This document shows, in pieces, positions 1-64,000 of a stretch of DNA of 64,000 nucleotides. Under the pieces are notes generated by a model that was not told where the DNA came from, ran no database searches, and was given only the letters and a program-made list of their open reading frames with translations. The translations under genes and the position numbers were made by a program. The stretch covers positions 415,638-479,637 of the forward strand of contig JBMNLN010000001.1 of NCBI GenBank assembly GCA_050952725.1. The letters run 5' to 3'. The DNA comes from Bacilli bacterium (GTDB taxonomy: Bacteria > Bacillota_I > Bacilli_A > RFN20 > CAG-826). Positions within the stretch are counted from its first letter, which is position 1; each line of letters begins with the position of its first letter.

Positions 1-320
1 CAGCACAAAAAATCTATCTATTATTAGGACGCGGAGAGAACGCTCAGGCGGAAGAGTACTTCATGAACACCATGGATAAAGAAATGCGGAAATTCATTGG
101 TAACGATTTAGCCCTCCCAACCCTTCGCGCTTATTTCTTGTATAGTGGACTCGTTTCCAAGTCGGTTTCAGAATGCGCTTTTGTCTTGGGACGCCTTAAA
201 AAAGCTCGTAGTCGCGAACAAAATGTTCATTTACGGGCCATTGAAGAGAAATTATTCAATGAAACACTTACTCGTGTTAAAGAAGCAAATCCCACTTGGG
301 AATTTGCCGATTTTGAATAA
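1..320 (+). CDS. 3' (C-terminal) fragment of an unknown protein; ORF open to the window start
   Basis: The reading frame of the 63..320 ORF stays open from nt 3 with no upstream stop, so the gene starts before the window. No recognisable domain. Confidence 0.4.
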   Translation, partial: AQKIYLLLGRGENAQAEEYFMNTMDKEMRKFIGNDLALPTLRAYFLYSGLVSKSVSECAFVLGRLKKARSREQNVHLRAIEEKLFNETLTRVKEANPTWEFADFE

Positions 321-462
321 AAAAACAGGTCGTCGATCTTTCAATCAACAGATTATTTTTTAAAAAATAACTCTGATAATTTTTGGTAAAAATTGCAAAA
401 AGTTTCTTTAATAGGAAAAATTAAATGAAAAAGCCAATAAAAAAGAGGATGAATCCGTATTT

Positions 463-1026
463 ATGATAGGAGCAGTGAGAAAAGAGACAAAAACTGAACT
501 TTTAATCGCTCTCCTTACCAAGATGCAAGCAGGTGACTTGTCCTCTTTTGATGAGTTTTTTGCATTGACGAAAAATCCTCTTTATTATTCGGTAATCGCC
601 GTTTTAAAAAATGAGACCGATACTGAAGATGTCATTCAAGAAGCTTATTTGCGCTTTTTAGAAAATCTTCCAAAAATCAATCCTAAACATAGCCCTCTCG
701 GCTATCTCCTGCGCATCGGCCGCAATCTAGCGATGGATGAGTTAAGAAATAGACAGAGAATCAATTACTTAAACGAAGAGGAAAATCCCGCCATCCTGAG
801 GATCGATGAAGAAAAAGTTGATGATGACTTTGCGCGTCTTCAGAAAAGAATGCGTGAAATTCTCCGTCCAGATGAGTACCAAATTGTCATTCTCCATGTT
901 CTGGAAGAACTTCCGCATCGCGAGGTCGCAAGAATTCTTGGGAAACCGCTTGGCACAATAACCTGGGCGTATAATAATGCGATTAAAAAACTTGAGAAAG
1001 GACTCCGTGATTATGTCGAAGATTGA
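463..1026 (+). CDS. ECF-type RNA polymerase sigma-70 family sigma factor
   Basis: 187 aa. Region 2-like segment (DVIQEAYLRFLENL ... LLRIGRNLAMDELRNR) and region 4 HTH (EYQIVILHVLEELPHREVARILGKPLGTITWAYNNAIKKL). Its end overlaps the next gene. Confidence 0.8.
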   Translation: MIGAVRKETKTELLIALLTKMQAGDLSSFDEFFALTKNPLYYSVIAVLKNETDTEDVIQEAYLRFLENLPKINPKHSPLGYLLRIGRNLAMDELRNRQRINYLNEEENPAILRIDEEKVDDDFARLQKRMREILRPDEYQIVILHVLEELPHREVARILGKPLGTITWAYNNAIKKLEKGLRDYVED

Positions 1027-2023
1027 TGATAAAAAAATCAAAGCTCTAATCAAAGAAAAACAAACTGATCCGAAAATCAATTTGACATCTGCGGAGATTT
1101 TAAAATTGCATAAAATTCGCCAAGAAGAAAAGAAAAAACGACAACTCTCCCAAAAGAAAAAGTCGCTTTGGCTCTTCCCCTCGAGTTTATTATTAGTGGC
1201 CTCGGCCGCAATTGCCGCGGTAATAATTATAAAACCTAATCAACCTGGATCATCTAGTAGTAGCGAAATCATTATTCCTCCCATTACCTATCAGGATAAA
1301 ATCCCCGGAGGTCAAAAAGGAGAATTCGCCTTTATGACCGCTTCCGCTTTAGCGTTTTCCGATACGGACAACATTCTTTTTAAGAAACCAGAAGTAATGT
1401 TTAACAACTCGAGTTCCATCGGTTCGATAGAGGATATTGAAACCACCCTCGATTATACGATGCCATTAATTGAGACCCTGACGGAGGTTAGTTCAGGTTT
1501 TAATTTTGAAGTGGAAGAAGGGGAATTTGAAGGGGAAATCAAGACATATGCCTATCGAATTCTTTTAACAGAAGAATTCTATATTTTATGCAATATGGAA
1601 TTTGAAGAAGATGAGGAAGAGACCGAAACCGAGATCGAAGGTGAACTTCATACCCCGAGTGCGTTCTATATGATTGAAGGCGAAAAAGAAGTGGATACCC
1701 TGACCCAGGAAACAGATTTAAGCATTAATGTTCATTTAAGTGAAAGTAAAATGATTGCTATTGAAAGCGAGCACGAGAATGACGAGCAAGAATTTATTTA
1801 TGAAATTTATGAAGATGATGAACTCGTCTTTTATTTAGAAATTGAAACCGAAGTTGAAGATGAACTCTTCTATATTTCAGTGTTAGTTGAACAAGACGGA
1901 GAAGAACTCGCTTTTATTGTCAAGGTTATCGATCAAGAGAATTATTATCTTGAAAGTGATCATTGGGTGATTACTGTCGAAGTCATTGGCCCTAAAACCT
2001 ATATTTATCATCGTGAAGAATAA
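1013..2023 (+). CDS. Anti-sigma-factor-like single-pass membrane protein with an acidic extracytoplasmic domain
   Basis: The in-frame ATG (MSKIDDKK) overlaps the sigma stop, suggesting translational coupling (the track start at 977 is further upstream). Lys-rich cytoplasmic N-terminus, one TM (LWLFPSSLLLVASAAIAAVIII), then a Glu/Asp-rich repetitive ectodomain. Confidence 0.45.
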   Translation: MSKIDDKKIKALIKEKQTDPKINLTSAEILKLHKIRQEEKKKRQLSQKKKSLWLFPSSLLLVASAAIAAVIIIKPNQPGSSSSSEIIIPPITYQDKIPGGQKGEFAFMTASALAFSDTDNILFKKPEVMFNNSSSIGSIEDIETTLDYTMPLIETLTEVSSGFNFEVEEGEFEGEIKTYAYRILLTEEFYILCNMEFEEDEEETETEIEGELHTPSAFYMIEGEKEVDTLTQETDLSINVHLSESKMIAIESEHENDEQEFIYEIYEDDELVFYLEIETEVEDELFYISVLVEQDGEELAFIVKVIDQENYYLESDHWVITVEVIGPKTYIYHREE

Positions 2024-2098
2024 AAAAATAAAAAAATCCAATAAAATCCTCCTGCTCCCCGTATTTATAGTGAAGGCAAAGAAAAGGAGGCCTAAAAA

Positions 2099-3064
2099 AT
2101 GAAAAAACAAATCACAACTCTCGGTATCACCTTCGCTGCAATCGCATTAGTCGGATGTAAGGGGGGGTCTAACAATCCTGTCGAAAATATCGACACCCTT
2201 GGCTTTGAAGCCGCAACTGCAATTTCTCTAATGACTGCTCCTAGTGGGGCCTTTGGACCTCAAGGAGCGATGAGGCGAGTTCCGTTATTCCTCAATGGAG
2301 GAAGTGAAGATTCAAGTGACACCACGGAAGTTAGCGATCCGAGTTCTCAACCGAATGATGTTACCGATCCATTCCTTGATCAATTGATTGTCCAACTTGA
2401 TTTTCTCTATTCTAATGGCAGTGGTTTTAAGAGCGAAACCAGTGAAAGCGATCGGGAAGATTATGCAAGGATGCAAACCATTTCGCTGACTGATGCGACG
2501 GGAAAAGAAGAAATTTACAAACTCTATTACAATGATGAAAAAGTTGAAATTGAAAACGATGATGACGATGATGATTCCGGATTAGATTATGAGATCAAAA
2601 CAAAAATCCGCGGAATTGCCATAGTCAATGATGTTGAATATCAATTTAAATCCAAAGTTGAAGTCGAAGTCGAAGCGGAAGATGATGAGTACGAAGAAGA
2701 AATGACTTTCCATCTCTTCCTTGATGATGATAACTATGTATTAGTCCAACAAGAAATCGAAATTGAAGCGGGTGAACGCGAAGAAGAATTCTTCTATCAA
2801 GTCGTCGTGGATGGAGAAACCGTCTATGAATATAATCTCGAAATTGAATTTGAAGACAATGACGAGGAAATGGAATTAGAAATTACGGTTAATGGCGACA
2901 CTTACAAACTTGAATACGAAGTTGATACAGGCGATAGCGACATCCTCGCCCATATCCAAGTTAAAGTTAATGGCGAATTAATTGCCACCTATGCGAAAGT
3001 GCTTGTGACTGACGCCGAAACTGGAGAAACCTCCATCGAATATCTCCTCATGGTCGAGGAATAA
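2099..3064 (+). CDS. Acidic lipoprotein, unknown function; its ectodomain resembles that of the anti-sigma-like protein
   Basis: Signal peptide plus lipobox (IALVGC), AAAGGAGG RBS, Glu/Asp-rich alternating hydrophobic-acidic repeats (YEYNLEIEFEDNDEEMELEITVNG). Confidence 0.6.
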   Translation: MKKQITTLGITFAAIALVGCKGGSNNPVENIDTLGFEAATAISLMTAPSGAFGPQGAMRRVPLFLNGGSEDSSDTTEVSDPSSQPNDVTDPFLDQLIVQLDFLYSNGSGFKSETSESDREDYARMQTISLTDATGKEEIYKLYYNDEKVEIENDDDDDDSGLDYEIKTKIRGIAIVNDVEYQFKSKVEVEVEAEDDEYEEEMTFHLFLDDDNYVLVQQEIEIEAGEREEEFFYQVVVDGETVYEYNLEIEFEDNDEEMELEITVNGDTYKLEYEVDTGDSDILAHIQVKVNGELIATYAKVLVTDAETGETSIEYLLMVEE

Positions 3065-3081
3065 AAGCCACATTAAATAAA

Positions 3082-3106
3082 AAGACCCCGGTCGGGTCTT
3101 TTTTTA
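3082..3106. terminator. Bidirectional rho-independent terminator between convergent genes
   Basis: AAGACCC-cggtc-GGGTCTT hairpin with an A-tract upstream and T7 downstream. Confidence 0.7.
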
Positions 3107-3155
3107 TATTAAAAGAACATTTAAGTAAAGATACGCCTTTTAATTTGAGGAAGAA

Positions 3156-3632
3156 TTATTTTTCTTTTTCTTTCAAGAGTTCGACGATTTCTTTTAATAA
3201 AATCGCTTCTTCACTGCTTTCAGGTTCTGGAGCTGGTTCTTCAACAACTTCCTCAACAACTTCTTCCGCCTTGACCTTATGTAATAAGGCTTCGCGAGCT
3301 TTAGCGGCTGCCATCGCTACTTTGATGATAATGAATAAGACCAGTGAAATAATTAAGAAGTCAATAATTGTTTGAATGAAATTACCATATCTTAAGATGA
3401 CTGCTTCTTGGATGACTTCACCTTCAACTTCACCAAGGACAGCGGGTTTAATCACCCAAACCCAGTCGGAAACATCTTTTCCGGCCACGGCCGAAATAAG
3501 GGGCATAATCAAGTCGGAGACTAATGAATTGACGATTGCCCGAAATGCCCCACCGATGATGATACCAACCGCCATATCAAGGACGTTACCTCGGGTGATG
3601 AATTCTTTAAATTCTCGAAAAAACTTTTTCAT
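3156..3632 (-). CDS. mscL: Large-conductance mechanosensitive channel MscL
   Basis: MKKFFREFKEFITRGNVLDMAVGIIIGGAF is the canonical MscL N-terminus. Two TM helices and an acidic C-terminal tail. Start trimmed from the track ORF to the conserved Met. Confidence 0.9.
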   Translation of the reverse strand: MKKFFREFKEFITRGNVLDMAVGIIIGGAFRAIVNSLVSDLIMPLISAVAGKDVSDWVWVIKPAVLGEVEGEVIQEAVILRYGNFIQTIIDFLIISLVLFIIIKVAMAAAKAREALLHKVKAEEVVEEVVEEPAPEPESSEEAILLKEIVELLKEKEK

Positions 3633-3731
3633 AATACAATCTACCTTTCTATTTTTTAATTGTATCACATTTATTAAACCCCAAAAGAATAAAGCCGTAG
3701 GAACCGAAGACTAAATAAAAAGCATCATTAA

Positions 3732-3760
3732 TTGAAGAAGCAATCATTTGTTGTTATAAT
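3732..3760 (+). promoter_or_regulatory. Sigma-A type promoter for degV
   Basis: TTGAAG, 17-nt spacer, TGtTATAAT (extended -10), about 25 nt before the AAGGAGAG RBS and ATG at 3786. Confidence 0.5.
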
Positions 3761-3785
3761 AACCCGGCAAGGAGAGCAAATGTTT

Positions 3786-4649
3786 ATGAGAAAAATTAAA
3801 TTTATCACCGATTCAACTTCGGATCTCACTCCTGAATTGTATCAACAATATGACATTGAAGTTTTACCTCTAAGCGTGATTTTAGATGGGACTGAATATC
3901 GCGATGGAGTAGACATTAACACCGATGAACTCAAGCTAAAAATTGAGGAAACAAAATCAATGCCAAAAACAGCGGCGATTTCACCAGGAGCATTTTTAGT
4001 TGCCTTTGAAAAATGGCTGGAACTTGGTTATGACATTATTTACATCGGAATTGGCTCAACTCTTTCTGCCACTTTCGCCAATGCAAATCTCGCTATTGAA
4101 GATATTGAGGTCGCCAAAGAGAGAATTCGCTTATTGGATTCCCGTAATTTATCAACCGGCATCAGCCTGACGCTTTTACATGGTATTGATTACGCTAAAA
4201 AAGGACATACCCTAGACGAAGTCGCGGCCGAAATGGAAAGAGTAATCCCTTTAGTCTTAGCGCAATTCGTCGTCGAAGATATGACTTATCTATATAAGGG
4301 CGGACGTTGCTCTGGACTTACTTATTTAATGGGAAAACTCGTGCGCGCGCGCCCATTTCTTCAAGTAATTAACGGTAAAATTGAAAATACTGCTGCTCCC
4401 AAAGGAAAAATGATCAAAGGTCTTAATCATCAATTAGATATCTTTATTCAGGATTATCAAGCTGGTATTTATCTTAATCGGGTTTTTGTCACTCATGCCC
4501 AAACCCCTGAAAGCGCGCAGTATTATATTGATGAAATTAAAAAAGTTGCCCCTGATGTGGAAATTGTTCTTACTCAAGCAGGATGCGTGATTTACTCGCA
4601 TTGTGGCCCAGGCGCAATAGGAATCTTGTACATCCGTAATCAAGTGTAA
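3786..4649 (+). CDS. DegV-family fatty-acid-binding protein
   Basis: Start MRKIKFITDSTSDL is typical of DegV/DUF194. Good RBS. The track ORF start at 3732 lies inside the promoter. Confidence 0.85.
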   Translation: MRKIKFITDSTSDLTPELYQQYDIEVLPLSVILDGTEYRDGVDINTDELKLKIEETKSMPKTAAISPGAFLVAFEKWLELGYDIIYIGIGSTLSATFANANLAIEDIEVAKERIRLLDSRNLSTGISLTLLHGIDYAKKGHTLDEVAAEMERVIPLVLAQFVVEDMTYLYKGGRCSGLTYLMGKLVRARPFLQVINGKIENTAAPKGKMIKGLNHQLDIFIQDYQAGIYLNRVFVTHAQTPESAQYYIDEIKKVAPDVEIVLTQAGCVIYSHCGPGAIGILYIRNQV

Positions 4650-4663
4650 AAAATATCAACTAA

Positions 4664-4711
4664 AAAAAGAAGGGAAATACGTGATTTATTATGTAAAAAT
4701 CCCTTCTTTTT
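4664..4711. terminator. Possible hairpin terminator between convergent degV and pmbA
   Basis: AAAAAGAAGGG ... CCCTTCTTTTT inverted repeat with a long (~25 nt) loop followed by T-rich sequence. Weak. Confidence 0.35.
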
Positions 4712-4735
4712 GTTTTAAAAAGTTAATTCAGATGA

Positions 4736-6061
4736 TTAGCTGGCCACCATTAGACCTTTAATTAAAATTGAAGGCGTACTTGTGGAAGAAAGCTGTAATT
4801 CAAGGTTGTTTCCTACCGCGACCACATCTTTAAAGACATCAAGGAGATTACCAGCGACAGTAATATGGGCGATGGGCTCGGCTAATTTGCCATTGCGAAT
4901 CGCAAAACCGCTTGCTTGGAGAGAGAAATTGCCACTAGTGGGATTTAATCCCGCGTGGAGCCCTTGGACCTCGGTGAGGTAAAAACCATCTTTTACTTTT
5001 TCAAAAAGCGCTTGTTCATCTAAACGACCAGGTTTTAAAACGAGGTTCGTGTAACCTGTGCCGATCTTTGAACCGCTTCCTTGGGCATTAGCGGTAGTTT
5101 CCACGCCTTCTTTAGCGGCGGTTGTTAAGTTATAAGCGTAGAGTTTTAAGACGCCTTTTTCGACAAAGGCTTTGTTATAAGTAGCGACCCCTTCAGCGTC
5201 AAAGTAGCTGTAGAAAATATTTTTGAGCAACGGCTTTTCTTCAATGGTTACTTTTTTGCTGGCGATTGGCGTATTTAATTTTCCCATAAAAAGCGAAGTG
5301 TTTTTCTGAACGTTTTCAGCGATAGCACTTTGCATATAAAAGTTGAGTAAACTCGCGGTCACTCGCGGGTTGATAACAGTTTTATAACGACCAGTCGGCA
5401 AAGGCTTGCCACCTAATTTTTCTAAAGCATTACTTAAAACTTCATCAACAAATTTGTCGATTGGGAATTCGGCAAAGTCATTATGCAAGAAAATGCGATA
5501 TCCCGTTTTGATTTCTTCGTCTTGTTTAACGACCACAGCAGCATAGATATAGAAGTAGTTATTGCGACTATGAAGATTTAGCCCATAAGAATTCATCAGC
5601 GCGTACTCCGAAAAAGATTCCTGATAAGTGACGCTGGAAACTTCGGTGACACGAGGGTCAGATGTTTTTAAGCGTTTTTCAATCTCAAATAGAAGAGCAA
5701 TTTTTTCATCAACGCTAACTTTTGCTAAATTCTTATCAAAAATATGTCGTTTTTGATATTTTGGTGAACCCGGAAAAATAATCGCTGGATCAACGTTTTC
5801 ATTAATTGTGGCACTGCTTGTAATTTTGTCGACTAAACCGACCAAACTTTGCTTATCGGTTTTTTCAGTACTAGCCGCGCCAAAGCGTTTTTGATAAATC
5901 CCGCGCGCGTTAACCACTTCTGAGTCATCAATCGAAAACCCAGTGACTTCAGAACGAAAGATTTCAATATTAAGAGAACGTGATTTAGTGCTTGAAAGTT
6001 CGCTTGCACTTAAACCGCGATTTTTGGCTTCTTCAAAGAAGGCGAGATATTTTTTCTTCAT
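4736..6061 (-). CDS. pmbA: PmbA/TldE-family metalloprotease partner
   Basis: 441 aa with PmbA_TldD-family features. 4-nt ATGA overlap with upstream tldD. Confidence 0.8.
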   Translation of the reverse strand: MKKKYLAFFEEAKNRGLSASELSSTKSRSLNIEIFRSEVTGFSIDDSEVVNARGIYQKRFGAASTEKTDKQSLVGLVDKITSSATINENVDPAIIFPGSPKYQKRHIFDKNLAKVSVDEKIALLFEIEKRLKTSDPRVTEVSSVTYQESFSEYALMNSYGLNLHSRNNYFYIYAAVVVKQDEEIKTGYRIFLHNDFAEFPIDKFVDEVLSNALEKLGGKPLPTGRYKTVINPRVTASLLNFYMQSAIAENVQKNTSLFMGKLNTPIASKKVTIEEKPLLKNIFYSYFDAEGVATYNKAFVEKGVLKLYAYNLTTAAKEGVETTANAQGSGSKIGTGYTNLVLKPGRLDEQALFEKVKDGFYLTEVQGLHAGLNPTSGNFSLQASGFAIRNGKLAEPIAHITVAGNLLDVFKDVVAVGNNLELQLSSTSTPSILIKGLMVAS

Positions 6062-7455
6062 TCTAATTTTCCTCCTCGTCCACCCACGGTAATTTCGCTC
6101 ACTAAAATGGTGGGTTGACCAACATCAGTCGGAATGTTTCCGGAAGCCGCCCCACACATTCCTTGGGATCGCCTCAAGTCGTTTCCAACCATCGTGATAT
6201 TCTTTAAAATTTCCGCTCCACTCCCAACTAAAGATGCTCCTTTAACCGGTTCGCAGACACGGCCATCACGGATAATGTAAGCTTCAGAACACGCAAAGTT
6301 AAATTCGCCGGTCGTCGGATTGACCGAACCGCCACCAAGCGATTTTGCATAGAGCCCGAGTTTAACGGAAGCGATAATTTCTTCGGGAGTCGATTTACCA
6401 TTAGCGATATAGGTATTGGTCATCCGACTCGTTGGTTCAAAGCGATAACTTTGTCTTCGGCTCGCGCCATTAGGCGCGGCGTTCATTCTCCGTCCGCTTA
6501 AAAGATCAATCATGTAATTTTGTAAAACGCCATCTTTAATTAAGACTTTCTTTTGGGAAGGAATACCTTCATCGTCAATGTTGATTGAACCCCAACCTTT
6601 TTCGATGGTGCCATCATCAATTGCGGTGACAACTGGGCTTGCGATTTGTTCGCCTAATTTACCTGCGAAGACCGATAACCCCTTCGAAACGCTCGAAGCT
6701 TCGAGTGAGTGTCCACAGGCTTCGTGGAAAATAACCCCACCAAAACCGTTGCCAATTACCACTGGCATCTTGCCGCTTGGACATTCTTTGGCGTTTAAAG
6801 TTCGCACAGCTTGCTCGGCAGTTTTTAAAGCGGTTTTCTTCGCGTCATGAATATCGGTAAAGAATTCCCAACCACCCATAGCACCAGGACCTTCGCCAGC
6901 TGTTTCCATGCCATTTGGACCAACCGCGATTGGCAGGAAGAACATTCTTAAACGTGGCCGGAGATCTTCAAATTGCCAACCATCAGAATTGAAGATGGTA
7001 ACTTTTTGTTCCGACTCGGCGAAAAAGACGCGGGCAATTTTAATCGATGGATCGTATTCCAACATTAAATTAGAACACTCTTTCATCAGGGCAATTTTTT
7101 CTTCCATGGGAACTTCCGCCAGCGGTTTTTCCGCAGGATAGTAATTGCGGCTGCGTTTTCTTTTGATTTTTTCGACAGTTTTCACGGGTGTTCCCACAAA
7201 GGAAGCTGAGAGTTGAGAAGCTAATTTCAATAAGCCCTTCTTTGAGAGATCATTCGTGGAACCGTAAACACTTTGAACGCCTTTGAGTAGGCGGATTCCC
7301 GCGCCATAAGTTAAAGCGCTATCGATTTCCTTGACTAACCCATTTTCGACTTGTAAAGCTAAAGTGGGCTTTTCTTCGAGGAAAATTTCGACAAAATCCG
7401 CTCCGGTCGTCAGACCGGCATTGAGCACTTGCAGAGCGAGATTTTTACTAATCAT
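6058..7455 (-). CDS. tldD: TldD-family zinc metalloprotease
   Basis: 465 aa, HExxxH motif (FHEACGHSLE), TldD-like N-terminus (LLxxGADFVEIFLE). Confidence 0.85.
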   Translation of the reverse strand: MISKNLALQVLNAGLTTGADFVEIFLEEKPTLALQVENGLVKEIDSALTYGAGIRLLKGVQSVYGSTNDLSKKGLLKLASQLSASFVGTPVKTVEKIKRKRSRNYYPAEKPLAEVPMEEKIALMKECSNLMLEYDPSIKIARVFFAESEQKVTIFNSDGWQFEDLRPRLRMFFLPIAVGPNGMETAGEGPGAMGGWEFFTDIHDAKKTALKTAEQAVRTLNAKECPSGKMPVVIGNGFGGVIFHEACGHSLEASSVSKGLSVFAGKLGEQIASPVVTAIDDGTIEKGWGSINIDDEGIPSQKKVLIKDGVLQNYMIDLLSGRRMNAAPNGASRRQSYRFEPTSRMTNTYIANGKSTPEEIIASVKLGLYAKSLGGGSVNPTTGEFNFACSEAYIIRDGRVCEPVKGASLVGSGAEILKNITMVGNDLRRSQGMCGAASGNIPTDVGQPTILVSEITVGGRGGKLE

Positions 7456-7562
7456 AGAACCTCCTTGAGTAATAAAAATTCAACAATGGTTATTTTATCA
7501 TAGTTTAATCGGCTTGAGACATCGATTTACCTGCTTTGGCAAAAATAAGGTAAAATAAAAAC

Positions 7563-8183
7563 ATGTTAAATCCCTCCTTAGACTTGTTAAGAGAAAGTCG
7601 CGAACATTTTACCAAGGTACGAAATTCTTTTGTTCAATCGGATATTAACTTCCTTCTTCGAAGAGAAAATTTTAAAGACCGGCTTCATGGTTTTTTAAAA
7701 CGCGATTATTATCAACGGGAAAAACTCTTTCGTGAGGGGCTAATTTTCTTCGCTTATACCTTTAAAAAATATCTGCCTCGTGCGAGTGAAGACGAATATT
7801 TTTTCACTTGGGCACTTTTTTCTTCGGAATTGATTTTTGAAAAAGAGCCGCACCTTTTAGGAGAAATTACTGAACGACTTTTAAGTGAATACAGCAACAA
7901 AAAACCTAAAGGTCGTGAAGAACGTCAAATTTATAATGCTTTACATGAAAAAATTTCAGAACCGCGTTATCTTCTCCTTCCTTTTGAATTGACTGAAGGA
8001 CATATGGTTTATCTGCAATTTATTGAAGGGTTCCCCGATCAAGTAATGAACTTTCAATTAGGGTATAACTTGATTATCGCCTTGCCTGGAAAGAGTAAAG
8101 AAGTTTTTTATCTCCCTAAACGTTATTGGTCAAAGAATTATAAAAAAAATTATGAGGAATCTCCTGAAACACCAAAAGAATAA
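7563..8183 (+). CDS. Hypothetical soluble protein
   Basis: 206-aa ORF with no recognisable motif and a Lys/Glu-rich tail. Overlaps the next ORF. Confidence 0.5.
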   Translation: MLNPSLDLLRESREHFTKVRNSFVQSDINFLLRRENFKDRLHGFLKRDYYQREKLFREGLIFFAYTFKKYLPRASEDEYFFTWALFSSELIFEKEPHLLGEITERLLSEYSNKKPKGREERQIYNALHEKISEPRYLLLPFELTEGHMVYLQFIEGFPDQVMNFQLGYNLIIALPGKSKEVFYLPKRYWSKNYKKNYEESPETPKE

Positions 8184-8682
8184 CATCATCGCAATCGCGA
8201 TTACTGAGGCAATTTCGCTTTTAATCTTGAGTATCTATCTCATCTTGCGACATTATTTTAAAACTGGCATCGGCAATACTTTTCGCATGATTTTTGCAGT
8301 CTTAACTTTAGGAATTTCTTTTGGTTCCTACTTAGTATTTTTCCTCTATAAAGGATTGAGAAAAAGCCAAAAAGAAAAGATGACGATTTTTGAATGGAAG
8401 AAGTATTATCGTGCGACCTTTATTGTGATTGCTATTTTTCTTTTGTTGTCAATAGGAGTTTATATTCTTGCTTGGAACTTTCCCCCCTATAACTACCCAC
8501 TTATAAAAGCTGCCTGCATTGTTTATGGGGTTATCATTATAATTGGCCTTTTATTATCCCCGCTTATTTATTTTACCATCATGGAACTGCTCGAACTTAA
8601 AAAGGATATTAATGAAACAATTGTTACTCGCAAAGAAGAACCACTTTGGCCAGAAGAAAGCGCAAAGAAAGAACTCGAATAA
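8152..8682 (+). CDS. Hypothetical integral membrane protein (about 4 TM helices)
   Basis: 176 aa with four hydrophobic segments, co-oriented with 7563..8183. Confidence 0.5.
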   Translation: MRNLLKHQKNNIIAIAITEAISLLILSIYLILRHYFKTGIGNTFRMIFAVLTLGISFGSYLVFFLYKGLRKSQKEKMTIFEWKKYYRATFIVIAIFLLLSIGVYILAWNFPPYNYPLIKAACIVYGVIIIIGLLLSPLIYFTIMELLELKKDINETIVTRKEEPLWPEESAKKELE

Positions 8683-8905
8683 TTACCAAACTTAATTAAA
8701 AGTAGTTTTTGTAATAATTCACCTGCAAAATCCCGATGTTTCTAGTTTAAATTTCTGTTTTTCTTTTTAAAAACTTATATTCCGCCTTAAATAGAAAAAA
8801 GTTTTATACTAAAGATAAGATACTCCCTAGAAAATATAACCTTATAAAACATCGACTGTCAGCAAGGCAAAACAGGAATAAACTTCTTAATTAAAGGAGG
8901 ACGAA

Positions 8906-10468
8906 ATGATTGATTTTAGAAAAACGGCAATCGGTATCGAGCTTGGTTCAACGAGAATCAAAGCCGTTTTAATTGATGAGAAAGGTCGAGTTTTATCCCA
9001 GGGCAGTTACGCTTGGGAGAACCAATTTATTAATAATTTTTGGACTTACCCAGTTGAAGATATTCATCGGGGGTTACAAACATGTTTTTTAAATCTCAAA
9101 AACAATTTTCAAAACCAATATGGAAAAAAACTGATTACCACAGGTTCCATCGGCATTTCGGCGATGATGCATGGCTATATGGTTTTTGATGAAAATGATC
9201 AGTTGCTAGTGCCATTTAGAACTTGGAGAAATATCAATGCGGAATCAGCCTCGAAACGGCTTACTAATCTTTTTGAATATCGCGTTCCCGCACGGTGGAG
9301 TATCTCCCATTTATATCAAGCGATCCTCGAGCAAGAAGCACATGTGAAAAAAATTAAATTCCAAACAACTCTAGAAGGATACATTCATTATCTTTTAACT
9401 GGACATAAGGTAATTGGGATTGGCGAGGCGAGCGGAATGTTCCCCATCGATACTAAAACAAATAATTATGATACAAAGAGTTTGAAAATATTTAATAGCA
9501 TTCTCGCTGATAATGGCTATGAGTTTACTTTAGAGCAAATTTTCCCCCGGGTTTTAGTCGCCGGCGAAGATGCGGGAAAACTCACTGAAAAAGGCGCTTT
9601 ATTCCTTGACCCAAGTGGAGAATTTCAAGCCGGGGTCATGCTTTGTCCTCCTGAAGGCGATGCGCAAACGGGCATGGTCGCTACAAATGCGATTAAACCT
9701 AATACGGGTAATATCTCCGCGGGAACTTCCATTTTTGGTATGATTGTCCTCGAAGAAAATTTAAAAACTGTCTATCCAGAAATTGACCTAGTTACAACTC
9801 CCATTGGCGATATGGTAGCCATGGTGCATTGCAATAATTGCACTTCTGAAATTAATGCCTGGGTCAGCATGGTTGATGAAATTTTAAAATTATTTGGAAC
9901 TCAGATTAATCAAGATGAAATTTATGAAAAATTATTTAAATGTTCCGTGGAAGGAAAAAATAACTGTGATGATATCATGGTTGTGAATTACCTTTCGGGC
10001 GAAAGCATTACTCAAATTGAAAACGGCAGACCTCTGGTGACAAGAAAAACAAAAAGCCAGTTGCGTTTGCGTGAGTTTATGCGTTCGCAGATTTATTCCT
10101 GTTTTGCGACCTTAAAACTCGGTTTTGAGATCCTGTTCAATGAGGGGGTAAGGCTTGATAAAATCGCTGCTCATGGGGGAATTTTTAAAACCGAAGGAGT
10201 GGCACAAAAATATTTAGCCGCCGCCCTAGATACTTCGGTATCCGTGATGAAAACCGCTGGAGAAGGTGGGGCTTGGGGGATGGCACTTTTGGCTCTTTTT
10301 GCGCAAAAAGGCGGTAATTTAATTGAGTTTTTAGATAGTTGTATTTTTAAAGGTCGCGAAGAACGCATAGAAAAACCCGATGTTGAAATCAAGAGAGGAT
10401 TTGATGAATATATGGAAAATTATAAGAAAGTTTTGATAGCAGAAGCGGTGCTTTCGGAGAAATTCTAA
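8906..10468 (+). CDS. araB: FGGY-family pentulose kinase, probable L-ribulokinase
   Basis: FGGY N-terminus (IGIELGSTRIKAVLID), AAAGGAGG RBS, directly followed by araD and araA. Confidence 0.7.
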   Translation: MIDFRKTAIGIELGSTRIKAVLIDEKGRVLSQGSYAWENQFINNFWTYPVEDIHRGLQTCFLNLKNNFQNQYGKKLITTGSIGISAMMHGYMVFDENDQLLVPFRTWRNINAESASKRLTNLFEYRVPARWSISHLYQAILEQEAHVKKIKFQTTLEGYIHYLLTGHKVIGIGEASGMFPIDTKTNNYDTKSLKIFNSILADNGYEFTLEQIFPRVLVAGEDAGKLTEKGALFLDPSGEFQAGVMLCPPEGDAQTGMVATNAIKPNTGNISAGTSIFGMIVLEENLKTVYPEIDLVTTPIGDMVAMVHCNNCTSEINAWVSMVDEILKLFGTQINQDEIYEKLFKCSVEGKNNCDDIMVVNYLSGESITQIENGRPLVTRKTKSQLRLREFMRSQIYSCFATLKLGFEILFNEGVRLDKIAAHGGIFKTEGVAQKYLAAALDTSVSVMKTAGEGGAWGMALLALFAQKGGNLIEFLDSCIFKGREERIEKPDVEIKRGFDEYMENYKKVLIAEAVLSEKF

Positions 10469-11166
10469 TGCTAGAAAAACTAAAAAAAAGAGTGTGGGAA
10501 CAAAATCTTCGTCTAAGAGAAAGTGGTCTTGTCACTTTAACTTGGGGCAATGTTTCTGCGATTGATCGAAGAAGCGGACTTGTGGTCATAAAACCTAGCG
10601 GAGTTCCTTATTGCGACATGAAAGCTGATGATATGGTAGTTACTGATTTGGATGGAAGGGTTGTCGAAGGTCAACATCGGCCTTCGTCTGATCTATTCAC
10701 CCATCTCGAACTTTACAAAGCTTTCAAAGAAATTGGTGGAGTTACCCATACGCATTCAACTTATGCGACTGCCTATGCGCAATCTGGAAAAGATATCACC
10801 GCCTATGGGACAACGCATGCGGATACCTTTTATGGTGATATCCCTTGCACGCGGGCGCTAACTGCAAAAGAAATTGAAACAGATTATGAATTAAACACTG
10901 GTAAAGTAATTGTTGAGACTTTTAAGAATAAAGATTATCAAGCGATTCCAGCGGTTATGATTAAAAATCACGGTCCGTTTACGTGGGGAACTTCTCCAGA
11001 AGAAGCGGTGGAAAATGCGATTATTTTAGAAGAAGTAGCCAAAATAGCTGCTTTAAGCGAAAGAATTAACCCGAATATCGAAAAAGTAGATGAACATCTT
11101 TTACGCAAACATTATGAAAGAAAACATGGAAAGGATGCCTATTATGGGCAAAAGAAGGATAAATGA
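10468..11166 (+). CDS. araD: L-ribulose-5-phosphate 4-epimerase (class II aldolase/adducin fold)
   Basis: TLTWGNVSAIDR ... VIKPSGVPY ... THTHSTYATAYAQ motifs. Start overlaps the araB stop (TAATG). Confidence 0.9.
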   Translation: MLEKLKKRVWEQNLRLRESGLVTLTWGNVSAIDRRSGLVVIKPSGVPYCDMKADDMVVTDLDGRVVEGQHRPSSDLFTHLELYKAFKEIGGVTHTHSTYATAYAQSGKDITAYGTTHADTFYGDIPCTRALTAKEIETDYELNTGKVIVETFKNKDYQAIPAVMIKNHGPFTWGTSPEEAVENAIILEEVAKIAALSERINPNIEKVDEHLLRKHYERKHGKDAYYGQKKDK

Positions 11167-11167
11167 G

Positions 11168-12562
11168 ATGAAAAAACTGTATTTTGTCGTTGGGAGCCAA
11201 CCATTATATGGCCAAGAAGTGTTAGAGCAAGTTGATCGCAATGCACAAGAAATGGCGAAATTCTTAAATAAGAAAATCAAAGGTGTAGAAGTAGTCGCCC
11301 TTCCGGTGGTGGAGTCCGCTACTAAAATTGAGGATACTCTCGTAAAAGCATCAGTGGATAAAGATTGCGTTGGAGTTATCACCTGGATGCACACCTTTTC
11401 GCCAGCGAAGATGTGGATTAAAGGTTTGCAAAAACTCCATAAACCTCTCCTGCATCTACATACGCAATACAATGAAAAACTTCCATATGACACAATCGAC
11501 ATGGATTTTATGAATTTAAACCAAGCAGCGCACGGAGATCGTGAATTTGGTTTTATTTGCACGCGGCTAGGTCTTAAACGAGCGATTGTCTCGGGATATT
11601 ATCGAAACGAAAACGTCATTAAGCGCATTCAAAGATTTGCCGATGTCGCTAAAGCGATTGCTTATTCCCGCAATCTGCGCGTGGCCTCATTTGGTAATAA
11701 TATGCGTGATGTGGCTGTCACCGATGGCGATCGCGTTGAAAGCGAAATTAAATATGGCTGGAATGTCAATTACTATGCGGTAGGTGACCTTGTTGAAATC
11801 ATAAAAACTATTTCTCCCGAAGAAATTCAAACGAAGATGAATGAATACCAAGAAAAATATGTTCTCAATACCACTCGCCTCGATGCGGTAAAAGAACAAG
11901 CAAAGTATGATATCGCCCTTCATAAATTCTTAGCGCAAGAAAGAATCTGCGCTTTTACGGATACTTTTCAAGATTTACATGGCTTAAGACAATTACCAGG
12001 TTTATCAGTACAAAATATTATGGCGGAAGGCATCGGCTTTGCCCCCGAAGGCGATTATAAAACTGCCGCTTTGATGGCCGTACTTTGCAAGATGAGCGAA
12101 GGAAGAGAAGGGGCGACGGGCTTCTTGGAGGATTACACCTATGATTTAACTGAAGGTGAAGAACTAGAATTAGCTTCGCATATGTTAGAGGTCTCCCCCG
12201 TCTTTGCGCAAAACCAACCCAAAATTGAAGTCCATCCCTTGGGCATCGGCGGTAAAGAAGATCCAGCCCGATTAGTTTTCGATGGCATTGAAGGCAAAGG
12301 AATCGCGGTTTCAATAGTCGATATGGGCACGCATTTTCGACTCATTTGTGCAGATATCGAATTAGTTAAACAGCCGAAACCGATGCCTAATTTACCCGTT
12401 GCCCGCGTGATGTGGAAAATCCTTCCTGATTTTGCTACGGGCACAGAAAAATGGATTGAAGCCGGTGGAGCCCATCATTTCGTCGTTTCCACCGCCATTA
12501 CGCGAGCGGATATTGAATTATTTGCCAAACTAACCGACACGGAATTAATTGTCATCGGCTAA
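11168..12562 (+). CDS. araA: L-arabinose isomerase
   Basis: MKKLYFVVGSQPLYGQEVLEQV is the canonical AraA start. Track ORF trimmed by 26 codons to the Met just after the araD stop. About 465 aa. Confidence 0.9.
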   Translation: MKKLYFVVGSQPLYGQEVLEQVDRNAQEMAKFLNKKIKGVEVVALPVVESATKIEDTLVKASVDKDCVGVITWMHTFSPAKMWIKGLQKLHKPLLHLHTQYNEKLPYDTIDMDFMNLNQAAHGDREFGFICTRLGLKRAIVSGYYRNENVIKRIQRFADVAKAIAYSRNLRVASFGNNMRDVAVTDGDRVESEIKYGWNVNYYAVGDLVEIIKTISPEEIQTKMNEYQEKYVLNTTRLDAVKEQAKYDIALHKFLAQERICAFTDTFQDLHGLRQLPGLSVQNIMAEGIGFAPEGDYKTAALMAVLCKMSEGREGATGFLEDYTYDLTEGEELELASHMLEVSPVFAQNQPKIEVHPLGIGGKEDPARLVFDGIEGKGIAVSIVDMGTHFRLICADIELVKQPKPMPNLPVARVMWKILPDFATGTEKWIEAGGAHHFVVSTAITRADIELFAKLTDTELIVIG

Positions 12563-12626
12563 GAAACATTTTAAATATCAATTATTTAAATACTCCCTAT
12601 CAATGTCCCAATCAGATAGAGGAAAA

Positions 12627-13493
12627 TTATTTACTCCGATATTTCTTGCGATATTGATGGGGAGTGATATTTTCAACACTTTTAAACAAATTAATCAGAT
12701 GAGCAGTGGATTTAATTGAGCAGAGATCACCGATATAATCAAGGGAATAATCAGTTTCTTCAAGATAACGCTTAATTACCTCCACCATTTTTAATTTACG
12801 GTCATCACGTGGGGTGATTTTAAAGAATTCTTTATATTTGATGCCAAAATACGTTTCGGTAAAACCGATTGCTGCTGCCATTTTTCTCACGGTGTATTCA
12901 ATCGGGTTCGCATACATCAAACTCCGCACATTAACGAAAGAGGCTCTTAGACTTGAAGAAGAAAGAGAGCGGTTCAAGTTTAAACAACAAATACTCAAAG
13001 TTTTAAAAATTTTATCAATATATTCAGGAATTTTAGGAACAAGTGATTCCGCGTACGGAGTATTGACGATATAAGAGAGGCGATCCATATCAAAAACAAT
13101 CTTTTCGGCATCCTCTTTAGAAAGAGCAATAATGGTGTCAAAAGGAATCTTATAAGGAGTAAAAAAGGATTCTTTTTCGTCGATATACATGAAACTATTT
13201 AAAACTGGTGTCCCTCCACTTCGATATGCTTGTAAAGTCCCAGGTTTATAAAGAATAGCGCTATTTGAGGGAATTTTAAAATAACTTTCCCCATCATAGG
13301 AAAAGAGCATATCAGTCTGAAAAATTACCAATAAAAAAGCGGTCCCTGGAATGATTACTTTTTGATTATAATCACTAGGTTCAATTTTATTTGTGAGGAC
13401 GATTATTTTATGTTCGCTATCCACAATTGTAATTTTAATAGAAAAAAAACAATTTTCAAGATATAGAAAAACAATAATTTCACATTGAAACAC
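12627..13493 (-). CDS. AraC/XylS-family transcriptional regulator
   Basis: C-terminal AraC-type HTH (MYANPIEYTVRKMAAAIGFTETYFGIKYKEFFKITPRDDRKLKM). The start is uncertain because the track start abuts the divergent promoter. Confidence 0.7.
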   Translation of the reverse strand: MFQCEIIVFLYLENCFFSIKITIVDSEHKIIVLTNKIEPSDYNQKVIIPGTAFLLVIFQTDMLFSYDGESYFKIPSNSAILYKPGTLQAYRSGGTPVLNSFMYIDEKESFFTPYKIPFDTIIALSKEDAEKIVFDMDRLSYIVNTPYAESLVPKIPEYIDKIFKTLSICCLNLNRSLSSSSLRASFVNVRSLMYANPIEYTVRKMAAAIGFTETYFGIKYKEFFKITPRDDRKLKMVEVIKRYLEETDYSLDYIGDLCSIKSTAHLINLFKSVENITPHQYRKKYRSK

Positions 13494-13497
13494 TGCA

Positions 13498-13526
13498 TTG
13501 AAAACGCTTTATTAACTTAATAAAAT
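13498..13526 (+). promoter_or_regulatory. Sigma-A type promoter for the 13538 lipoprotein operon
   Basis: TTGAAA, 17-nt spacer, TAAAAT, ending 11 nt before the ATG at 13538. Confidence 0.5.
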
Positions 13527-13537
13527 ATAGTTAAGAA

Positions 13538-16500
13538 ATGAAAAAGCGAAAATTATATCCTTTGTTTTTGGCGTTGTTAACCACTGTTTCTGGTTGCAAT
13601 AACGAGCGAAAAAGGACCGAAACGGCACCTTTTCTTGAGGCTATTAGTTACCATGCTGAAATGGTGAACCGCTATATTTTGGTTAATGAGCCTCTTGATT
13701 TCTCCCCATCTTATTTTTTGATGACTTATTCTGATGCAAGTACGGAAACGATTCCGTTTAACGAGTCGATAATCACAACCTACGATTCTTCTGTTTATGG
13801 CATTGATGAAGCTGAAGTTTGTTTGAATTTTGATGATTTAAACTATACCTTTGCTTTTGAGTATTTCGTGTTCGATAATGACAGCAATCGCACATTAATC
13901 AAAGCGATTGATGCTTTACCTTATCTCAACAAACTCACTACAGATGATGTTGAGACGATTATTGATCTCCTCAATACTTATATGCAATTAAGCGAAGGTG
14001 AAAAGGATTTTTTAATCAATCATTTTTCGATAAAAATCGAGCGACTTCGCCGCTCCGAAAAAGCACTTATCGATGCCTATTTTACGGAAAAGGAAAAAGA
14101 ATTATTCGATTTTTCCAATACGCTCAATGTTGGCGCTTATAGTGAGGAAGCTTTGGAGACAATCAGAAATTATTGTCTGGAATTCGCCGCAGGCGTCTAT
14201 ACTTCTCTTCAGGAAGTTGTCGATAAGTATGAAGAGGCTTTGCAAAAGATTAATGGCGTTGCCAAGAGAGAACTTTCTCTTGAAGAATATCGGGCGGAAA
14301 CAATTGCAGCCCTGAAGAATTGTTTTGTTATCTCCCTTAACTCCGTTGTAGAAGAAGCGGGAGTTTATTCATTTATTGAAACACCAAAAGATTACACCTT
14401 AGAAGCCCCAATTTCTAATATTGTGGTTTCCTTTGCAGACCAAGTAGCGATGATGGATGTTCCTGCGGAAATCGATGAGCTTTATACGGAAACTTATCGT
14501 GAAATCGAAGCAGTGCTCCTGCCGTTATTTATACCCGATGCAGTTACAAGTATTAATAATGTTTTCCTCAATACCAAAAACATTGAGGCGGACTTACTAA
14601 ATTCCTGGAACAGTATTACGATTTCTGTTTCTGGTCTCTATGACAACATCTTGGTTGATTACTTGGATGATAATCGGTGGTGGATTCCGGAAGCTTATCG
14701 CCCAAGTATCATTTTGGAAAAATCTGAAGATGAACTAAGGCTTAAAACATCGATAAGAACAGTGGTAGCTTCGTATAATGATTTGGTTTTTGAAATTTTG
14801 CGTGCGACATTAGAAAAGAACTTGGAGATGTTTTACGCGATTCATCGCAATCATAATCCCGCTTATGATACGACCGATGTTTTTTACTGGCATGTCATCT
14901 CTGATTATTTTGGTGATACCCCTCAACAGCAATTTATTTATGATGGTCCCTTAAGCGAATATAGAGGGGTCGCATATGGCAATTCGCGAAACAACACCTT
15001 CCGGCTTGTCGGCGCTTTTTACAATGATGCCTACCGCATGCGCACTTCGCCAGCCTTATTAGCAAAATATTTCGAATTAAGAACTAACATCGCCCCCGAT
15101 CCTCTTGCGGTTAAGGATATCAAAACCGATTTATCGCAGATGAAAACCGAGTACAACATCGGTGAAAATCTCGATTTGACAAACGGAAAGATTATCGTCA
15201 CTTATAACGATACCTCAACTTCTATCATCGAAATGAGTAATGAAATGATTCAGGGGGAGGTCGATATGGAAACTAGTGGTAACAAAACGATAACCCTGGA
15301 ATTCAAAGATGAAAAACTCAATGAAGACCAGACGGTTTCCTTCTCGATCGTGGTTTTATCAGATTCAGATGCCTTTAATGAGATTATTACCAAAATTACC
15401 GCTTTAAGAGAAATCGATCAAGCTAACGAAGAAGATATTGCCGATATTTTAGCGATTTTAACATTAATTAATCATCTCTCCAGTGATAATCAACAAAAAT
15501 TTGCTGAAGAATACCCCACTGAATATCAAAAATTGAAAAACTCTGAAAAAAAAGCCGCTAAATTATACGGTGAATTATCGATTAAGGAACCAATCCACGG
15601 ATACGAAACACTGAACTATTATGTCTATGATGCGACAAGCCGAGGTAATCTTGACACCTTATATCAACAAATGATTAATACCTCGATTACCAGTATAACC
15701 TTTGCGGCTATCGATAATGCAGTTCAAGCCTTTGATGATGAATATCAGGCCTTGACAATTGATGCCACTCTTAATTTGGAGCAATTCTTGAATGCGAGTC
15801 TAAATTCACTCAATCGCTTATGTGAATACCAAATTAATCAGTATGGCGGGACGATGGCGGCGGTCACCTTTGGCAATGTGACCAAAACCGTTAAAGATGA
15901 AACCAATGTTAAACCCTTATATGACGACTTGGTCAACGCCGTCAGCGCCGTCAGCAGCATTGAAGCAGCGACAGCAATTATTGCGGAAAATATCGAAGCG
16001 CTCTATAGCGAAATTATTACCGCCTATTCTGCAAACGCGAATGCAAACTTAAAACAAACGATGTATGATTTGCGCGCGACCATTTCGCCGTTATGGAACC
16101 AAGATGGCAATAGCGACATTATCGAAATGAACGGAGAAGGAAACGGCAAGATGACCACTGATTATCTTGATGATGATGGCTATTATTGTTGGTACGTCCC
16201 CAATGCGTTTCAAACTGGCAATCTCTACTCCAAGATTTCTGTAGGGATTTGCGCGAGTAAATATGAGATTTACAAGAAGTATGAATTTGCTTTAGTGGAT
16301 ATGTCGCGGGTGACGATGTATCGCAATATTATCCATGCTTGGTTATATGGGCATATGAGTGTCAATTGGTGGCAAATCATCTACTATTCCCCAGGATTTA
16401 CTTATGATGGATGTTTGCCAGAATATGAAGGCAATACCTATGCCGACAGTAGTTTCAGATTGTGGGGATGGGGTTGGCGACCTGGAAGTAAAGTGACAAC

Positions 16501-16552
16501 TGTCGCTGATTTAGTTGAAAAATACAATTACGATATCGCTCTTTATCTATAG
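13538..16552 (+). CDS. Giant surface lipoprotein (1004 aa), unknown function, first gene of a glycan-utilisation locus
   Basis: Lipobox LLTTVSGC. No recognisable catalytic motif. Confidence 0.6.
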   Translation: MKKRKLYPLFLALLTTVSGCNNERKRTETAPFLEAISYHAEMVNRYILVNEPLDFSPSYFLMTYSDASTETIPFNESIITTYDSSVYGIDEAEVCLNFDDLNYTFAFEYFVFDNDSNRTLIKAIDALPYLNKLTTDDVETIIDLLNTYMQLSEGEKDFLINHFSIKIERLRRSEKALIDAYFTEKEKELFDFSNTLNVGAYSEEALETIRNYCLEFAAGVYTSLQEVVDKYEEALQKINGVAKRELSLEEYRAETIAALKNCFVISLNSVVEEAGVYSFIETPKDYTLEAPISNIVVSFADQVAMMDVPAEIDELYTETYREIEAVLLPLFIPDAVTSINNVFLNTKNIEADLLNSWNSITISVSGLYDNILVDYLDDNRWWIPEAYRPSIILEKSEDELRLKTSIRTVVASYNDLVFEILRATLEKNLEMFYAIHRNHNPAYDTTDVFYWHVISDYFGDTPQQQFIYDGPLSEYRGVAYGNSRNNTFRLVGAFYNDAYRMRTSPALLAKYFELRTNIAPDPLAVKDIKTDLSQMKTEYNIGENLDLTNGKIIVTYNDTSTSIIEMSNEMIQGEVDMETSGNKTITLEFKDEKLNEDQTVSFSIVVLSDSDAFNEIITKITALREIDQANEEDIADILAILTLINHLSSDNQQKFAEEYPTEYQKLKNSEKKAAKLYGELSIKEPIHGYETLNYYVYDATSRGNLDTLYQQMINTSITSITFAAIDNAVQAFDDEYQALTIDATLNLEQFLNASLNSLNRLCEYQINQYGGTMAAVTFGNVTKTVKDETNVKPLYDDLVNAVSAVSSIEAATAIIAENIEALYSEIITAYSANANANLKQTMYDLRATISPLWNQDGNSDIIEMNGEGNGKMTTDYLDDDGYYCWYVPNAFQTGNLYSKISVGICASKYEIYKKYEFALVDMSRVTMYRNIIHAWLYGHMSVNWWQIIYYSPGFTYDGCLPEYEGNTYADSSFRLWGWGWRPGSKVTTVADLVEKYNYDIALYL

Positions 16553-16560
16553 GAGGTTGT

Positions 16561-18528
16561 ATGACGAGATTACCCAATAAAATTTATCACGGTGCCGCTT
16601 ATTATCCCGAAGTGTGGGATATCGAAACGATTCGCAAAGACATCGTCCAGATGAAAAAACTAGGAATTAATGTCGTGCGGATTGCTGAATTCGCTTGGTG
16701 TTTATTAGAGCCTGAAGAAGATGTTTTTAATATTGGCTTATTCGACGAAGCCATTGAAGAGTTCGCTAAAAACGGCATTGAAACTATTATGTGCACGCCC
16801 ACCGCCACTCCGCCTCGATGGTTCACGAAAAAATATCCAGAATCGCTAATTCTTGACCGCTGGATGAATCGGGCCCATCACGGTTCGCGCGAACACGTCT
16901 GTTTTAGTGATCCTGATTACTTAAGAAGAAGCAGGATTATCGTTAATAAACTAGGTGAACATTACGGAAAAAATCCCCATGTTATCGCTTGGCAATTACA
17001 TAATGAATATAACTGTCCTCCAGTGAGCGAGTGCGTCTGTGATAACTGCGAAAAAGCTTATCGCGAATGGTTGAAAAAGAAATATGGGACGATTGAAAAA
17101 TTGAATGAGGAATGGAACAGCACCATTTGGTCAACAAGATATAATTCCTTTGATTGCGTAATTGCCCCACGTCCAACCCCAAACGGTCACAGCGCCTCAA
17201 TGTCGACCAATTATACTCTGTTTACTTTTGACAATGTTTCTCGATATAACAAGATGCAAGTTGACATCCTAAAAAAATATGTCAAAGTTCCGATTACACA
17301 TAATACTAATCGCGTTTTCCACATCGACCAAGAGGATATTTTTAAAGAATTGGATTTTGTCTCTTTTGATAGTTATGTGACGCAAGATCGATATCCAGAA
17401 ATTTGTTTTGAAGTGGAAATGAGTCGTTGCTTAATTCCTGGTGTGCCTTTTTGGGAAATGGAAACTAGTTGCGGAACGAGTGCCAATCTCCATGGAAGAA
17501 GCCCACTTCATAAACCTGGTTTTGTCAAAGCGACAGCGGTCAATCAATTTTTGGCGGGTTCCCAAGGTTTTTCCTACTGGCTTTTCCGGCAACATCGCGG
17601 TGGAACCGAAATGCCTCATGCCCACGTTGTCACTTCTTTCGGAACCTTAAGTGCAACAGCGGTAAATGTTCTCGATGTGAAAAATGAAATTGAAAAACTA
17701 ACCCCCTTCTTAACTACAACGCAAACCAAACAGGCAGAAGTGGCCCTCCTTTATACCGATAAAGGAAGAGCGTTTGTCACCAATGAAACCTTAGGAGGAA
17801 ATAATTATCTCAACGACATGGTGAGTGTTTATGACTCATTATTAAAAACCTCGATTTATCGCGATATTATTTATCCTCATAACTCATTCAAGGGATACCA
17901 AGTCATCATCATTCCTTATGTTGCTCACTTGACCGATGAATTGGTCCAAAAAATTGTGGATGCCGCTAAAGAAGGAGCGACGGTAATTGTTGGTCCGTAT
18001 TCAGGTTATCGGACCAATAGCCATGCTTATTACACGAAAAATGCTTTCGGCCCGATTGAAAAGTATTTTAAAGAAGCAATCATTGATTGGGATCATACCC
18101 TTGGACAAGATGCGACCTATGAAGCTTTTGGTCTCTCGGTTCCTTTAGAAAATTATGCATGCGTGATTGAAAAAGGCGTTGGTGAAATTAAGGGGGGATA
18201 TTTTACTGGCAAATCGCTTATTAGTGAAAACGCCATTGGACTCGGGAAAATCGTTTTCGTCGGCACGCGGTTTCATCAAGAATTGCAAGATAAGCTAGTC
18301 GAGCATTACCTAACTGAAAAAATCAATAAGAAAGTCATGGCCGAAAAATCAATTATCGTCTATGAACGCCAAGATGAAAAAGATGAATATCTTTGTTTAA
18401 TCAACATGGGTTTTGAAGAAGCGAAGTTTGAGATTATCAAAGGGGTTTTTGAAGATTGTTTCAATCAAAACATCATTAAAAAAGGCTCTTTGGCACCTTG
18501 TGATTATTTGATTTTAAGAAAGAGATAA
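16561..18528 (+). CDS. Glycoside hydrolase family 42 beta-galactosidase
   Basis: GH42 N-terminus (YHGAAYYPEVWDIETIRKDIVQMKKLGINVVRIAEFAW), about 655 aa, no signal peptide (cytoplasmic), RBS AGGAGG. Confidence 0.85.
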   Translation: MTRLPNKIYHGAAYYPEVWDIETIRKDIVQMKKLGINVVRIAEFAWCLLEPEEDVFNIGLFDEAIEEFAKNGIETIMCTPTATPPRWFTKKYPESLILDRWMNRAHHGSREHVCFSDPDYLRRSRIIVNKLGEHYGKNPHVIAWQLHNEYNCPPVSECVCDNCEKAYREWLKKKYGTIEKLNEEWNSTIWSTRYNSFDCVIAPRPTPNGHSASMSTNYTLFTFDNVSRYNKMQVDILKKYVKVPITHNTNRVFHIDQEDIFKELDFVSFDSYVTQDRYPEICFEVEMSRCLIPGVPFWEMETSCGTSANLHGRSPLHKPGFVKATAVNQFLAGSQGFSYWLFRQHRGGTEMPHAHVVTSFGTLSATAVNVLDVKNEIEKLTPFLTTTQTKQAEVALLYTDKGRAFVTNETLGGNNYLNDMVSVYDSLLKTSIYRDIIYPHNSFKGYQVIIIPYVAHLTDELVQKIVDAAKEGATVIVGPYSGYRTNSHAYYTKNAFGPIEKYFKEAIIDWDHTLGQDATYEAFGLSVPLENYACVIEKGVGEIKGGYFTGKSLISENAIGLGKIVFVGTRFHQELQDKLVEHYLTEKINKKVMAEKSIIVYERQDEKDEYLCLINMGFEEAKFEIIKGVFEDCFNQNIIKKGSLAPCDYLILRKR

Positions 18529-18538
18529 AGAAGAAGAA

Positions 18539-19495
18539 ATGACAGCGACCACTCTGAAACGACATAAGCTTAATAAGAATTCGTTTGCTTATAAAATCAA
18601 AAAAGACTTTAAGAATAACCGCGGGTTGTATGCTTTGATTATCCCTGGATTTTTACTTTTAATTCTCTTTTCGTTCGTGCCGCTTTATGGTATTACGATG
18701 GCGTTTCAAAGATATGACTCCTCGTTAGGCGTCTTTGGTTCCCCTTTTATTGGTTTTGAAAACTTTCGCAGGTTTTTTAGCAGTCCTTATTTCTCAGAAA
18801 TTTTTAGAAACACTCTGCTTATCAGTCTTTTTTCCTTAGTGGTTGGTTTCGTTTTCCCTTTAATCTTCGCCCTGAGTTTGAATAGTGTAGAAAACTTACG
18901 CTTTAAAAAGTTTGTCCAGATGATTAGTTATGCCCCCTACTTTATTTCGGTGGTAGTTATCGTGGCGATGATTAATATTTTCTTTGATGGCGATAATAGT
19001 GTCTTTGCTAATTTTGTCCGGCTCTTTGGTGGGGAAGTGAAAAATAATCCTATAACCGATCCAAAGTCTTTCTACTCGCTTTATGTCTGGTCGGGGCTGT
19101 GGCAAATCTTGGGCTGGAATTCAATTATCTATGTCAGTGCGCTTTCCAGTGTATCCCCCGAACTATATGAGGCGGCAACTTTAGAAGGAGCCACTAAACT
19201 ACAGAAAATTTGGTATATCGAACTCCCGACGATTCTCCCGACAATTGTCACTTTATTAATCTTATCGGCAGGAAGTATCTTAGGGGTCGGATTTGAAAAG
19301 GTCTATTTAATGCAAAACGCAGATAATTTGGAAACTAGTGAAGTGATCTCGACTTATGTTTATAAAAAAGGCATTTTATCTTCGGATTACGGTCTTGGCA
19401 CCGCGGTTGGATTATTTAACTCGGTGATTAGTTTTTTGATGTTGATGATTGTTAATTTCTTCGCGAAAAAATTCACCAAGTATAGCGTGATTTAG
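18539..19495 (+). CDS. Carbohydrate ABC transporter permease (LplB/YtcP-like)
   Basis: 318 aa with multiple TM segments and the typical LplB N-terminus. Confidence 0.8.
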   Translation: MTATTLKRHKLNKNSFAYKIKKDFKNNRGLYALIIPGFLLLILFSFVPLYGITMAFQRYDSSLGVFGSPFIGFENFRRFFSSPYFSEIFRNTLLISLFSLVVGFVFPLIFALSLNSVENLRFKKFVQMISYAPYFISVVVIVAMINIFFDGDNSVFANFVRLFGGEVKNNPITDPKSFYSLYVWSGLWQILGWNSIIYVSALSSVSPELYEAATLEGATKLQKIWYIELPTILPTIVTLLILSAGSILGVGFEKVYLMQNADNLETSEVISTYVYKKGILSSDYGLGTAVGLFNSVISFLMLMIVNFFAKKFTKYSVI

Positions 19496-19497
19496 GA

Positions 19498-20442
19498 GTG
19501 GTTATGAATAACAGAGTAAAAATTAGCCCTTCTAATCCAGTGAAACGCAAGGGCAAAATTCAAAAATGTAAGCAGGATAAAATATTTAATGTGGTCAACA
19601 TTAGTATTCTTGTACTCTGCACGATAATCTTTCTTTATCCATTGATTTTTGTGGTTTCAGCCTCTTTTACCAAACCAAGTGATGTTCTAGCAGGGAGAAT
19701 GTTCCTTTTCCCAACTTCCTTATACTTCGAAGGTTACGAAGAAATTTTTAAATATGAAGGTTTGTGGAAAGGATTCATAAACTCGGTGATTATTGTCGTG
19801 TTTGGTAGCGCCCTCAATATGGCGGTGACTTTCACAGTAGGTTACGCATTAAGCAGAAGAGATTTCTATGGCAGAAAATTCTTTTTATTCTTCTTTATTT
19901 TCGCAATGTTTTTCTCGGGGGGATTGATACCTTTCTACTTGTTGGTAGCAAACACTTTAAGAATGAATGATTCCTTACTCGCTTTGATTATTCCAAGTGC
20001 AGTTAGCGTTTGGAACATTATTTTAGCGAAGACCTATTTCTCAAGTTCCTTATCCGAAGAATTATTAGAGGCGGCAAAAATTGATGGCTGTAGTAATCTT
20101 CGTTTCTTCTTTAGGATTGCACTCCCGCTTGCAAAACCGATTATTGCTGTCATTCTTCTCTATAACGTAGTTGGAAGATGGAATTCTTATTTTGATGCGC
20201 TAATTTTCTTACAAAATCCTGACAAATATCCCTTACAACTCGTAATTCGTAATTTGATTAGCCAAAACGATATTAGCACCATTGATCCTGGTGCTGGACA
20301 AATTACAATCGATAATATGTATCGGGTCGAAGGGATGAAATATGGAGTGATTATTCTCTCGACGATTCCGATGCTGGTTATATATCCATTTGTACAAAAG
20401 TACTTTATCAAAGGTATTATGGTGGGCTCACTTAAGGGCTAA
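19498..20442 (+). CDS. Carbohydrate ABC transporter permease (LplC/YteP-like)
   Basis: 314 aa. EAA-like loop (LLEAAKIDGCSNLRFFFRIALPLAKP). Confidence 0.8.
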   Translation: MVMNNRVKISPSNPVKRKGKIQKCKQDKIFNVVNISILVLCTIIFLYPLIFVVSASFTKPSDVLAGRMFLFPTSLYFEGYEEIFKYEGLWKGFINSVIIVVFGSALNMAVTFTVGYALSRRDFYGRKFFLFFFIFAMFFSGGLIPFYLLVANTLRMNDSLLALIIPSAVSVWNIILAKTYFSSSLSEELLEAAKIDGCSNLRFFFRIALPLAKPIIAVILLYNVVGRWNSYFDALIFLQNPDKYPLQLVIRNLISQNDISTIDPGAGQITIDNMYRVEGMKYGVIILSTIPMLVIYPFVQKYFIKGIMVGSLKG

Positions 20443-20448
20443 AGGAGA

Positions 20449-22053
20449 TTGATTATGAAACAGATGAAAATTTTAATTCCGAGTGCGGTTTTACTGGCGA
20501 CTTTATGTGCGTGTACTGGTCAGACCTCACAAAAATTACATTCGCATCCCGAAGTTTTAACTGAACCGGGCACTTTTCCGATCATCAAGGAAGAATATCG
20601 CGGCGAAGTCTCTTTAAAAATTATGGGAGCAAGCAACGCGGCGATTAATCCTGATTGGTCGAAGAACAAGTTCTTTATTAGGTTTAGCGAAGAAACTGGA
20701 GTTGATTTCACCTTCAATGTCTATGGCGATGGGATGTACAATGACAAGAAAGCTTTTGCTTTAGCGACCAATAATAATTTACCCGACATCTTTTTTAAAG
20801 CAGCGCTCAATAACTATGACGAAGTAACTTATGGGGGAAAAACCCTTCGCCCTTTAAATGATTTAATCGATGAATATGCCCCGAATATCAAACAATTATT
20901 AGAAGATAATCCGATTGTCAAAAAATCAATTACGACCACGGATGGAAATATTTATGCCCTTCCTACCATCTATACCAATCTTCCGAATAATACGACATCA
21001 AATATGCGCGGTTTCTTTTGGATTAATAAAGATTGGATGGGAACCACCCCGATGCCTAAAACACCCGCAGAATATAAAGCAATTTTACAAACCTTTCGAC
21101 AAGAACGATTAAAAATCCGCGACTCCTATCCTTTAGTGGTCGCGGGAATTGACGATTTGCTCAAAATTTTCAATTTCTTTGGACTCGATCTAGTCAACTA
21201 CTGGGTTCAAGGTGATGAAGATGGTCAATTAGTTTTTGGCCCGAAAACCGACAATTTCAAACAAGGATTAGCTTTTATCAAATCGTTAATTGATGACAAT
21301 TTGATGAACGCTAACTGGTCGACCATGGAAGCAGCCGAAATCAATGCCCGCGGAGCAAGCGGTGATTATTACGGCAGTTTCGTCCAAGCTGGTCCCCAAT
21401 TTGCAGTAGGGTTTAACAAGATGCGGCAATATACGACCCTTGATCCGCTTTCGGTCACTGGTGAAGGCGGTTTCTGGGGAGCAAAAAACCCATTGCAAAG
21501 AGGATGTTTTGCTTTGACTTATGAATGCAAATATCCGGAAGCGGCTATCCGTATGATGGATGCTTTATATGATATTGATGCCCCTTATGGCCTTTGGTCA
21601 TCAATCGGTAAAGAAAACGAAGAATGGCAATGGCTTGACGAAGAGCATACAGCTTGGAAATCGACAATTAGTGATAATCAATATTCAGAAGTGATGTCGA
21701 CCACCATTATCCAAACTGGTGATGGAATGCCTTATGCGATTGATGAGTCTTTTTGGGAAAAACAAGCAACAGAAACTGATACTTATACCCGACCGTTAAG
21801 AAATCGCCAGATGACATTTGGTAAAGTGGGCTACCCCGATGTTTATTTTGATTCAGTTCAATTGACGGAAATGGCAGATTTATCGACTGACATCAATACA
21901 CATATTACCCGTTATATTGCTGGTGTTTTAAACGGCTCAAAAAATCTCGAGGGTGATTGGGAGACCTTTATCAAATTTTCTCGTCTTAATCTCGATCGCT
22001 ATTTAGAAATTCTGCAAGAGCGTTACGATGATTTTAATCAAGCGATTCAATGA
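20449..22053 (+). CDS. Extracellular solute-binding lipoprotein (LplA-type, family 1 SBP)
   Basis: 534 aa, signal peptide ending in a Cys-containing lipobox region (LLATLCAC), size and composition typical of LplA-like SBPs. Confidence 0.7.
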   Translation: MIMKQMKILIPSAVLLATLCACTGQTSQKLHSHPEVLTEPGTFPIIKEEYRGEVSLKIMGASNAAINPDWSKNKFFIRFSEETGVDFTFNVYGDGMYNDKKAFALATNNNLPDIFFKAALNNYDEVTYGGKTLRPLNDLIDEYAPNIKQLLEDNPIVKKSITTTDGNIYALPTIYTNLPNNTTSNMRGFFWINKDWMGTTPMPKTPAEYKAILQTFRQERLKIRDSYPLVVAGIDDLLKIFNFFGLDLVNYWVQGDEDGQLVFGPKTDNFKQGLAFIKSLIDDNLMNANWSTMEAAEINARGASGDYYGSFVQAGPQFAVGFNKMRQYTTLDPLSVTGEGGFWGAKNPLQRGCFALTYECKYPEAAIRMMDALYDIDAPYGLWSSIGKENEEWQWLDEEHTAWKSTISDNQYSEVMSTTIIQTGDGMPYAIDESFWEKQATETDTYTRPLRNRQMTFGKVGYPDVYFDSVQLTEMADLSTDINTHITRYIAGVLNGSKNLEGDWETFIKFSRLNLDRYLEILQERYDDFNQAIQ

Positions 22054-24896
22054 GGCAAATTATGAAAAGGAAATTGCGATTATTTCTATTATTACCAATG
22101 ACAATTCTCGCTAGCTGCAATCAAAAAAAAGTTGGTTCAGAAAATTTTGCCTTGTCGTATAAAAAGGGTAGTAATGGTTATTTCATTGTTTTGAGTCGAC
22201 ATAACCAAACTTATACAACTGAGGGGGGATCGCTTGGAGTGCGTTTTGATAAAAATGAATTCCGAGCTGATGATCCGATTTTTAAGGACTATACCACGGT
22301 TGAAGAAGTGAATGGAGTTCTCTTAGCAAAAGGACAAGTAGCTTCTAATTATGGAACGACTATCGATTTTATTGATTCTTTCAAGGTGGTTTCAAATCGG
22401 CTCTTAGTCAATCGCGAATTCTCGGTTACTAATGCGGGTGAAGATTTTGGCTTCATGGTGGAACAAAAATGGTTAGATACCAAAGAAGGCAAAATTCATG
22501 ACCGTGAAGGGTTTATTCCTGCTTCCTATTATGTCAATGGCAATCGCTCCTTCAATGATTGTTCTACGCGGATGTTTTTCGGTGGGGATTTGCTGGTGAT
22601 TCCTAGTGATGCCGTCTCCGTTTTAATGGCGAGTTCCTTTAAGGATGGTGTGGCTTTTGCGATGCTTGATACTTCGAGTGGCTATCGCGAGACCTCGATC
22701 GTTGATCGTTATACAGTTGATTCAGCTTATTTACACATTGATGAGAATTTTAATTTTTCTGGCATTGCTCTTAGTAATGAAGAGAATAATCGCATCGCTT
22801 ATAATTACCTTTACCCTGCTTATAAAAATGCGAACGAAGATAGTTTTAATTATCGGCTCCTTCCAGTCGAAAAAGGCTTAAAACGCAAAGTGTCGTATTC
22901 GCTCTTTATCGATAAATTTAATTCCTACAACGAGATGTATACTTCAATGTGGCGAAGTGCCTACGATGTATATCGCTACCTTGATAAGCGTTATCAGATG
23001 CCTGAGGTTTATGAAACCCTTTTAAAATATGTTCGCGATTCTTATTCAGATAACAACATTTGGGGGCCGATTCCCTTATATTTCACCAATGCTGATCATT
23101 ATCATCCAGATAGCGGTTTCCTTTTCCGTAATCTGGAAATGGGAATGTTCATGATTAAATATGGGCGAAAAACTAATGATCAAACCACGATTGATAATGC
23201 TTTAAAGGTCATAAATTATCAATTAGACAATGATAGTATTGATGCGCGGTTACAACTCTATACGCGCGATAGCAGCGTCTTTAAGCGCACGATGTTTGAC
23301 GGCTTAACTAGCACAGTTAATTTATATGCTTATTTAAAAACGACATCTTTTGGTGATGAAGTGATGAAAACCTTGATGGAGAAACTCTTTAATTACATCA
23401 CCGTGAAAGCGGAATTGTATAAAAATGAAACTAGTTTAATGGCGCTATCTTTTTATTCTCGCCTCTACCAGTTAAAGGACTTATTGTTTCTCGATTACGA
23501 TCAGGTCGCATTGAGATTGGCGGAGGCCGCGATTGCCCAAACCAAAGAATACTCAGGCTACTTTGGTGCAATCGAAAATAAGGATACGCGAATTTCCGTC
23601 GCTGAAGATTATATGCTTTTACTACGAGGGTTGATGACAATTTATGAAACCAATCATAACACCCGTTATTTACGCGAAGCGATTCGCTTAGCGAATTATT
23701 TAGAAACATTTAATGTTTTGACCCCCATGAATATGAATCCAGTTGGCGCCACTGGGGCCGAAGGATATAACTTTGGTTTTATTGGCAATGAGCGATTTCT
23801 TGGTAATGGTTATGCTTTTAACAATACTAACCATGGAATTCTTGATTGCCCCACCTCAAGTACTGTGGTGGAGTATATGAAACTTTATAAATATACTGGT
23901 GATCAGCATTATTTAGATTTTGCGGAATTCAAATTTATCAACTCTCTCCTTTATGTCAACATGGGAGATAAAGTTGGTCATATGGATGATCCCCTTCACT
24001 CTTCGGGCAATGGATTTATCAATGAGTTTTGCGGGAATGCGACCACGATTGAAGGATATCGCGATGGCGGTATGCGCGGAGCGGTTCATGATTCGATTAT
24101 CCCGTGGAATGTATACGAATTACTCGTGGGATTTGAATATTTAAAAGAGAATAATTATCCAGGATTTGCTGAAGATTATTCCTTAAGTCATAATCTTGCC
24201 CGGAACAAAGTTGTTACAATTGCGAATGACAATCTCGCTCATTCAGTCGCTGAAGCCTTTGATAATTTAGAGGATTCTTTCTACTTCGCAAATGAAGCTA
24301 GTGAATTTATCCTTGATTTGAATGAACAATGTCATATTGATTCGATTGAAATCGAGGCGGAAAAGAATTTAAATGTCTATCAATCGAGTAACAACATCGA
24401 TTTTGAAGAAATAACTAATTTAACCAACCTCGAATTAAAAACTCGATATATCAAATTTGTCACTGAAGCCAATAACAAAATCAATAATATTCAAGTTAAC
24501 GGCTACCCAGTTCACTATCAAGATTTAGCGGTGGATAGTTTGGTTTTAAATAATGCTGGTTCGATGAGAAATGCGATTGATAAATCCAATTATCAAACAA
24601 TTTGGAATGCGGGAAGTAGTCAAGAAACGCACATTCTAACTCTAGATTTACTAAGTGAATGCGAAATCTATCAAACTGCACTTATGTTTTCGGAAATTTC
24701 TTCAACCGCTTTTAAAATTGAAACCTCGCTCAATGGTGAAAATTATGTTGAATACGCGCTCGAAGCAGGCGACCAAGATAAATATATCTTCGTCAATCGC
24801 GGCTACCAAAAGGCCCGTTATGTGCGATTAACCATCTTGTCCTCTTCGTTAGAAAACATTTTGGTAAGAGACTTTAAGGTATTAGGGAGCCGATAA
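22050..24896 (+). CDS. Large surface lipoprotein (948 aa), unknown function, possibly glycan-active
   Basis: Lipobox (TILASC) after a short N-terminal extension, ATGA overlap with the SBP gene. No motif I can name with confidence. Confidence 0.55.
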   Translation: MRQIMKRKLRLFLLLPMTILASCNQKKVGSENFALSYKKGSNGYFIVLSRHNQTYTTEGGSLGVRFDKNEFRADDPIFKDYTTVEEVNGVLLAKGQVASNYGTTIDFIDSFKVVSNRLLVNREFSVTNAGEDFGFMVEQKWLDTKEGKIHDREGFIPASYYVNGNRSFNDCSTRMFFGGDLLVIPSDAVSVLMASSFKDGVAFAMLDTSSGYRETSIVDRYTVDSAYLHIDENFNFSGIALSNEENNRIAYNYLYPAYKNANEDSFNYRLLPVEKGLKRKVSYSLFIDKFNSYNEMYTSMWRSAYDVYRYLDKRYQMPEVYETLLKYVRDSYSDNNIWGPIPLYFTNADHYHPDSGFLFRNLEMGMFMIKYGRKTNDQTTIDNALKVINYQLDNDSIDARLQLYTRDSSVFKRTMFDGLTSTVNLYAYLKTTSFGDEVMKTLMEKLFNYITVKAELYKNETSLMALSFYSRLYQLKDLLFLDYDQVALRLAEAAIAQTKEYSGYFGAIENKDTRISVAEDYMLLLRGLMTIYETNHNTRYLREAIRLANYLETFNVLTPMNMNPVGATGAEGYNFGFIGNERFLGNGYAFNNTNHGILDCPTSSTVVEYMKLYKYTGDQHYLDFAEFKFINSLLYVNMGDKVGHMDDPLHSSGNGFINEFCGNATTIEGYRDGGMRGAVHDSIIPWNVYELLVGFEYLKENNYPGFAEDYSLSHNLARNKVVTIANDNLAHSVAEAFDNLEDSFYFANEASEFILDLNEQCHIDSIEIEAEKNLNVYQSSNNIDFEEITNLTNLELKTRYIKFVTEANNKINNIQVNGYPVHYQDLAVDSLVLNNAGSMRNAIDKSNYQTIWNAGSSQETHILTLDLLSECEIYQTALMFSEISSTAFKIETSLNGENYVEYALEAGDQDKYIFVNRGYQKARYVRLTILSSSLENILVRDFKVLGSR

Positions 24897-24897
24897 T

Positions 24898-25758
24898 ATG
24901 ACGATTAAAGATATTTATATGCGCGATCCATTTGTTTTTGTGGAGAACGGAACCGCCTACTTAATCGGTACAAGTGATGAAAATATTTGGAGTGGAAAAG
25001 CCGATAGTTTTCTCGGCTATAAATCAACGGATTTAGTAAATTTTGAAGGACCTTATGTTTTATTTAAAAACACCGATGATTTTTGGGCGGATGAAAATTT
25101 TTGGGCGCCTGAACTGCACAAAATCGATGGGAAATATTATATATTTGCTTCTTTTAAAAACGTTGATCGCCCTCGCGCTTCCCAAGCTTTAGTTGCCTCA
25201 ACTCCTTTTGGAAAATATACTCCACTTGCAAAACCTTTTACTCCGAAAGACTGGGAATGTTTAGATGCGACTTACTTCGAAGAAAATGGTCGAAAATATA
25301 GCATTTTTTGCCGAGAATGGCTCCAAGTTCACGATGGTGAAATTTGTGTTGGAGAATTAAATGATGATTTAACCGAACTTAAAAACATTAAAAAACTCTT
25401 TAAAGCAAGTGACGCCCAATGGGCCCAATATTTCTATAACGGAGATGATAAAAACAAAAAGTATGTCACTGATGGTCCATTTATTTATCAATGTGAAAAT
25501 GGGCGATTATTGATGCTTTGGTCATCAAATGGAAAAGAAGGATATGCCCTTGGAGTCGCTTATAGCGATAACGGAATTTTAGGAGAATGGAAACAATTAG
25601 AGGAACCACTCTTCAAAGATGATGGTGGTCATGGAATGATTTTTTCTTTTCAGGGAAAGAAATATCTCATTCTCCATACCTCGAATAAAACGCCGCTCTC
25701 TGAACGTCCCTACCTTATTGAAGTTATCGAAGAAAATAACATGATTAAAATTAAATAG
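24898..25758 (+). CDS. Glycoside hydrolase family 43 enzyme (arabinofuranosidase/xylosidase-type), cytoplasmic
   Basis: 286 aa. GH43 five-bladed propeller signatures (RDPFVF ... FWAPELHKIDGKYYIF ... DGPF). No signal peptide. Confidence 0.75.
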   Translation: MTIKDIYMRDPFVFVENGTAYLIGTSDENIWSGKADSFLGYKSTDLVNFEGPYVLFKNTDDFWADENFWAPELHKIDGKYYIFASFKNVDRPRASQALVASTPFGKYTPLAKPFTPKDWECLDATYFEENGRKYSIFCREWLQVHDGEICVGELNDDLTELKNIKKLFKASDAQWAQYFYNGDDKNKKYVTDGPFIYQCENGRLLMLWSSNGKEGYALGVAYSDNGILGEWKQLEEPLFKDDGGHGMIFSFQGKKYLILHTSNKTPLSERPYLIEVIEENNMIKIK

Positions 25759-25769
25759 GAGCGAATAAC

Positions 25770-28700
25770 ATGCTGAAAATTAAAAAAAACCTCATGATCT
25801 TTTTATTTATCGGGTTGATATCGAGTTGTGGTGGCGGATCAAGCGCGATAGACAGCATTGTTATTGATGATATTGATTATACAGTTTCATATTACTTTGA
25901 AACTCTACAAGGGGAGTATGTTATCAATGACGAGTACACCTTGAATAAAACCGGAAAAGAGGGTAGTCCCATCAATATTGATATTCGCGAGTTTGAAGGT
26001 TTTACCTTTGATGAATATCATCCTTCAAATAAAACAGAAGGCACTTTATCTAGCGGAACATCGATTTTTGCTCTTTATTATTTACGAAATTCATACGATG
26101 TTGTGGTTTTGGGCGGCGAAGCCTCTAAGGCTATCGCTAAATTCGAAGAGACCATTACTATTACCCCATATCTTGGTGGGACTTCCATCACTTTAAATGA
26201 CAATTCCAAAGCCACACTCAATGGTCATGAGCTGACCCTAGGAGCAGAAGATGTCACAGTCATGTGTTTAACTCAAAATAAATATTCACTCAGCGATACC
26301 CTTCTTACTAAAGAGCGAGATTATTCAGCAAGTGTCAATCTTACTGTAAAAGAAAAAGACAACATTCAAGGCTTGGTGTTTAGTTTTATTTCTAAAAATC
26401 TCTCTGATGATGGACACGAGCAATTCTACCTCTTTGGCACCCGCAATGATGAAGTTGGTTTTTATCGTTATTCGGGCGGTTCGCTCAATCTAATTAAATC
26501 AAAAGTTATGACTGAGTTTGAACTCGGAAGCCACAAATATGCGATTAACTTTATGGAAACAGGAAGTATTAGATGTTTTATTGATGATATTAGCATCTTT
26601 AATGTCACCCAAGATGAAATCGTAAACCAAGGCTTTGCCCCAATTGATAGTTATGGAAGAGTAGGGGTTTACTCGCAAAAACAGTATTTTGAATATCAAA
26701 ATTTAATCGCGGAAAATCAAGTGGTCAGTTTAGAAGAAGCAAAGCAATATTACATCGACAAATATAATAAATTTATTTTTTCCCAACATGTTTTTGACAC
26801 CGCGACTTACACAATGAATGATGGAGATGTTCAGATTGACATTAAAGATGTCAAAGGATATGCCTTAAATGCCATCGAACTAGAGGAGAACATCAACGCG
26901 GCAAATAATCTACAAGAAATTGATACTGCTCTTGATGGTTATAACGAAATTAGAATAGCTGCAGCAAAAGCATACACCCAAACGCATTTACTTGAACTTC
27001 TTTACGATGTTCATTATGCCACCATCATGCTTTATGCAACCAAACATCAAACAAAATATTATGATTCGGCCACTACATTAGATCTTAGTTATTTAGTACG
27101 AGATGAAAGACAATACGTTCCTAGTGCTTACAAACTACGCGGAAGTGAAGGTGAAACTTGTCTTTTAGATCAATTGGATGTCGATCTTAATAAAGCGAAA
27201 ACCGAGCGAGAAATATATGTGATTTCTAACAAATATGCACTCGATTTAGTGCGAGCTTTGAGTTTTAGAAATTATGAATTCTATTATTGGAATCAATATC
27301 ATCAGTATCCCGGTTCTAATTATCAAGTTTGGGATATGCATTTTTATAATTATTTTGGTGCTGCTGGAAGTGGATTTAAGTATGTTGGAAAAGTATTTGA
27401 AGGTTTTACTTGGTCCAAAGATTTCCGTTTGAATCGCTTCCTTTTTAATCCCGATGAACCTAACTATGCAAAGACGATTCAAGAAGTTATCGGCATGACT
27501 GATTGGATGATTAAACACCAAACAATTCGGTCGCGACCTTATATAGTTACTTTGAATGCTGACGGGGGCACGTTAACAAACTATGAGTTAAATGGAACTT
27601 CGGCCAATGCACTCGTCCTACCAACTCCAAGCAAGGAAGGACATGTTTTTGATGGATGGTATCTCAACCGTCTTTTAAAAGGGACGAAACTCACTTCGGT
27701 GCCGCAAGGAAATTTGGAAGATAAAACCTTGTATGCTGCGTGGAAAAAAGATGGTGTTCGAGTCGAAAGCGTTATTCAACCTGCAGCCTACATTACGGAA
27801 AATATGATTATCCAACAAAATCAAGATATTGTTTTTTCAGGAAAAGGGAAAGATGGCGTTAATGTCACGGTCAGTTTCGATGGTGAAAACAAAACCACAG
27901 TGATTAGCGATTCAAAGTGGCAAGTTACTTTTACACCACGTCAGGCCGCATTTGATCCAAAGATTATCTCGATTAGCGGTGGCGGCGTAACTTATGCCTT
28001 TAAAAATGTTCTCGTGGGCGAAGTTTGGCTCTGCGCTGGCCAAAGCAATATGGAAATGCTCGCCTGCTGGCTCAATGGTCGGGGGGTGAAATACGCAGGA
28101 CAATACGGTGACTTTGATAATCTCGACAAAATCAGAGTATTTAGACAATATATCGATGATTTAGATCCTTTCGCTCAATTAAATGCTGATAACGATCGCT
28201 GGTGCATTCCAACTCGCGCTATGGATTTGGCGGATAAATCAATTTTATCAGTCGCCTTTGCTTGTAATTTACAAAAAGAACTCAACATCCCTGTTGGCGT
28301 TTTAACAAGTGCGCGTGGTGGCACCTATATTGAAGAATGGCTAAGCGAGGAAAATGTTAACCTGACAGGCAATACAATTCCTGCCCCCCATCAAGATATC
28401 GCTTCCCGCTATTATGAACAGATGACAGTTGATTTAATTAATGCGCGTTTGGCCGGGGTTATCTGGTATCAAGGTGAAAATAACTGGCCATATCCAGAAA
28501 TCTACAAAGGTCAATATAAGGCATTGGTTAGTCAATACCGAGACGTATTCAATAACCCGAACCTGCCAGTAATCGCCCAACAAATTGTTGATTATGGTGA
28601 AAATGATGCTGATTTTTCTGACATTAGAATTGCCCAATGGGAAGTGGCAGGAGAAATCGCAAACGCTTATTGCTCAGTAGCCATTGATACGGGGGAAAAG

Positions 28701-29081
28701 TATGACATTCATCCGATTGACAAACTAACTCTCGGTAGAAGAATGGGAAAAATTGCTCTTGAATTCGCCTATGGAGTGGGCAGCGATTCATTATCTTACG
28801 CTCCCATCAAGGCCGAAGTAATCGAAGGAAAGATTCGCATTTCCTTCAAAGAGGGTCAAATTATTCAATCGGGTGAAGAACTGCAGTTTTTCAAATTAAA
28901 AAAAGTCGACGGCACCTTCGTTTCGGTCACGGCGACATTAGAAAACAATCAAATTGTAATCGAAGATATCGATGATGCAGAGATGGTTTATTATGCGCAT
29001 CAACATTGGTTAGGACATGTCACCCTTTACGGGGGGAATGACTTGCCAATAACTCCGTTTAAAATCAATATTACAAGATGA
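25770..29081 (+). CDS. Giant lipoprotein paralog A: Listeria-Bacteroides (Flg_new) repeat plus SASA/DUF303-type carbohydrate esterase domain
   Basis: Lipobox LISSCGGGSS. Flg_new repeat (TLNADGGTL ... PTPSKEGHVFDGWY ... TLYAAWKKD). Esterase block VWLCAGQSNMEM at about aa 745. Confidence 0.75.
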   Translation: MLKIKKNLMIFLFIGLISSCGGGSSAIDSIVIDDIDYTVSYYFETLQGEYVINDEYTLNKTGKEGSPINIDIREFEGFTFDEYHPSNKTEGTLSSGTSIFALYYLRNSYDVVVLGGEASKAIAKFEETITITPYLGGTSITLNDNSKATLNGHELTLGAEDVTVMCLTQNKYSLSDTLLTKERDYSASVNLTVKEKDNIQGLVFSFISKNLSDDGHEQFYLFGTRNDEVGFYRYSGGSLNLIKSKVMTEFELGSHKYAINFMETGSIRCFIDDISIFNVTQDEIVNQGFAPIDSYGRVGVYSQKQYFEYQNLIAENQVVSLEEAKQYYIDKYNKFIFSQHVFDTATYTMNDGDVQIDIKDVKGYALNAIELEENINAANNLQEIDTALDGYNEIRIAAAKAYTQTHLLELLYDVHYATIMLYATKHQTKYYDSATTLDLSYLVRDERQYVPSAYKLRGSEGETCLLDQLDVDLNKAKTEREIYVISNKYALDLVRALSFRNYEFYYWNQYHQYPGSNYQVWDMHFYNYFGAAGSGFKYVGKVFEGFTWSKDFRLNRFLFNPDEPNYAKTIQEVIGMTDWMIKHQTIRSRPYIVTLNADGGTLTNYELNGTSANALVLPTPSKEGHVFDGWYLNRLLKGTKLTSVPQGNLEDKTLYAAWKKDGVRVESVIQPAAYITENMIIQQNQDIVFSGKGKDGVNVTVSFDGENKTTVISDSKWQVTFTPRQAAFDPKIISISGGGVTYAFKNVLVGEVWLCAGQSNMEMLACWLNGRGVKYAGQYGDFDNLDKIRVFRQYIDDLDPFAQLNADNDRWCIPTRAMDLADKSILSVAFACNLQKELNIPVGVLTSARGGTYIEEWLSEENVNLTGNTIPAPHQDIASRYYEQMTVDLINARLAGVIWYQGENNWPYPEIYKGQYKALVSQYRDVFNNPNLPVIAQQIVDYGENDADFSDIRIAQWEVAGEIANAYCSVAIDTGEKYDIHPIDKLTLGRRMGKIALEFAYGVGSDSLSYAPIKAEVIEGKIRISFKEGQIIQSGEELQFFKLKKVDGTFVSVTATLENNQIVIEDIDDAEMVYYAHQHWLGHVTLYGGNDLPITPFKINITR

Positions 29082-29175
29082 TAAATAAGTAACATCGATA
29101 AGTTGATAAGGTTTTTTAAAAAACACAAGCAATCCTGACAACGTAGAAGCAAATAACAGATAGGGAGGAATTGGT

Positions 29176-32100
29176 ATGTCGAAATCTAAAAAGCATTGGA
29201 CAATATTTTTGCTTATTGGTCTGCTATCAAGTTGTGGTGGCACAAGCACGATTGATAGCGTGGTCCTTAATAATGTAGATTATACAGTTTCTCATTATTT
29301 TGAAACTCTAGAGGGAGAATATGTCATAAATGATGAGTATACACTTCATCGAACAGGAAAAGCGGGCAGTAAAATCACTGCGGATATTCGAGAATTCGAA
29401 GGTTTCACGTTTGATGAATATCATCCTCTAAATAAAACCGAAGGCATTTTATCTAATGAAGGATCTACTTTTTCCCTTTACTACTTAAGAAATTCATATA
29501 ACATTGTGGTTTTCGGTGGTGAAAGTTCAAAAACTACGGCTAAATTTGAAGAAACAGTTACCATTACCCCATATCTAGGCGGAAGTTCGATTACCTTGAA
29601 TGATAATGCTAAAGCTACGCTTAATGGTAACGAATTAACTCTAGGAGCGGAGGATGTAACCGTCATGTGTTTAATCGAAAATAAATATTCACTCAGCCCC
29701 ACCATTCTCACCAAAGAAAATGATTTTTTAGCCAGTGTAGATATTAACGTGAAGGAAAAGAGCAATTTACAAGGACTAGTTTTCAGTTTTGTCTCTAGAA
29801 TTTTTTCCAAGGAAGGGCAAGATCAATATTATCTTTTAGGAACGAATAATAATGAAGTTGGTTTTTATTATCATTCGGGTGGTTCGCTCAATTTAATTAA
29901 GTCTAAGGCTCTAGTCGATTTTGAACTGGGAAATCATAAATACGCGATTAATTTTATGGCGAATGGAAATATAAGATGTTTCCTCGATGATATTAATATC
30001 TTAAGCGTTACCCAAGAGGAAATTATCGCTCAAGGCTTTGAGCCCATCGGTGATTATGGACGAGTTGGGGTTTATTCTAATAAACGCTATTTTGAATATC
30101 AAAATCTAAGCGCAGAAAATCAAGTGGTCGGTTTGGAAGAGGCCAAGGAATATTACATTAACAAATACAATAAATTTACCTTTTCTCAACACGCTTTCAG
30201 TTCAATAGATTACAAAGTTAGCGAAGGCGATGTTCAGATCGACATTAAAGATGTCAAAGAGTATGCCTTAAATGCGATCGAGCTCGAGAATAGCATTCAC
30301 ATGGCGAATAATTTACAAGAAATTGATGCCGCTTTTGATGGTTATCACACCATTCGAATGGCCGCGGCAAAAGTTTATACGAAGACGCATTTGCTCGAAC
30401 TGCTTTATGATATTCATTACGCTACCGTTATGCTCTATGCGACTAAACATCAAACTCAATATTTTAATTTTACCCAAACATTAGATCTTGATTATTTAGC
30501 AAGAGATGAGAGAAGTTTTGTACCAAGCGCTTATAAACTTCGGGGGAGCGAAGATGAAGTGTGTCTCTTGGATCAATTAGAAATCGATCTCAACAAAGCA
30601 AAAACCGAACGGGAAATATATGAGATTTCCGACAAATATGCGCTCGATTTAGTACGAGCGATGTGTTTTCGAGATTATGAATTTTATTATTGGAATCAGC
30701 ATCATCAATATCCCGACTCCAATTATCCAGTTTGGGGGGTACATTTCTATAACTATTATGGGGCTAATGGTTCAGGCTTCAAATATGTCGGAAGAGTATT
30801 TGAAGGATTTAGATGGAACAAAGATTTCCGTTTGAATAAATTTCTTTTCAATCCTGATGAGCCGAATTTTGCCACCACGATTAAGGGAATAATCAACATG
30901 GTCGATTGGATGATTAGAAACCAAACCATTAAAGCTCGTCCCTACACCGTAACTTTAAACGCTGATGGTGGCACCCTTGAAAACTATGAACTAAGTGGCA
31001 CTTCAGAAAACGCCTTGCCCCTCCCTACTCCTAGTAAGGAGGGTTACACCTTTGATGGGTGGTATCTCAACCGGCTGTTTGTGGGAACGAAATACACCTC
31101 TATTCCTAAAGGTAATTTGGAAAACAAAACTTTGTATGCCGCTTGGAAAAAAGATGGGGTAAGAGCAGAAAGCATGATTCAACCAGCGGCTTATATCACA
31201 GAAAACATGATTATCCAGAGGAATCAAGAAATTATTTTCTCAGGTAAAGGTCAAAACGGCATTAGTATCAATGTGAATTTTGACGGAGAAAATAAAACCA
31301 CAGTTGTCAATGATGCGAAGTGGAGCGTTACTTTTTCAGCCCGTCAAGCTTCCTTTGAGCCAAAGGTTATCACAATCACTGGTGCAGGTATCACTTACAC
31401 CTTTAACAATGTTATTATTGGCGAAGTGTGGCTTTGCACGGGGCAAAGTAATATGGAAATGCTCGCCTGTTGGCTCAATGGGCGCGGAACTAAATATATA
31501 GGACAATATGGCGAATTTGACAATTTGGCTAAAATTAGGATGTTTAGACAATTTGTCGATGATGTCAATCCCTTTGAACAAAGCAATGGCGATAATGATC
31601 GCTGGTGCATTCCCACACGGGCGATTGACTTATCAGACAAGTCCATCTTAGCGGCTGCCTTTGCCTGTAATTTACAAAAAGCACTCGATATTCCCGTCGG
31701 GGTTCTCATCAGTTCTCGTGGCGGAACATTTATCGAAGAATGGCTCAGTCAGGAAAATGTCAATCTTACAGGTAATACGATTCCCGCAAGTCATCAACAC
31801 ATTACTTCGCGGTACTATCAACAAATGACTCTAGATCTTATCAATGCGCGTTTTGCTGGGGTTATTTGGTATCAAGGCGCTAATAATTGGGCTCATGCCG
31901 AAACGTATAAAGGACAATATAAAGCGCTTGTTAATCAATTCAGGGAAATGTTTGGTGCGAACTTACCGATTATCGCCCAACAAGATGTGGATTGTGGTGT
32001 TACTTCTCACGATAAAAAAGATATCAGAATCACCCAATGGGAAGTGGCAGGAGAAATTGAAAATGCTTATTGCTCAGTGTCTATCGATACTGGAGAAAAA

Positions 32101-32481
32101 GATGATGTCCACCCAATTGATAAATTGACTCTCGGTAGGAGAATTTGTAATATTGCGTTAGAATTTGTTTATGGTATTGGTAATGACTCCCTATCTTATG
32201 CTCCAATTAAAACTGAAGTGATTGAAGGGAAGATTTATGTTTCTTTCAAAGAGGGACAAACCATTAAATCAAATGGAGAATTGCAGTATTTTAAACTGAA
32301 AAAAGCTGATGGCGAATTCATCTCAGTACCAGCCATTTTAGAGAACAATAAAATCGTGATTGATGATGTTGAGGGGGCAGTCATGGTTTATTACGCCTAT
32401 CAACAGTGGCTAGGAAATATCACACTCTACGGAGGAAATGACTTACCGATTACTCCGTTTAGAATAAACATCACAAGGTAA
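29176..32481 (+). CDS. Giant lipoprotein paralog B (tandem duplicate of 25770..29081)
   Basis: Collinear with paralog A over about 1100 aa, with the same lipobox, Flg_new repeat and GQSNMEM block. RBS AGGGAGG. Confidence 0.75.
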   Translation: MSKSKKHWTIFLLIGLLSSCGGTSTIDSVVLNNVDYTVSHYFETLEGEYVINDEYTLHRTGKAGSKITADIREFEGFTFDEYHPLNKTEGILSNEGSTFSLYYLRNSYNIVVFGGESSKTTAKFEETVTITPYLGGSSITLNDNAKATLNGNELTLGAEDVTVMCLIENKYSLSPTILTKENDFLASVDINVKEKSNLQGLVFSFVSRIFSKEGQDQYYLLGTNNNEVGFYYHSGGSLNLIKSKALVDFELGNHKYAINFMANGNIRCFLDDINILSVTQEEIIAQGFEPIGDYGRVGVYSNKRYFEYQNLSAENQVVGLEEAKEYYINKYNKFTFSQHAFSSIDYKVSEGDVQIDIKDVKEYALNAIELENSIHMANNLQEIDAAFDGYHTIRMAAAKVYTKTHLLELLYDIHYATVMLYATKHQTQYFNFTQTLDLDYLARDERSFVPSAYKLRGSEDEVCLLDQLEIDLNKAKTEREIYEISDKYALDLVRAMCFRDYEFYYWNQHHQYPDSNYPVWGVHFYNYYGANGSGFKYVGRVFEGFRWNKDFRLNKFLFNPDEPNFATTIKGIINMVDWMIRNQTIKARPYTVTLNADGGTLENYELSGTSENALPLPTPSKEGYTFDGWYLNRLFVGTKYTSIPKGNLENKTLYAAWKKDGVRAESMIQPAAYITENMIIQRNQEIIFSGKGQNGISINVNFDGENKTTVVNDAKWSVTFSARQASFEPKVITITGAGITYTFNNVIIGEVWLCTGQSNMEMLACWLNGRGTKYIGQYGEFDNLAKIRMFRQFVDDVNPFEQSNGDNDRWCIPTRAIDLSDKSILAAAFACNLQKALDIPVGVLISSRGGTFIEEWLSQENVNLTGNTIPASHQHITSRYYQQMTLDLINARFAGVIWYQGANNWAHAETYKGQYKALVNQFREMFGANLPIIAQQDVDCGVTSHDKKDIRITQWEVAGEIENAYCSVSIDTGEKDDVHPIDKLTLGRRICNIALEFVYGIGNDSLSYAPIKTEVIEGKIYVSFKEGQTIKSNGELQYFKLKKADGEFISVPAILENNKIVIDDVEGAVMVYYAYQQWLGNITLYGGNDLPITPFRINITR

Positions 32482-32496
32482 AGGGAGATTCAGTGT

Positions 32497-33984
32497 ATGG
32501 CAACATTAAAATTTATTGACGTCAATAAGATTTACCCAAATAATGTACATGCGGTTTTCGATTTTAATTTGGAAGTAAAGGATAAAGATTTTATCGTTTT
32601 TGTGGGGCCTTCGGGCTGCGGAAAATCCACGACCTTACGGATGGTCGCTGGGCTAGAAGAAATTACCTCAGGCGAAATTTATATCGATGATGTGCTCATC
32701 AATGAAGTTCCTCCTAAAGATCGCAATATCGCGATGGTCTTCCAAAACTATGCACTTTATCCCCATATGACCGTTTTCGATAATATGGCTTTTTCTCTTA
32801 AGTTACGAAAAGAAGAATTTCCAGTGATTGATATCGACTATGATAATCCTGACTATCAAAGAAGGTATCAGGAATTAGTCGCGGCTTTGCAAAAAGAAAC
32901 GGATGAAGGGGTTGCCGAAATCAAAAAAGAAGGCGATAGTAAAAAGCGCAAAAGTACCAAAGACCAAATTAAAGAATATGTCTTTATCCAAAGTAATAAA
33001 TTACTAGCGGAAACGAAGAAACTTCAAGATGAATATTCATCGCAACGGATGACTTATGATGAAGAAAAAGTTAATCAATTAATGGAAGAATACCGCGCGT
33101 TAGTCACTGCTCAAGAAAAAGATGAAGTGGCAATTGCCGCCAAAATTAATGAGATCAAAACCGCCAAAGAAGAAAGGGTAAAACCTAAATTTATCACTCG
33201 GCGTTACAGCAAGGATGAAATTGCCGAAAAAGTTGCCAACGCGGCCGACATTCTTGGATTAACCCCTTACTTAAAGAGAAAACCTGCCGCATTAAGCGGA
33301 GGGCAAAGACAACGAGTGGCCCTCGGTCGCGCCATCGTGCGCAACCCGAAAGTGTTTTTAATGGATGAACCCTTATCCAACCTCGATGCAAAACTACGCG
33401 TACAAATGCGCAGTGAAATCGCCAAAATCCACAAATTCGTCGGAGCGACCACCATTTATGTAACTCATGACCAAACCGAAGCGATGACCATGGCAAGTCG
33501 CATCGTCTGTATGAAAGATGGATACATTCAACAAATTGGCACCCCGAAGGAATTATTTAATACTCCAGCCAATATGTTTGTCGCGTCATTTATCGGCAAT
33601 CCAGCGACCAACCTTATTCATGGAAAATTTGATGGTAAAAGTTTTGTGGTCGAAGGTGAAGATTTCAAAATTGATTTGCCCCCAGAAATGATTAAAAAAC
33701 TCAAAAAGTACGTTAATAAGGAAATCGTTTTAGGAGCAAGACCAGAAGATATCTATGTTTTTGATGATGAAGCGGTGAAAAATCCATCCAACATTTTCGA
33801 ATTAACTTGTGATATTTCTGAACTTCTCGGAAGAGAATTAGTTATTTATAACCAAATTGGCGACCAAAGGATTATCATTAAGACGACAAAAAGGGATGAT
33901 ATCGTTTCGGATAGCAAAGAAAAATATGTGCTCGATTTATCATTGATTCACTTCTTTGATCCTGAGACCACGAATCGCATCTAA
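32497..33984 (+). CDS. MsmX/MalK-like sugar ABC transporter ATPase with a ~140-aa charged insertion
   Basis: Walker A GPSGCGKST, Q-loop MVFQNYALYPHMTV, signature LSGGQRQRVALGRA, Walker B FLMDEPLSNLD, H-loop VTHDQ, C-terminal MalK-like regulatory domain. A Lys/Glu-rich insert lies between the Q-loop and the signature. Confidence 0.85.
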   Translation: MATLKFIDVNKIYPNNVHAVFDFNLEVKDKDFIVFVGPSGCGKSTTLRMVAGLEEITSGEIYIDDVLINEVPPKDRNIAMVFQNYALYPHMTVFDNMAFSLKLRKEEFPVIDIDYDNPDYQRRYQELVAALQKETDEGVAEIKKEGDSKKRKSTKDQIKEYVFIQSNKLLAETKKLQDEYSSQRMTYDEEKVNQLMEEYRALVTAQEKDEVAIAAKINEIKTAKEERVKPKFITRRYSKDEIAEKVANAADILGLTPYLKRKPAALSGGQRQRVALGRAIVRNPKVFLMDEPLSNLDAKLRVQMRSEIAKIHKFVGATTIYVTHDQTEAMTMASRIVCMKDGYIQQIGTPKELFNTPANMFVASFIGNPATNLIHGKFDGKSFVVEGEDFKIDLPPEMIKKLKKYVNKEIVLGARPEDIYVFDDEAVKNPSNIFELTCDISELLGRELVIYNQIGDQRIIIKTTKRDDIVSDSKEKYVLDLSLIHFFDPETTNRI

Positions 33985-33986
33985 CC

Positions 33987-34313
33987 ATGTTGGCTCTATT
34001 TGAAAAGTATTCGCAAACCAGCGAAGAAAGAAAACACAAAATTCATCCTCTCTTAATCAATAAGAGTGCTTATTTAGTCTTTGATAAAATTGCCAAATAT
34101 CTCGCAGAAGAAGGGTATGCAAATCTTACCCTCAACAAGAACTTTTTAGAAATCTACTGCACGGATTACGGTTTTGAAATCACAGTTATCGTTTCCAGTG
34201 AAGATGAGGCTACTGCTTTAGTCAATGCCTCGGTTTATGGGGAAAAGAAACGCGGTAGAACCAGAAGCAGGCTCAAGAAATTCATCTTAGAGATTGATCG
34301 GTTATTCGTTTAA
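33987..34313 (+). CDS. Hypothetical 108-aa protein co-transcribed with the ATPase
   Basis: The ORF starts 3 nt after the ATPase stop and a terminator follows. No motif. Confidence 0.45.
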   Translation: MLALFEKYSQTSEERKHKIHPLLINKSAYLVFDKIAKYLAEEGYANLTLNKNFLEIYCTDYGFEITVIVSSEDEATALVNASVYGEKKRGRTRSRLKKFILEIDRLFV

Positions 34314-34316
34314 GAA

Positions 34317-34350
34317 AAACGCGAACCCCGTTAAAGGTTCGCGTTTTTTT
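34317..34350. terminator. Bidirectional rho-independent terminator
   Basis: AACGCGAACC-ccgttaaa-GGTTCGCGTT perfect 10-bp stem followed by T7, with an A-tract upstream. Sits between convergent genes. Confidence 0.85.
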
Positions 34351-34369
34351 AATGGGTTTTAACTAGTGA

Positions 34370-35515
34370 TTAAACGCCTTCAAAAATGGCAGAGATTTGT
34401 TTTTTAATTAACCAGTTGCCCGCGCCTAAAATTGTCGCTAATGGCTTTACTTCGCCCGTACCTGAATCGAGTGAATCAGGTCCAGAAACAGCGCTACAAA
34501 GCCGATAATTTGTACAAGAGGCCGGATCGAATTTGGCGGGGGGCATCACGCCAGTATATGCATAACCGCTCGCACCATAATAGGTCCACAAAAACCACCA
34601 TTCACTGCCGATGTGTTGACCTTGCGACTCTGCATAATGGAATTCGGCTTCAGCGATGAATTGAAGCGAACTTCTCGCCACATCAACCATGAATTTATCA
34701 AGAGTCGCGGTCGCCTCTTCGAGGCTGGTATATGTCGCTTTTAATTCATCGGCATAATCGATGATGTTTTTAGCGACAAAAGGATAAGGATTCCACCAGC
34801 GATTATCAGTACTTCCCCAAGTGGTATTTAAGGGGTCGATACTTACCCATTGGGCTGCTGCGGCGGAACCAACAGTAATCCAGTTCCCGCTTTGAATAAC
34901 CGTTCCTAGAATCCCGTTTTTAACGGTCCCATAGAAAGTTGTTAAACTGTTGAGAACTTGCGTATGAATATTCACGCCGTATCTTCCAATCAAGGTGGAA
35001 ATAAATTGGTTTTTGGCAGTTGCATCAAGATGAGCGGTATTTTCATCAACACCAGCCATCACAGCGTTGTAAGCGGCAGCCACATCGGCATCGGTAGCGA
35101 TCATATCCACCGTTCCAATGTCAAAACCGATTTCGTAAGTTTGTTTCGTGGCGTAATACAACTTTGGCGTATAGTATTTGACCTTTGCCATCTCTTGCAA
35201 TTCTTCGGCTTCCGAAGGAAGGTAAGCCAGATGCCCTTTAGCAATCCCGCCACTCATCAGAGCTGGAGTTCCTTCTTCCCAAGTGCCAACGAGTGGTTGA
35301 ACGAGGAATTTCTCGTGGCAAGTACAACAAGCCCAGAATTCCTGGTGACCTGGAACGATTGCTTTAGCCGCTTTGGCTGCGTAGTGATATCCATGGTGTT
35401 GACAACCTTCACCGAAAACGGGAAGATCTTGATGATTCTCTCCCATAAGGGCAACCGAAGCGCTAGCAAAACAAAAAACACTGGTTAACAAAATTAAGAA
35501 ATGTTTCTTTTTCAT
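34370..35515 (-). CDS. Secreted protein with Cys/His-rich N-terminal motif, unknown function
   Basis: Signal peptide (MKKKHFLILLTSVFCFASASVA), then GCQHHGYHY ... HQEFWACCTCHEKF (contains a C-x-x-C-H pattern), then an Ala/Trp-rich domain. Monocistronic. Confidence 0.55.
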   Translation of the reverse strand: MKKKHFLILLTSVFCFASASVALMGENHQDLPVFGEGCQHHGYHYAAKAAKAIVPGHQEFWACCTCHEKFLVQPLVGTWEEGTPALMSGGIAKGHLAYLPSEAEELQEMAKVKYYTPKLYYATKQTYEIGFDIGTVDMIATDADVAAAYNAVMAGVDENTAHLDATAKNQFISTLIGRYGVNIHTQVLNSLTTFYGTVKNGILGTVIQSGNWITVGSAAAAQWVSIDPLNTTWGSTDNRWWNPYPFVAKNIIDYADELKATYTSLEEATATLDKFMVDVARSSLQFIAEAEFHYAESQGQHIGSEWWFLWTYYGASGYAYTGVMPPAKFDPASCTNYRLCSAVSGPDSLDSGTGEVKPLATILGAGNWLIKKQISAIFEGV

Positions 35516-35759
35516 GATATTATTCTCCCTTATATTAATATATTACTATATCCATTTGGATATAAAATACTCCTATTATCAAAGAAAATATCTTTTTTCT
35601 ATATGTGAGCCAGTCAGGTATCTTTTATTAAGTTTTGGGGTTAAAATACTAAATAGAGCAGAAATAATACGACAATTAACACTTTCCATTGAAATTTAAC
35701 GGAATTTAAACGCGCATTTCCGCAAGAAAATATATGAAAAAAGGAGGCACCAACTGATC

Positions 35760-37241
35760 ATGAAATACATCGGCTTAGATATTGGGACCTCGATGGTTAA
35801 AGGACAATTACTCGATAGTGACGGAAGCGTTTTGCACACTTGTGAATTTGAATCACCGACTTACGCTCAGGACGGAGTTTTTTATTTACGGGCTCAGGAA
35901 TTAAAGCAAATTATCTTTGCTATTATCAAAGAGTTAGCCAAAAAAGCTAACGGAAAAATCAAAGCTATCTGTCCTTCTTCCTTAGGCGAATCTTTTGTGC
36001 TCATCGATAAAAAAGGTGAACCAATCAATGATTTTATTCTTTTCGTCAGCAATTTAGGCGAAGAGGAAAAAGATGAATTATTGCAGAAGATTGATCCTAT
36101 TACCGTTGCCCGAATTACTGGCGCATATCCGAATAAAATGTTTTCTTTTTCCAAATTAATGTGGATGAAGAAGGAATGGCAAGAAAAATATAGTAAAGCC
36201 GATAAACTCCTTTTAGTGACGGGTTTTGTCGCGTATTTATTAACTGGAGCTAAGGTTAGTGATTATTCCCTCGCCGCCCGGACAATGCTTTTCGATCTTA
36301 AAGAAAAGCGGTGGTCCCAAGAACTAATCGCCTTATGCGGCCTCCAAGAATCTTTATTTCCTCGCTTAGTCAAGGCTGATGAAGTAGTAGGCACCGTTCA
36401 AGAAGAGATTGCCGTTGAACTTGGTCTTAATCAAGACTGCCAAGTTCTGGCTGGGGGGCATGATCAATTTATGGCGGCGATTGGTGCGGGTTTAATCAAG
36501 CCAGGAATGGCTAATGATGGAACGGGGACTTCTCAATGTGTGACCACAATTTTTAAAGCAATCCCCCAAGATGAAAGATTCTACGAAAACAATTTCTGTG
36601 TCATTCCTTATATTATCGAAGGAACTTACATCACCTATGCCTTTTTAAACACAGGTGGAGCCTTGCTTAAATGGCATCGCGATCATCTTTCTCCTTTGGA
36701 AAAAGAACAATTAAAAGAAGATTATTATTCTTTCTACTCTGGACGTGATATTCAACTTCCCACCTCATTGTTAATCCTTCCTCATTTTGCCGGAAGCGGC
36801 ACCCCACATGTTTGTGGTGAGGATGTTGGGGCAATAATTGGTCTCACCAAAGAAACCACCAAAGAGGAAATCTATTTTGCCTTGATGGAAGCAGCCACAT
36901 ATGAGATGAAAGCCAATTTTGATTTGCTCAAAAATTCCGGAGTTAAGATTTCAGAATTAAGCGCTACTGGTGGGGGAAGCAAATCGCCGAGTTGGCTGAA
37001 GATTAAAGCGAATATCTATAATCAAAAAGTCAAAACTTTAACTACGCCCGAAGGAGGGATATATGGGTGTTTTCTGCTCATGAAACATCACGATAGTCGC
37101 CTCTCCTACGAAGTTTTGATGGAAAAATATATCAAAACTGGAAAAGTTTATAAACCAAACAAAGAGCTAGTTGCTAAATATAAACAACAGTATCGAAAAT
37201 ACAAAAAAATCGATCCGTTAGTTAGAAAAATTTGGAGGTAA
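35760..37241 (+). CDS. FGGY-family carbohydrate kinase (xylulokinase-like)
   Basis: MKYIGLDIGTSMVKGQLLD N-terminus, 493 aa, RBS AAAGGAGG. Confidence 0.8.
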   Translation: MKYIGLDIGTSMVKGQLLDSDGSVLHTCEFESPTYAQDGVFYLRAQELKQIIFAIIKELAKKANGKIKAICPSSLGESFVLIDKKGEPINDFILFVSNLGEEEKDELLQKIDPITVARITGAYPNKMFSFSKLMWMKKEWQEKYSKADKLLLVTGFVAYLLTGAKVSDYSLAARTMLFDLKEKRWSQELIALCGLQESLFPRLVKADEVVGTVQEEIAVELGLNQDCQVLAGGHDQFMAAIGAGLIKPGMANDGTGTSQCVTTIFKAIPQDERFYENNFCVIPYIIEGTYITYAFLNTGGALLKWHRDHLSPLEKEQLKEDYYSFYSGRDIQLPTSLLILPHFAGSGTPHVCGEDVGAIIGLTKETTKEEIYFALMEAATYEMKANFDLLKNSGVKISELSATGGGSKSPSWLKIKANIYNQKVKTLTTPEGGIYGCFLLMKHHDSRLSYEVLMEKYIKTGKVYKPNKELVAKYKQQYRKYKKIDPLVRKIWR

Positions 37242-37245
37242 GGAG

Positions 37246-38097
37246 ATGCTGGTTAATTTAAAAGAGGTCTTAGCTGAAGGGCGAAAAAGAGGGGTGGCTG
37301 TTCCTTCGATTAACACCCCGAATTTAGAATCGATTCTCGCGGCGATTCAAGAGGCGGAAGCCCAGAATATTCCGCTAATTATCGCTCATGCTGAATTACA
37401 TGAAAGTGTGATTAGCATGGATGTAATCGGTCCGGTGATGCTTCTTTTTGCGCAAAGAGCCAAAGTTCCCGTTTGTGTCCATCTCGATCATGGGGAATCC
37501 TTTGCGGCGTGTAAACGGGCGATTGATCTAGGTTTTACCGGGGTGATGATCGATGCTTCAACTCTTCCTTATGAGGAGAATATCAAGGTGACCAAAAAAG
37601 TTGTTGAATACGCCCATCAACGCGGTGTTGGGGTCGAAGCTGAACTGGGTTGTTTGCCCAATCGCGAAACTGGGGGCGAAACTGTAGGCGATCCCAAACT
37701 TCTATATACGGAACCGCACTTGGTTCCCGATTTTGTTAAAAGAACGGGGGTAGATGCGCTGGCGATTGCTTTTGGTACCGCCCATGGAATCTATAAAGTT
37801 AAACCCGTTTTATCGATTGATGTCATCCGCGCAGTGCGCCAAGTAAGCGATATCTATCTGGTGATGCATGGAGGGAGCGGGTTGTCTCCCGATGATTACC
37901 GCGGGGTAATCGCAGCGGGAATTGACAAGATTAATTACTATACCTATATGGCTTATGCGGGGTATGATGCGGCTAAAAAACTTATTGAAAAAGAGCCGAC
38001 TGGCTTTTATCACGATCTTTGCACCGTCGCAACTCAAGCTCAACAAAAGCGATTGAAAGAAATGTTTACTCTTTTTGCGGAGGGACGTCATGAATAA
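37246..38097 (+). CDS. Class II ketose-bisphosphate aldolase (fructose/tagatose-bisphosphate aldolase family)
   Basis: VHLDHGESF zinc-binding motif, HGGSG near the C-terminus, 283 aa. Confidence 0.85.
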   Translation: MLVNLKEVLAEGRKRGVAVPSINTPNLESILAAIQEAEAQNIPLIIAHAELHESVISMDVIGPVMLLFAQRAKVPVCVHLDHGESFAACKRAIDLGFTGVMIDASTLPYEENIKVTKKVVEYAHQRGVGVEAELGCLPNRETGGETVGDPKLLYTEPHLVPDFVKRTGVDALAIAFGTAHGIYKVKPVLSIDVIRAVRQVSDIYLVMHGGSGLSPDDYRGVIAAGIDKINYYTYMAYAGYDAAKKLIEKEPTGFYHDLCTVATQAQQKRLKEMFTLFAEGRHE

Positions 38098-39037
38098 AGA
38101 TTATTTCTCTCACCTTCGAGATGCAATTGGGGCGACAAGGCTCACTTTTCAAGAGGGCAAAGCCAAAGGTATGGAGGTGATCATCGCCCATAATGGTGTT
38201 TTGACAATGTATATCTTGCCAGAACGCGGCATGGATCTTTATCGCCTGGAATATAAGGGGGAAAACGTCGCTTATATCAGTCCCAATGGTCCAGTAAGCC
38301 CCTTTTATTTAGGGAGTGAAGGAAACCCTTTCGCTGCGACTTTTATCGGCGGTTTTCTTTTAACTTGTGGTTTGGATAATGTGATGGGACCAGAAGAGAA
38401 AAACGGAAAAACATTAGTGCAGCACGGATCATATACCTATATCCCAGCTCGCGATCTAAAAATTGACACTATCGAAGAAGATGAAATACGTTTGGAAATC
38501 AGCGGGAAAATGGAGATGACTGCCATTTTTGGCACAAGAATCACTCTCAAGAGAACGATTATCTTAAACTATGGTGAACCCACATTTACTTTAAGAGATG
38601 AGATTAGTAACGAAGGCGATCAAGAGGATGAATACATGGTGATGTATCATCATAATTTAGGCTACCCCCTCTTTAATGAAAGAAGTGTTCTCAAAGTAGA
38701 TAATCATAAAATAAGCAAAATTAGCGATAATGCAATAATCGATCAATTTGATGTGTTTGATTTGCCTAAGCGCAACATCGAAGAAGAAGTCTTTCTCCAT
38801 TCAATTAATAAAGGAGAGAAAGAACACGTCTCATTAGAAAACGAAAATTATCGATTAACAATTGCCTGGAACCAAAAACATCTTCCCTACATGGTGCAAT
38901 GGAAATGTCTGCAAAAAAACAATTATGTTCTGGGATTAGAGCCAGCGATGTCCCCTTATCCGCAGAAAAAATATCGTCAAATAAAACCAGAAGAAAAACA
39001 CGAATATCAATTAAAATACCAATTTACTGATAAATAA
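38090..39037 (+). CDS. DUF4432/aldose-1-epimerase-like protein
   Basis: ATG (MNKDYFSHL) 5 codons inside the TTG-initiated track ORF, overlapping the aldolase stop. Mutarotase-like beta-sandwich composition. Confidence 0.5.
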   Translation: MNKDYFSHLRDAIGATRLTFQEGKAKGMEVIIAHNGVLTMYILPERGMDLYRLEYKGENVAYISPNGPVSPFYLGSEGNPFAATFIGGFLLTCGLDNVMGPEEKNGKTLVQHGSYTYIPARDLKIDTIEEDEIRLEISGKMEMTAIFGTRITLKRTIILNYGEPTFTLRDEISNEGDQEDEYMVMYHHNLGYPLFNERSVLKVDNHKISKISDNAIIDQFDVFDLPKRNIEEEVFLHSINKGEKEHVSLENENYRLTIAWNQKHLPYMVQWKCLQKNNYVLGLEPAMSPYPQKKYRQIKPEEKHEYQLKYQFTDK

Positions 39038-39073
39038 GACATCTAATCAAAAAATAAAAACATCACCGCGAAG

Positions 39074-39116
39074 CATTGACAATCCGCTCTTTTTTGCGAG
39101 TAATCAAATTGTCAAT
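39074..39116. promoter_or_regulatory. Inverted repeat (9-bp arms) in the leader of the defence-like gene, candidate operator
   Basis: ATTGACAAT (39075..39083) ... ATTGTCAAT (39108..39116), reverse complements 24 nt apart. Not terminator-like because there is no GC stem or T-run. Confidence 0.3.
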
Positions 39117-39296
39117 TATCGCGCGGTTACTTTTGATGAAAAAGTTTTTTAAGGAACACTTAATTTAAAAAACAAACTATTTGTTTTTGAAAAACAAAGA
39201 TAATCGAATGAATAAGAATAACTGACATTAGTTATCACAATTGCAGTTAAGCAACTTTTTCTGGATCAGAAGATCTTGAGCTGCTAATCTAATAGT

Positions 39297-40526
39297 ATGC
39301 TAAAAGAATTATTTGGATTTGTATTAAATAATTACATTAATGAGTACAAAAAAGCGGAAAAATCCGACCCGAACTACAATGTTTTAATGCAGCAAATTCC
39401 CGCAGCGCTTAACGCACTTTTTCCAATGCGCAAGGATTTGCTCATCTCGGGATCTTGTGGGATTGGACAAAAAACCGACTACCCGTGGGTGGCGATTTTT
39501 AATCGTAACCTTACCACCACGGCCCAAAGAGGGCTATATATGGTTTATTTGTTTAAAAAAGATATGTCAGGCTTTTATTTATCTTTGCATCAAGGGATTA
39601 CTTATTTTGAAAAGCGCTTTAAACGTAAAAGATATCAATATGCAAGAAAAGTCGCCGATTATTTCCGTAGTGAAATCGGAGATGAATATTTCGATCGCGG
39701 TGAGATTGATTTACTCGCTTCATCAGCGTCGCTTGGTCGGGGATATCAAGAAACGAATATTCTTTCGAAATACTACGCGAAAGATTCATTCACTAGTGAA
39801 GAAATAGAGAAAGATCTATTGAAAATGCTTGCCATTTACGATGAGTTGGTCGGAGTTCTCGGTGAAGATAACTACGATTATAATAACGCGATTAATAAGA
39901 TTGTCTTTGATGTTCAAGACGCCTTTGAAGATGCAGTTTCAGGGATTGATAATATCAAAAAAGCAATTAGTTCCCCGAAAGATGTCAATGTTATTCGAAC
40001 ACTCCGATATATTGAGCCGCAAGAGAAGAGAACGAAAAAGTACTCCAAGATTAGAAGCACGGGTTCGGTAAGAAAAATCGACTATATTGAGAAAGCGAAA
40101 ACCGATGCCGAAGTTGGACTATTGGGGGAGATGCTCGCTCTTTCTTATGAACGGGAAAGGTTGATTAGGGAAGGTCACAGCGATTTAGCGGATAAAGTTC
40201 GTCATGTCGCCTCGGTTTCGGATGCCTTTGGTTACGATATCATCTCCTATCAATTAATCGGTTTAGAAATGAAAGAAGTTTATATCGAAGTTAAAACGAC
40301 AACCAACAAGTTGGATGTCGATTTTCCGGTGAGCAAAAATGAAGTTTTAACCTCGAACGAGAAGAAAGATCGTTATTGTATCTTTAGAATTTATGATGCG
40401 AAAAGCGTGACTCCTTTGTTTTATAAAGTATTTGGCAAAATTGAAGAACACTTTGAATTAGACCCCGTATCTTATATGGCTAGATATGTTGGTAAAAGAC
40501 AAACAATTAAGCAAATACCGCTATAA
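39297..40526 (+). CDS. DUF3578 (McrB/MrcB N-terminal-like DNA-binding domain) plus DUF3883 fusion protein, candidate modification-dependent restriction/defence protein
   Basis: N-terminal SGSCGIGQKTDYPWVAIFNRN ... GLYMVYLF matches the MrcB_N/DUF3578 core. C-terminal GLLGEMLALSYERERL ... FGYDIISYQ ... YIEVKTTTNKLDVDFPVSKNEV ... YCIFRIYD matches DUF3883. No SD sequence; AT-rich leader. Confidence 0.7.
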   Translation: MLKELFGFVLNNYINEYKKAEKSDPNYNVLMQQIPAALNALFPMRKDLLISGSCGIGQKTDYPWVAIFNRNLTTTAQRGLYMVYLFKKDMSGFYLSLHQGITYFEKRFKRKRYQYARKVADYFRSEIGDEYFDRGEIDLLASSASLGRGYQETNILSKYYAKDSFTSEEIEKDLLKMLAIYDELVGVLGEDNYDYNNAINKIVFDVQDAFEDAVSGIDNIKKAISSPKDVNVIRTLRYIEPQEKRTKKYSKIRSTGSVRKIDYIEKAKTDAEVGLLGEMLALSYERERLIREGHSDLADKVRHVASVSDAFGYDIISYQLIGLEMKEVYIEVKTTTNKLDVDFPVSKNEVLTSNEKKDRYCIFRIYDAKSVTPLFYKVFGKIEEHFELDPVSYMARYVGKRQTIKQIPL

Positions 40527-40540
40527 AACGATGTTGAAGA

Positions 40541-41050
40541 TTAACGATGATTAAAATCAATAAATTTATTTCGGACGTGAAAGTTATCGCATAAGGTCGG
40601 TTCAAGGGCGAGTAAAATGTAATTGGATTTTATCCCCTTGGTTTCAATTCGATAAACATTGTGTTTTATATTTTGATAATCAGCGAAAGCAGTTAGATCG
40701 ATTCTAATTTCAACTTCGTAGTCGTCACCTTCAATTTTGCTTTTGGCAAAGAAAAAGTCTTTTTTGATAAACTCAAGGTGGTCATGGTATTTTTTTGCAA
40801 CAAAAGTCGCACCATTAGGGGCGACTTCAAATTCATAATAGAAGTCTGGATCGCCAAGGTCGAGAAAAACTTCAACCACATCACCGCGATATAATTCATC
40901 GTTATCAATCTCGGAATAACTATTGAGGGAAGAATCAAAGGCTTTAATTTTATAAATTAAAACATCAGCTTCTCTTCGAAAGGAAACCAGCGTTTTAACT
41001 TGAGGTTCTCCCCCAGTGCGACTATCTTGAAGAAGCTTCATATGAATCAT
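40541..41050 (-). CDS. Cytoplasmic CBM9/DOMON-like beta-sandwich protein, unknown role
   Basis: 169 aa, no signal peptide. GDVVEVFLDLGDPDFYYEFEVAPNG resembles the CBM9-like fold. Convergent with the defence-like gene, gap 14 nt. Confidence 0.4.
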   Translation of the reverse strand: MIHMKLLQDSRTGGEPQVKTLVSFRREADVLIYKIKAFDSSLNSYSEIDNDELYRGDVVEVFLDLGDPDFYYEFEVAPNGATFVAKKYHDHLEFIKKDFFFAKSKIEGDDYEVEIRIDLTAFADYQNIKHNVYRIETKGIKSNYILLALEPTLCDNFHVRNKFIDFNHR

Positions 41051-41254
41051 ATTAGAGGAATTTGCGAAGAGATAGAAGATTTTTGAAAAGGTTTTAAATG
41101 TTTAATAAGTTTTTATTCCGCATTCCTTTTGATCACGATTGCGGTAATAATGTCTTAGTTTATAAATTATGACATATAGATTATTTCTCAGAGATGCAAT
41201 TGGAGCGGCTTTTCTTTTTGCAAATGCCTTATAATATTAAGCGAGGTAATTGAT

Positions 41255-41512
41255 ATGAAAAAAATCGTGCTATTAGGCGATTCAATCCGCATGATTGGCT
41301 ATGGAACGATAATCCAAGAATATCTTCCAAAAGACCTTGAAGTTTGGCAAGAATATGAAAAAATAGTCTCCAAAGAAGATGACAATGTCCGCATTGAGAT
41401 GCTTGAAAGATTCGCCTTTTATGAACGCGCTAAAAAGGCTTATGTGGTAATTGCTACGGGTGAAGAGAGAACTTATACAAACATCGTCTTAAAGAAAGGT
41501 GTGATTAAATAA
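41255..41512 (+). CDS. 85-aa protein with SGNH/GDSL block-I-like N-terminus; possible remnant of an SGNH hydrolase gene
   Basis: MKKIVLLGDSI resembles the GDS(I) block of the two SGNH hydrolases at 43396 and 44077 but lacks blocks III and V. A -10-like TATAAT lies upstream. Confidence 0.3.
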   Translation: MKKIVLLGDSIRMIGYGTIIQEYLPKDLEVWQEYEKIVSKEDDNVRIEMLERFAFYERAKKAYVVIATGEERTYTNIVLKKGVIK

Positions 41513-41513
41513 A

Positions 41514-42470
41514 ATGATTGCGATTGGCATTGATATCGGTGGCACCTCGATTAAAGGGGCGGCGATTACAGAGAAAGGAAAAGTATTAGAAGTTTTTTCC
41601 TTACCCGTTATCGCTGGTGATAGCCAAGAAACAACAATTAACAATTTAATTGCCACGGTGAAAAAATACATCGTAGAACAAGGGTTCAAGCAAGAAGAAA
41701 TCCTCGGAATTGGCTTGGGTGTTCCTGGAAGTATCGATTCAGTGCGCGGCTATTGCGATTATTCCAATAATTTAAAATGGTCCAATCTTCCGATTGTGAA
41801 GATGTTTGAAAAAGAATTTGCTTTGCCGATTAAAATTACCAATGATGCCAATGCGGCTGCCTTAGGTGAAGCGAAATTTGGTGCAGGCAGAAAATTTAAA
41901 AACATGATTCTTCTCACCTTGGGCACCGGTGTCGGCGGCGGGATTATCATCGATGGTAAACTCTATGAAGGAAACGCGGGGAAAGGGGCCGAATTAGGCC
42001 ACACTGTCACCAAAATGAATGGGAGAAAATGCACTTGTGGTCGCAAAGGTTGCTTAGAAGCATATGCTTCGGCGACTGGATTGATTTTTGATACTAAACA
42101 AGCAATGAAAAAAGATAACAAATCTTTAATGTGGAAAATAAGTAAAGAACTCGGCATCATCGATGCTCGCGTGGCCTTTGAGGCGGCAAAACAAGGCGAT
42201 CAAACCGCACAAAAGGTCGTGGATAATTACATTATGTATTTAGGAGAAGGGCTATTGAACTTCTTTAATATTTTCCGTCCTGAGGCCGTGGTACTCTCGG
42301 GAGGAATTGCAAATCAAGGCGAATATCTCTTCGGTCGCTTAGATGCGTATTGCCAAGAAAGAAAATACGGCTTTGAATGTACGCCTGCAGTTAAAATTCT
42401 CGGTTCAGAATTAGGCTATGATTCAGGCAAGATTGGGGCAGCAGCCTTGTTTTTCCAAGGAGATTTTTAA
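41514..42470 (+). CDS. glcK: ROK-family glucokinase
   Basis: IGIDIGGTSIKGA ... GIGLGVPG ... zinc motif CTCGRKGCLEAY. 318 aa. Confidence 0.85.
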   Translation: MIAIGIDIGGTSIKGAAITEKGKVLEVFSLPVIAGDSQETTINNLIATVKKYIVEQGFKQEEILGIGLGVPGSIDSVRGYCDYSNNLKWSNLPIVKMFEKEFALPIKITNDANAAALGEAKFGAGRKFKNMILLTLGTGVGGGIIIDGKLYEGNAGKGAELGHTVTKMNGRKCTCGRKGCLEAYASATGLIFDTKQAMKKDNKSLMWKISKELGIIDARVAFEAAKQGDQTAQKVVDNYIMYLGEGLLNFFNIFRPEAVVLSGGIANQGEYLFGRLDAYCQERKYGFECTPAVKILGSELGYDSGKIGAAALFFQGDF

Positions 42471-43384
42471 TGAAATTAATCAAACTCACACCCGCGGTTA
42501 AATCTTATCTTTGGGGAGGGGACTTCTTTCAAAAATACGGCAAATTTCCAGAGACGAAGATTATTTCTGAACTTTGGGAATTATCAGTTCGCCCCGGAAA
42601 CTCATCGCTGATCGCCTCAGGCGCATTTAGAGGAAAACCACTCGCGGAAGTTTTAACCACAAAAGAAGTCGGTCGAGCGTCTGAACGCTTTCCTTTTTTT
42701 CCAATCCTGATTAAATTAATTGACGCCAAAGAGAATTTATCCGTCCAAGTTCATCCAAATGATGAATATGCGCTCAAACATGAAAACTCTTTTGGCAAAT
42801 CAGAAATGTGGTATATTATCTCGGCCGACGAAGGTGCAGGACTTTATGTTGGCTTTAATGATGATTACGCCCCAAAAGAAATTGAAGAACATTTAAACAA
42901 AGGGACCATTCTTCAAACTCTAAATTTCTTCAAAGTAAAACCAGGCGATTGTTTTATTATTAATCCTGGAACGATTCATGCGATTGGCCAAGGAGTGCGC
43001 TTGCTGGAAATTCAACAAAATTCCGACTTGACCTATCGCCTTTATGATTATAATCGCACAGAAAAAGATGGTAAACCACGAGAACTTCATATTCAAAAAG
43101 CACTCAAAGTCTTAAATTATTCTAAGTATGTCCATCATAAAACTTCAAGTTCCGTTCTTGCGGATAATCAATATTTCACGGTGGAACATCACCCAATTAA
43201 ACAAGAATTAATCATTAATAAATCGAATTCTTTTGTTGCTTTCACTTTTCTATCAGGAGAAGGAAAAGTTGACGACTTGGAATATCGTTCATTTGATACA
43301 TTCTTTTTACCAGCGGGCCAAACTTGCAAAATTAATGGTCATGGCGAGATAATCATGACTTATATTACTGACGATAAAAAATAA
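42470..43384 (+). CDS. manA: Mannose-6-phosphate isomerase, class I (cupin)
   Basis: QVHPNDEYA and GTIHAIGQGV motifs of Bacillus-type PMI. Start overlaps the glcK stop. Confidence 0.8.
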   Translation: MKLIKLTPAVKSYLWGGDFFQKYGKFPETKIISELWELSVRPGNSSLIASGAFRGKPLAEVLTTKEVGRASERFPFFPILIKLIDAKENLSVQVHPNDEYALKHENSFGKSEMWYIISADEGAGLYVGFNDDYAPKEIEEHLNKGTILQTLNFFKVKPGDCFIINPGTIHAIGQGVRLLEIQQNSDLTYRLYDYNRTEKDGKPRELHIQKALKVLNYSKYVHHKTSSSVLADNQYFTVEHHPIKQELIINKSNSFVAFTFLSGEGKVDDLEYRSFDTFFLPAGQTCKINGHGEIIMTYITDDKK

Positions 43385-43418
43385 AAAAGGCTCCATTATT
43401 TGAAGCCTTTTTTGGTAA
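43384..43418. terminator. Bidirectional terminator between convergent manA and the SGNH hydrolase
   Basis: AAAAAGGCT-ccattatttga-AGCCTTTTT plus T-run. The loop overlaps the stop of the minus-strand gene. Confidence 0.5.
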
Positions 43419-44043
43419 GATAAGCGATTAGTTCATCAGCGATGACTTGATGGCCTTTATCGTTAGGATGAAGACCATCATGAAAGAATTCACTTGGTTG
43501 CTGGGTATCGGGCATGGGAATTCCTTCAATTACGAGATAATCAATTCCATAATGTCCACAGACTTGTTTGATGGCCTGGCGATATTCTTTTAAGCGAGGT
43601 ACCGTGCGGTTAAGAGGATGGTGATCACTTTTGGGATTATTTTCGTTATAGCGATACAGCGGTAAGATAAAGCAAATTTTTTCTTTGGGAAGCTTACCGA
43701 CAATCAACAGATAATCGATAAGTTGTTTAAGCGCTCCATAAAAAGTGTAAGGAGTAACATCACCAAACTTTCCTAAAGGGGCATCACCATGTCCCCAGTC
43801 ATTGGTGCCTCCAAACACAAAAAGCATGTCGCAAGTATAGTCAATCCATCGCGCTCTTAAAATAAAATCTTCATCAGGATTAGTGGGAACATGAACCCTT
43901 TGACGGGCAATCCGCGTACCCGAAACCCCATAATTTAATTCTTTAGCATTGAAATGTTTACAAACTAATTCGGGATATCTTTTGTTGTTGATTTTAAAAA
44001 CTAAATTATCAGTAATTGAGTCGCCTAAGAATACTATTTTCAT
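43396..44043 (-). CDS. SGNH/GDSL hydrolase (probable carbohydrate acetylesterase)
   Basis: MKIVFLGDSITDN (block I), GTND (block III), DGLHPNDKGH (block V). Confidence 0.8.
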   Translation of the reverse strand: MKIVFLGDSITDNLVFKINNKRYPELVCKHFNAKELNYGVSGTRIARQRVHVPTNPDEDFILRARWIDYTCDMLFVFGGTNDWGHGDAPLGKFGDVTPYTFYGALKQLIDYLLIVGKLPKEKICFILPLYRYNENNPKSDHHPLNRTVPRLKEYRQAIKQVCGHYGIDYLVIEGIPMPDTQQPSEFFHDGLHPNDKGHQVIADELIAYLTKKGFK

Positions 44044-44076
44044 GATTTACCTTTCTTTCCATGTATCAATGCTTAT

Positions 44077-44685
44077 TCAGATATTTTTAACTAAGTCAAT
44101 TAAATATTCGCCATGAATTTCGCCAATAAATTCATGTCCTTTTGGCGATAAATGTAAACCATCAACAAAGTAAGATTTAGGATCGTTACTTAGATAGGCA
44201 TTGAAAAACAAGCCATCAAGAGGGATAAAAGCATCAGCGTATTTCAACATCTCTAAACGAATAATTTCCTGAAACTCAATAAGAGTTGGTCGTGCTTCAT
44301 AACGCTTATAAATATCAACGGGACAAAGATAGGGTTCGACCACAATAAGACGGGCTTCGTATTGTTTAATCAATTTTAAAATTGCTGTGTAGTTTTCCTG
44401 GAAAAAAAGAGGAGTATAATTTGCTCGAGAATCGTTTACGCCAATAAAAAGCGAGACGATATCAGGTTGATATTTTATTAGTTCTCTTTCAAGCCTTTTG
44501 CGCACATCATCGGTTTTACTGCCCGCTACCGCCTCATTAAAAAAGACGAATTCAATATTTGGGAAAGCGGTTATAACTTTGTTGGCACTGATAAAAGGAT
44601 AGCCCTTTCCAAGCGAAGCATCGGTTTTTTCAAATGAATTAGCTGTGAGGCTATCACCTTCGAATAAAATGGTTATTTTTTTCAT
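44077..44685 (-). CDS. SGNH/GDSL hydrolase (second copy)
   Basis: LFEGDSLTAN, GVNDS, DGLHLSPKGH blocks. Confidence 0.8.
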   Translation of the reverse strand: MKKITILFEGDSLTANSFEKTDASLGKGYPFISANKVITAFPNIEFVFFNEAVAGSKTDDVRKRLERELIKYQPDIVSLFIGVNDSRANYTPLFFQENYTAILKLIKQYEARLIVVEPYLCPVDIYKRYEARPTLIEFQEIIRLEMLKYADAFIPLDGLFFNAYLSNDPKSYFVDGLHLSPKGHEFIGEIHGEYLIDLVKNI

Positions 44686-44729
44686 ATTTAAATAATAGCA
44701 AATTTAATCATCGAGTTAATGTTTTGGTC

Positions 44730-46010
44730 TCATATCTTCACATTTAGAATATCGAAAACAGTAGCATTGGAGTTATGGAAAGTTTCTGCACCATTAAGAG
44801 CAATGCGGAGCACTAGATATAATTTGTCTTTTTCAATGAAGAATGAAGGGTATTGAACCCCGTTTAAATCTTTATCAAGATGAGTGATATCATCGATTAT
44901 TTTTACTTCATCCCATTTTTCTAAGTCGCAAGACCGATATAATTTCATTACTTGTCTTGGGAAGCAAGTGGTGTTTCCCATCGCATAATAATAACCTTGA
45001 TATTTTTCTATGTAGAACTTGCACCACCCACACTCCATATCTATTGTTTTTTCAAAGCGAAGTTCGTTTGATTGCAGGTCATAATGCAAAACAAGAGCGG
45101 TTTGATAAGCAAAGCGCAGAAAGACATATATTTGATTATTATATTCGACAATATTTCCTTCCTCCGCATAGCGCATCGTTTGATCACCGCCCCAAGCAAA
45201 ATCGGGAACAATTTCATTGGAAATGCGCCACGAAGCAGGATGCATTAATCCAGAGCGAATATTACCGCTTGCCACTTTAACATGGGATTCATTGTCTCCA
45301 ACCACGCCGCGGAAAGCAAAAACAATATATTTATCGTCGACTAATATTTGAGTAGGTGATGTTCTACCTTCTTCAACAATGGTTACCGATTCTCCCCAAT
45401 TAAAACCATCGTTAGATTTAATTAGGTCAATGGAGTTATCGAATAAATTGCTGCCATAGAAATAAAGTTCATTGTTAACTACAAATAATCTTCCCCATTG
45501 GGAGGGGACAAAATCGCAGACAAATTGCCAAGATTTTCCTTCATCTTCTGAGACAAATAACATGGTCGCGGTATGACCATTGTCTTTGGTTCCACCATTT
45601 TTAAAGATGTCCATCGTCACCCATAATTTTCCTTGAAAACGGATGATAAAAGGTGAACCTAAGAAGTTCCCACTATGGGCATATTGGGTTTCTTCTTTGT
45701 CGACATAATTGATAACATCATGGAGAAAATCCCCAGTATGAAATTTTCTAATTGCGCTTTTGTTCTTTTTAGAGATGATTTGAACTGTTAACTCCGACTG
45801 TTCAGGGAGATGATTAATCGTAACGCTTTTTTCTTGCGTTGTTACTTTCTGAAATATCTTTTTATTTTTGCGAACTATAATAGTGAAGTCTTGATCTTCA
45901 CTTGCAAAGTTGACAGTCACTGAATTTTTACCAGGCGCTAAACGGTTAATAAAAATGCCATATTCAAAATCATCTTGTTTATAGGGTTTATAACACTTTA
46001 AGGGATTCAT
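44730..46010 (-). CDS. BNR/Asp-box beta-propeller protein (sialidase-like fold), cytoplasmic
   Basis: Asp-box SEDEGKSW and other propeller-like repeats. No signal peptide. 426 aa. Confidence 0.45.
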   Translation of the reverse strand: MNPLKCYKPYKQDDFEYGIFINRLAPGKNSVTVNFASEDQDFTIIVRKNKKIFQKVTTQEKSVTINHLPEQSELTVQIISKKNKSAIRKFHTGDFLHDVINYVDKEETQYAHSGNFLGSPFIIRFQGKLWVTMDIFKNGGTKDNGHTATMLFVSEDEGKSWQFVCDFVPSQWGRLFVVNNELYFYGSNLFDNSIDLIKSNDGFNWGESVTIVEEGRTSPTQILVDDKYIVFAFRGVVGDNESHVKVASGNIRSGLMHPASWRISNEIVPDFAWGGDQTMRYAEEGNIVEYNNQIYVFLRFAYQTALVLHYDLQSNELRFEKTIDMECGWCKFYIEKYQGYYYAMGNTTCFPRQVMKLYRSCDLEKWDEVKIIDDITHLDKDLNGVQYPSFFIEKDKLYLVLRIALNGAETFHNSNATVFDILNVKI

Positions 46011-46118
46011 ATGTTTATTTTCTCATTTAATTTTTTGAGAATTCTCCTTTTTGAAAATAATTGGGATTTGTGCAGGAATTTCCTCTAAAACCGCATAGTT
46101 TTCTAGATTATAGGGAGA

Positions 46119-47561
46119 TTATGCAATTCGATATGGACAATCGCCGTCCTCGTTTTCATAACTTTCACAGTCAAGGCATGTATAGGAATATAAATGTGCG
46201 CGGAACATCTTGAATTTAAAACGATGATTTTTCTTTGACGGCAATTCGGCCATGTCTTTGGCCCAAGTCACTCGGTAACGAAGTTCATCGATGGGTTCGA
46301 CTTTACAATCATCAAAGCCAAAACCTTCGTAAGGTGTATTTTCTTCGTTGGTAATCGCTACTTTGATATACGCTTTTAGCCCGATATCAGCATTGAGAAT
46401 CAGTCCTTTGCCAACGTTTAGGGGAATGGTGGTAAATCCTCCATGTGATTCTGCATAAAGAGAAGTATAACCATCCTCGCGATAAATCATTCGCCAAGTA
46501 CCAGGTTTTCCCTCGGTGCCGAAACCACCACCATTATGACCGCCTTTAAATTTTGTTAAATAGTGGATGTATTTATTGTCCTCGGCGACAAAACCAAAAC
46601 TGACATAATGCCCCATATAACCATCCGTTTCTTGATTGATTAACGGCATATTCTCGTGCGGGATGGTCCAGGTATTTAAGTCTCTAGAGAAGGCAATAAC
46701 TGGTTTTACTGTATCTTCGGTGCGATGAAAAATTGAGGGCATCATGACAAATGCCGTTTCTCCAGTTCCGGGCCAAGCCCAAAAAGGCGAAGTATAGTAA
46801 TCAGTATCTGGTTTATCATTCATGGAACCATTCAACAAAATTGTTCCTTGATTCCAATTGATAAAATCTGGACTTTCAAAAGCCACAATCGTCCGTCTAA
46901 TCAAATGATTGGAAAATTGCGCTTTGGTCATGGCCACATATTTGCCGCTTTCTTTTAAATAAATCAAACCCGGGAAAGAGTCGCCTCCTTTAAAGGCCTG
47001 ACGATAGTTTTTCCAATGAATTCCATCCGCAGAGGTCGCAGTGTAATTATCAACGCTTTCCACGACTTTACCGCTGTATTTCACTCGGGTAAAGAGCAGT
47101 TTGAAACGCTCATTTTTCGGCGCGTGCTCATCATAGTAAACAATATCTCCTTCGTCGACCCAAGGCATTCCTGGTTTCCCTTCCATGCGCACGATATTGT
47201 TTTCTTTCTTGCCTTGGAATTCCACCAAACCTAAATTGGGTTTGACCCAATTAACCCCGTCATCACTAGTTGCATAGCAAAGCATAATCCATTCGGGAGT
47301 TCGATTGATGGCCTCATACCACATATGATATTGACCATTGATTTTTATTACCGAACTCATGCCGGCTCTACCGATATCCCAAGGTTTATCAGGCTCGAGG
47401 ATTGGTGTGGACTCAAGGAAAGGTTTATGAGCGACGATTTTCACTCCATAAGGACTGCCATCTAAAGGTTGATATCCAGTTAGATCTACACCATAACCAG
47501 GATCGACTTCATACCAATCGACAAAGACGTGTTTTTTATTTTTAACAGTTTTTTTCGCCAT
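46119..47561 (-). CDS. Five-bladed beta-propeller glycoside hydrolase/phosphorylase-like protein (GH130/GH43/GH32 clan), cytoplasmic
   Basis: 480 aa with repeated W/D-rich blade motifs and no signal peptide. C-terminal Cys cluster CLDCESYENEDGDC. Family assignment uncertain. Confidence 0.4.
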   Translation of the reverse strand: MAKKTVKNKKHVFVDWYEVDPGYGVDLTGYQPLDGSPYGVKIVAHKPFLESTPILEPDKPWDIGRAGMSSVIKINGQYHMWYEAINRTPEWIMLCYATSDDGVNWVKPNLGLVEFQGKKENNIVRMEGKPGMPWVDEGDIVYYDEHAPKNERFKLLFTRVKYSGKVVESVDNYTATSADGIHWKNYRQAFKGGDSFPGLIYLKESGKYVAMTKAQFSNHLIRRTIVAFESPDFINWNQGTILLNGSMNDKPDTDYYTSPFWAWPGTGETAFVMMPSIFHRTEDTVKPVIAFSRDLNTWTIPHENMPLINQETDGYMGHYVSFGFVAEDNKYIHYLTKFKGGHNGGGFGTEGKPGTWRMIYREDGYTSLYAESHGGFTTIPLNVGKGLILNADIGLKAYIKVAITNEENTPYEGFGFDDCKVEPIDELRYRVTWAKDMAELPSKKNHRFKFKMFRAHLYSYTCLDCESYENEDGDCPYRIA

Positions 47562-47575
47562 AAGGATATCTCCAA

Positions 47576-49312
47576 TTATTTTAAATCTTGCGTAGCTTTG
47601 ATTTGATTTGCATCAACTTTGGCTTCGTGGTCGTGATCGAGCAAACCATTTACTTCCTGTTCCACATCACTGACTTGGGTGTAGCAATAACCCGCCAAAT
47701 AAGGAAGGTTTTGCAGAGATTTTATTAAAGAACAGACACGTTCGATATATTGTTTATCATTTACGACAGCTTCCCCATAGCCCCAATTTTTATCATCCAC
47801 ATTCTTTTTAAAGGCGGTGCCCCCGAATTCAGAGAAAATAATCGGCTGCCCTTGATAATGATAACCTTGAGCAAAAGCCCCTTTCCAATGCGACTGCCAA
47901 ACTTCGGTTAAAGCTTTTTCTTGGTCTTGGTAGTAGGAGAAGAGTTTATCAGCATCTTGTTCGTAATGATGAAACGTAATAATATCTGAAATTGTATGTT
48001 CCCAACCATCATTAGAGATGACAAACCGATACGGGTCATAAGCTTTGGTCAATTGATACGCACGAACCGTAAAATCTTGTATTTCTTGATTAGTTAAGAT
48101 ATCTCTAATCCCCCATGATTCATTAAAGAGGGTCCAAGTAATAACACAGGGGTGATTATAATTTTGTTTCAAGATGTGAGGTAATTCATGCATGTAGTTA
48201 TCCATCATCGCTTGCGAGAATTCATAAGCGGATGGAACTTCTACCCAGGTAATAAACCCAAGGACATCCGCCAGAAAAAGAAATCTTTCTTCCTCGATTT
48301 TCTGGTGTTTCCGGCATCCGTTAAAACCAAAAGCCTGCATTTTTTTAATATCGTCCTCTAACGCTTGAACATTGGGCGCAGTTAAGTTGGTGTGTTTCCA
48401 GTAACCTTGATCAAGGACGAGTTTTTGATAGAATTCTTGACCGTTAAGATAAACCTTAGCCTTTTTAGCATTTATGGAACGGAAACCACAATAAGAGAAA
48501 ACCTGATCGATAATTTGCCCACCTTCTTTAATGATGAACTCTAAATCGTATAAAAAAGGATGCTCAGGTGACCAAGGAGTCACCTGCTTCAAAGAAGTAG
48601 CAATTTTAATAACGTCTTTGTCGATGATTGTTTCATTAGATGCAATGAGGACATTATCCGATAAAACCCTCACCATAAATGTTTTTCCTACTGCATTATC
48701 CGTTTCGACTTCCAACTCTAAAGTTTTAGTGGTTAAATGCGGATCAATTCTCACGTGCGAGATGTAACTTAAAGGCACTTTTTCCAACCACACATCTTTA
48801 TAGATGCCAGTGGTGGGAACGTAAAAACACTCATAACTTTCATCGCGACTTCGCTGTTTGCCGCGAAGTTTTTCCTTGGAATAGTCATCTTCACATTTAA
48901 TCACTAGTAAATTGCGACCTTCATGTACAAAGTCAGTAATTTCAAGGGTGTGTCTAAAATAAGCCCCCTTGGTTTTACCGACAAGTTTTCCATTGAGGAA
49001 GATTTTACCGATGTAATCAAGTCCTTCTAGATGCAGAAGAAGCCGTTCATTCTCATTTTTAGAAATTTCAAGATATCTTTGATACCAGAGATAGTCGTGC
49101 CGAGTTTGATCGTTGACTAAAGAAGCAGCGGTTTCAAAAGTGAAAGGAACAAGAATATCTTTTTGCTTATTAAAACCATGATTGTAATTGAGGGATTCGC
49201 CCTTATTTTGATCATCAAAGGCGAAACCCCATAATCCGTTTAAAAGCACAAAATTCTCGCGGAAAAGCGATGGTCGCGGACATTTTAATCGCTTGTTGTA
49301 GAGGCTGATCAT
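47576..49312 (-). CDS. Glycoside hydrolase family 2 enzyme (beta-mannosidase/beta-galactosidase type), cytoplasmic
   Basis: GH2 sugar-binding, Ig-like and TIM-barrel order. Acid/base region NHPCVITWTLFNESWG. 578 aa. Confidence 0.75.
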   Translation of the reverse strand: MISLYNKRLKCPRPSLFRENFVLLNGLWGFAFDDQNKGESLNYNHGFNKQKDILVPFTFETAASLVNDQTRHDYLWYQRYLEISKNENERLLLHLEGLDYIGKIFLNGKLVGKTKGAYFRHTLEITDFVHEGRNLLVIKCEDDYSKEKLRGKQRSRDESYECFYVPTTGIYKDVWLEKVPLSYISHVRIDPHLTTKTLELEVETDNAVGKTFMVRVLSDNVLIASNETIIDKDVIKIATSLKQVTPWSPEHPFLYDLEFIIKEGGQIIDQVFSYCGFRSINAKKAKVYLNGQEFYQKLVLDQGYWKHTNLTAPNVQALEDDIKKMQAFGFNGCRKHQKIEEERFLFLADVLGFITWVEVPSAYEFSQAMMDNYMHELPHILKQNYNHPCVITWTLFNESWGIRDILTNQEIQDFTVRAYQLTKAYDPYRFVISNDGWEHTISDIITFHHYEQDADKLFSYYQDQEKALTEVWQSHWKGAFAQGYHYQGQPIIFSEFGGTAFKKNVDDKNWGYGEAVVNDKQYIERVCSLIKSLQNLPYLAGYCYTQVSDVEQEVNGLLDHDHEAKVDANQIKATQDLK

Positions 49313-51081
49313 AAGACGATATCCTCAAAGAGAGGATTGCTTTGAATTTCAGCAATCGCTGCCTCATCATAAAGTTCTTTCAAACCGATAATTTGGGTCG
49401 AAGCTGCCGCCCATGACCCCATATAAACGCCAAACATATACGAATCACCTTCATGAAAGCGCGGTTGCAGGGTTGCAGGATCTTTCGGCATGAAGAAAGT
49501 TGTATCAGTATAGAACACGGTCACTAACACCTCATCGATATAGACATAGAAACAATCGTTAGCAAGAACCACGGTTAAATCGCGATCTTGATCGTTGATT
49601 AAGGTCGGATTATCATCTTTGGCCACCTTATCATAGTAAAGAGCTTCACATTGTGGCGCGTCGCTAATTTCGGCAGCCCGGGCATAGGCGTGTTGATCGA
49701 TATTGTTGGAAGTTTTTAAACCTTTGACATGAAGACCGATATCCATGGCTACCCAATCACCAGGTTTTCTTAATCCGACCGTATGGCCTTCAGGTAAGGT
49801 AGTCCCATTGGTAAAAGTAATTCCGCCACAGGGTTGACTCCCACCAAGGGTGATGATTTCTTTGGGAACTCGAACTGAGAAAACAGCGGTGGTCGCAAAA
49901 GTCCCACACATTAAATAGCCATAAGGAACCGAGTTATCCAATTGTTTGGTAAGTTGGTAAACCCCATTGGTTCGCCGCATAAAGCTGCAAATCCGCGATG
50001 AAACCCGATAGCAAACCCGAAGTTCGAGTTCGCCATCATTAACTCCAGTAACCATTGAGTCGGAGGCGGCATATTCATAATCATCTTTATAACCATCCAC
50101 GGGAAGATTGGCGTCACTGGGGAGATTTTTCTCTTCCTCTGACAAGGTGATCACATCATAAAAGTCTGCAGTTAAACCCGTAATCTGCTTAATCAGTTGA
50201 TAATTGGCGTCGGCATCCATCGCGTAGTATGAAATGGTATAGGTCGGATTAGAGATGAAGTATAAACGAAAGACCGCTTCATCATTAGCCCGCGCATAAC
50301 CTTCGGTGTTGCTTTTTAATTTCATAAAGACATAACCAGGTTTGTCGGGCACAGTGATTTCAATTTTTGCATTGTAGGTTGCCATTTTGGTTTCGCGACT
50401 AACTAAAACCTCATCGAGATAAGTTTCAATGTAATATTTGACGTTTTCCGCTGTAGTCGCGTAAGAAGTAATCAATGCGCCCGCGGCTTCGCGCACTTCA
50501 GCAGTGAGAAATTCATTATCCACGGTTTCTTCCGCTAAATTAATTAAGGAAGTGGAGTTGTGATTGGCTTGGGCGAGGCGATGGACGTTAACCCCAAATA
50601 AATTAGCTTTGATAAAGGAAATGCCAGTGTATTCTAAATCGACTGCCCCGTATAACCGCACATCAAATTTGCCATTTACTTCGACATTATGCGCGGTTAG
50701 TTTGGTGAGCGAATCCACGCTATAAATTGTTACTTTTCCCGTCTCGGTTTGATTAATCACATAAGTTGGATTACTTCCAAAGACCGATTCGACCGTTACT
50801 TCGCCATATTCGGCGACATAATAGGTGGGGAAAACCAGCGTTCCCAAGGAGATATTTTGATATTTTTGTTTAATTTGTTCGTATTCTCTTCTTAGCATAT
50901 AGCCGTGGAATGAAAGTTCTTGCTCGGCAGTAAAGCGCACTCCCTTTTCCATGACAAATTCGCAGTCATAGAAACTATCGTAATTTTCATCGATGACGGC
51001 AACTGCATTTCGCGGTCCACTTGTGGCCATAGAAGTAAGTAGAAGACCCGAAACCAAGATGGTCAAAGCAATCTTTTTCAT
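49309..51081 (-). CDS. Secreted 590-aa protein, unknown function
   Basis: Signal peptide without lipobox Cys (MKKIALTILVSGLLLTSMATSG). Overlaps the GH2 start. Confidence 0.5.
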   Translation of the reverse strand: MKKIALTILVSGLLLTSMATSGPRNAVAVIDENYDSFYDCEFVMEKGVRFTAEQELSFHGYMLRREYEQIKQKYQNISLGTLVFPTYYVAEYGEVTVESVFGSNPTYVINQTETGKVTIYSVDSLTKLTAHNVEVNGKFDVRLYGAVDLEYTGISFIKANLFGVNVHRLAQANHNSTSLINLAEETVDNEFLTAEVREAAGALITSYATTAENVKYYIETYLDEVLVSRETKMATYNAKIEITVPDKPGYVFMKLKSNTEGYARANDEAVFRLYFISNPTYTISYYAMDADANYQLIKQITGLTADFYDVITLSEEEKNLPSDANLPVDGYKDDYEYAASDSMVTGVNDGELELRVCYRVSSRICSFMRRTNGVYQLTKQLDNSVPYGYLMCGTFATTAVFSVRVPKEIITLGGSQPCGGITFTNGTTLPEGHTVGLRKPGDWVAMDIGLHVKGLKTSNNIDQHAYARAAEISDAPQCEALYYDKVAKDDNPTLINDQDRDLTVVLANDCFYVYIDEVLVTVFYTDTTFFMPKDPATLQPRFHEGDSYMFGVYMGSWAAASTQIIGLKELYDEAAIAEIQSNPLFEDIVL

Positions 51082-51082
51082 A

Positions 51083-53677
51083 TTAAATCACCTCCGGATA
51101 AAGGGCGCTAAAATCGGATAGGAATTGTAAAGCCTCATGGTTGTAGAACTCTTTGACGATTTTGGCTTTAATGCCAGAACTTTGGTTGTTGGTGAAGTTA
51201 ACCCCAAACATCACGGGGAGATCATTGGCGAATGAATACTCGTAAGAGGTACCATCTTGATCTTTAAAACTATAGAGGAAGCGATTGGAATTAAGAGCCT
51301 CGCTATACATGAAAGCGCCGTCAAGATAGTAGTATAGCACGTTATCTTTTAAGATGACCGTGAATTCACGTGTATGCGGGTTAGTTCCACCAATTGCGGC
51401 CTCAGCGGTGAATTTGTGGGTAATGAAATCCAGTGGACCGAGGTTAGTTTGAAGGCCGGTGTGCGACATCCCGACGTGAACTCCATAATACTCGTTGCCA
51501 GGATTATTGTATGGCCGAACCATGTTATTGTTAAATGGTTCAACGATTCCTGTGATGTCACTAGACATTAAATCGCCTTGTGTCATGATGACGCCGACGT
51601 TATAACTCCATCCGGGATAACCCCAAGAGCCAATTTCTGAGGCGGATTCAATTTCAACCGAATAGATCGCAGTATTGGCAAAAGTTCCGCTATATTCATA
51701 GCCGCTATGCTTGAAGTTGTTCGCCCTCGAATAGTAGACATATCCACCATCTTCAAACACCTTATCGATATTGAGATTCATACATAGGTTCGGTGCGGTA
51801 AATGGATCGAGTTCAATGCGCGCCCCCGCATCAGCAGGGACCTCAACTTGCCCGACAAGAATCGGGAAATTAGATTGTTCGATATAGAGATCATAGACGC
51901 CGCTGACTACTAACTGCTTACCACCAATTTCGTAGGTGCCAGCTTTTGGAAGAACCATCACCACCCCACCAGCTGATCCAGTCATACTCGAGAAATAGAG
52001 GCGTTTATCGTTTCCTTTAAACGAGAACTTCGCGTTAGAAATCGGTAACCCCGTTTTTTCATCGACAATCGAGGTAAGGATGCGTGAAGTCGCAGGGGGT
52101 AATTGTTCAAACTTCACATTGATGATGAGTTTTTCGGTGACATTTGCGATGAAAAGTTGACCATCGATGACATTATTTAAATAGTAATCCAAATTAACTA
52201 CTTCACCATTACGGGTGATAATTTGACCACTTGCATCGGTGACATAGAAGTCTGACAAGATGTTCCCGCTAATTGGAGCGACGGTCACAGTGGTCCCCTT
52301 ACCCGAGACGACTGCGCTCGGCGTCGCAACGGCGGTGCCATCACCAGTGACTTCGACCTTAATCGGATAGGCATGTTTCATGATTTCCTGTTCTAGACCT
52401 TCATCATCACCTTCGTAATCGATCGCGTAATAATCAAAATAGAGCGCTTCGCAGCCCAAAGTATAAAGACCAGGGCAACTACCGCCTTCCCCAAAGTGAG
52501 CGATGTTTTCCGAACCTAGATAATTATCATTGATAATGTAATGGAAAGTTAGACCATCGCGAATCACTTTCATGGTGATGATTTGGTAACCGGGGTTGGT
52601 CACCGAAAAGAGTGTCTTATCAACCCAACCGGCGCGTCCATTATTATCAAGGCTTAAATGGTGAACAGCCCATGAGGGGGAATTATTGAGTACATCAACC
52701 CCTGTGATGTGGAAGGTATCAAAAATAATTTCATTTTGGGCGTTGCAGACCCCCGCACTTGGATAAGTGTCATGAATCCCCCCGATAATCTTCATCTTTG
52801 TTTCAAACACGTATTGGGTCGAATAGATATCTTTAAAGAAAATCGCTTGGGAGTGCGGGCCATCGGAAGTCACTGAGCCGATATCGAGTTTGGAAAGGTC
52901 CCAACCATCCGATTTGGAGATTCCATTTTTGGCGTTGCCAAGAATCGCCCCAGGAAGATCGGCATTAATATATCCATCTGGTCCAAAGCGCCCACTGGTG
53001 TTGTGGCGCCCGTTATCTTCAAAGAAGAAGAGCGGACGAACCCAGTCATTAGCAGCACTTTTGGCCGCTTCCACATAGCGATAATGCGGGTTGACGCGGA
53101 TGACATCGGGATAATCTTGGCCCGCGGGAATCTCGACATGAAGTTCATCCCACGACATAAAGAACTCCACCGTCATCACCGATGCCCCTTGACCAATCGG
53201 CTGATCGGTGACAGCCTTGGCGACAAAGCGGTTTAAATTTCGTGACACGGCGTTATAGGGATCGACAAAAATATTAAAAACTTCGGTCGAGTGGGTATAC
53301 ACTTGGTCAACTTGTTTAATATTGAACCAAAAACTTGAATTATTTTGGAAAAAGAGACGAGAAAACCATTTAATTCCAGGATCTCTGGCAATCCCCGCCA
53401 GATAAAACCCGCGCTTCGTGAAATAAGAGGTAAAGGATAATGAAATCCCCTTATCGGTATGGTGCAACCATTTCCGATTTTGCCAAACAGGTTCATCTAG
53501 ATAACCATCGATTAACATATAGGGATCATATTCATCGACGTTTTCCGGTTCATAAACCCATCCGTATTCGTGATCATTTTCCACCAGAAGCAAATTGTCT
53601 TTGCTGGTGCATCCTCCTAAAGCGGTGAGTGCCAACAAGCACGTTAGTGAAAGAAATAGAGTTTTGGTCTTTTTCAT
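51083..53677 (-). CDS. Surface lipoprotein, 864 aa, unknown function
   Basis: Lipobox LTALGGC. No catalytic motif recognised. Confidence 0.55.
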   Translation of the reverse strand: MKKTKTLFLSLTCLLALTALGGCTSKDNLLLVENDHEYGWVYEPENVDEYDPYMLIDGYLDEPVWQNRKWLHHTDKGISLSFTSYFTKRGFYLAGIARDPGIKWFSRLFFQNNSSFWFNIKQVDQVYTHSTEVFNIFVDPYNAVSRNLNRFVAKAVTDQPIGQGASVMTVEFFMSWDELHVEIPAGQDYPDVIRVNPHYRYVEAAKSAANDWVRPLFFFEDNGRHNTSGRFGPDGYINADLPGAILGNAKNGISKSDGWDLSKLDIGSVTSDGPHSQAIFFKDIYSTQYVFETKMKIIGGIHDTYPSAGVCNAQNEIIFDTFHITGVDVLNNSPSWAVHHLSLDNNGRAGWVDKTLFSVTNPGYQIITMKVIRDGLTFHYIINDNYLGSENIAHFGEGGSCPGLYTLGCEALYFDYYAIDYEGDDEGLEQEIMKHAYPIKVEVTGDGTAVATPSAVVSGKGTTVTVAPISGNILSDFYVTDASGQIITRNGEVVNLDYYLNNVIDGQLFIANVTEKLIINVKFEQLPPATSRILTSIVDEKTGLPISNAKFSFKGNDKRLYFSSMTGSAGGVVMVLPKAGTYEIGGKQLVVSGVYDLYIEQSNFPILVGQVEVPADAGARIELDPFTAPNLCMNLNIDKVFEDGGYVYYSRANNFKHSGYEYSGTFANTAIYSVEIESASEIGSWGYPGWSYNVGVIMTQGDLMSSDITGIVEPFNNNMVRPYNNPGNEYYGVHVGMSHTGLQTNLGPLDFITHKFTAEAAIGGTNPHTREFTVILKDNVLYYYLDGAFMYSEALNSNRFLYSFKDQDGTSYEYSFANDLPVMFGVNFTNNQSSGIKAKIVKEFYNHEALQFLSDFSALYPEVI

Positions 53678-53685
53678 AATCTCAC

Positions 53686-55638
53686 CTACTTTCCTAACAC
53701 CCAGATATCAGAAATTTTGATATCGGTTCTCGCGGTTGAATATTTACCGGATACTTTGATTTTGATGAAGTTAACAGTGATATCATCAAATGACGCTAAG
53801 CAGGATCCACCAGGACGCATGCTGTTTTGTCCCGTGATAAAATCACTGGAGAATTCGATATTCGAAACGCGGGCGCGGTTTACCAAGGCATCGCCTTGAT
53901 ACCAACTCGGCGGTTCAGCCAGCCCAAATTCGATATAATCAAGTTTTTTAAAGGCGTAATTGTAATCATAGGAGTTATAGACCATCACCGCGCCAACTGT
54001 CTGCGGTTCGTCAAAAGCAATTGTAATGATTGTGTCATTGCTCACTTGCGTTTCCCAATTTTTGTAATATTCGTGGGAAACAAACATCCCATCATTGATA
54101 TAATCCTTACCCGAGACGAGATTAGTGAGAGTGAAAGTACCCTTCGGGGCTACATTGCGATAACCTGAAACATCGGCCAGTTTAGGCTGGCACGATTTAG
54201 TCGGCCCGTTACCATACATCAGTTTTCCATATTCGGTATCAACAAGGAACAAACGGTCAAAAGCACCAACTCGGCCCGCACCTTGTTGAACTTCGCCTCT
54301 CCAAGGGGTGTTTGAGGTATCAAGGGGATCGCCTTGCACCCAGTAGTAACAGAAGAGCTCATCACCTGAAGGGGATTTCACAAAGGCCGAATGCCCTGTC
54401 CCTGTCATAAAGTCATTGTTATCATTAGCGCCAATGACTGCTGAAGGCCGTAGTGGTGGTTTAGTGAAAGGACCTAAAGGATGAGTGCCGTAACTTTGTG
54501 AAGTGTCATAAAAAACATCGTTATAGCCCCGTGCGGAATACATCAGAAGGTAACGATTATTGGCCACCTTATAGACATAAGGCGCTTCGTTACCGCCACC
54601 TTCCCACTTATAACCTTCAGCGGTAATTTTACCAGTGTCGAAAGGGGCGTTAAAATCATCTTCACAATGATAAGCCTCATATGACCAGCGCTGATCAGCC
54701 CAATTAGCTTTTTTGGTCACTTGTTTGCAATTGGGATAAAGGAGCATCGTTAAAGTATCGTAATCGGGGGTAATCATATCTTTCATTTTCATCCCCCAGA
54801 TAGAAACGATGGAGTTTCCCGTGCAAACGTGGCGCGCAAAATAAAGGTAGAGATCGCCATTTTCATCAAAGAAAGGCGAAGCATCAATCACCCCGAATAA
54901 TTCTCCAGAGTTAAAGTGATATTTGATATTAATTTGCGGATTTAAAGTAGTGACGATTTCACCATTTGGATTGGCTTGGTTGGGGTCACCATAATAATTT
55001 GCACTTGTGGCGACACGGAAAGGTCCTACCGGAGTATCGGATACGAGAATACAAAGGTAGAAGCGATCGTAGTTATTTCCGGTGTTCCCCTCGTAATGAT
55101 AAGTCGCGTATTCGGCACTGGTGGAGCCATCGATATAATGCGGATTGATTTTCGAAGAGGCGTTATAATACATAAAATACTTTTCGCTGACTGGGTCATA
55201 GATGACTTCAGGCGCCCAAGTCGCTGTTGTACACCAATCGGTTTCCTTATCGATGTAAGCGGCAAAACCATTATTAACCGCTCCGACTAATTCCCAGTCA
55301 TTTAAGTCTTTCGACCTGACGACAGGAATCGTCGCATAATAGGTTCCATAGTCTTGAGCGTACATATTATCGTTTCCAGAATGATAGAGATAATAGTAAC
55401 CGCCATAAACCGGATCCTGTTCCTCGCTGACGTAGATTACCCCAGCATCCCCGCCAAAATTTTTCAAATCATTGCGATAGAAGAACTTGGAGTCGTAAGG
55501 ATCGTTCATCGAGTTGTTGGTAAAGGCCGACATCTCAAGGTACTCTTTGGTGAGTTTTTGGGTAATCGCCCGATTGTCGACACAGGCGCTTAATGCCAAA
55601 ATAGCAATCGCAGTTAGAGAAAAAAACTTTTTATCCAT
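53686..55638 (-). CDS. GH43-like surface lipoprotein with C-terminal accessory domain
   Basis: Lipobox ILALSAC. GH43 blade motifs (WAPEVIYDPVSEKYFMYYNASS; DASPFFDENGDLYLYF). 650 aa. Confidence 0.65.
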   Translation of the reverse strand: MDKKFFSLTAIAILALSACVDNRAITQKLTKEYLEMSAFTNNSMNDPYDSKFFYRNDLKNFGGDAGVIYVSEEQDPVYGGYYYLYHSGNDNMYAQDYGTYYATIPVVRSKDLNDWELVGAVNNGFAAYIDKETDWCTTATWAPEVIYDPVSEKYFMYYNASSKINPHYIDGSTSAEYATYHYEGNTGNNYDRFYLCILVSDTPVGPFRVATSANYYGDPNQANPNGEIVTTLNPQINIKYHFNSGELFGVIDASPFFDENGDLYLYFARHVCTGNSIVSIWGMKMKDMITPDYDTLTMLLYPNCKQVTKKANWADQRWSYEAYHCEDDFNAPFDTGKITAEGYKWEGGGNEAPYVYKVANNRYLLMYSARGYNDVFYDTSQSYGTHPLGPFTKPPLRPSAVIGANDNNDFMTGTGHSAFVKSPSGDELFCYYWVQGDPLDTSNTPWRGEVQQGAGRVGAFDRLFLVDTEYGKLMYGNGPTKSCQPKLADVSGYRNVAPKGTFTLTNLVSGKDYINDGMFVSHEYYKNWETQVSNDTIITIAFDEPQTVGAVMVYNSYDYNYAFKKLDYIEFGLAEPPSWYQGDALVNRARVSNIEFSSDFITGQNSMRPGGSCLASFDDITVNFIKIKVSGKYSTARTDIKISDIWVLGK

Positions 55639-55642
55639 ATGT

Positions 55643-56512
55643 TTACCCTTTTAGCCCACTGGTGATGGCTAATCCTTTCGTAAGCAATTTTTGTGAACAA
55701 ATATAGAGAATAATTAACGGGCTCATCCCCACCACACATCCCGCCATTAAAGCGGGATAGTTTTGCGCATAAGGCCCCCTTAGCATTGTCAAGGCAATTT
55801 GTAAGGTGTAATATCGATCGTTTTGGGCGAAAATCAAAGCCCCCATGTAATCATTATAAGAAGTGATAAACATCAAGATGAATTGAGTCAATAAAGCGGG
55901 AATGGAGATTTTAATCATCAAGCGATTAAAAATTCCCAACGGAGTTAAACCATCAATCTTGGCTTGATCGATCAAATCGTTTGGAATCGTTAAGTAATAT
56001 TGCCTTAAGAAGAAGACCGCGGAAATATTACCAAACATCGGTGGAATCATCAGAGGCAGCGGAGTTCCCATCCATCCCAAGGCGTCAAAGATAATCACTT
56101 GAGCGATAATCGCCAATGTATTCGGCAGCATCAAGGTAAACATCAACACCGAAAACATGAATTTCTTCGATCTGAACTTCAGTTTGGCAAAGGCGAAAGC
56201 CGACATGGCTGACATATAGAGACCAACGATAATCCCGGGAGTGTAAATCCAAAGCGTATTCGCTAAACTGCGAAAGATATTAACTCCTGTAGTATTTTTA
56301 AAAACCGTCATATAGCCCTGAGTGGAGAAACCAAGCGAGGGCCACAGGCGAAAAGTGGCCAAATTGGCCTCTTGTTCGGTCATAAACGAGGTTAAAAGCA
56401 AAATATAAAAAGGAAAGAGAACATATAAAATTGCGATGATGACTAAAACATAATCAATCACGCGCGGGCGCTCAACTAAATTGGTGCGAAATTTTCTCAT
56501 AGGGGCATCCAT
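55643..56512 (-). CDS. Carbohydrate ABC transporter permease (MalG-like)
   Basis: 289 aa, 6 TM, EAA loop (DQAKIDGLTPLGIFNRLMIKISIPAL). Confidence 0.8.
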   Translation of the reverse strand: MDAPMRKFRTNLVERPRVIDYVLVIIAILYVLFPFYILLLTSFMTEQEANLATFRLWPSLGFSTQGYMTVFKNTTGVNIFRSLANTLWIYTPGIIVGLYMSAMSAFAFAKLKFRSKKFMFSVLMFTLMLPNTLAIIAQVIIFDALGWMGTPLPLMIPPMFGNISAVFFLRQYYLTIPNDLIDQAKIDGLTPLGIFNRLMIKISIPALLTQFILMFITSYNDYMGALIFAQNDRYYTLQIALTMLRGPYAQNYPALMAGCVVGMSPLIILYICSQKLLTKGLAITSGLKG

Positions 56513-57484
56513 CTAGTTATCGTAGGTGACAAGTTTATCACCGACTTTGAAGAGAATACGGGAGAAGAGAAGAATAAAGATACAAGTAACCCAAGAGAGG
56601 GCACTGGCAATCCCAAACCCTTCAATATTTGTTTGGGTAAAGGCCATCCGGTAAATGTAGTTGGTCAACGTCATCGCGGCAAAGTTAGGCCCGACGTCAC
56701 TATTAGCGATCAGTGACATAATCGCCATTTCTTGGAAAGCGGCGATATACGACATGACAATTACGTAAAAGAGAGTGGGGGAAATCGCCGGCAAAGTAAC
56801 CTTTAAGAAGATTTTTCGTTTGCTAGCTCCATCGATTGTCGCAGCTTCCACCAAAGTTTTATTAACATTGGATAAAGCGGATTGAAGTTGCATGATATTC
56901 GTCCCGCGCATCCACACAGCAATAAAGATACAAAGGGGCATAAACCAAGTATCGGTGGTCATAAACAAAATCGCCTCTCCTCCAAGGCGTGTGATAATCG
57001 TGTTAACTAAACCAAACTCAGAAAAAATCCACTGCCACATTAAAGTAACTGCGACCGCGGAGGTGACACTGGGCAGATATAAAATCACGCGCGCTACTTC
57101 TTTACCTTTAAGCGGTTTGGAAAGCAGATTCGCCAGGAAAAGCGACATTAAGACAGTGATTGGCACCCCCAGGGAGAAGTAGAGGGTGTTGCGAATGGCG
57201 ATATAAACCCATTTTTTAGAAAACAGGGAGATATAATTGTCAAACCCAATCCATTCAGCTTTATAGATATTAAAGGATTTGAGATCGCAAAAGGAAATAT
57301 AAAGCGAGATAAACATCGGCAAGAGACCAAAAATAAGATAGCCGATAAACGGCATACAGGCCATCAAAGTCCCCGCCAGATTCTCATGCCTCTTCGCATC
57401 TTTCATGCTGCTGTTTCTATCGAGGCTTTTGAAGGCTTTATCTCGGACTTTTAAAATATAATTTTTACTTCCTAGAGCAATCAT
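56513..57484 (-). CDS. Carbohydrate ABC transporter permease (MalF-like)
   Basis: 323 aa, TM-rich, EAA loop (VEAATIDGASKRKIFLKVTLPAISP). Confidence 0.8.
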   Translation of the reverse strand: MIALGSKNYILKVRDKAFKSLDRNSSMKDAKRHENLAGTLMACMPFIGYLIFGLLPMFISLYISFCDLKSFNIYKAEWIGFDNYISLFSKKWVYIAIRNTLYFSLGVPITVLMSLFLANLLSKPLKGKEVARVILYLPSVTSAVAVTLMWQWIFSEFGLVNTIITRLGGEAILFMTTDTWFMPLCIFIAVWMRGTNIMQLQSALSNVNKTLVEAATIDGASKRKIFLKVTLPAISPTLFYVIVMSYIAAFQEMAIMSLIANSDVGPNFAAMTLTNYIYRMAFTQTNIEGFGIASALSWVTCIFILLFSRILFKVGDKLVTYDN

Positions 57485-59322
57485 ACACTTAACCAGTATT
57501 TTTCCCTTAATTCTCGATTAGAGTCATCAACGACACGGTTTTTCCATGATTCATAGGTTTCTTTGTCATTGCGAACATTAGCATTTAAGGTATTAGCCCA
57601 TAAATCCACCCAAGTATAGTTGCGTAGATACCACCAGTCGCCTGGGCCTTCAAACTCTAGATGTTCAAAGAAACAATCGACATTTCTTGCCTGCGAACCG
57701 GCATAGATAATTTCATCCTTAAGTGAGACTTGGTTAGGGAAGAAGCCATAACGCGCTTTCACTCGTTGGCCTTCTTTGGAAGCGCACCAAGCGATGAATT
57801 TAGCGACGCTTTCTTTCTTATCGCACATTTCTCGGGTCACCAAACATTTCGAATTGGAGTGCCCCGCGGCTTTTCCGCGTGCCACCACCGTATCATTGCT
57901 TGGTTCAAAGGGATCTTCATACTCTTTAAATTGTGCAAGTGGGGCAATATCCCATTCATAGTTTACCGCTTGGCATTGTTGGGAAACCGTTTGCATATAG
58001 GCCGAAGATTCGACTAAAAGGGCGATTTTTCCCGAATAGAAATACATTGTCGGAGTCCGGTTAGAGAAAGTCGCTGGGTTGGGCGAAATGGCTAAACCGT
58101 ATTTTCCTTCGACTTCAGAAGATTTCGAAATACCAGTCTTTAAGTAACGGCAAAACGCTTCTCGCGTGGAGGGGAGTTCAGCTAAAATTCCATTATTGGC
58201 CGCATCTTTAACCGTTTGCCGGATGGTTGCATCACCATTATCGTAAGAATAATTCCCATTGCTCATCGCAACGAGTTTCTTGGTGATGCTGCATTCATAC
58301 TTATCCTTAATGTCAAGAGTTTCCCCTTTAATGTAGTGTTTTCCGGTAAATGTTCCTTCAAAGCCTTCATCGCTGACCACGATATAATTTTTAGCAGGAT
58401 CAAGAAGCGAGAAGTTAAATTCGCCAGTGCCGCTTAAATCGGCTAAGCAGTCGCCGCCGACTGACCAACCGTAGTTAAACCACCATTCGGTAAAATAGCC
58501 ATAAGCGAGCGTTTGGGAAATGTTTTTGTAATTAGGATTATATGAAGGGGTAAAAAGCATGGCTAAATCTTCGATTTCATCCCAGTTACAGGCGATGCGA
58601 TTGTTGAAGACCATGATTTCATTGCTTTGAGGCATCGACCAAGAGTAACCAGAGACATAGGGGTTAATGCTCCGATAAAAACCTTTTTTGGGAATGGTGA
58701 TACTAGCAATCTTGGGAAAGTCAGATTTTTTCTTGCCACGGCGATCGGCAATTTCCCCGCGATTCCAAGCCTCCATATCCTCTTCATCGACGGAGATGAC
58801 GATAATTCCCGCTTTTTTCATGAAGGTTTCATTGTAATAAAGCGCGGTGGCCTTGGTATCAATGGGCATCCCATATTGAGGTTCGCCGCGAGCGCTAGAA
58901 TTCGTCTCTTTGTTATATCTTGTTCTCAACAAGACATTTTCAGGGATATCGGAGAAATCGATATCGGTAATCGCATTGAATTCATCAGTCAATGGATAAA
59001 CGATATCCATATCCACCCATTTTTTAAATTCATTTTCCGTCACCATGAAAATATCAGGGCCTGATTTTGAGGAAGCGGTATATTGAATTACCTGTGTATA
59101 ACCGCTACCGACAGGCTTGGTGGAGGTTTGGACTTTGATATCATGTTCTAAACCGTAGGTTTTGTTGAATTCGTCGACCATCTTGTTATAGGAATCGAGT
59201 TCATTGGCGTCACCATAAATCCAAAATTCTAAAACACTGGAGTCGCGCGCACATGAGGCTAAAGAAGAGAATAGCCCGAGAACAAGTGGTAATAACAAGA
59301 GATTGGATAATTTTTTCTTCAT
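57481..59322 (-). CDS. Extracellular solute-binding lipoprotein of the ABC importer
   Basis: Start trimmed to MKKKLSNLLLLPLVLGLFSSLASC (lipobox). About 613 aa. Confidence 0.7.
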   Translation of the reverse strand: MKKKLSNLLLLPLVLGLFSSLASCARDSSVLEFWIYGDANELDSYNKMVDEFNKTYGLEHDIKVQTSTKPVGSGYTQVIQYTASSKSGPDIFMVTENEFKKWVDMDIVYPLTDEFNAITDIDFSDIPENVLLRTRYNKETNSSARGEPQYGMPIDTKATALYYNETFMKKAGIIVISVDEEDMEAWNRGEIADRRGKKKSDFPKIASITIPKKGFYRSINPYVSGYSWSMPQSNEIMVFNNRIACNWDEIEDLAMLFTPSYNPNYKNISQTLAYGYFTEWWFNYGWSVGGDCLADLSGTGEFNFSLLDPAKNYIVVSDEGFEGTFTGKHYIKGETLDIKDKYECSITKKLVAMSNGNYSYDNGDATIRQTVKDAANNGILAELPSTREAFCRYLKTGISKSSEVEGKYGLAISPNPATFSNRTPTMYFYSGKIALLVESSAYMQTVSQQCQAVNYEWDIAPLAQFKEYEDPFEPSNDTVVARGKAAGHSNSKCLVTREMCDKKESVAKFIAWCASKEGQRVKARYGFFPNQVSLKDEIIYAGSQARNVDCFFEHLEFEGPGDWWYLRNYTWVDLWANTLNANVRNDKETYESWKNRVVDDSNRELREKYWLSV

Positions 59323-59349
59323 GCTTTTTCCCTCTGTATCTTTAATCAT

Positions 59350-60627
59350 TTATTCAATGTTAATCATTTTAAATTCACCGTCTCTTAAAGATTCGTCCGC
59401 CTTGTACACGCAGATATGCGAGGCGATGGAATCATCGATTTTGGTCGTGGAAATACTCGGTTCTTCCTTTCTTAAGATGCGGACAAAATCTTCCATTAAG
59501 AGCGAATCGCCGCCACCATGGCCGACGGTTTTATCGACAAGATCGTTAACGTCTACTTCCCTTTTATCATACCATGAGGTCTGGAAATTTTGCTTTCTCA
59601 CCACGTAGGTTCCCGATTCAAAGAAGCCCTCGATTTCTCCCTTTGTGCCGATGAGATGAATCGATCTTCCAGGACGTGGAACTGCCGAGATCATCGAGTG
59701 AACCGCTGTCGACCCATTCTCGAATTTAACAATCAGGCTTTGGTGATCGACCACATCAGCGGTGGTTTTGTAAATGCACTCTCCGAAAGGATCATCAGTT
59801 TTAAGCGCCTCAATTTTTTCTTTCATCGTGATTTGATCATGCGGCTTATCAATTCCCGCGAAGGAATAATGCGGGAAGAGATCATTGAGAAGGTAGAGTG
59901 ATTTGGCGCTGTAAATACAAGTGTCGACATGGGGACAATCTAAGCAGCGAGCGGTGGAGTCTACGGGGGCGTTTTCTTTAACTAAATTATTTCTTCCACC
60001 CATACTGACGACTGAGACCGGTGTGGTTTGATTATTCAACCAACAGATTAAGTCCAAGTCGTGGCAGCATTTAGCAAGGAGCATCGAGGAGCCACATTCC
60101 TTTTCATTTTTCCATTTGCCGCGTGCGTACGAACAAGAAGTATGCGAGATACCGACGAACTCATTGGTTTGCATATGGATGATTTTCCCGATGGCTCCAT
60201 TGAGAACTTCTTGTTTAATCGCGGTGTAAAATGGGGTATAGCGCAGGACATGACCCACCATCATGAATAGACCTTTAGCGGCAGCTAAATCGCGAAGTTC
60301 AAGCAATTCCTTTTCATTATTTACCACCGGCTTTTCAATCAGCATATGATAGCCCTTTTCTAGGCAAGATTTGCCGTGATAATAGTGCAATTCATCCATC
60401 GTTGCGACAATGGTTGCATCGGCAAATTTATCTTTGGCGATGAATTCTTCAAACGAGGTGAAAAGTTGCTCATCACGGAGATGGAATCTTTCTTTAGCGA
60501 GATTTAATTTGAATTCATTGGGATCGACAACGGCTTTTATTTCTAATAACTCGGGATGATCAACGGCGTACTTTCCATAGATACTACCGCGATCTCCATA
60601 ACCGACAATCACTGCTGAAACTACCAT
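59350..60627 (-). CDS. Gfo/Idh/MocA-family NAD(P)-dependent oxidoreductase
   Basis: Start trimmed to MVVSAVIVGYGDRGS (Rossmann GxGxxG) preceded by GAAGAAGG. The track ORF begins at an upstream TTG. Confidence 0.75.
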   Translation of the reverse strand: MVVSAVIVGYGDRGSIYGKYAVDHPELLEIKAVVDPNEFKLNLAKERFHLRDEQLFTSFEEFIAKDKFADATIVATMDELHYYHGKSCLEKGYHMLIEKPVVNNEKELLELRDLAAAKGLFMMVGHVLRYTPFYTAIKQEVLNGAIGKIIHMQTNEFVGISHTSCSYARGKWKNEKECGSSMLLAKCCHDLDLICWLNNQTTPVSVVSMGGRNNLVKENAPVDSTARCLDCPHVDTCIYSAKSLYLLNDLFPHYSFAGIDKPHDQITMKEKIEALKTDDPFGECIYKTTADVVDHQSLIVKFENGSTAVHSMISAVPRPGRSIHLIGTKGEIEGFFESGTYVVRKQNFQTSWYDKREVDVNDLVDKTVGHGGGDSLLMEDFVRILRKEEPSISTTKIDDSIASHICVYKADESLRDGEFKMINIE

Positions 60628-60675
60628 AATTAACAACCTTCTTCTCCGAGTAATGTTTGCTTTCAATCAGTGCCC

Positions 60676-63636
60676 TTACTTCAAATTCATCGAAGCATCA
60701 TAATGAACATCGATATAATCCAAGGCGGCTTGATCATAAATTGCTTTGACCAAGGTAAGAGAAGCACCGATTGGAGCAGAGCATTGTTTGTAAATTCCAA
60801 ACATGAATTTATCCGCTGATGAACCGAAGTTTTGAGCTGGAACCACACAGGTATAAACGCTAGTTGAATAAATTAACTTATCATCGATGTACATATAGAA
60901 TCTCTTGTTCAACAAGATAATCGTTAAGTTGTGTGATGAACTGCCATCCTTTAAAGGGGCGGTATGATTGACTTTATCGTATTCAAACTCTGGAACGGGT
61001 CCAGCATTTGTCGCCCGCAAGTATTGCCGTGAGACAAGATTGGTCGAGAAGATAAGCCCATTAGCTGCAATCCCGTATTCATGTGATTTCGGTCTCCCAT
61101 CAGTTTGCAGGGTGCCATCGGTAATTGTAATGCCGCCATAGGAGTGGTTGAGTTCAACTCCGGGGATGCTGTGATCGGGAATGGTGACTTCGATAATGGC
61201 GGTCGAGGCCATCACATGTAAATAGTGGTACATGCCATTGCCAAAGTATGTACAACTTTCTGTAGTGGTGAAGATGTTTCCGTTGCGTTTCATCCCCCAG
61301 ACTGAATCGATGTCATAAGTAGGATCAAAATACAGTTTTAGCGTGAGTTTCCCTTCCGAAACGACAAATCCAGTAGTTGTGGAGCGGTCTTGATTAATCG
61401 CCCACCCTTTTGCATAAGCGTTAGGGATGGGCTGATCAGTAAGTTCACTAGGAATGTCTGTGGGGGCAGTCACTAGGTCACCAGCCGAAAATGGAGCACT
61501 CGGTGTTGATTCGACGGTCTTGATGTAGGAACTCTTGAAGTATTCATTTTCATTGGTTTGGAAATAATATTCCACCTTATATGAAGCGGGGACGCGGGTG
61601 GCAAAGTAAATATTGAAAGTTGTATCGCCATTGACTTCTTTGCGCAAGACGTTGATTGCATCATCTGTGCCTTCGGGAACAATCTTTTCCGCCATTAAAT
61701 CCGCGGCTCTTTCGCCAATTAATAACATATCGTCAGATGAGAAGTGGTATTTGTCGTAACAACCCGGCTTGGGTTCTTTAGTAATCGGGTCGCAAATTTC
61801 ATATGTTTCAAGCGCGTAGACATCATTCATCTTGGCGGCGATTCTCTCTTGTTCATCGCGAACATTGGAAACGCCGAGATGACCGCCAGCAAAGGTTGAA
61901 GAAATCTTCCCGACAATAAATGGGGCAGTTACCGCATTGTAATCAAAGATGGCATTGAAATCTTCCCGCAAATCGTTGATTAAGGCTTCTAAATGGATGC
62001 CATAATCGCCCGAGTTAGCTTGCGATGATTCTTGTTCACCTTGAATCCAGAGCATTCCGCCTAAGCGCACCATATAGCCACTATCTTTATAATGCTCAAC
62101 CGCATTACTAATCGTGGCCATGAAAGAATCATAGGCTTTACCAGTAATCGTCGGATTAGCACCCGCCCCTCGCATTGAGGGAGAACACCAGTTGCCATAT
62201 GTTTTTGAGACATTATCATCTTGATAGTCATAGAGCCAACTACCGCCAAAAGCGGTTTTGACAATAGTCGACATCCCACTTGGATTATTTCTTTCAATAA
62301 TCCTGCCCATCCCCACTTCGGGACCGAAGTGATTGGCGCTTGGACCAAGGCCGAATTTAACTGGGGTCGACATATTACTCACCACGTTCGCATCGGCGCG
62401 TCCATAATAGGTAACATGGGTAGTTTCGGGATAGTTATCAGCTTTATCTCCCGTAACTCCACTAACCAAAGAATAGCCAGCAGCATTTGATTGACCAGCG
62501 ATGAGATAAATATCAGCAATTGTGCTCGATTTAAGTTCGTAATCCTCGGGATTTTTATCCGTGGCTAAGATTTGGTGGAATCGCGGTTCAACCGTATAGG
62601 TGGTGTGATTGGGGACTTGGAATGATTCAGTATAAGCTGGAGTGGTTTCATCATCGATAAATTGATTGATGGTCACCGTAGCTGGATAAAGAGGTTCTCT
62701 AGTGTAAACCGCGGTATAGGAAGCGTTTTTAGTCACGGCGACCAATTCTGGAGTCCAACTATCAAAGGTATAAGTCCACGTGTTATCGTCTGGTCTAGTT
62801 GGGGGTTGCCCTTGATAGACGGGAATTTCACCGTAAGCAGTGGGAATATTAGCAATTAAAGCCCCGTTATAATTTAAAAACCGAATATCGTATAACCTAG
62901 CTGCTTCGGAAAATTGGGCAATATACTCGGTGTCTTCGTAGATGATTCCAAGTTCTGGCAACCATCCTGAAAAACTGTAAGTTTTATCAACAGTGGACGG
63001 CTTGGTGGGTTCAGCTCCCTTGTAGACTGGTTTGGTCCCACTTCCCGCTAGGGTTTCGGCAAGGATGGACCCATCATAATTTTTGAAGACGACATTTAAA
63101 GGAGTAGTTTCGGTAAAGTAAGCCACAAGCGTGACATCTGCTTTAACGATATCCGTATCAAAGTCCCATAATGTGGTTGTACCCTTGATAACCCAACCTT
63201 CAAAGTAGTAGTAAACATCACCTTCAAGATAACTTTCCAATGGCGTTGGTCTTTCAATTAATGAGCCATATTCATACTCGGTTGGCGGACCATCATCGAT
63301 GATTACGATATAGGTATTAGTGCTAGTTGTATAAACCGCGGTATAAGTTTGATCGGAATCAGCGGGATGGAGCGCAGGATCCCAACCGCCGAAGCGATAG
63401 GTATATTGGGCATCAGCTGCCCGCGTGGGAGTTGGACCTCCATAGGCGGGCATTGCTCCTTTTTTCGTCTTTGTTTCATATAAAAGGCTGTCATCATAAT
63501 TGACAAAGCGAATATCATATTCTGACTTTTCTAAATCAGAAACGCTGCTCGAACTATCACAACCTGATGCAGTGCCAGTAACAAAAAATGAGATTAAGGC
63601 AAAAATCATTGATTTGGCTAATTTGTTTTTTTTCAT
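60676..63636 (-). CDS. Giant lipoprotein (986 aa) with three N-terminal Listeria-Bacteroides (Flg_new) repeats and a SASA/DUF303-type esterase domain
   Basis: Lipobox VTGTASGC. Repeats end in YTYRFGGWDP..YTAVY, YSFSGWLPE..YIAQF and YTFDSWTPE..YTAVYT. Esterase block DIYLIAGQSNAAGYS. Confidence 0.75.
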   Translation of the reverse strand: MKKNKLAKSMIFALISFFVTGTASGCDSSSSVSDLEKSEYDIRFVNYDDSLLYETKTKKGAMPAYGGPTPTRAADAQYTYRFGGWDPALHPADSDQTYTAVYTTSTNTYIVIIDDGPPTEYEYGSLIERPTPLESYLEGDVYYYFEGWVIKGTTTLWDFDTDIVKADVTLVAYFTETTPLNVVFKNYDGSILAETLAGSGTKPVYKGAEPTKPSTVDKTYSFSGWLPELGIIYEDTEYIAQFSEAARLYDIRFLNYNGALIANIPTAYGEIPVYQGQPPTRPDDNTWTYTFDSWTPELVAVTKNASYTAVYTREPLYPATVTINQFIDDETTPAYTESFQVPNHTTYTVEPRFHQILATDKNPEDYELKSSTIADIYLIAGQSNAAGYSLVSGVTGDKADNYPETTHVTYYGRADANVVSNMSTPVKFGLGPSANHFGPEVGMGRIIERNNPSGMSTIVKTAFGGSWLYDYQDDNVSKTYGNWCSPSMRGAGANPTITGKAYDSFMATISNAVEHYKDSGYMVRLGGMLWIQGEQESSQANSGDYGIHLEALINDLREDFNAIFDYNAVTAPFIVGKISSTFAGGHLGVSNVRDEQERIAAKMNDVYALETYEICDPITKEPKPGCYDKYHFSSDDMLLIGERAADLMAEKIVPEGTDDAINVLRKEVNGDTTFNIYFATRVPASYKVEYYFQTNENEYFKSSYIKTVESTPSAPFSAGDLVTAPTDIPSELTDQPIPNAYAKGWAINQDRSTTTGFVVSEGKLTLKLYFDPTYDIDSVWGMKRNGNIFTTTESCTYFGNGMYHYLHVMASTAIIEVTIPDHSIPGVELNHSYGGITITDGTLQTDGRPKSHEYGIAANGLIFSTNLVSRQYLRATNAGPVPEFEYDKVNHTAPLKDGSSSHNLTIILLNKRFYMYIDDKLIYSTSVYTCVVPAQNFGSSADKFMFGIYKQCSAPIGASLTLVKAIYDQAALDYIDVHYDASMNLK

Positions 63637-63824
63637 ACCTTCTCCATCCAGTGAATTATTTTCACGAACTTGGATTTATGATTTTAATTATGTAATTTGT
63701 CTTATCCTATCTAAATTTTACTAGACGTGTCCAACACATTAAATAGCAGAGTTTGTTGTATAATTTTCAAAAAATGATTATTATGGTAGTGTAACCAATT
63801 AAAAAAGGCAAAAAATGAGATATT

Positions 63825-64000
63825 ATGAATGGTATTTATGAATCGCTTGCCGACGATAAAGAATACTTGCTTTTGAACTTTTACGAGAGTACAGAAATTT
63901 TTTCTCACTATCACAAAAGTTATGAATTTGTTTATTGTCTCGAAGGAAAAACTGAATTTTTTATCGATGGAAACACCATTATTTTGCATCCACACGAAAT
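63825..64000 (+). CDS. AraC-family regulator, N-terminal cupin part; runs off the window end
   Basis: MNGIYESLADDKEYLLLNFYESTEIFSHYHKSYEFVYCLEGKTEFFIDGNTIILHPHE is an AraC-type ligand-binding cupin. Divergent from the 20-kb glycan cluster. Not in the ORF track because it is under 60 aa inside the window. Confidence 0.55.
   Translation, partial: MNGIYESLADDKEYLLLNFYESTEIFSHYHKSYEFVYCLEGKTEFFIDGNTIILHPHE

Follow-up and report, generated by a model that had tools for sequence, protein, structure and literature searches.

An ECF sigma factor module from a Bacilli genome in which an anti-sigma-like membrane protein and an extremely acidic lipoprotein carry paralogous extracytoplasmic domains

Results

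A self-contained three-gene module

In a 64-kb stretch of DNA from a Bacilli bacterium, referred to here as the window, an ECF sigma factor gene, a gene for an anti-sigma-like membrane protein (ORF2) and a gene for a very acidic lipoprotein (ORF3) form what is, on strong support, a self-contained ECF signalling module. The ectodomain of ORF2 and the lipoprotein are paralogues, as shown by sequence profiles, and in some lineages the sensor appears to have been rebuilt from its neighbour. The best explanation that we can offer, to which we assign a probability of about 0.5, is that the sigma factor is held at the membrane by ORF2, that the ORF2 ectodomain stands sentinel as a copy of this lipoprotein, and that the signal is ended by the lipoprotein once it has been induced.

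An initial annotation of this region had proposed genes for an ECF sigma factor, an anti-sigma-like protein and an acidic lipoprotein, and all three open reading frames were confirmed at 463..1026, 1013..2023 and 2099..3064. Its description of the overlap between the sigma gene and ORF2 as in-frame was wrong, as the two genes overlap by 14 nt out of frame, with positions 463 and 1013 in different frames. The features of the module and its border are as follows.

434..461, plus strand: P1, ECF-type promoter motif CCAATAAAA-N13-CGTATT before the sigma gene (exact match; putative autoregulation)
463..1026, plus strand: gene for an ECF (group 4) sigma-70 family sigma factor, 187 aa (Pfam; NCBIfam TIGR02937)
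1013..2023, plus strand: gene for an anti-sigma-like single-pass membrane protein (ORF2), 336 aa (open reading frame, topology, AF2 model, lipoprotein-only HMM)
2038..2065, plus strand: P2, the same motif (exact match, CCAATAAAATCCTCCTGCTCCCCGTATT), 35 nt ahead of the ATG of ORF3
2099..3064, plus strand: gene for a very acidic lipoprotein (ORF3), 321 aa (open reading frame, lipobox, family HMM)
3079..3103, both strands: bidirectional intrinsic-terminator-like hairpin closing the module (10-bp stem, T-runs on each strand)
3156..3668, minus strand: MscL gene, convergent with the module and sharing the hairpin at 3079..3103

No terminator-like hairpin was present between ORF2 and ORF3, and an Rfam scan gave no family at gathering score anywhere in the 64-kb window.

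The sigma factor and its promoters

The product of 463..1026 matches Pfam Sigma70_r2 (E 5.8e-12, residues 40-99) and Sigma70_r4_2 (E 1.4e-6, residues 134-177) and scores 74.5 bits against NCBIfam TIGR02937, for which the cut-off is 42.9. Region 3 is absent, as in the ECF (group 4) sigma factors, and by these domain matches the identity of the product as an ECF sigma factor is established. The nearest relative of solved structure is B. subtilis SigW (5wuq, E 4.4e-12). Assignment as a SigW equivalog was considered and excluded, with scores of 65.2 bits for NF007223 (against 209) and 60.7 bits for TIGR02948 (against 243). The annotated start at ATG 463 is probably misplaced, because it lies only 3 nt past the conserved -10 element CGTA. 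The codon GTG 475 is located 15 nt past the same element, is preceded by AGGAG at 468-472 and yields an N-terminus equal in length to those of the orthologues in lineages L001 and L011; spacing, AGGAG and orthologue length all favor it, and the true product probably starts there and has 183 aa.

Matches to the promoter motif were found at only two places in the 64-kb window, even with one mismatch allowed, against 0.17 expected. In nine other lineages, a motif with CCAAT stands in front of the sigma gene at the position of P1, and L011 has a CCAAC variant there. Another 11 lineages besides the window have a motif ahead of their lipoprotein gene at the position of P2, and 22 sites agree on one consensus across lineages. 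In L010 and L020, where the sigma factor is only ~30% identical, the two-promoter logic is kept with drifted motifs. The arrangement CCAATA-N16-CGTATT, with an AAC-like -35, a CGT-containing -10 and a spacer of ~16 nt, is that of an ECF autoregulatory promoter in 10 lineages, as judged from motif conservation. This conservation strongly supports the assignment of CCAATAAAA-N13-CGTATT as the sequence recognized by the sigma factor. Because the motif precedes both the sigma and the lipoprotein genes, direct control of the lipoprotein gene by the sigma factor is very likely. The motif occurs exactly twice, and the lipoprotein would therefore be the main output of the module and its sole other output within the window.

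The membrane protein and the lipoprotein

The predicted topology of ORF2 bears out the earlier description of a Lys-rich segment, one transmembrane span and an ectodomain of about 250 aa. The cytoplasmic N-terminus (residues 1-50, nt 1013-1162) is Lys-rich with a net charge of +10, a single hydrophobic span SLWLFPSSLLLVASAAIAAVIIIK covers residues 51-74 (nt 1163-1234), and the 262-aa ectodomain consists of a disordered linker followed by a folded acidic part at residues ~100-336 (nt ~1310-2020). The AF2 model of ORF2 (pLDDT 78) contains cytoplasmic helices at residues 6-18 and 26-54. Across lineages, the N-terminus of ~50 aa is conserved as DDxKIKKIIxxNVxxPxIKLSxxxIL.

ORF2 had no significant Pfam or NCBIfam match. 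Class I anti-sigma domains of the zf-HC2/RsiW, RskA and DUF4179 types gave no Pfam or NCBIfam match at E up to 1, with either ORF2 or the 12 aligned N-termini, and a profile of these 12 N-termini returned designed proteins and noise only from PDB sequences and Pfam. Class I domains have ~80-90 aa in four helices, often with an HxxxCxxC motif, and the cytoplasmic part of ORF2 has ~50 aa and no Cys/His motif. The view that ORF2 is not a standard RsiW/RskA-type anti-sigma thus holds, as no Pfam anti-sigma family was matched. The size, the topology and the two predicted helices of the N-terminus are compatible with class II (CnrY-like) domains, in which ~45 cytoplasmic residues form two helices that wrap around the sigma factor; this class has no scorable sequence signature. 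From gene context and shape, we infer that the basic two-helix N-terminus may bind the sigma factor and hold it at the membrane in a class II manner. A metal-sensing site at Cys193/His213 of ORF2 was considered as a candidate and rejected, as conservation of both residues stops at the closest relatives.

Bacterial lipoproteins that are substrates of Lgt and Lsp have a basic n-region, a hydrophobic h-region and, among the first ~25 residues, a lipobox of the form [LVI][ASTVI][GAS]C. ORF3 conforms to this pattern, beginning with the signal region MKKQITTLGITFAAIALVGC, which contains the lipobox LVGC with Cys20. Its D+E content is 25%, compared to 11-15% in the other lipoproteins of the window. 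After maturation, the lipoprotein carries a net charge of -61, and the ORF2 ectodomain one of -55. The matching acidic style that had been noted for the two proteins is real, as is the DDDDDD run of ORF3, which was located at residues 154-159 (nt 2558-2575).

Homology and fold of the two ectodomains

Profile comparison shows that the ORF2 ectodomain and the lipoprotein are paralogues, homologous beyond shared composition. An hhalign comparison of the two small families gave a probability of 94.4 (E 9e-8) and a score of 50, compared to a maximum of 17.5 over 100 column shuffles. An HMM built from 135 lipoproteins, with neither window protein included, scored ORF2 at 50.5 bits over residues 143-310, compared to a maximum of 4.6 bits over 400 shuffles, and scored ORF3 at 253 bits. 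The protein of lineage L003 was left out of some alignments. Pairwise BLASTP of ORF2 against ORF3 was weak on its own (E 0.04), and by sequence statistics significant relatedness is limited to the C-terminal ~125-170 residues; hhalign of the N-terminal ectodomain halves was not significant (12.1, shuffle mean 11.6). The N-terminal helical parts are collinear in the alignment and have the same predicted architecture, and homology of these halves is suggested by this collinearity, by the P0002 match from residue 106 and by the shared architecture.

For both proteins, AlphaFold predicted a common plan in which two helices precede 14 long antiparallel strands, with a pLDDT of 78 each and values above 90 over most strands. 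In ORF3 (pTM 0.74), the helices lie at residues 31-46 and 91-105 and the 14 strands span residues 111-318. The initial annotation had suggested profile alignment and AlphaFold as a check on ectodomain homology, and the two together returned homologous domains with one confidently predicted fold; given the shuffle controls and the models, the ectodomains are not the unrelated low-complexity sequences without a predicted fold that would have spoken against it. The predicted strands are amphipathic: hydrophobic residues make up 67-71% of one face, and acidic residues 38-48% of the opposite one. The reported alternation of hydrophobic and acidic residues is consequently upheld as the two faces of these strands, but its reading as repeats is not, as true internal sequence repeats are absent and self-comparison of the family profile gave a weak ~30-residue shift with a probability of 22%.

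With a threshold of E<=1e-3, the family to which both domains belong has 965 cluster representatives, and with E<=1e-10 it has 547; almost all members are lipoproteins. Among the best 154 matches, 114 pass a strict lipobox-plus-hydrophobic filter, most of the others show a lipobox Cys, and three are of the transmembrane type. A poly-D/E loop at the position of the DDDDDD run is a family feature, with 41% D+E in the loop and a run of at least five D/E in 58 of 115 members, and His-rich loops are present in a few members. No covering family was found in a Pfam scan of 94 members, which gave scattered single weak matches only, and ORF3 itself had no significant Pfam or NCBIfam match. A Foldseek search against the PDB gave nothing with E <0.1, and the family profile gave signal-peptide-level matches only among PDB sequences. 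The unclosed 11-strand barrel with a helical lid of RseB and LolA-like proteins was not found in the predicted fold. These models and searches (Pfam, NCBIfam, PDB) strongly support the acidic two-helix, 14-strand lipoproteins as a large unannotated family without a solved relative.

Conservation of the module and origin of the sensor domain

The three-gene order is kept in the window and in L001, L003, L004, L007, L011, L012, L013, L016, L017, L018/19 and L020. With L010, in which the lipoprotein gene is divergently oriented, this makes 13 lineages, and the overlapping sigma/membrane-protein gene pair is retained in all of them. In L009, a lipoprotein of the family occurs without an adjoining sigma gene.

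In neighbour-joining analysis, the sensor ectodomain of lineage L004 (A_L004) joins its own lipoprotein (L_L004) in 85 of 100 bootstraps, and this pair joins the L018 lipoprotein (L_L018) in 100 of 100. Identity between A_L004 and L_L004 is 50-57% along the entire ectodomain. For L004, the nearest sigma relative is that of L018 (61% identity), which carries a window-type ectodomain, and the N-terminus and transmembrane span of the membrane protein are orthologous even where the ectodomain has been replaced (L004 versus L018). Monophyly of all sensor ectodomains was recovered in 0 of 100 bootstraps. Because in some lineages the sensor nests with its own neighbouring lipoprotein, a polyphyletic sensor ectodomain, re-derived in those lineages from the lipoprotein next to it, is strongly supported by the sequence comparisons. 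The grouping of the window-type sensors in the neighbour-joining tree could partly reflect long branches. Within the window clade, sensor and lipoprotein are ~20% identical, and the sensor ectodomain has for the most part lost the motifs SDREGY and YxLYYN that are conserved among the lipoproteins, which argues against an identical binding site for the two proteins in this clade.

The earlier proposal of a sensor paired with a partner or decoy is strengthened by the 13-lineage module, the shared promoter motif and the re-derivation of the sensor from the lipoprotein. A literature search returned no description of the module, nor of ECF systems in Acholeplasma-like bacteria.

Discussion

ECF sigma/anti-sigma pairs are common, and for most groups the sensed signal is still to be determined. 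The architecture described here hints at the logic of one such circuit, as the sensor is paralogous to the one output in view and, in some lineages, was copied from it anew, and it allows the hypothesis to be framed that sensor and effector see the same agent. In the explanation that we favor, the short, basic, two-helix N-terminus of ORF2 would tether the sigma factor at the membrane, and the ectodomain would be a sentinel copy, so that an agent able to bind, neutralise or damage this supercharged protein would also strike the sensor. The likeliest agents would be polycationic molecules or changed divalent cations, with surface proteolysis as another candidate; a cationic ligand is pointed to by the charge of the domains and by the conserved poly-D/E loop. 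The action of the agent would open the membrane protein to regulated proteolysis and free the sigma factor, which would then upregulate its own operon and the lipoprotein, and the lipoprotein would turn the signal off either by absorbing the same agent or by rebuilding an anionic surface layer.

The strongest competitor, which we regard as less likely, is a direct-partner homeostat of the RseA/RseB kind, in which the lipoprotein would shield the sensor ectodomain from proteolysis, scarcity of free lipoprotein would release the sigma factor, and the circuit would gauge its own product instead of an external ligand. In the RseA/RseB (MucA/MucB) systems of Proteobacteria, the extracytoplasmic domain of the anti-sigma factor is served by an extracytoplasmic partner from the same operon that modulates proteolysis, and RseB protects RseA; the pairing of an anti-sigma ectodomain with a second extracytoplasmic protein of the same operon is the likeness to the present module. 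The lipoprotein has its own sigma-type promoter in a conserved module, heterodimers are frequent among paralogous domains, and a sensor rebuilt more than once from the adjacent lipoprotein fits a need for mutual recognition. However, a net charge of about -55 to -61 on both domains disfavors their association unless it is bridged by cations, and the pair in the window clade has diverged to ~20% identity.

Returning to the sentinel-copy explanation, a bolder version of it, which we hold to be rather doubtful, is that the sensor, repeatedly rebuilt from a product of its own regulon, monitors a surface protein with a charge of about -60. This protein would have the shape, unseen so far, of a soluble 14-strand beta-can around two helices with a poly-acidic exterior, and would provide Mollicutes-like Bacilli with a polyanion layer, or a cation or polycation buffer, comparable to teichoic acids.

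It is improbable that the membrane protein has no anti-sigma role and is simply an anchored paralogue of the lipoprotein, co-transcribed with the sigma factor as a member of its regulon; control of the sigma factor would then be transcriptional or lie with an unlinked regulator. Such a reading would accommodate an N-terminus that has no match to anti-sigma families in Pfam, NCBIfam or PDB sequences and a cytoplasmic part that is short, with ~30 conserved residues. It is at odds with the overlapping, translationally coupled gene pair of all 13 lineages and with the orthology of N-terminus and transmembrane span despite ectodomain replacement, and the N-in topology and ~50-aa two-helix shape fit class II domains, which lack a strong sequence signature in any case. 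Much less probable still is a membrane-inserted beta-barrel forming an acidic, cation-selective pore from the 14-strand domain: the two amphipathic helices could fill a hydrophobic interior, and the anchors are a lipobox or a transmembrane helix, as in monoderm Bacilli/Tenericutes-type genomes. We know of no outer membrane or BAM machinery to be expected in such cells. That ORF2 and ORF3 resemble each other through composition alone, as Glu/Asp-rich low-complexity sequences without a shared fold, as the BLASTP value and the N-terminal halves might suggest, is effectively refuted by column- and residue-shuffle controls that fall far short of the observed scores, by confident AF2 models of one architecture and by the identity within the L004 pair.

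Among known systems, the conceptually closest logic is that of BlaR1/BlaZ and MecR1/PBP2a, where the extracellular sensor is homologous to the induced protein family and both recognise the same molecule; there, as here, a sensor is paralogous to an induced effector. BlaR1 and MecR1 differ in being zinc proteases that cleave a repressor, in their fold and in their beta-lactam ligand. SigW/RsiW provides the closest solved and named relative of the sigma factor and a similar promoter style, the SigW consensus having an AAC-type -35 and a CGTA -10 that are 16 nt apart; the differences are a score well under the SigW equivalog cut-off, a -35 of CCAATAAAA and the lack of a zf-HC2/RsiW domain in ORF2. 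In the SigV/RsiV system of B. subtilis and its relatives, the RsiV ectodomain is the receptor for lysozyme, an extracellular cationic protein, and binding leads to site-1 cleavage and regulated intramembrane proteolysis (PMC4183432, PMC5014341). As with SigV/RsiV, the ECF sigma gene is succeeded by a gene for a single-pass protein, anti-sigma-like in the present case, the organism is of the Firmicutes type and the operon is autoregulated (putatively so here). It differs in that ORF2 lacks any Pfam match, including to the ectodomain family of RsiV, in its predicted 14-strand meander and in the addition of a lipoprotein that is paralogous to the ectodomain and served by a separate sigma-type promoter; the link to lysozyme is RsiV's. 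CnrY is a single-pass protein with a 45-aa cytoplasmic two-helix domain of a class without a canonical sequence signature, and the Cnr system of Cupriavidus metallidurans responds to divalent cations through two sigma-dependent promoters, of which one is autoregulatory (PMC6851896). CnrH/CnrY/CnrX and the present module share a three-component layout, and the ORF2 N-terminus is likewise short (~50 aa) and basic with two predicted helices. CnrX, however, is a separate membrane-anchored protein that senses metal with a four-helix bundle and is not related to CnrY, whereas the third protein here is a paralogue of the ectodomain and looks like an output; the host is moreover of the monoderm Bacilli type, and a conserved metal site is lacking.

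The promoter CCAATAAAA-N13-CGTATT, together with its cognate sigma/anti-sigma pair, could be developed as an orthogonal regulatory part. A large family of extremely acidic, unannotated lipoproteins with a confidently predicted fold is now defined. The organisms behind the family members that were traced to their source have an essentially uncharted surface biology; these members came from uncultured Bacilli/Tenericutes-type genomes and metagenome assemblies, one of them from Candidatus Onthovivens.

A sigma factor gene and two acidic surface proteins

The three open-reading frames described in the initial annotation are all present, and we read them as an ECF sigma/anti-sigma module whose sensor comes from a large, unannotated and structurally unmatched family of acidic lipoproteins and whose one visible target is a paralogue of that sensor. 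The module is of interest for work on signal transduction and on Mollicutes-like Bacilli. It comes from a MAG of an uncultured Bacilli bacterium; locus tags ACOX3K_01985 and ACOX3K_01990 fall on module genes, and the contig is 1.33 Mb long.

434-461, promoter motif upstream of the sigma gene
463-1026, ORF1, sigma factor
1013-2023, ORF2, membrane protein (sensor)
2038-2065, promoter motif upstream of the lipoprotein gene
2099-3064, ORF3, lipoprotein
3079-3103, bidirectional hairpin closing the module
3156-3668, minus strand, mscL

The ORF1 product is an ECF sigma factor, matching Sigma70_r2 and Sigma70_r4_2 and scoring 74.5 bits against TIGR02937 (cut-off 42.9). It falls far under every named equivalog cut-off (for SigW, 65 bits compared to 209), and its nearest solved structure is B. 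subtilis SigW (5wuq, E 4.4e-12). Since the -10 element CGTATT (456-461) stops 1 nt short of the annotated ATG 463, and its CGTA core 3 nt short, translation more likely starts at GTG 475. This codon follows an AGGAG (468-472), and a start there would yield 183 aa, compared to 182 aa in orthologues, with an N-terminus equal in length to theirs.

ORF2 and the sigma gene share 14 nt, read in different frames, which contradicts the in-frame overlap first described. The predicted architecture of a basic cytoplasmic segment, one transmembrane helix and a large ectodomain was borne out, with a net charge of +10 across the 50 N-terminal residues, a single hydrophobic span at residues 51-74 (SLWLFPSSLLLVASAAIAAVIIIK) and a 262-residue ectodomain with a net charge of -55. 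As also described, the next gene encodes an acidic lipoprotein (lipobox LVGC with Cys20; mature net charge -61) with a DDDDDD run, located at residues 154-159. Neither protein matched any Pfam or NCBIfam model. Other lipoproteins of the window contain only 11-15% D+E, indicating that this acidity is specific to the ORF3-type family.

Homology and predicted fold of the ectodomains

Pairwise BLASTP of ORF2 and ORF3 was marginal (E 0.04). Run on two small alignments, of 3 and 5 family sequences, hhalign gave a probability of 94.4 and an E of 9e-8 over 125 columns, with a score of 50 compared to a maximum of 17.5 among 100 column-shuffled controls, none of which came near. A family HMM was trained on 135 lipoproteins, with ORF2, ORF3 and every membrane-anchored form withheld. 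It gave 253 bits for ORF3 and, across residues 143-310, 50.5 bits for ORF2, while the best of 400 shuffled sequences reached 4.6. The two ectodomains are thus homologous; the ECF sigma factor and the paralogous sensor/lipoprotein pair are both at least strongly supported. For the helical N-terminal portion of the ectodomains, sequence statistics alone show no significance; it aligns collinearly, and its predicted structure is the same in both.

Of the alternating hydrophobic-acidic repeats originally proposed, the alternation stands, in the form of amphipathic β-strands with 67-71% hydrophobic residues on one face and 38-48% acidic residues on the opposite one, and the sequence repeats do not, as self-comparison of the family profile for internal repeats gave only a weak 30-residue shift (probability 22%). 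The strand predictions suggest a soluble barrel-like or strongly curved sheet, in which the hydrophobic face would wrap two helices and the exterior would be poly-acidic.

The lipoprotein family and its genomic context

Searched with a family profile, 1.84 billion cluster representatives yielded 965 members at E ≤ 1e-3, of which 547 reached E ≤ 1e-10. Nearly all are lipoproteins, and a cytoplasmic N-terminal segment with a transmembrane helix occurs in only 3 of the 154 best members. The family is further marked by a poly-Asp/Glu loop that immediately follows a conserved YxLYYN motif (41% D+E, with a run of at least five D/E in 58 of 115 members). Both this motif and SDREGY are largely lost in the window-type sensor, so the binding sites of sensor and lipoprotein should not be taken to be identical.

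A few members carry a His-rich loop at the poly-D/E position. In relatives P0007, P0009, P0011, P0012 and P0047, the loop after YYN has grown to 50-130 residues and is enriched in His, Asp, Gly and Asn (HGHDNHD and HHGGHGHHG, for instance), a composition that hints at transition-metal binding. In another relative, P0068 (504 aa), the helix-plus-strand domain apparently occurs twice in tandem, with four matched stretches in the profile search.

In almost every context examined, the family lipoprotein adjoins an ECF sigma gene and an overlapping membrane-protein gene, and the ectodomains of these membrane proteins also match the lipoprotein HMM. Among related loci in other genomes or assemblies, the module is present in L001/L002, L003, L004-L006, L007/L008, L011, L012, L013, L016, L017, L018/L019 and L020, as in the window, and in L010 with divergent orientation; the L009 lipoprotein stands alone. 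Sources named for the related sequences are uncultured Bacilli, "Tenericutes bacterium ADurb.Bin239", Bacillales UBA1361 and Candidatus Onthovivens. Conservation across 13 lineages is strongly supported. The lineages also have in common the cytoplasmic N-terminal sequence of the membrane protein (DDxKIKKIIxxNVxxPxIKLSxxxIL). Both in the window and in L001/L002 (L001 7371-7868), an mscL gene converges on the lipoprotein gene and shares the bidirectional terminator; it is probably not part of the module, since it is absent from more distant loci. Endonuclease_1 genes flank the module in L003 and L007.

Promoters of the module

Alignment of upstream regions revealed a conserved element upstream of the sigma genes, with a second copy per locus upstream of the lipoprotein gene. 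The consensus of 22 sites, CCAATAAAA-N13-CGTATT(t)AT, pairs an ECF-style -35 CCAAT (CCAAC in L011) with a -10 that contains CGTA, across a spacer of 16 nt. Even with one mismatch allowed, it occurs exactly twice in the 64-kb window, where 0.17 are expected by chance, which strongly supports two matching promoters for the module. A terminator-like hairpin between ORF2 and ORF3 was not found. Because both genes share this motif, they are very probably direct targets of the sigma factor, which would thus autoregulate its operon and drive expression of the lipoprotein.

The sigma factors of L010 and L020 are only ~30% identical to that of the window. Within each of these loci, a drifted motif is nevertheless common to both promoter regions: in L010 (4763-5000) it reads CCAACAA-N15-CCGTT, on both strands, and in L020 (2780-2990 and 4672-5000) ...TGTTGTATA. 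From these sequences, promoter and sigma factor appear to co-evolve. A third CCAATAAA-N-CGTA copy lies inside a secreted Endonuclease_1 gene beside the module (L007 6756-6732, minus strand; L008 6020-5996) and may be a chance match or an internal promoter.

Replacement of the sensor domain

In a neighbour-joining tree (210 HMM-aligned columns, 100 bootstraps), the membrane-protein ectodomains were not monophyletic, with all-sensor monophyly in 0 of 100 bootstraps. Window-type sensors formed one clade (96/100), the L004 sensor grouped with its own lipoprotein (85/100) and that pair with the L018 lipoprotein (100/100), and the L010 and L020 sensors grouped with the lipoproteins of those loci (100/100). 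Over the whole ectodomain, the L004 sensor and the lipoprotein next to it share 50-57% identity. The L018 sigma factor is closest to that of L004 (61% identity), yet the L018 sensor is window-type. This difference indicates that a copy of the target lipoprotein took the place of the sensor domain on at least one occasion, and probably on several. Support for the window-type clade could be inflated by long branches, which do not, however, account for the grouping of L004.

A proposed sentinel mechanism

The overlapping genes, the N-in topology and the ~50-aa two-helix basic N-terminus argue for the membrane protein as a putative anti-sigma factor. This N-terminus resembles CnrY-type class II domains, in which a 45-aa cytoplasmic segment forms two helices with no canonical signature (PMC6851896). 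The ectodomain may serve as a sentinel copy of the lipoprotein, such that agents binding or damaging the poly-anionic surface protein, most likely polycations or divalent-cation shifts, would also hit the sensor and lead to its proteolysis. The freed sigma factor would then increase the lipoprotein, which would buffer the agent. BlaR1/BlaZ offers a parallel, as a sensor paralogous to its own output. A second parallel, the sensor as receptor of a cationic agent, is RsiV, itself the receptor for lysozyme (PMC4183432, PMC5014341).

The chief alternative is a direct-partner homeostat: the lipoprotein would bind the sensor and shield it, much as RseB does for RseA. Such association is disfavoured by the strong like charges of the two proteins unless cations bridge them. 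The original observation stands with minor corrections, and its interpretation as a sensor and partner (or decoy) is supported as far as computation reaches.

Other features of the window

Genes for very large predicted lipoproteins (620-1100 aa) are unusually dense in the window, and one further gene has domains possibly linked to restriction or defence.

13538-16552, very large lipoprotein
22050-24896, very large lipoprotein
25770-29081, very large lipoprotein
29176-32481, very large lipoprotein
39297-40526, MrcB-like N-terminal domain and NOV_C domain
51083-53677, very large lipoprotein
53686-55638, very large lipoprotein
57481-59349, very large lipoprotein
60676-63636, very large lipoprotein

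Four sizeable frames (176-534 aa; 7563-8183, 8152-8682, 20449-22053 and 34370-35515) had no Pfam match at E ≤ 1e-5. From its domains, the 39297-40526 product is possibly an McrB-type restriction or defence component. Several of the large lipoproteins carry domains related to carbohydrates (Big_3, F5/8-C, SASA esterase, Listeria-Bacteroides repeat), and their genes adjoin ABC permeases, GH42, GH43 and arabinose-catabolism genes; the region looks like one for surface-anchored polysaccharide utilisation in Mollicutes-like Bacilli. The lipoproteins at 25770-29081 and 29176-32481 are tandem paralogues of ~1100 aa with a shared domain order, a Flg_new repeat at ~590 followed by a SASA acetylesterase at ~750-980.

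Follow-up and report, generated by a model that had tools for sequence, protein, structure and literature searches.

A putative Gram-positive polysaccharide utilization locus with two giant lipoproteins of rare, uncharacterised families in uncultured gut bacteria

Introduction

Gram-positive polysaccharide utilization loci (gpPULs) are defined by the presence of a degrading enzyme, a transporter and a regulator in one locus (Sheridan et al. 2016, PMC5320581). A related arrangement is described for the HypBA system of B. longum, in which the anchored GH121 enzyme HypBA2 frees a disaccharide that is taken up by an ABC importer and processed by an intracellular GH127 enzyme (PMC7263609). The clan GH-P families GH127 and GH146 operate with a Zn2+ site of the Cys3-Glu type and a Cys nucleophile (PMC10850190), and the PL27 L-rhamnose-α-1,4-D-glucuronate lyase BACCELL_00875 (PDB 5no8), which acts on arabinogalactan proteins (AGPs), combines an N-terminal β-sandwich with an (α/α)6 domain (PMC8377490).

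We analyzed a 64,000-nt stretch of the genome of an uncultured Bacilli bacterium (contig JBMNLN010000001.1, positions 415,638 to 479,637), referred to below as the window. The guts of humans and animals commonly harbour uncultured Bacilli and Christensenellales with small genomes, about whose glycan niches, to our knowledge, almost nothing is known. We identified a single operon in the window (13538-34313), which is probably under AraC control and which we consider a probable gpPUL; its glycan substrate would contain galactose and arabinose and most likely comes from plants. Its transport component consists of two permeases, a FusA/AlgQ-like solute-binding protein (SBP) and a MalK/UgpC-type ATPase, and its regulator is an AraC-family helix-turn-helix protein. 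The enzymatic component includes cytoplasmic GH42 and GH43 proteins, whose substrates are probably oligosaccharides, two SASA esterases, and a giant lipoprotein, LP948, which falls into no classified family and is the sole candidate extracellular depolymerase.

Results

Organization of the locus and its regulator

An earlier sequence-only reading had described eleven ORFs in this region as a PUL-like locus, and all eleven were confirmed in the ORF listing of the window. The AraC-family regulator gene (12627-13493, minus strand, 288 aa as listed) is followed on the plus strand by genes for the giant lipoprotein LP1004 (13538-16552, 1004 aa), a cytoplasmic GH42 β-galactosidase-type enzyme (16561-18528, 655 aa), two ABC permeases of the CUT1 sugar-importer type (18539-19495, 318 aa; 19498-20442, 314 aa), a large lipoprotein SBP (20449-22053, 534 aa), LP948 (22050-24896, 948 aa), a cytoplasmic single-domain GH43 protein (24898-25758, 286 aa), the lipoprotein esterase SASA1 (25770-29081, 1103 aa) and its tandem paralog SASA2 (29176-32481, 1101 aa), and a MalK/UgpC/MsmK-type ABC ATPase (32497-33984, 495 aa). 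An additional 108-aa ORF (33987-34313, plus strand), found in the ORF listing and its translation, gave no match in a Pfam search and is apparently the final gene of the operon. Intergenic spacing is -4 to 15 nt throughout, with a single exception of 94 nt. A terminator scan revealed a strong hairpin with a 15-bp stem and a T-run (34313-34350), which serves both the operon and a convergent gene for a secreted 381-aa protein (34370-35515, minus strand), recognized from its translation and a profile of the module X described below. The araB, araD and araA genes are located directly upstream of the locus (8906-12562), as the sequence-only reading had noted.

Lipoboxes were identified in LP1004 (VSGC, Cys20), LP948 (LASC, Cys23), the SBP (LCAC) and the two SASA proteins (ISSC and LSSC), and both giant proteins are lipoproteins as had been proposed; in LP948 the NCBI gene call starts at M5 and gives a product of 944 aa. 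Bacteroidetes PULs are marked by neighbouring genes for SusC, a TonB-dependent transporter, and SusD. Pfam matches to SusC, SusD or TonB-related families are absent from all ORFs of the locus, and import is assigned to the ABC system. The classical endo-galactanase and endo-arabinanase families GH53, GH16, GH43_24 and GH30 are likewise absent from the locus by Pfam.

The regulator matches the Pfam HTH_18 and HTH_AraC domains. Its ORF as listed is over-extended: the start supported by homologs is GTG 13424, giving a product of ~265 aa whose N-terminus aligns with that of a 262-aa homolog in the related locus L001. This start leaves an AT-rich divergent intergenic region of 113 bp (13425-13537) with promoter-like hexamers on both strands. 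The sites detected by the scan, on the plus strand at 13498-13526 (TTGAAA-17-TAAAAT) and on the minus strand at 13459-13432, are consensus matches only, and we do not rely on the former since just 12 nt separate its end from the ATG of LP1004.

Recurrence of the cassette in other genomes

The core gene order, LP1004-like, GH42, (AraC), permease, permease, SBP, LP948-like and, usually, GH43, was found again in ~14 distinct contigs of other metagenome-assembled genomes (MAGs; loci L001-L016 and L020), which argues against a chance arrangement. These belong to Bacilli, Ca. Scatosoma, Clostridia and Christensenella MAGs from human, sheep, goat and mouse gut or rumen, and all cassette relatives are uncultured MAGs from animal guts. 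The cassette is limited to a handful of uncultured lineages, and it is a compact conserved unit that is probably shared horizontally. The LP1004 gene is almost always the first in the cassette, adjoining GH42. The AraC gene belongs to the cassette in loci L001, L004, L006, L013 and L020, and the ATPase gene closes the cassette in L001 as it does here.

Most of the related cassettes lack both araBDA and SASA esterases, which are therefore weak guides to the substrate. Nearly all homologs of LP1004 and LP948, including those from Clostridia, bear lipoboxes or N-terminal anchors. The Mollicute-type character ascribed to the genome in the sequence-only reading is neither supported nor rejected by these data, as the genetic code is standard (TGA serves as the stop codon in 9 of 44 ORFs) and lipoprotein anchoring is shared with the Clostridia relatives.

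Importer, cytoplasmic glycosidases and esterases

The family assignments of the regulator, GH42, permeases, SBP, GH43, SASA esterases and ATPase proposed from sequence alone were all borne out by Pfam, NCBIfam and PDB matches. Together with the surface lipoproteins they make up a PUL-like Firmicute locus, as had been suggested, in which an AraC regulator and an LplABC/CUT1-type importer accompany cytoplasmic GH42 and GH43 enzymes. Both permeases contain the BPD_transp_1 domain, and in NCBIfam they come closest to the UgpA/MalF and UgpE/MalG models. The SBP is weakly matched in Pfam; its PDB relatives, FusA (5g5y, E 4e-26) and AlgQ1/2 (E 1e-13 to 1e-11), are all oligosaccharide-binding SBPs of ~500 aa. 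The ATPase matches the NCBIfam UgpC (UgpC/MalK) model with 449 bits in two stretches, and an insertion of ~130 aa separates its Walker A motif (aa 37) from LSGGQ (aa 266).

Neither GH42 nor GH43 has a signal peptide. The GH42 protein consists of a catalytic TIM-barrel domain (PF02449, 367 bits) and a trimerisation domain (PF08532, GH42M, 92 bits), and contains the motifs HNEY (aa 146-149) and WEME (aa 298-301), which we take to be those of the acid/base and nucleophile Glu residues. Its best PDB relatives are β-galactosidases (E 7e-81 to 1e-53), whereas the arabinopyranosidase-type 5xb7 is matched only at 1e-28; this comparison hints at a specificity nearer to that of β-galactosidases. The GH43 protein (PF04616, 113 bits) belongs to a subgroup resembling PDB 5c0p (E 1e-51), on which no literature was found. 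GH43 enzymes are five-bladed propellers that use one Asp as base, a second Asp as pKa modulator and a Glu as acid. Conserved in the cassette protein are RDPF, with the catalytic Asp D10, and CLDAT (D123). The residue aligned with the general-acid Glu in the EGP motif of 4nov is Asp192 (YVTDGPF), and an Asp occupies this position in all cassette homologs and in 5c0p, which makes the activity of the cassette GH43 uncertain.

In SASA1, N-terminal domains, module X and a Flg_new repeat precede the SASA/SGNH esterase domain at the C-terminus, and SASA2 is 74% identical to it over the full length (BLASTP). The SASA domains (PF03629) score 68 bits in SASA1 and 55 bits in SASA2, Flg_new is present in both, and the block I serine motif GQSN is found at aa 757 and 756, respectively. 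Their PDB relatives are the esterases 9ega, 7kmm and 9h4u.

The matches of the SASA domains to proteins named sialate O-acetylesterase raise the question of whether host glycans, such as mucin O-glycans or sialoglycans, are targeted rather than plant glycans. The SASA proteins would then be sialate O-acetylesterases, Gal/GalNAc would be the ligand of the CBM32-like domains of LP948 and β-1,3-galactosides the substrate of GH42; the CBM32 relatives come from mucin-active C. perfringens enzymes, and every relative of the cassette comes from an animal gut. However, genes for sialidase, GH20, GH29, GH95, GH33 or the catabolism of sialic acid are absent from the locus, arabinose is indicated by GH43 and the neighbouring araBDA, the SASA-type relatives include 7kmm, which presumably acts on plant xyloglucan, and the SASA genes lie outside the conserved cassette. 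We regard a host-glycan target as decidedly unlikely. A galactose/arabinose-containing plant glycan is a plausible substrate. The acetylated arabinogalactan proposed earlier draws in part on araBDA and the SASA genes, which most other cassettes lack.

LP948, a candidate surface enzyme

In the AlphaFold2 (AF2) model, LP948 is predicted to comprise an N-terminal β-sandwich (aa 34-290), an (α/α)6 barrel (aa 293-700) and two C-terminal CBM32-like β-sandwiches (aa about 745-820 and 835-947), the discoidin-type β-sandwich exceeding the Pfam threshold for CBM32/F5_F8_type_C. The modelled barrel fits the six-hairpin (α/α)6 glycosidase fold (GH88, GH105, GH76, AGE-like) and is closer to GH88, AGE and GH76 than to GH63 or GH142. 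At the sequence level, no significant match to solved enzymes was found beyond the CBM32 region, and neither Pfam nor PDB sequences of GH88/GH105 are matched. A word-indexed homolog search recovered 12 clusters. Among 12 family members with identity down to 26%, 54 residues are invariant, and those in the barrel include six acidic residues and one His; the conserved loops aa 556-601 and 635-683 are modelled with low confidence.

The GH127 catalytic domain is matched by LP948 below the Pfam gathering score (23.1 versus 24.9 bits; profile positions 90-185 of 376), and weak matches to it occur in 7 of 11 family members (best E 2.2e-5). Membership of LP948 in GH127/GH146 was rejected, since the Cys3-Glu site is absent and the barrel has no conserved Cys: in the family alignment, Cys reaches 50% or more of a column only at the lipobox Cys23, at C761 and at C842, all of which lie outside aa 293-700. 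The best full-length Foldseek match is the PL27 lyase 5no8 (E 2.7e-8, 761 columns, 12% identity), GH146 8qf8 is matched at 1e-4, and the predicted domain order agrees with the PL27 layout of an N-terminal β-sandwich and (α/α)6 barrel (PMC8377490).

These resemblances, together with the overall architecture of GH121 HypBA2, which likewise includes an F5/8C domain, and the GH127 matches, could mean that LP948 is a PL27-type lyase, taking rhamnose caps off glucuronate on AGPs, or a GH127/GH146/GH121-related β-L-arabinofuranoside enzyme acting on AGP or extensin decorations. The 11-member LP948 profile (HMMER) retrieved no 5no8 chain from PDB at E up to 1, and the Cys3-Glu site of GH127/GH146 is missing; we hold this assignment to be unlikely. 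LP948 probably represents a new enzyme of a very rare, uncharacterised family.

The sequence-only reading had assigned both giant lipoproteins to the positions that SusD/E/F-like proteins hold in Bacteroidetes PULs. Were both of them non-catalytic surface glycan binders, cleavage would have to be carried out by enzymes encoded elsewhere or by the community. LP948 does carry CBM32-like domains, neither protein matches a known catalytic family above threshold, and LP1004 shows only Ig domains and helices. Nevertheless, the complete predicted barrel of LP948, with invariant Asp, Glu and His residues of 12 divergent members clustered in its loops, looks like a typical active site; removal of LP948 from the conserved cassette would leave no extracellular enzyme at all; and likeness to SusD, SusE or SusF was searched for in sequence and fold and not found. 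We give this explanation little credence. The predicted barrel/CBM32 fold, the weak GH127 matches and the conserved polar constellation argue that LP948 is an extracellular enzyme, and it is more likely a surface glycan-cleaving enzyme than a SusD/E/F-like binder. The analogy to SusD/E/F holds for gene position only, and the earlier statement that the giant lipoproteins lack recognizable catalytic motifs fails for LP948.

LP1004 and module X

LP1004 consists of two tandem units of ~490 aa (half against half in hhalign: probability 100%, E 5e-63). In each unit, a helical stalk seen in the AF2 secondary structure links a Big_3 Ig domain matched by Pfam (aa 33-112 and 525-607) to a head of ~230 aa, rich in aromatic residues, which we named module X. 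Copy 1 is encoded at 14411-15097 on the plus strand (aa about 292-520; HMM E 3e-81) and is characterized by the motifs DYLDDNRWWIPEAYR, LRATLEKNLEMFYAI, IYDGPLSEYRG and FRL. Copy 2 (15905-16546, plus strand; aa about 790-1003; E 2.5e-70) is a divergent subtype by HMM and alignment. Further copies were identified in SASA1 (nt 26877-27488, E 4e-12) and SASA2 (nt 30277-30894, E 3e-14), and a fifth in the convergently encoded 381-aa protein (nt 34490-35083, E 4e-10), where it is preceded by a Cys/His-rich N-terminal segment and the Pfam search gave no match. Beyond this locus, L013 encodes a SASA-like protein with module X, and both L013 and L014 encode single-unit module X proteins. The cassettes of most related genomes have no module X protein other than LP1004.

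The LP1004 family is very rare. The word-indexed homolog search returned only 4-5 clusters, an exhaustive HMM search was dominated by Big_3 repeat proteins and contained only ~8 true full-length relatives, and a metagenome scan found only 2 contigs, both from an already known family member. In Pfam, all nine family members match Big_3 alone at E up to 1, and module X has no match in NCBIfam. The family profile retrieved from PDB only Big_3 and many influenza HA2 chains (E 0.003-0.06), the latter rejected as spurious coiled-coil or compositional matches. No PDB fold matched the LP1004 model in Foldseek at E up to 0.001. Structure prediction, suggested in the sequence-only reading for both giant products, gave the domain assignment of LP948 described above; the LP1004 model, based on a 4-sequence alignment, reached a pTM of 0.41, with pLDDT <50 in precisely the conserved loops of module X. 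Homologs unrelated to carbohydrates were also looked for with both giant lipoproteins, and none were found. By these profile comparisons, LP1004 is built from an apparently new protein module in a very rare, uncharacterised family.

The presence of module X in both SASA esterases and the 381-aa protein suggests an accessory binding or docking module, and its fusion to esterases is what one would expect of an ancillary targeting module. Two other roles were considered. The first makes LP1004, through module X, the missing endo-enzyme with a wholly new fold, and LP948 an exo-acting or debranching enzyme. The cassette indeed lacks a recognized endo-glycanase, LP1004 is nearly always gene 1 beside GH42, and copy 1 has charged residues (D378, R380, E419, R422, E430, R489) that are invariant in 9 members. 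However, invariance across the alignment of 21 module X copies is limited to P, W, Y, G and R, with no acidic residue among them, esterase fusions and a small secreted protein are more typical of ancillary modules, and LP1004 is mostly made of stalk-like helices and Ig domains; a catalytic LP1004 seems improbable.

The second role is protein-protein docking, with LP1004 as an anchored, cellulosome- or amylosome-like scaffold for the esterases and the 381-aa protein. Such an assembly would account for the two copies of module X in stalk-like LP1004 and for the single copies in three further exported proteins of the locus, one of which has no lipobox and would need a tether. There is, however, no sign of two complementary module types as in cohesin and dockerin, LP1004 has no module X partner in most related cassettes, and the conserved aromatic-rich loops would suit sugar binding equally well; we rate a scaffold as very unlikely. 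The accessory-module interpretation is retained below.

Discussion

Proposed function

The reconstructed pathway would proceed as follows. Five lipid-anchored proteins, identified by their lipoboxes, are presumably exposed on the cell surface. The two SASA/SGNH esterases would, as their family suggests, strip acyl groups off the polymer, while the CBM32-like domains of LP948 would bind the glycan and its (α/α)6 barrel may cleave it, freeing oligosaccharides; for this step the fold and the conserved polar residues are the evidence, and catalysis is inferred from them. LP1004, an elongated repeat of Ig, stalk and module X domains, may be a non-catalytic capture or docking protein, and the 381-aa protein and the esterases may be guided by module X to a shared substrate or complex, both roles being proposed from domain sharing. 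The SBP, the two permeases and the MalK-like ATPase, according to their families, would import the oligosaccharides, which the cytoplasmic GH42 and GH43 would convert to galactose and arabinose or related pentoses, the family of each enzyme being clear and its specificity conjectural. In this genome, the neighbouring araBDA genes could then feed L-arabinose into the pentose-phosphate pathway.

A more far-reaching joint reading, which we offer tentatively, is that module X constitutes a new fold, either a carbohydrate-binding or catalytic family or a homotypic docking module, and LP948 a new glycoside hydrolase or lyase family, acting on a linkage of plant glycans that no Firmicute enzyme is known to cleave. 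In its docking variant, LP1004 would be a lipid-anchored, cellulosome-like scaffold for the esterases and accessory proteins in uncultured small-genome gut Firmicutes. If LP948 is a true enzyme, it would found a new CAZyme family and reveal a dietary glycan harvested by these lineages; module X would add a new family of binding modules or a new mode of surface enzyme assembly.

Comparison with known systems

The locus resembles the gpPULs of Roseburia and Eubacterium rectale in that the genes for an AraC-type regulator, for glycoside hydrolases or esterases and for an ABC importer of oligosaccharides lie together and SusC/SusD are absent, and in that polysaccharide binding is presumed to occur via CBMs on surface enzymes (PMC5320581). 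It differs from them in its extracellular components, which are lipoproteins whose families are unclassified, in lacking a catalogued endo-acting CAZyme, and in its distribution, which covers few uncultured lineages. The SusD/E/F proteins of Bacteroidetes PULs are similarly lipid-anchored surface proteins beside a transporter, and LP1004 may have a comparable capture role, but resemblance in sequence or fold is lacking, as is a SusC-type TonB-dependent transporter, and LP948 looks enzymatic. LP1004 also shares Big_3 domains and helical bundles with the rod-like proteins of Firmicutes that carry Big_3, FIVAR, GA or DUF1542-type helical repeats, such as S. aureus Ebh; its matches to EbhA and DUF1542 are weak and non-significant, and only LP1004 has conserved module X heads.

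Among the enzymes, HypBA2 shares with LP948 an N-terminal β-sandwich, an (α/α)6 barrel, a C-terminal β-sandwich and an F5/8 type C domain, and the HypBA route from a surface enzyme through a dedicated SBP and ABC importer to an intracellular glycoside hydrolase parallels the one proposed here (PMC7263609). In contrast to HypBA2, LP948 has no detectable GH121 sequence similarity and is anchored by a lipid rather than by a C-terminal transmembrane segment, and the intracellular enzymes are GH42 and GH43 instead of GH127. The clan GH-P enzymes GH127 and GH146 likewise combine an (α/α)6 barrel with β-sandwich domains, but these are C-terminal, whereas that of LP948 is N-terminal, and LP948 lacks their Zn(Cys3-Glu) site and Cys nucleophile (PMC10850190). 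PL27 is similar in domain layout, and its activity on AGPs fits the Gal/Ara context of the locus. Since the whole system obeys known gpPUL logic, the conceptual advance is moderate: the locus is a lead for new CAZyme and CBM families within an established kind of system rather than a new kind of system.

Organization of the locus

The sequence-only reading described a polysaccharide utilization locus (PUL)-like region in which an AraC-type regulator is divergent to a gene set of two giant lipoproteins, a GH42, an importer, a GH43, two SASA-esterase lipoproteins and an ATPase. The ORF listing recovered all of these genes in their places, and the domain assignments were borne out by Pfam and NCBIfam: the HTH domain of the minus-strand regulator, GH42 (367 bits in Pfam, with its trimerization domain), BPD_transp_1 in both permeases, a single GH43 domain (113 bits), the two SASA-esterase proteins and a MalK/UgpC-type ATPase. 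The solute-binding protein (SBP, 534 aa) matches Pfam weakly and has clear relatives in the PDB, the large oligosaccharide-binding SBPs FusA (5g5y, E 4e-26) and AlgQ1/2. The araB, araD and araA genes lie directly upstream, as that reading also had it.

The genes between 13538 and 33984 are separated by −4 to 15 nt, except for one gap of 94 nt. A 108-aa ORF without a Pfam match (33987-34313) lies between the stop codon of the ATPase gene and a strong hairpin terminator (34313-34350), and is probably co-transcribed with the operon. By sequence reading, lipoboxes are present in the 1004-aa lipoprotein LP1004 (13538-16552; VSGC), the 948-aa lipoprotein LP948 (22050-24896; LASC), the SBP (LCAC) and both SASA proteins. 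In GH42 and GH43, the catalytic domain forms the very start of the protein. The SASA lipoproteins, SASA1 (25770-29081) and SASA2 (29176-32481), are tandem paralogs located 94 nt apart and sharing 74% identity over their full length; the pair looks like a recent duplication particular to this genome. In the ATPase (32497-33984), a charged-rich, coiled-coil-like stretch of about 130 aa is inserted after Walker A (aa 37) and before LSGGQ (aa 266), and the 496-aa homolog of this ATPase in one of the loci from other genomes (L001) shows the same split ABC_tran matches.

The AraC ORF (12627-13493) is called as 288 aa also on the public contigs that possess the locus. The source genome uses the standard genetic code. 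The first 23 residues of this ORF overlap an AT-rich promoter-like region, and comparison with a 262-aa homolog suggests that the call is over-extended by about 23 codons, with the start at GTG 13424. Such a start would leave a 113-bp AT-rich divergent control region.

A conserved cassette in uncultured gut Firmicutes

We looked up the contigs encoding homologs of LP1004 or LP948 and scanned the GTDB species genomes. The same gene order, an LP1004-like gene, GH42, (AraC), two permeases, a 530-aa SBP, an LP948-like gene and usually GH43, was found again in about 14 distinct contigs, and the locus is thus a conserved cassette and not a chance juxtaposition. Its hosts include an uncultured Bacilli MAG of the human gut, Ca. 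Scatosoma, a mouse Christensenella MAG, and Clostridia or Clostridiales MAGs of sheep-colon and goat-rumen origin. The transport proteins and GH42 share 53-83% identity between Bacilli and Clostridia cassettes, and one Clostridia-type contig (L004/L005, 13446-21125) encodes a phage-type integrase, DUF3800, Fic and Abi_2 proteins directly downstream of the cassette. Together, these two observations suggest horizontal spread of the cassette. The SASA esterases and araBDA are outside the cassette core, SASA-like genes being present only in L012 and L013. In L013 and L014 (Ca. Scatosoma, Clostridiales), a single-unit protein of 625-638 aa carrying module X, the aromatic-rich segment described below, follows LP948 instead of preceding GH42, and in the LP948 homologs of these two loci the N-terminal anchor is hydrophobic and lacks a lipobox Cys.

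LP948, a candidate extracellular enzyme

The LP948 family is rare: searches of 5.8 billion proteins and of 185,579 species genomes gave 12 clusters and 9 loci, respectively. An AF2 model built from 11 sequences (pTM 0.73) consists of an N-terminal β-sandwich (aa 34-290), an (α/α)6 barrel of 12-13 helices (aa 293-700) and two C-terminal β-sandwiches. The family profile matches CBM32-6 of CpGH89 (E 2.7e-11). Among full-length Foldseek matches, the PL27 rhamnose-glucuronate lyase 5no8 ranks first (E 2.7e-8, TM at most 0.34). The model also matches GH146 at 1e-4, and 7 of 11 family members match the catalytic GH127 model of Pfam below its threshold. These comparisons of the predicted fold are consistent with one another as to class and point to no specific family.

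Over 12 members with identities down to 26%, 54 residues are invariant, among them D312, E519, D599, D640, D647, E659, H680, R360, R413, W301 and W686 in the barrel and its loops. The barrel has no Cys conserved among these 12 members. The defining feature of clan GH-P is a Cys3-Glu zinc site with a Cys nucleophile (PMC10850190), and a GH127 or GH146 enzyme is therefore ruled out. From the modeled fold and the conservation pattern we infer that LP948 probably serves the cassette as its extracellular glycan-cleaving enzyme and is a candidate for a new GH or PL family with its own CBM32-type binding domains.

LP1004 and module X

LP1004 is a tandem duplication, the two halves of which align with an hhalign probability of 100% (E 5e-63). 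Each half comprises a Big_3 Ig domain, a long helical region modeled confidently by AF2, and a conserved Tyr/Trp-rich head of about 230 aa, termed module X, for which the model from a 4-sequence alignment has pLDDT <50. The family is extremely rare, with 4-5 clusters in a word-indexed search, about 8 representatives among 1.84 billion in an exhaustive HMM search, and two contigs in 241 million metagenome records. None of 9 family members has a Pfam match other than Big_3, and PDB searches by sequence and fold returned only Big_3 and non-significant helical-rod matches. The LP1004 family is built from a domain without a detectable relative.

Using an HMM, we found module X upstream of the esterase domain in both SASA lipoproteins (E 4e-12 and 3e-14), in a SASA-like protein of L013, in extra ORFs located 5' of the cassette in L007 and L008, and in the single-unit lipoproteins of L013 and L014. 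It is also present in a secreted 381-aa protein without a Pfam match, encoded convergently just downstream of the operon (34370-35515, minus strand). This protein has a Cys/His-rich N-terminal motif, GCQHHGYHY...FWACCTCHEKF, and the extra module X ORFs of L007 and L008 have a comparable one, HIHKGVFHAEILPTCE...YYECECGKKF. Among 21 copies of the module, only P, W, Y, G and R residues are invariant, within the motifs D-x-R-W-W-x-P, Y-D-G and F-R-L, and no acidic residue is invariant. The module may have a catalytic role; its recurrence as an esterase appendage and the lack of an invariant acidic residue favor an ancillary one, in glycan binding or docking.

Cytoplasmic hydrolases, substrate and genomic context

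β-Galactosidases (E 1e-81 to 1e-53) are far closer relatives of the GH42 than is 5xb7, a GH42 of the arabinopyranosidase type (E 1e-28). The closest relative of the GH43 (24898-25758) is the uncharacterized B. thetaiotaomicron protein 5c0p (E 1e-51). In this GH43, in 5c0p and in all cassette GH43s (compared in L001, L003, L007, L008 and L012-L014), an Asp (YVTD[GA]PF) takes the alignment position that the general-acid Glu (EGP) has in other GH43s. The replacement may mark a GH43 subgroup of unusual catalysis or specificity.

A Gram-positive PUL, as defined previously (PMC5320581), is the best-supported picture of the locus. The esterases and LP948 would act on the polymer at the surface, with LP1004 and module X helping in its capture; the SBP, permeases and ATPase would import the oligosaccharides, and GH42 and GH43 would finish hydrolysis in the cytoplasm. 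A plant glycan containing galactose and arabinose (arabinogalactan, AGP or pectic side chains) is a plausible substrate, a reading drawn from enzyme families; as a specific call it is possible but less likely than not. The locus contains no catalogued endo-galactanase or arabinanase.

A second PUL-like locus, without module X, occupies 43396-63636 on the minus strand. Encoded there are two GDSL esterases and a SASA protein of 986 aa. A GH2 and a GH43 of 650 aa are accompanied by proteins of 426 and 480 aa, with weak matches to GH43/BNR and GH32N, respectively, and by proteins of 590 and 864 aa of unknown type. The locus also has two permeases, an SBP of 622 aa and a GFO/IDH oxidoreductase. Between the two loci lies a small sugar catabolic cluster (35760-40526) of an FGGY kinase, a class II FBP/tagatose-bisphosphate-type aldolase and a mutarotase-like DUF4432 protein, followed by an MrcB_N and NOV_C protein that looks like a restriction or defense protein. 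Upstream, a TldD/PmbA metallopeptidase pair, an ECF-type sigma factor, MscL and DegV (4736-7455, minus strand, and 463-1026) constitute an ordinary housekeeping context.

Comparison with known systems

Sus-type PULs possess a SusC/SusD pair, whereas the present locus has no such pair and is therefore not of this type. The observations of the sequence-only reading are borne out, and its interpretation is supported in part: the PUL-like character stands, and LP948 is more likely an enzyme than a SusD/E/F-like binder. The closest known system by its logic is HypBA of B. longum, in which an anchored enzyme (β-sandwich, (α/α)6 and F5/8C domains) releases a disaccharide for an ABC importer, the disaccharide being then cleaved by an intracellular GH (PMC7263609). 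As a system, the locus is best read as a Gram-positive PUL, a known kind, and introduces no new principle. Its distinctive feature is a conserved extracellular machinery made of two very rare, unclassified lipoprotein families, of which the LP948 family is, judging by its predicted fold, likely a new six-hairpin CAZyme. The locus is a well-defined lead to new families of CAZymes and binding modules in uncultured gut Firmicutes.

Follow-up and report, generated by a model that had tools for sequence, protein, structure and literature searches.

The 64-kb window, that is, the whole stretch of DNA that was analyzed, contains two genes in tandem: est1 (25770..29081, +; MGI6713832.1, NCBI name 'sialate O-acetylesterase'), which encodes a 1103-aa lipoprotein CE20 esterase as judged from the ORF, Pfam, and PDB homologs, and its paralog est2 (29176..32481, +; 1101 aa; NCBI MGI6713833.1). 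A first-pass annotation had described two collinear ORFs of ~1100 aa at exactly these coordinates, each joining a Listeria-Bacteroides repeat to an esterase domain on a lipid anchor, and this description holds except for a mosaic of near-identical and diverged DNA that it had also reported. Both ORFs are intact and can be aligned from end to end with two gaps of one residue each (821/1103 residues, 74% amino acid identity, E = 0; 74.3% nucleotide identity). Candidate ribosome binding sites are AGGAG, 9 nt 5′ of est1, and GGGAGG upstream of est2. In each protein, a basic n-region and a hydrophobic h-region precede a lipobox with Cys20, a pattern that predicts lipidation; the signal peptide and lipobox occupy 25770..25829 (+) in est1 (ISSC; Cys20 codon 25827-25829) and 29176-29235 (+) in est2 (LSSC; Cys20 codon 29233-29235). 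The repeat, Flg_new (PF09479), lies at residues 591-656 of est1 (27540..27737, +; E 1.6e-9) and 590-655 of est2 (30943-31140, +; E 5.8e-14), and SASA lies at residues 751-981 (E 1.2e-18) and 750-979 (E 1.1e-14), respectively. These Pfam matches are above the curated cut-offs, as is TIGR02543 for the repeat, and the claimed esterase motifs, VWLCAGQSNMEM and VWLCTGQSNMEM, are present.

The operon and its neighborhood

est1 and est2 lie within a 12-gene operon linked to a divergent AraC-family regulator (12627..13493, -). The upstream genes of the operon (13538..25758, +), assigned from Pfam and PDB matches, lipoboxes, gene gaps, and synteny, encode a 1004-aa lipoprotein with Big_3 (13538-16552), a GH42 β-galactosidase (16561-18528), two ABC permeases (18539-19495 and 19498-20442), a 534-aa lipoprotein that is the solute-binding protein (SBP; 20449-22053), a 948-aa lipoprotein with 2 F5/8C domains and an N-terminal region without an assigned family (22050-24896), and a GH43 enzyme (24898-25758) whose best PDB match is named endo-arabinase (E 1e-51), all on the + strand. 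The downstream end consists of a 495-aa MalK/UgpC-type ABC ATPase (32497-33984, +), a 108-aa ORF, orf108 (33987-34313, +), and a strong terminator hairpin (34313-34350, +), 5′ of which no terminator was found in the operon. Gene gaps are <=11 nt from 13538 into est1, the exception being the 94-nt est1/est2 spacer (29082..29175, +), where a search for a terminator-like hairpin found none and promoter-like matches reached only 9/12, no better than shuffles. The operon encodes five lipoproteins, GH42 and GH43 lack signal peptides, and araBDA adjoins. Pfam and PDB comparisons found no assignable catalytic family in the 1004-aa and 948-aa extracellular partner lipoproteins.

In other metagenomic Bacilli (loci L008, L010/L012, and L011), the permeases, SBP, an F5/8C protein of ~950-1020 aa, and the esterase are syntenic. 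An AraC homolog adjoins the syntenic locus in L010, Pfam-annotated AraC-family genes occur near the esterase in L009 and L011, and galK and galT are present in L012. The homolog P0003 in L003 likewise has MalK and orf108 beside it. The gene context of another homolog, P0004 (L001), is unrelated.

Domain organization of the paralogs

The C-terminal ~440 aa of each protein form a CE20 core, in which a β-sandwich, an SGNH domain, and a second β-sandwich follow one another without the X448 ancillary insert (est1 27762..29078, +, residues ~665-1103; est2 31165-32478, +). The definition of this domain, and the CE20 status and catalytic residues of the solved relatives, follow published work (PMC12313940). 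The best PDB matches are 9EGA (PpCE20_II; E 4.8e-38), 7KMM (XacXaeA; 1.8e-30), and 9H4U (Fl8CE20_II; 3.3e-30), followed by SIAE-type chains (8F9O-R; E ~1e-20). Catalytic roles were assigned by homology to S112, G199, D513, and H515 of Fl8CE20_II (PMC12313940). The corresponding residues are Ser759 (the GQSNM nucleophile; codon 28044..28046, +), Gly850 (28317-28319), Asp979 (28704-28706), and His981 (28710-28712) in est1, and Ser758 (31447-31449, +), Gly849 (31720-31722), Asp977 (32104-32106), and His979 (32110-32112) in est2. The Ser, Gly, and DxH are intact in both copies, and the earlier assignment of an SGNH/SASA-type carbohydrate O-acetylesterase is supported by homology to crystallized CE20 enzymes (E from 5e-38 to 3e-30). 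Across the full-length family (n=9), Ser, Gly, and His never vary, and the DxH Asp is kept in 7/9, with Glu and Asn in the remaining two.

The three solved CE20 enzymes match est1 and est2 at the GQSNM Ser, the block II Gly, and the DxH, and they likewise belong to polysaccharide-utilization loci, yet identity to them is ~30% or less. They come from Bacteroidota and Pseudomonadota, are ~640 aa long, reside in the periplasm or in association with the outer membrane, and work with SusC/D or TonB systems, whereas est1 and est2 are 1100-aa Bacilli lipoproteins that are extended N-terminally by 660 aa and accompanied by an ABC importer. In addition, the solved enzymes carry within the SGNH domain a ~200-aa X448 ancillary β-sandwich that forms a cleft and a water-mediated triad. 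The phmmer alignment to 9EGA is accordingly split, with query 674-863 matching chain 28-211 and query 879-1099 matching chain 412-642, and the query has 15 residues at the site of the ~200-residue ancillary region. The ancillary-less ~440-aa core is shared end to end with mammalian SIAE (8F9O-R) and with the abundant 460-520-aa bacterial 'sialate O-acetylesterases', which are 26-38% identical but have neither the N-terminal module nor the Flg_new repeat nor the lipid anchor.

The first-pass annotation had overlooked that the unusual part of each protein is its N-terminal 590 aa, over half of the length. This region begins with a pair of small, β-rich modules akin to the units of MucBP and InlB-B-repeat type in giant adhesins (est1 25857..26279, +, residues ~30-170; est2 29260-29682, +); MucBP is above cut-off in the family member P0008 and weak in est2. 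A β-sandwich of the CBM66/galectin/ConA-like kind follows (est1 26292..26729, +, residues ~175-320; est2 29695-30132, +). It is 13-17% identical to CBM66 of Bacillus subtilis levanase SacC (4B1M/4AZZ) and to galectin-type lectins, without a sequence-family match, and in the predicted model (pTM 0.83) it is packed onto a helical domain absent from CBM66. That domain, an α/β fold with long helices (est1 26730..27533, +, residues ~321-588; est2 30133-30936, +), is modeled confidently, with 30-residue helices, and its conserved core is aromatic-rich (RD.R.YVP.AYKL ... EYYYW ... WWFLYTY). Searches of Pfam, NCBIfam, and PDB sequences returned zero matches to it, and there was no structural relative among the matches listed.

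A profile search against 1.84 billion representatives, of which the best 150 of 540 matches were listed, placed the module of residues 180-588 in ~12 clusters at 50% identity, with sizes of 1-10, and every full-length cluster among them also has Flg_new and SASA. Most of the 150 match profile positions ~30-165 alone and are multi-repeat proteins of 1000-6800 aa with Flg_new, Flg_new_2, and MucBP. The N-module also occurs by itself in stand-alone forms of 594-603 aa, including a 594-aa protein with its own stop codon in L011. The N-terminal 590 aa thus defines a rare family, and est1 and est2 represent a rare enzyme architecture.

Proposed role in glycan utilization

est1 and est2 are probably long-retained paralogs of this rare family of large surface lipoproteins, with a CE20 O-acetylesterase as the catalytic part and a role in glycan deacetylation. 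Since esterase homology, predicted lipoprotein status, and a glycan-import operon coincide, deacetylation at the surface before import, as suggested earlier, appears to be the best reading. It is proposed that lipidated Cys20 would tether each protein outside the cytoplasmic membrane, as the lipobox indicates. The N-terminal ~590 residues, comprising adhesin-type β modules, the CBM66/galectin-like β-sandwich, and the rigid helical domain, may hold or position the polysaccharide and space the enzyme off the membrane, to judge from their folds and the stand-alone module; for the helical domain, such a function is pure inference. By homology, the C-terminal β-sandwich-SGNH-β-sandwich core would hydrolyze O-acetyl esters, with Ser759 (GQSNM) as nucleophile, His981 (DxH) as base, and the Gly850 backbone and the GQSNM Gln as the putative oxyanion hole. 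Deacetylation could then open the glycan to the co-encoded 1004-aa and 948-aa lipoproteins, after which the lipoprotein SBP would bind the products and the ABC permeases and MalK-like ATPase would import them. In the cytoplasm, GH42 and GH43 would release galactose and arabinose from the oligosaccharides taken up, and these sugars may pass to the adjoining araBDA.

Because of this proposed route through GH42/GH43 to araBDA, the substrate is most likely an acetylated arabinose/galactose-containing glycan of plant type rather than sialoglycans. Classical arabinogalactans are not known to be acetylated to a prominent degree, which counts against this proposal. Galactan (gan) operons of Bacillus and Geobacillus hold GH42, SBP, two permeases, and an ATPase that is shared or nearby. 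The est locus resembles them in its GH42, CUT1-type ABC importer, and transcription regulator, and in the proposed cytoplasmic trimming of imported galacto-oligosaccharides, but it has no GH53 endo-galactanase and instead has the 1004-aa and 948-aa lipoproteins, GH43, and two CE20 esterases.

Age of the duplication and alternative readings

The duplication is old, though lineage-specific, and strong purifying selection acts on both copies. In the tree, est1 and est2 group as sisters (100% bootstrap), as do P0012 and P0025 (100% bootstrap), which are 42% identical, flank one syntenic locus, and are set apart by a 19-residue indel in the loop that holds the ancillary domain in other CE20s; the esterase therefore duplicated twice independently. 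Between est1 and est2, Nei-Gojobori pS is 0.70 and dS (~2) is saturated, dN is 0.155, and ω is 0.079, from which old age and purifying selection follow. Along the genes, a check for which the first-pass annotation had called, dN/dS peaks at 0.16 in any 100-codon window, and constraint is strongest in the SGNH domain (ω 0.04).

The two copies were most likely kept for division of labor, for example on different acetyl positions or sugar contexts. A working model is proposed by analogy with the Roseburia intestinalis mannan locus, which reportedly encodes the complementary esterases RiCE2 and RiCE17, two acetylesterases said to be kept for different acetyl positions in a Gram-positive glycan locus with an ABC importer. 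Those enzymes are non-paralogs from different CE families, whereas est1 and est2 are both CE20 and 74% identical. Derived changes of est2, placed near the active-site loops by alignment, hint at such a division: E903A, L939D, and Y942C alter family-conserved SGNH sites, and loop 940-951 is charge-reversed. Relative-rate counts in the SGNH domain are 6 vs 21 with P0004 as outgroup and 13 vs 18 with P0003, the asymmetry of est2 not being significant in the latter. That the copies are instead redundant and kept for dosage, to supply more surface esterase, is an unlikely but serious alternative. Both retain every catalytic motif, ω is low throughout, overall divergence is near-symmetric (69 vs 79 unique changes; P0003 outgroup), and the genes appear co-transcribed, with no terminator between them. 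Against dosage, 25% amino acid divergence at saturated dS implies very long co-retention, est2 has altered conserved residues, and the second duplication was retained at 42% identity with its indel at the ancillary-domain loop.

In another reading, the proteins would be true sialate 9-O-acetylesterases, as their PGAP name implies, preparing host mucin or other sialoglycans for a sialidase while MucBP-like, galectin-like, and F5/8C modules target mucus. The SASA match, the homologous mammalian SIAE structures, the source annotation, the MucBP-like and galectin-like modules, and a neighboring gene with CBM32-type F5/8C domains agree with this. GH42 enzymes can also act on mucin-core disaccharides. 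However, genes for a GH33 sialidase, nanA/K/E, or a transporter of sialic acid were not found anywhere in the 64-kb window, where the neighbors are araBDA, the endo-arabinase-like GH43, and GH42, and the nearest solved relatives are plant-glycan CE20s rather than SIAE. SIAE acts on sialic acids, a substrate for which this locus gives no support. CE20 is polyspecific, covering xylan, xyloglucan, pectin, RG-II, mannan, sialate, and host glycans (PMC13450560), and the substrate therefore cannot be read from family membership or from its name. A sialate role is thus improbable, and sialic acid ranks last in probability among the substrates listed by the first-pass annotation.

It is very doubtful that the proteins are primarily adhesins or surface glycan-binding proteins with a vestigial esterase, as their largely non-catalytic, binding-type make-up and the free-standing N-module might suggest, given the constraint on the SGNH domain and the conservation of its catalytic residues.

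While surface deacetylation survives from the earlier interpretation, recent duplication, diversification, and recombination do not. Nucleotide identity per 50 codons is uniform at 0.63-0.83, the variance among 150-nt windows is the same as expected under permutation (p = 0.35), and identical runs extend to 25 nt at most, a length reached by 39% of codon-column permutations (mean 24.3), so that DNA 26% diverged, with identical tracts no longer than chance, offers little substrate for homologous recombination. A scenario in which the tandem duplication is recent and has been subject to diversifying selection, for breadth or antigenic variation, with near-identical tracts driving deletions or chimeras, is scarcely credible despite the tandem direct arrangement and surface location, because dS and ω oppose it, a JGI metagenome protein is identical to est1 at 1102/1103 residues, and the tandem pair is likewise arranged in a Logan contig, possibly from the same sample, that matches over 4312 nt without a mismatch.

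The predicted esterases est1 and est2 and their CE20 core

The genes est1 (25770-29081, + strand) and est2 (29176-32481, + strand) are intact ORFs encoding proteins of 1103 and 1101 aa, whose end-to-end alignment contains 821/1103 identical residues (74%, E = 0) and two single-residue gaps. Identity at the nucleotide level is 74.3% in the codon alignment. The first-pass annotation had described them as collinear tandem lipoproteins of ~1100 aa that join a Listeria-Bacteroides repeat to a sialate-O-acetylesterase-like domain, and this architecture was recovered in both copies. One copy of the repeat is present per protein, detected by Pfam Flg_new (PF09479; est1 residues 591-656 and est2 residues 590-655, at 38.1 and 52.4 bits against a threshold of 27) and by TIGR02543 (32.8 and 39.6 bits against 20.95). 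Pfam SASA (PF03629) is matched at residues 751-981 of est1 and 750-979 of est2 (68 and 55 bits against 24.8). Within the first ~25 residues, both proteins possess a basic n-region, a hydrophobic h-region, and a lipobox of the form [LVI][ASTVI][GAS]C; they begin with MLKIKKNLMIFLFIGLISS and MSKSKKHWTIFLLIGLLSS, respectively, each followed directly by C. A Cys occupies the equivalent N-terminal position in all members of the family, and est1 and est2 are predicted to be bacterial lipoproteins processed as Lgt/Lsp substrates.

The C-terminal core (residues ~665-1103) matches solved structures over its full length in phmmer searches, namely 9EGA (E 4.8e-38), 7KMM (E 1.8e-30), and 9H4U (E 3.3e-30), which correspond to PpCE20_II, the xyloglucan acetylesterase XacXaeA that is the founding member of CE20, and Fl8CE20_II (PMC12313940). 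The next-best structures for the est1 core are 8F9O-R (E about 1e-20), of which 8F9O is the dog sialic acid esterase (PMC12313940). A CE20 core is defined as a β-sandwich, an SGNH domain, and a second β-sandwich, with the Ser of GQSNM, the Gly of block II, and the His of DxH as catalytic elements (PMC12313940). Block I reads GQS759NM in est1 and GQS758NM in est2, supplying the nucleophile Ser and Gln as the oxyanion residue, and GQSNM is invariant across 9/9 full-length family members. In block II, RG850GT of est1 aligns with VGGT of 9EGA, the equivalent Gly in est2 being G849, while the DxH of block V is D979-I-H981 in est1 and D977-V-H979 in est2. The catalytic Ser, Gly, and His are kept in 9/9 full-length members and the Asp of DxH in 7/9. 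On homology across the whole core and on blocks I, II, and V, the est1 and est2 cores are assigned to CAZy family CE20.

The 9EGA alignment falls into two pieces, covering chain residues 28-211 and 412-642 of 644. Between them est1 has only residues 864-878, where 9EGA has residues 212-411. Since these 15 residues stand against ~200 in 9EGA, the X448 ancillary domain, a ~200-aa β-sandwich between blocks II and III with a water-mediated triad, is absent from est1 and est2 in this alignment, and both are grouped with the ancillary-less CE20 proteins. The family alignment has a short variable loop at the X448 insertion place. The protein database contains many CE20 proteins of 460-520 aa that lack the ancillary domain, but the nearest of them are no more than 26-38% identical.

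Unique changes are distributed nearly symmetrically between est1 and est2 (69 vs 79) when the full-length homolog P0003 serves as outgroup. Within the SGNH domain, est2 has changed faster with the homolog P0004 as outgroup (6 vs 21, χ² 8.3), whereas the difference is not significant with P0003 (13 vs 18). est2 is altered at the family-conserved SGNH positions E903A (in the QGENN block), L939D, and Y942C, and one loop is of reversed charge (DYGENDADFSD in est1, DCGVTSHDKKD in est2). A second pair of homologs, P0012 (1268 aa; locus L010, 10001-13807) and P0025 (1302 aa; locus L012, 10001-13909), share 42% identity and flank a single syntenic AraC-GH42-ABC-F5/8C-GH43-galKT locus on one contig (GCA_054297995.1, JAZOXZ010000007.1). 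They differ by a 19-residue indel located exactly at the ancillary-domain insertion place of other CE20s. In an NJ tree, est1 and est2 are sisters, as are P0012 and P0025, with 100% bootstrap each; thus, at least two independent duplications of the esterase were retained, the one behind P0012/P0025 being the older. The sequence differences within both pairs hint at specialisation. It is also possible that est1 and est2 reflect simple dosage redundancy.

The operon, its conservation, and the probable substrate

From 13538 to 34313 all genes lie on the + strand. Neighbouring genes are at most 15 nt apart, with the single exception of est1 and est2, whose 94-nt spacer has a good RBS but lacks a terminator. 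A strong terminator first occurs at 34313-34350. The first operon gene (13538-16552, +) encodes a 1004-aa lipoprotein whose sole recognisable feature is one Big_3 domain (residues 534-594). It is followed on the same strand by genes for a GH42 β-galactosidase, two ABC permeases, a 534-aa lipoprotein solute-binding protein (SBP), a 948-aa lipoprotein (22050-24896, +) with two C-terminal F5/8C (CBM32-like) domains and a ~700-aa N-terminal region without family, and, directly 5′ of est1, a GH43 with 'endo-arabinase' as its best PDB match (E 1e-51). A 495-aa MalK/UgpC-type ABC ATPase (32497-33984, +) lies 3′ of est2, and a 108-aa ORF (+) is the last operon gene. The ATPase exceeds the usual length of about 360 aa, and its ABC_tran match is split (residues 22-132 and from about 234), implying that ~100 residues are inserted within the nucleotide-binding domain. 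Lipoboxes are present on five proteins of the operon, and signal peptides are absent from GH42 and GH43. An AraC regulator is encoded divergently (12627-13493, - strand), and araB, araD, and araA adjoin the operon on its upstream side. The araA ORF (11090-12562, +) overlaps araD (10468-11166) by 77 nt, and its AraA_N match begins at residue 29, so translation probably initiates at an internal Met near residue 27. Rfam searches of the window detected no RNA families.

A tblastn search of the operon proteins against the family loci identified a conserved block beside the esterase, consisting of permeases, SBP, and an F5/8C protein of ~950-1020 aa. This block is found in three settings (L008, L010/L012, and L011), to which L010/L012 add GH42, AraC, GH43, and galK/galT. 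L003 has MalK, orf108, and orf381 in common with the est1/est2 locus, and the gene context of L001 differs from it. Syntenic counterparts of the 948-aa lipoprotein, 35-42% identical to it, accompany esterase-family genes in three other loci, and the 1004-aa lipoprotein has a weak match of 25% identity to a truncated ORF beside the homolog P0008 in L009. In searches of PDB and NCBIfam with single sequences and with a 4-sequence profile, the two lipoproteins matched only through F5/8C (CBM32) and Big_3; for the ~700-aa N-terminal region of the 948-aa lipoprotein, sub-threshold matches to GH127 and YihS-like (α/α)6 folds are the sole hints. The 948-aa lipoprotein is a candidate for a new glycoside hydrolase family.

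It is proposed that est1 and est2, lipid-anchored at the cell surface as their lipoboxes suggest, would capture and orient a polysaccharide through their N-terminal modules, a role suggested by fold and modularity. Their CE20 cores would, by homology, strip O-acetyl groups via Ser-His catalysis. From gene context, deacetylation may open the polymer to the co-encoded 1004-aa and 948-aa lipoproteins, after which the ABC system would import the products and cytoplasmic GH42 and GH43 would trim them to galactose and arabinose. The probable substrate is a plant-type glycan that is acetylated and contains arabinose/galactose.

PGAP names both proteins 'sialate O-acetylesterase', which would make them true sialate O-acetylesterases (EC 3.1.1.53) working on host glycans. 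CE20 is polyspecific, with activities on xylan, xyloglucan, pectin, RG-II, mannan, sialate, and host glycans (PMC13450560; PMC12313940), and therefore the name tells little of the substrate. The Pfam SASA match agrees with a sialate substrate, though this domain is common to plant-glycan esterases and is therefore not diagnostic. A role on sialate seems unlikely because genes for sialic acid use are not nearby: a Pfam search of most ORFs of at least 150 aa in the 64-kb window identified no GH33 sialidase, no catabolic nanA/K/E, and no sialate transporter. The locus is useful for CAZyme annotation because the name 'sialate O-acetylesterase' is very probably wrong for est1 and est2, and an acetylated plant-type glycan is the more likely substrate.

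Age and selection of the gene pair

The first-pass annotation had also proposed a recent duplication, in which alternating near-identical and diverged stretches of DNA marked diversification of surface proteins for substrate breadth or antigenic variation and offered tracts for homologous recombination. Identity between est1 and est2 is instead uniform, remaining within 0.63-0.83 per 50 codons along the whole length, and the variance of identity in 150-nt windows matches permutation (p = 0.35). The longest identical nucleotide run is 25 nt, no longer than expected by chance, as codon-column permutations average 24.3 and reach 25 in 39% of cases. Gene conversion between the two genes was rejected because neither long identical tracts nor identity heterogeneity exceed expectation. 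The Nei-Gojobori estimates do not fit a recent event, with pS at 0.70 (dS about 2, saturated) and dN at 0.155. The overall dN/dS (ω) of 0.079 indicates purifying selection, and ω does not rise above 0.16 across all domains and 100-codon windows.

In an independent JGI metagenome, one protein is identical to est1 at 1102/1103 residues, and a Logan contig, which may be from the same sample, carries the same tandem order with zero mismatches over 4312 nt. A diversifying, recombining surface protein is contradicted by the chance-length identical run, the ω of 0.08, and the near-complete identity to the copy from another metagenome. The pair stems from an old duplication and evolves under purifying selection; it is not a recent, diversifying, or recombining surface antigen, and the earlier evolutionary interpretation should be dropped. 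The notion of chiefly adhesive proteins with a vestigial enzyme is contradicted as well, because constraint is strongest in the SGNH domain (ω 0.04).

The N-terminal module and other loci in the window

The N-terminal 590 residues gave nothing above threshold in Pfam and NCBIfam, a MucBP match being sub-threshold. A profile of this N-module matched 540 of 1.84 billion representative proteins. Most of the best 150 of these 540 matches cover only positions ~30-165 and are repeat units of giant surface proteins bearing Flg_new, Flg_new_2, and MucBP. The part at residues 180-588 was recovered in about a dozen clusters only, of 1-10 sequences each. Full-length homologs (P0003, P0004, P0008, P0012, P0015, P0017, and P0025) have a lipoprotein-type N-terminus and a Flg_new plus SASA tail, and the full-length members of the family contain one to three N-terminal β modules. 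GTDB species representatives, a collection apparently without the source genome, yielded no family member when scanned with the N-module alignment; matches were limited to B-repeat/MucBP-like segments in three unrelated MAGs.

With 14 family sequences, AlphaFold2 modelled residues 170-592 at high confidence (pLDDT 90.3, pTM 0.83); a run on residues 1-590 with 4 sequences was set aside as too poor (pLDDT 56). The model predicts a ConA-like β-sandwich that superimposes on the CBM66 of SacC at 13-17% identity, and residues 170-592 have no Pfam, NCBIfam, or PDB sequence match. The sandwich is filed as CBM66-like, not as CBM66. The other ~270 residues are predicted to form an α/β plus long-helix domain. 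This domain has no PDB sequence match and no structural counterpart among the matches listed, which were saturated by the β-sandwich, so that it may still have a known fold.

The N-module also occurs alone. In the syntenic locus L011, which also encodes the full-length esterase P0015, the SBP and F5/8C genes enclose a separate ORF of 594 aa that ends in a stop codon (18487-20271), and P0011 and P0013 are of the same stand-alone type. Such lipoproteins are 594-603 aa in length and lack the Flg_new and CE20 parts. This occurrence is taken as evidence of an autonomous surface unit that is probably glycan-binding.

CE20 itself and surface esterases within glycan loci are already known. What is new is the rare ~660-aa N-terminal extension, with its predicted CBM66-like and helical domains without assigned family, together with this architecture in uncultured Bacilli, the conserved pairing with putative glycanases of no assigned family, and the recurrent duplication. 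Among CAZy families CE20 is young, dating from 2021. It has 12 clades (PMC13450560), and for most of them no substrate is known. The characterised bacterial members (7KMM, 9H4U, 9EGA) are from Bacteroidota and Pseudomonadota; est1 and est2 reveal a branch in uncultured small-genome Bacilli, inside a conserved ABC-type glycan locus with two extracellular partner proteins that match no known family. The pair offers a route to the substrate of this uncharted branch and to whether tandem CE paralogs share out acetyl positions, as well as a handle on the 948-aa and 1004-aa putative glycanases. Its interest is moderate and mainly to CAZyme specialists, and no long-standing open question is touched. 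As a doubtful extension, the ~420-residue CBM66-like plus helical unit could be a module, not described before, with which uncultured Bacilli capture glycans at the surface or form a 'stalk', either CE20-fused or as a stand-alone 600-aa lipoprotein. Together with the strictly syntenic ~950-aa lipoprotein (two CBM32-like domains and an unassigned catalytic region, possibly of (α/α)6 type), it would mark a new Gram-positive type of polysaccharide-utilisation locus, for an acetylated arabinose/galactose glycan without known degradation pathway, with the duplicated esterases as regio-specialised partners.

A second glycan-utilisation operon is located at 46119-63636 (-). It encodes a 986-aa SASA protein (60676-63636, -), a remote relative of est1 with B-repeat-like segments, which was rejected as a further paralog since its match is local only (23% identity, E 0.003). 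Also encoded are a GFO/IDH/MocA oxidoreductase, a 622-aa SBP, two permeases, a 650-aa GH43, a GH2, and proteins of 864, 590, and 480 aa without assigned function. Two adjoining GDSL/SGNH esterase genes (43396-44043 and 44077-44685, both -) encode proteins of 215 and 202 aa with no obvious signal peptides. They are a further tandem esterase pair, which may act in the cytoplasm to remove acetyl groups from oligosaccharides after import. Between two sugar-metabolism clusters, a 409-aa protein (39297-40526, +) with MrcB-like N-terminal and NOV_C domains looks like a restriction or defence gene.
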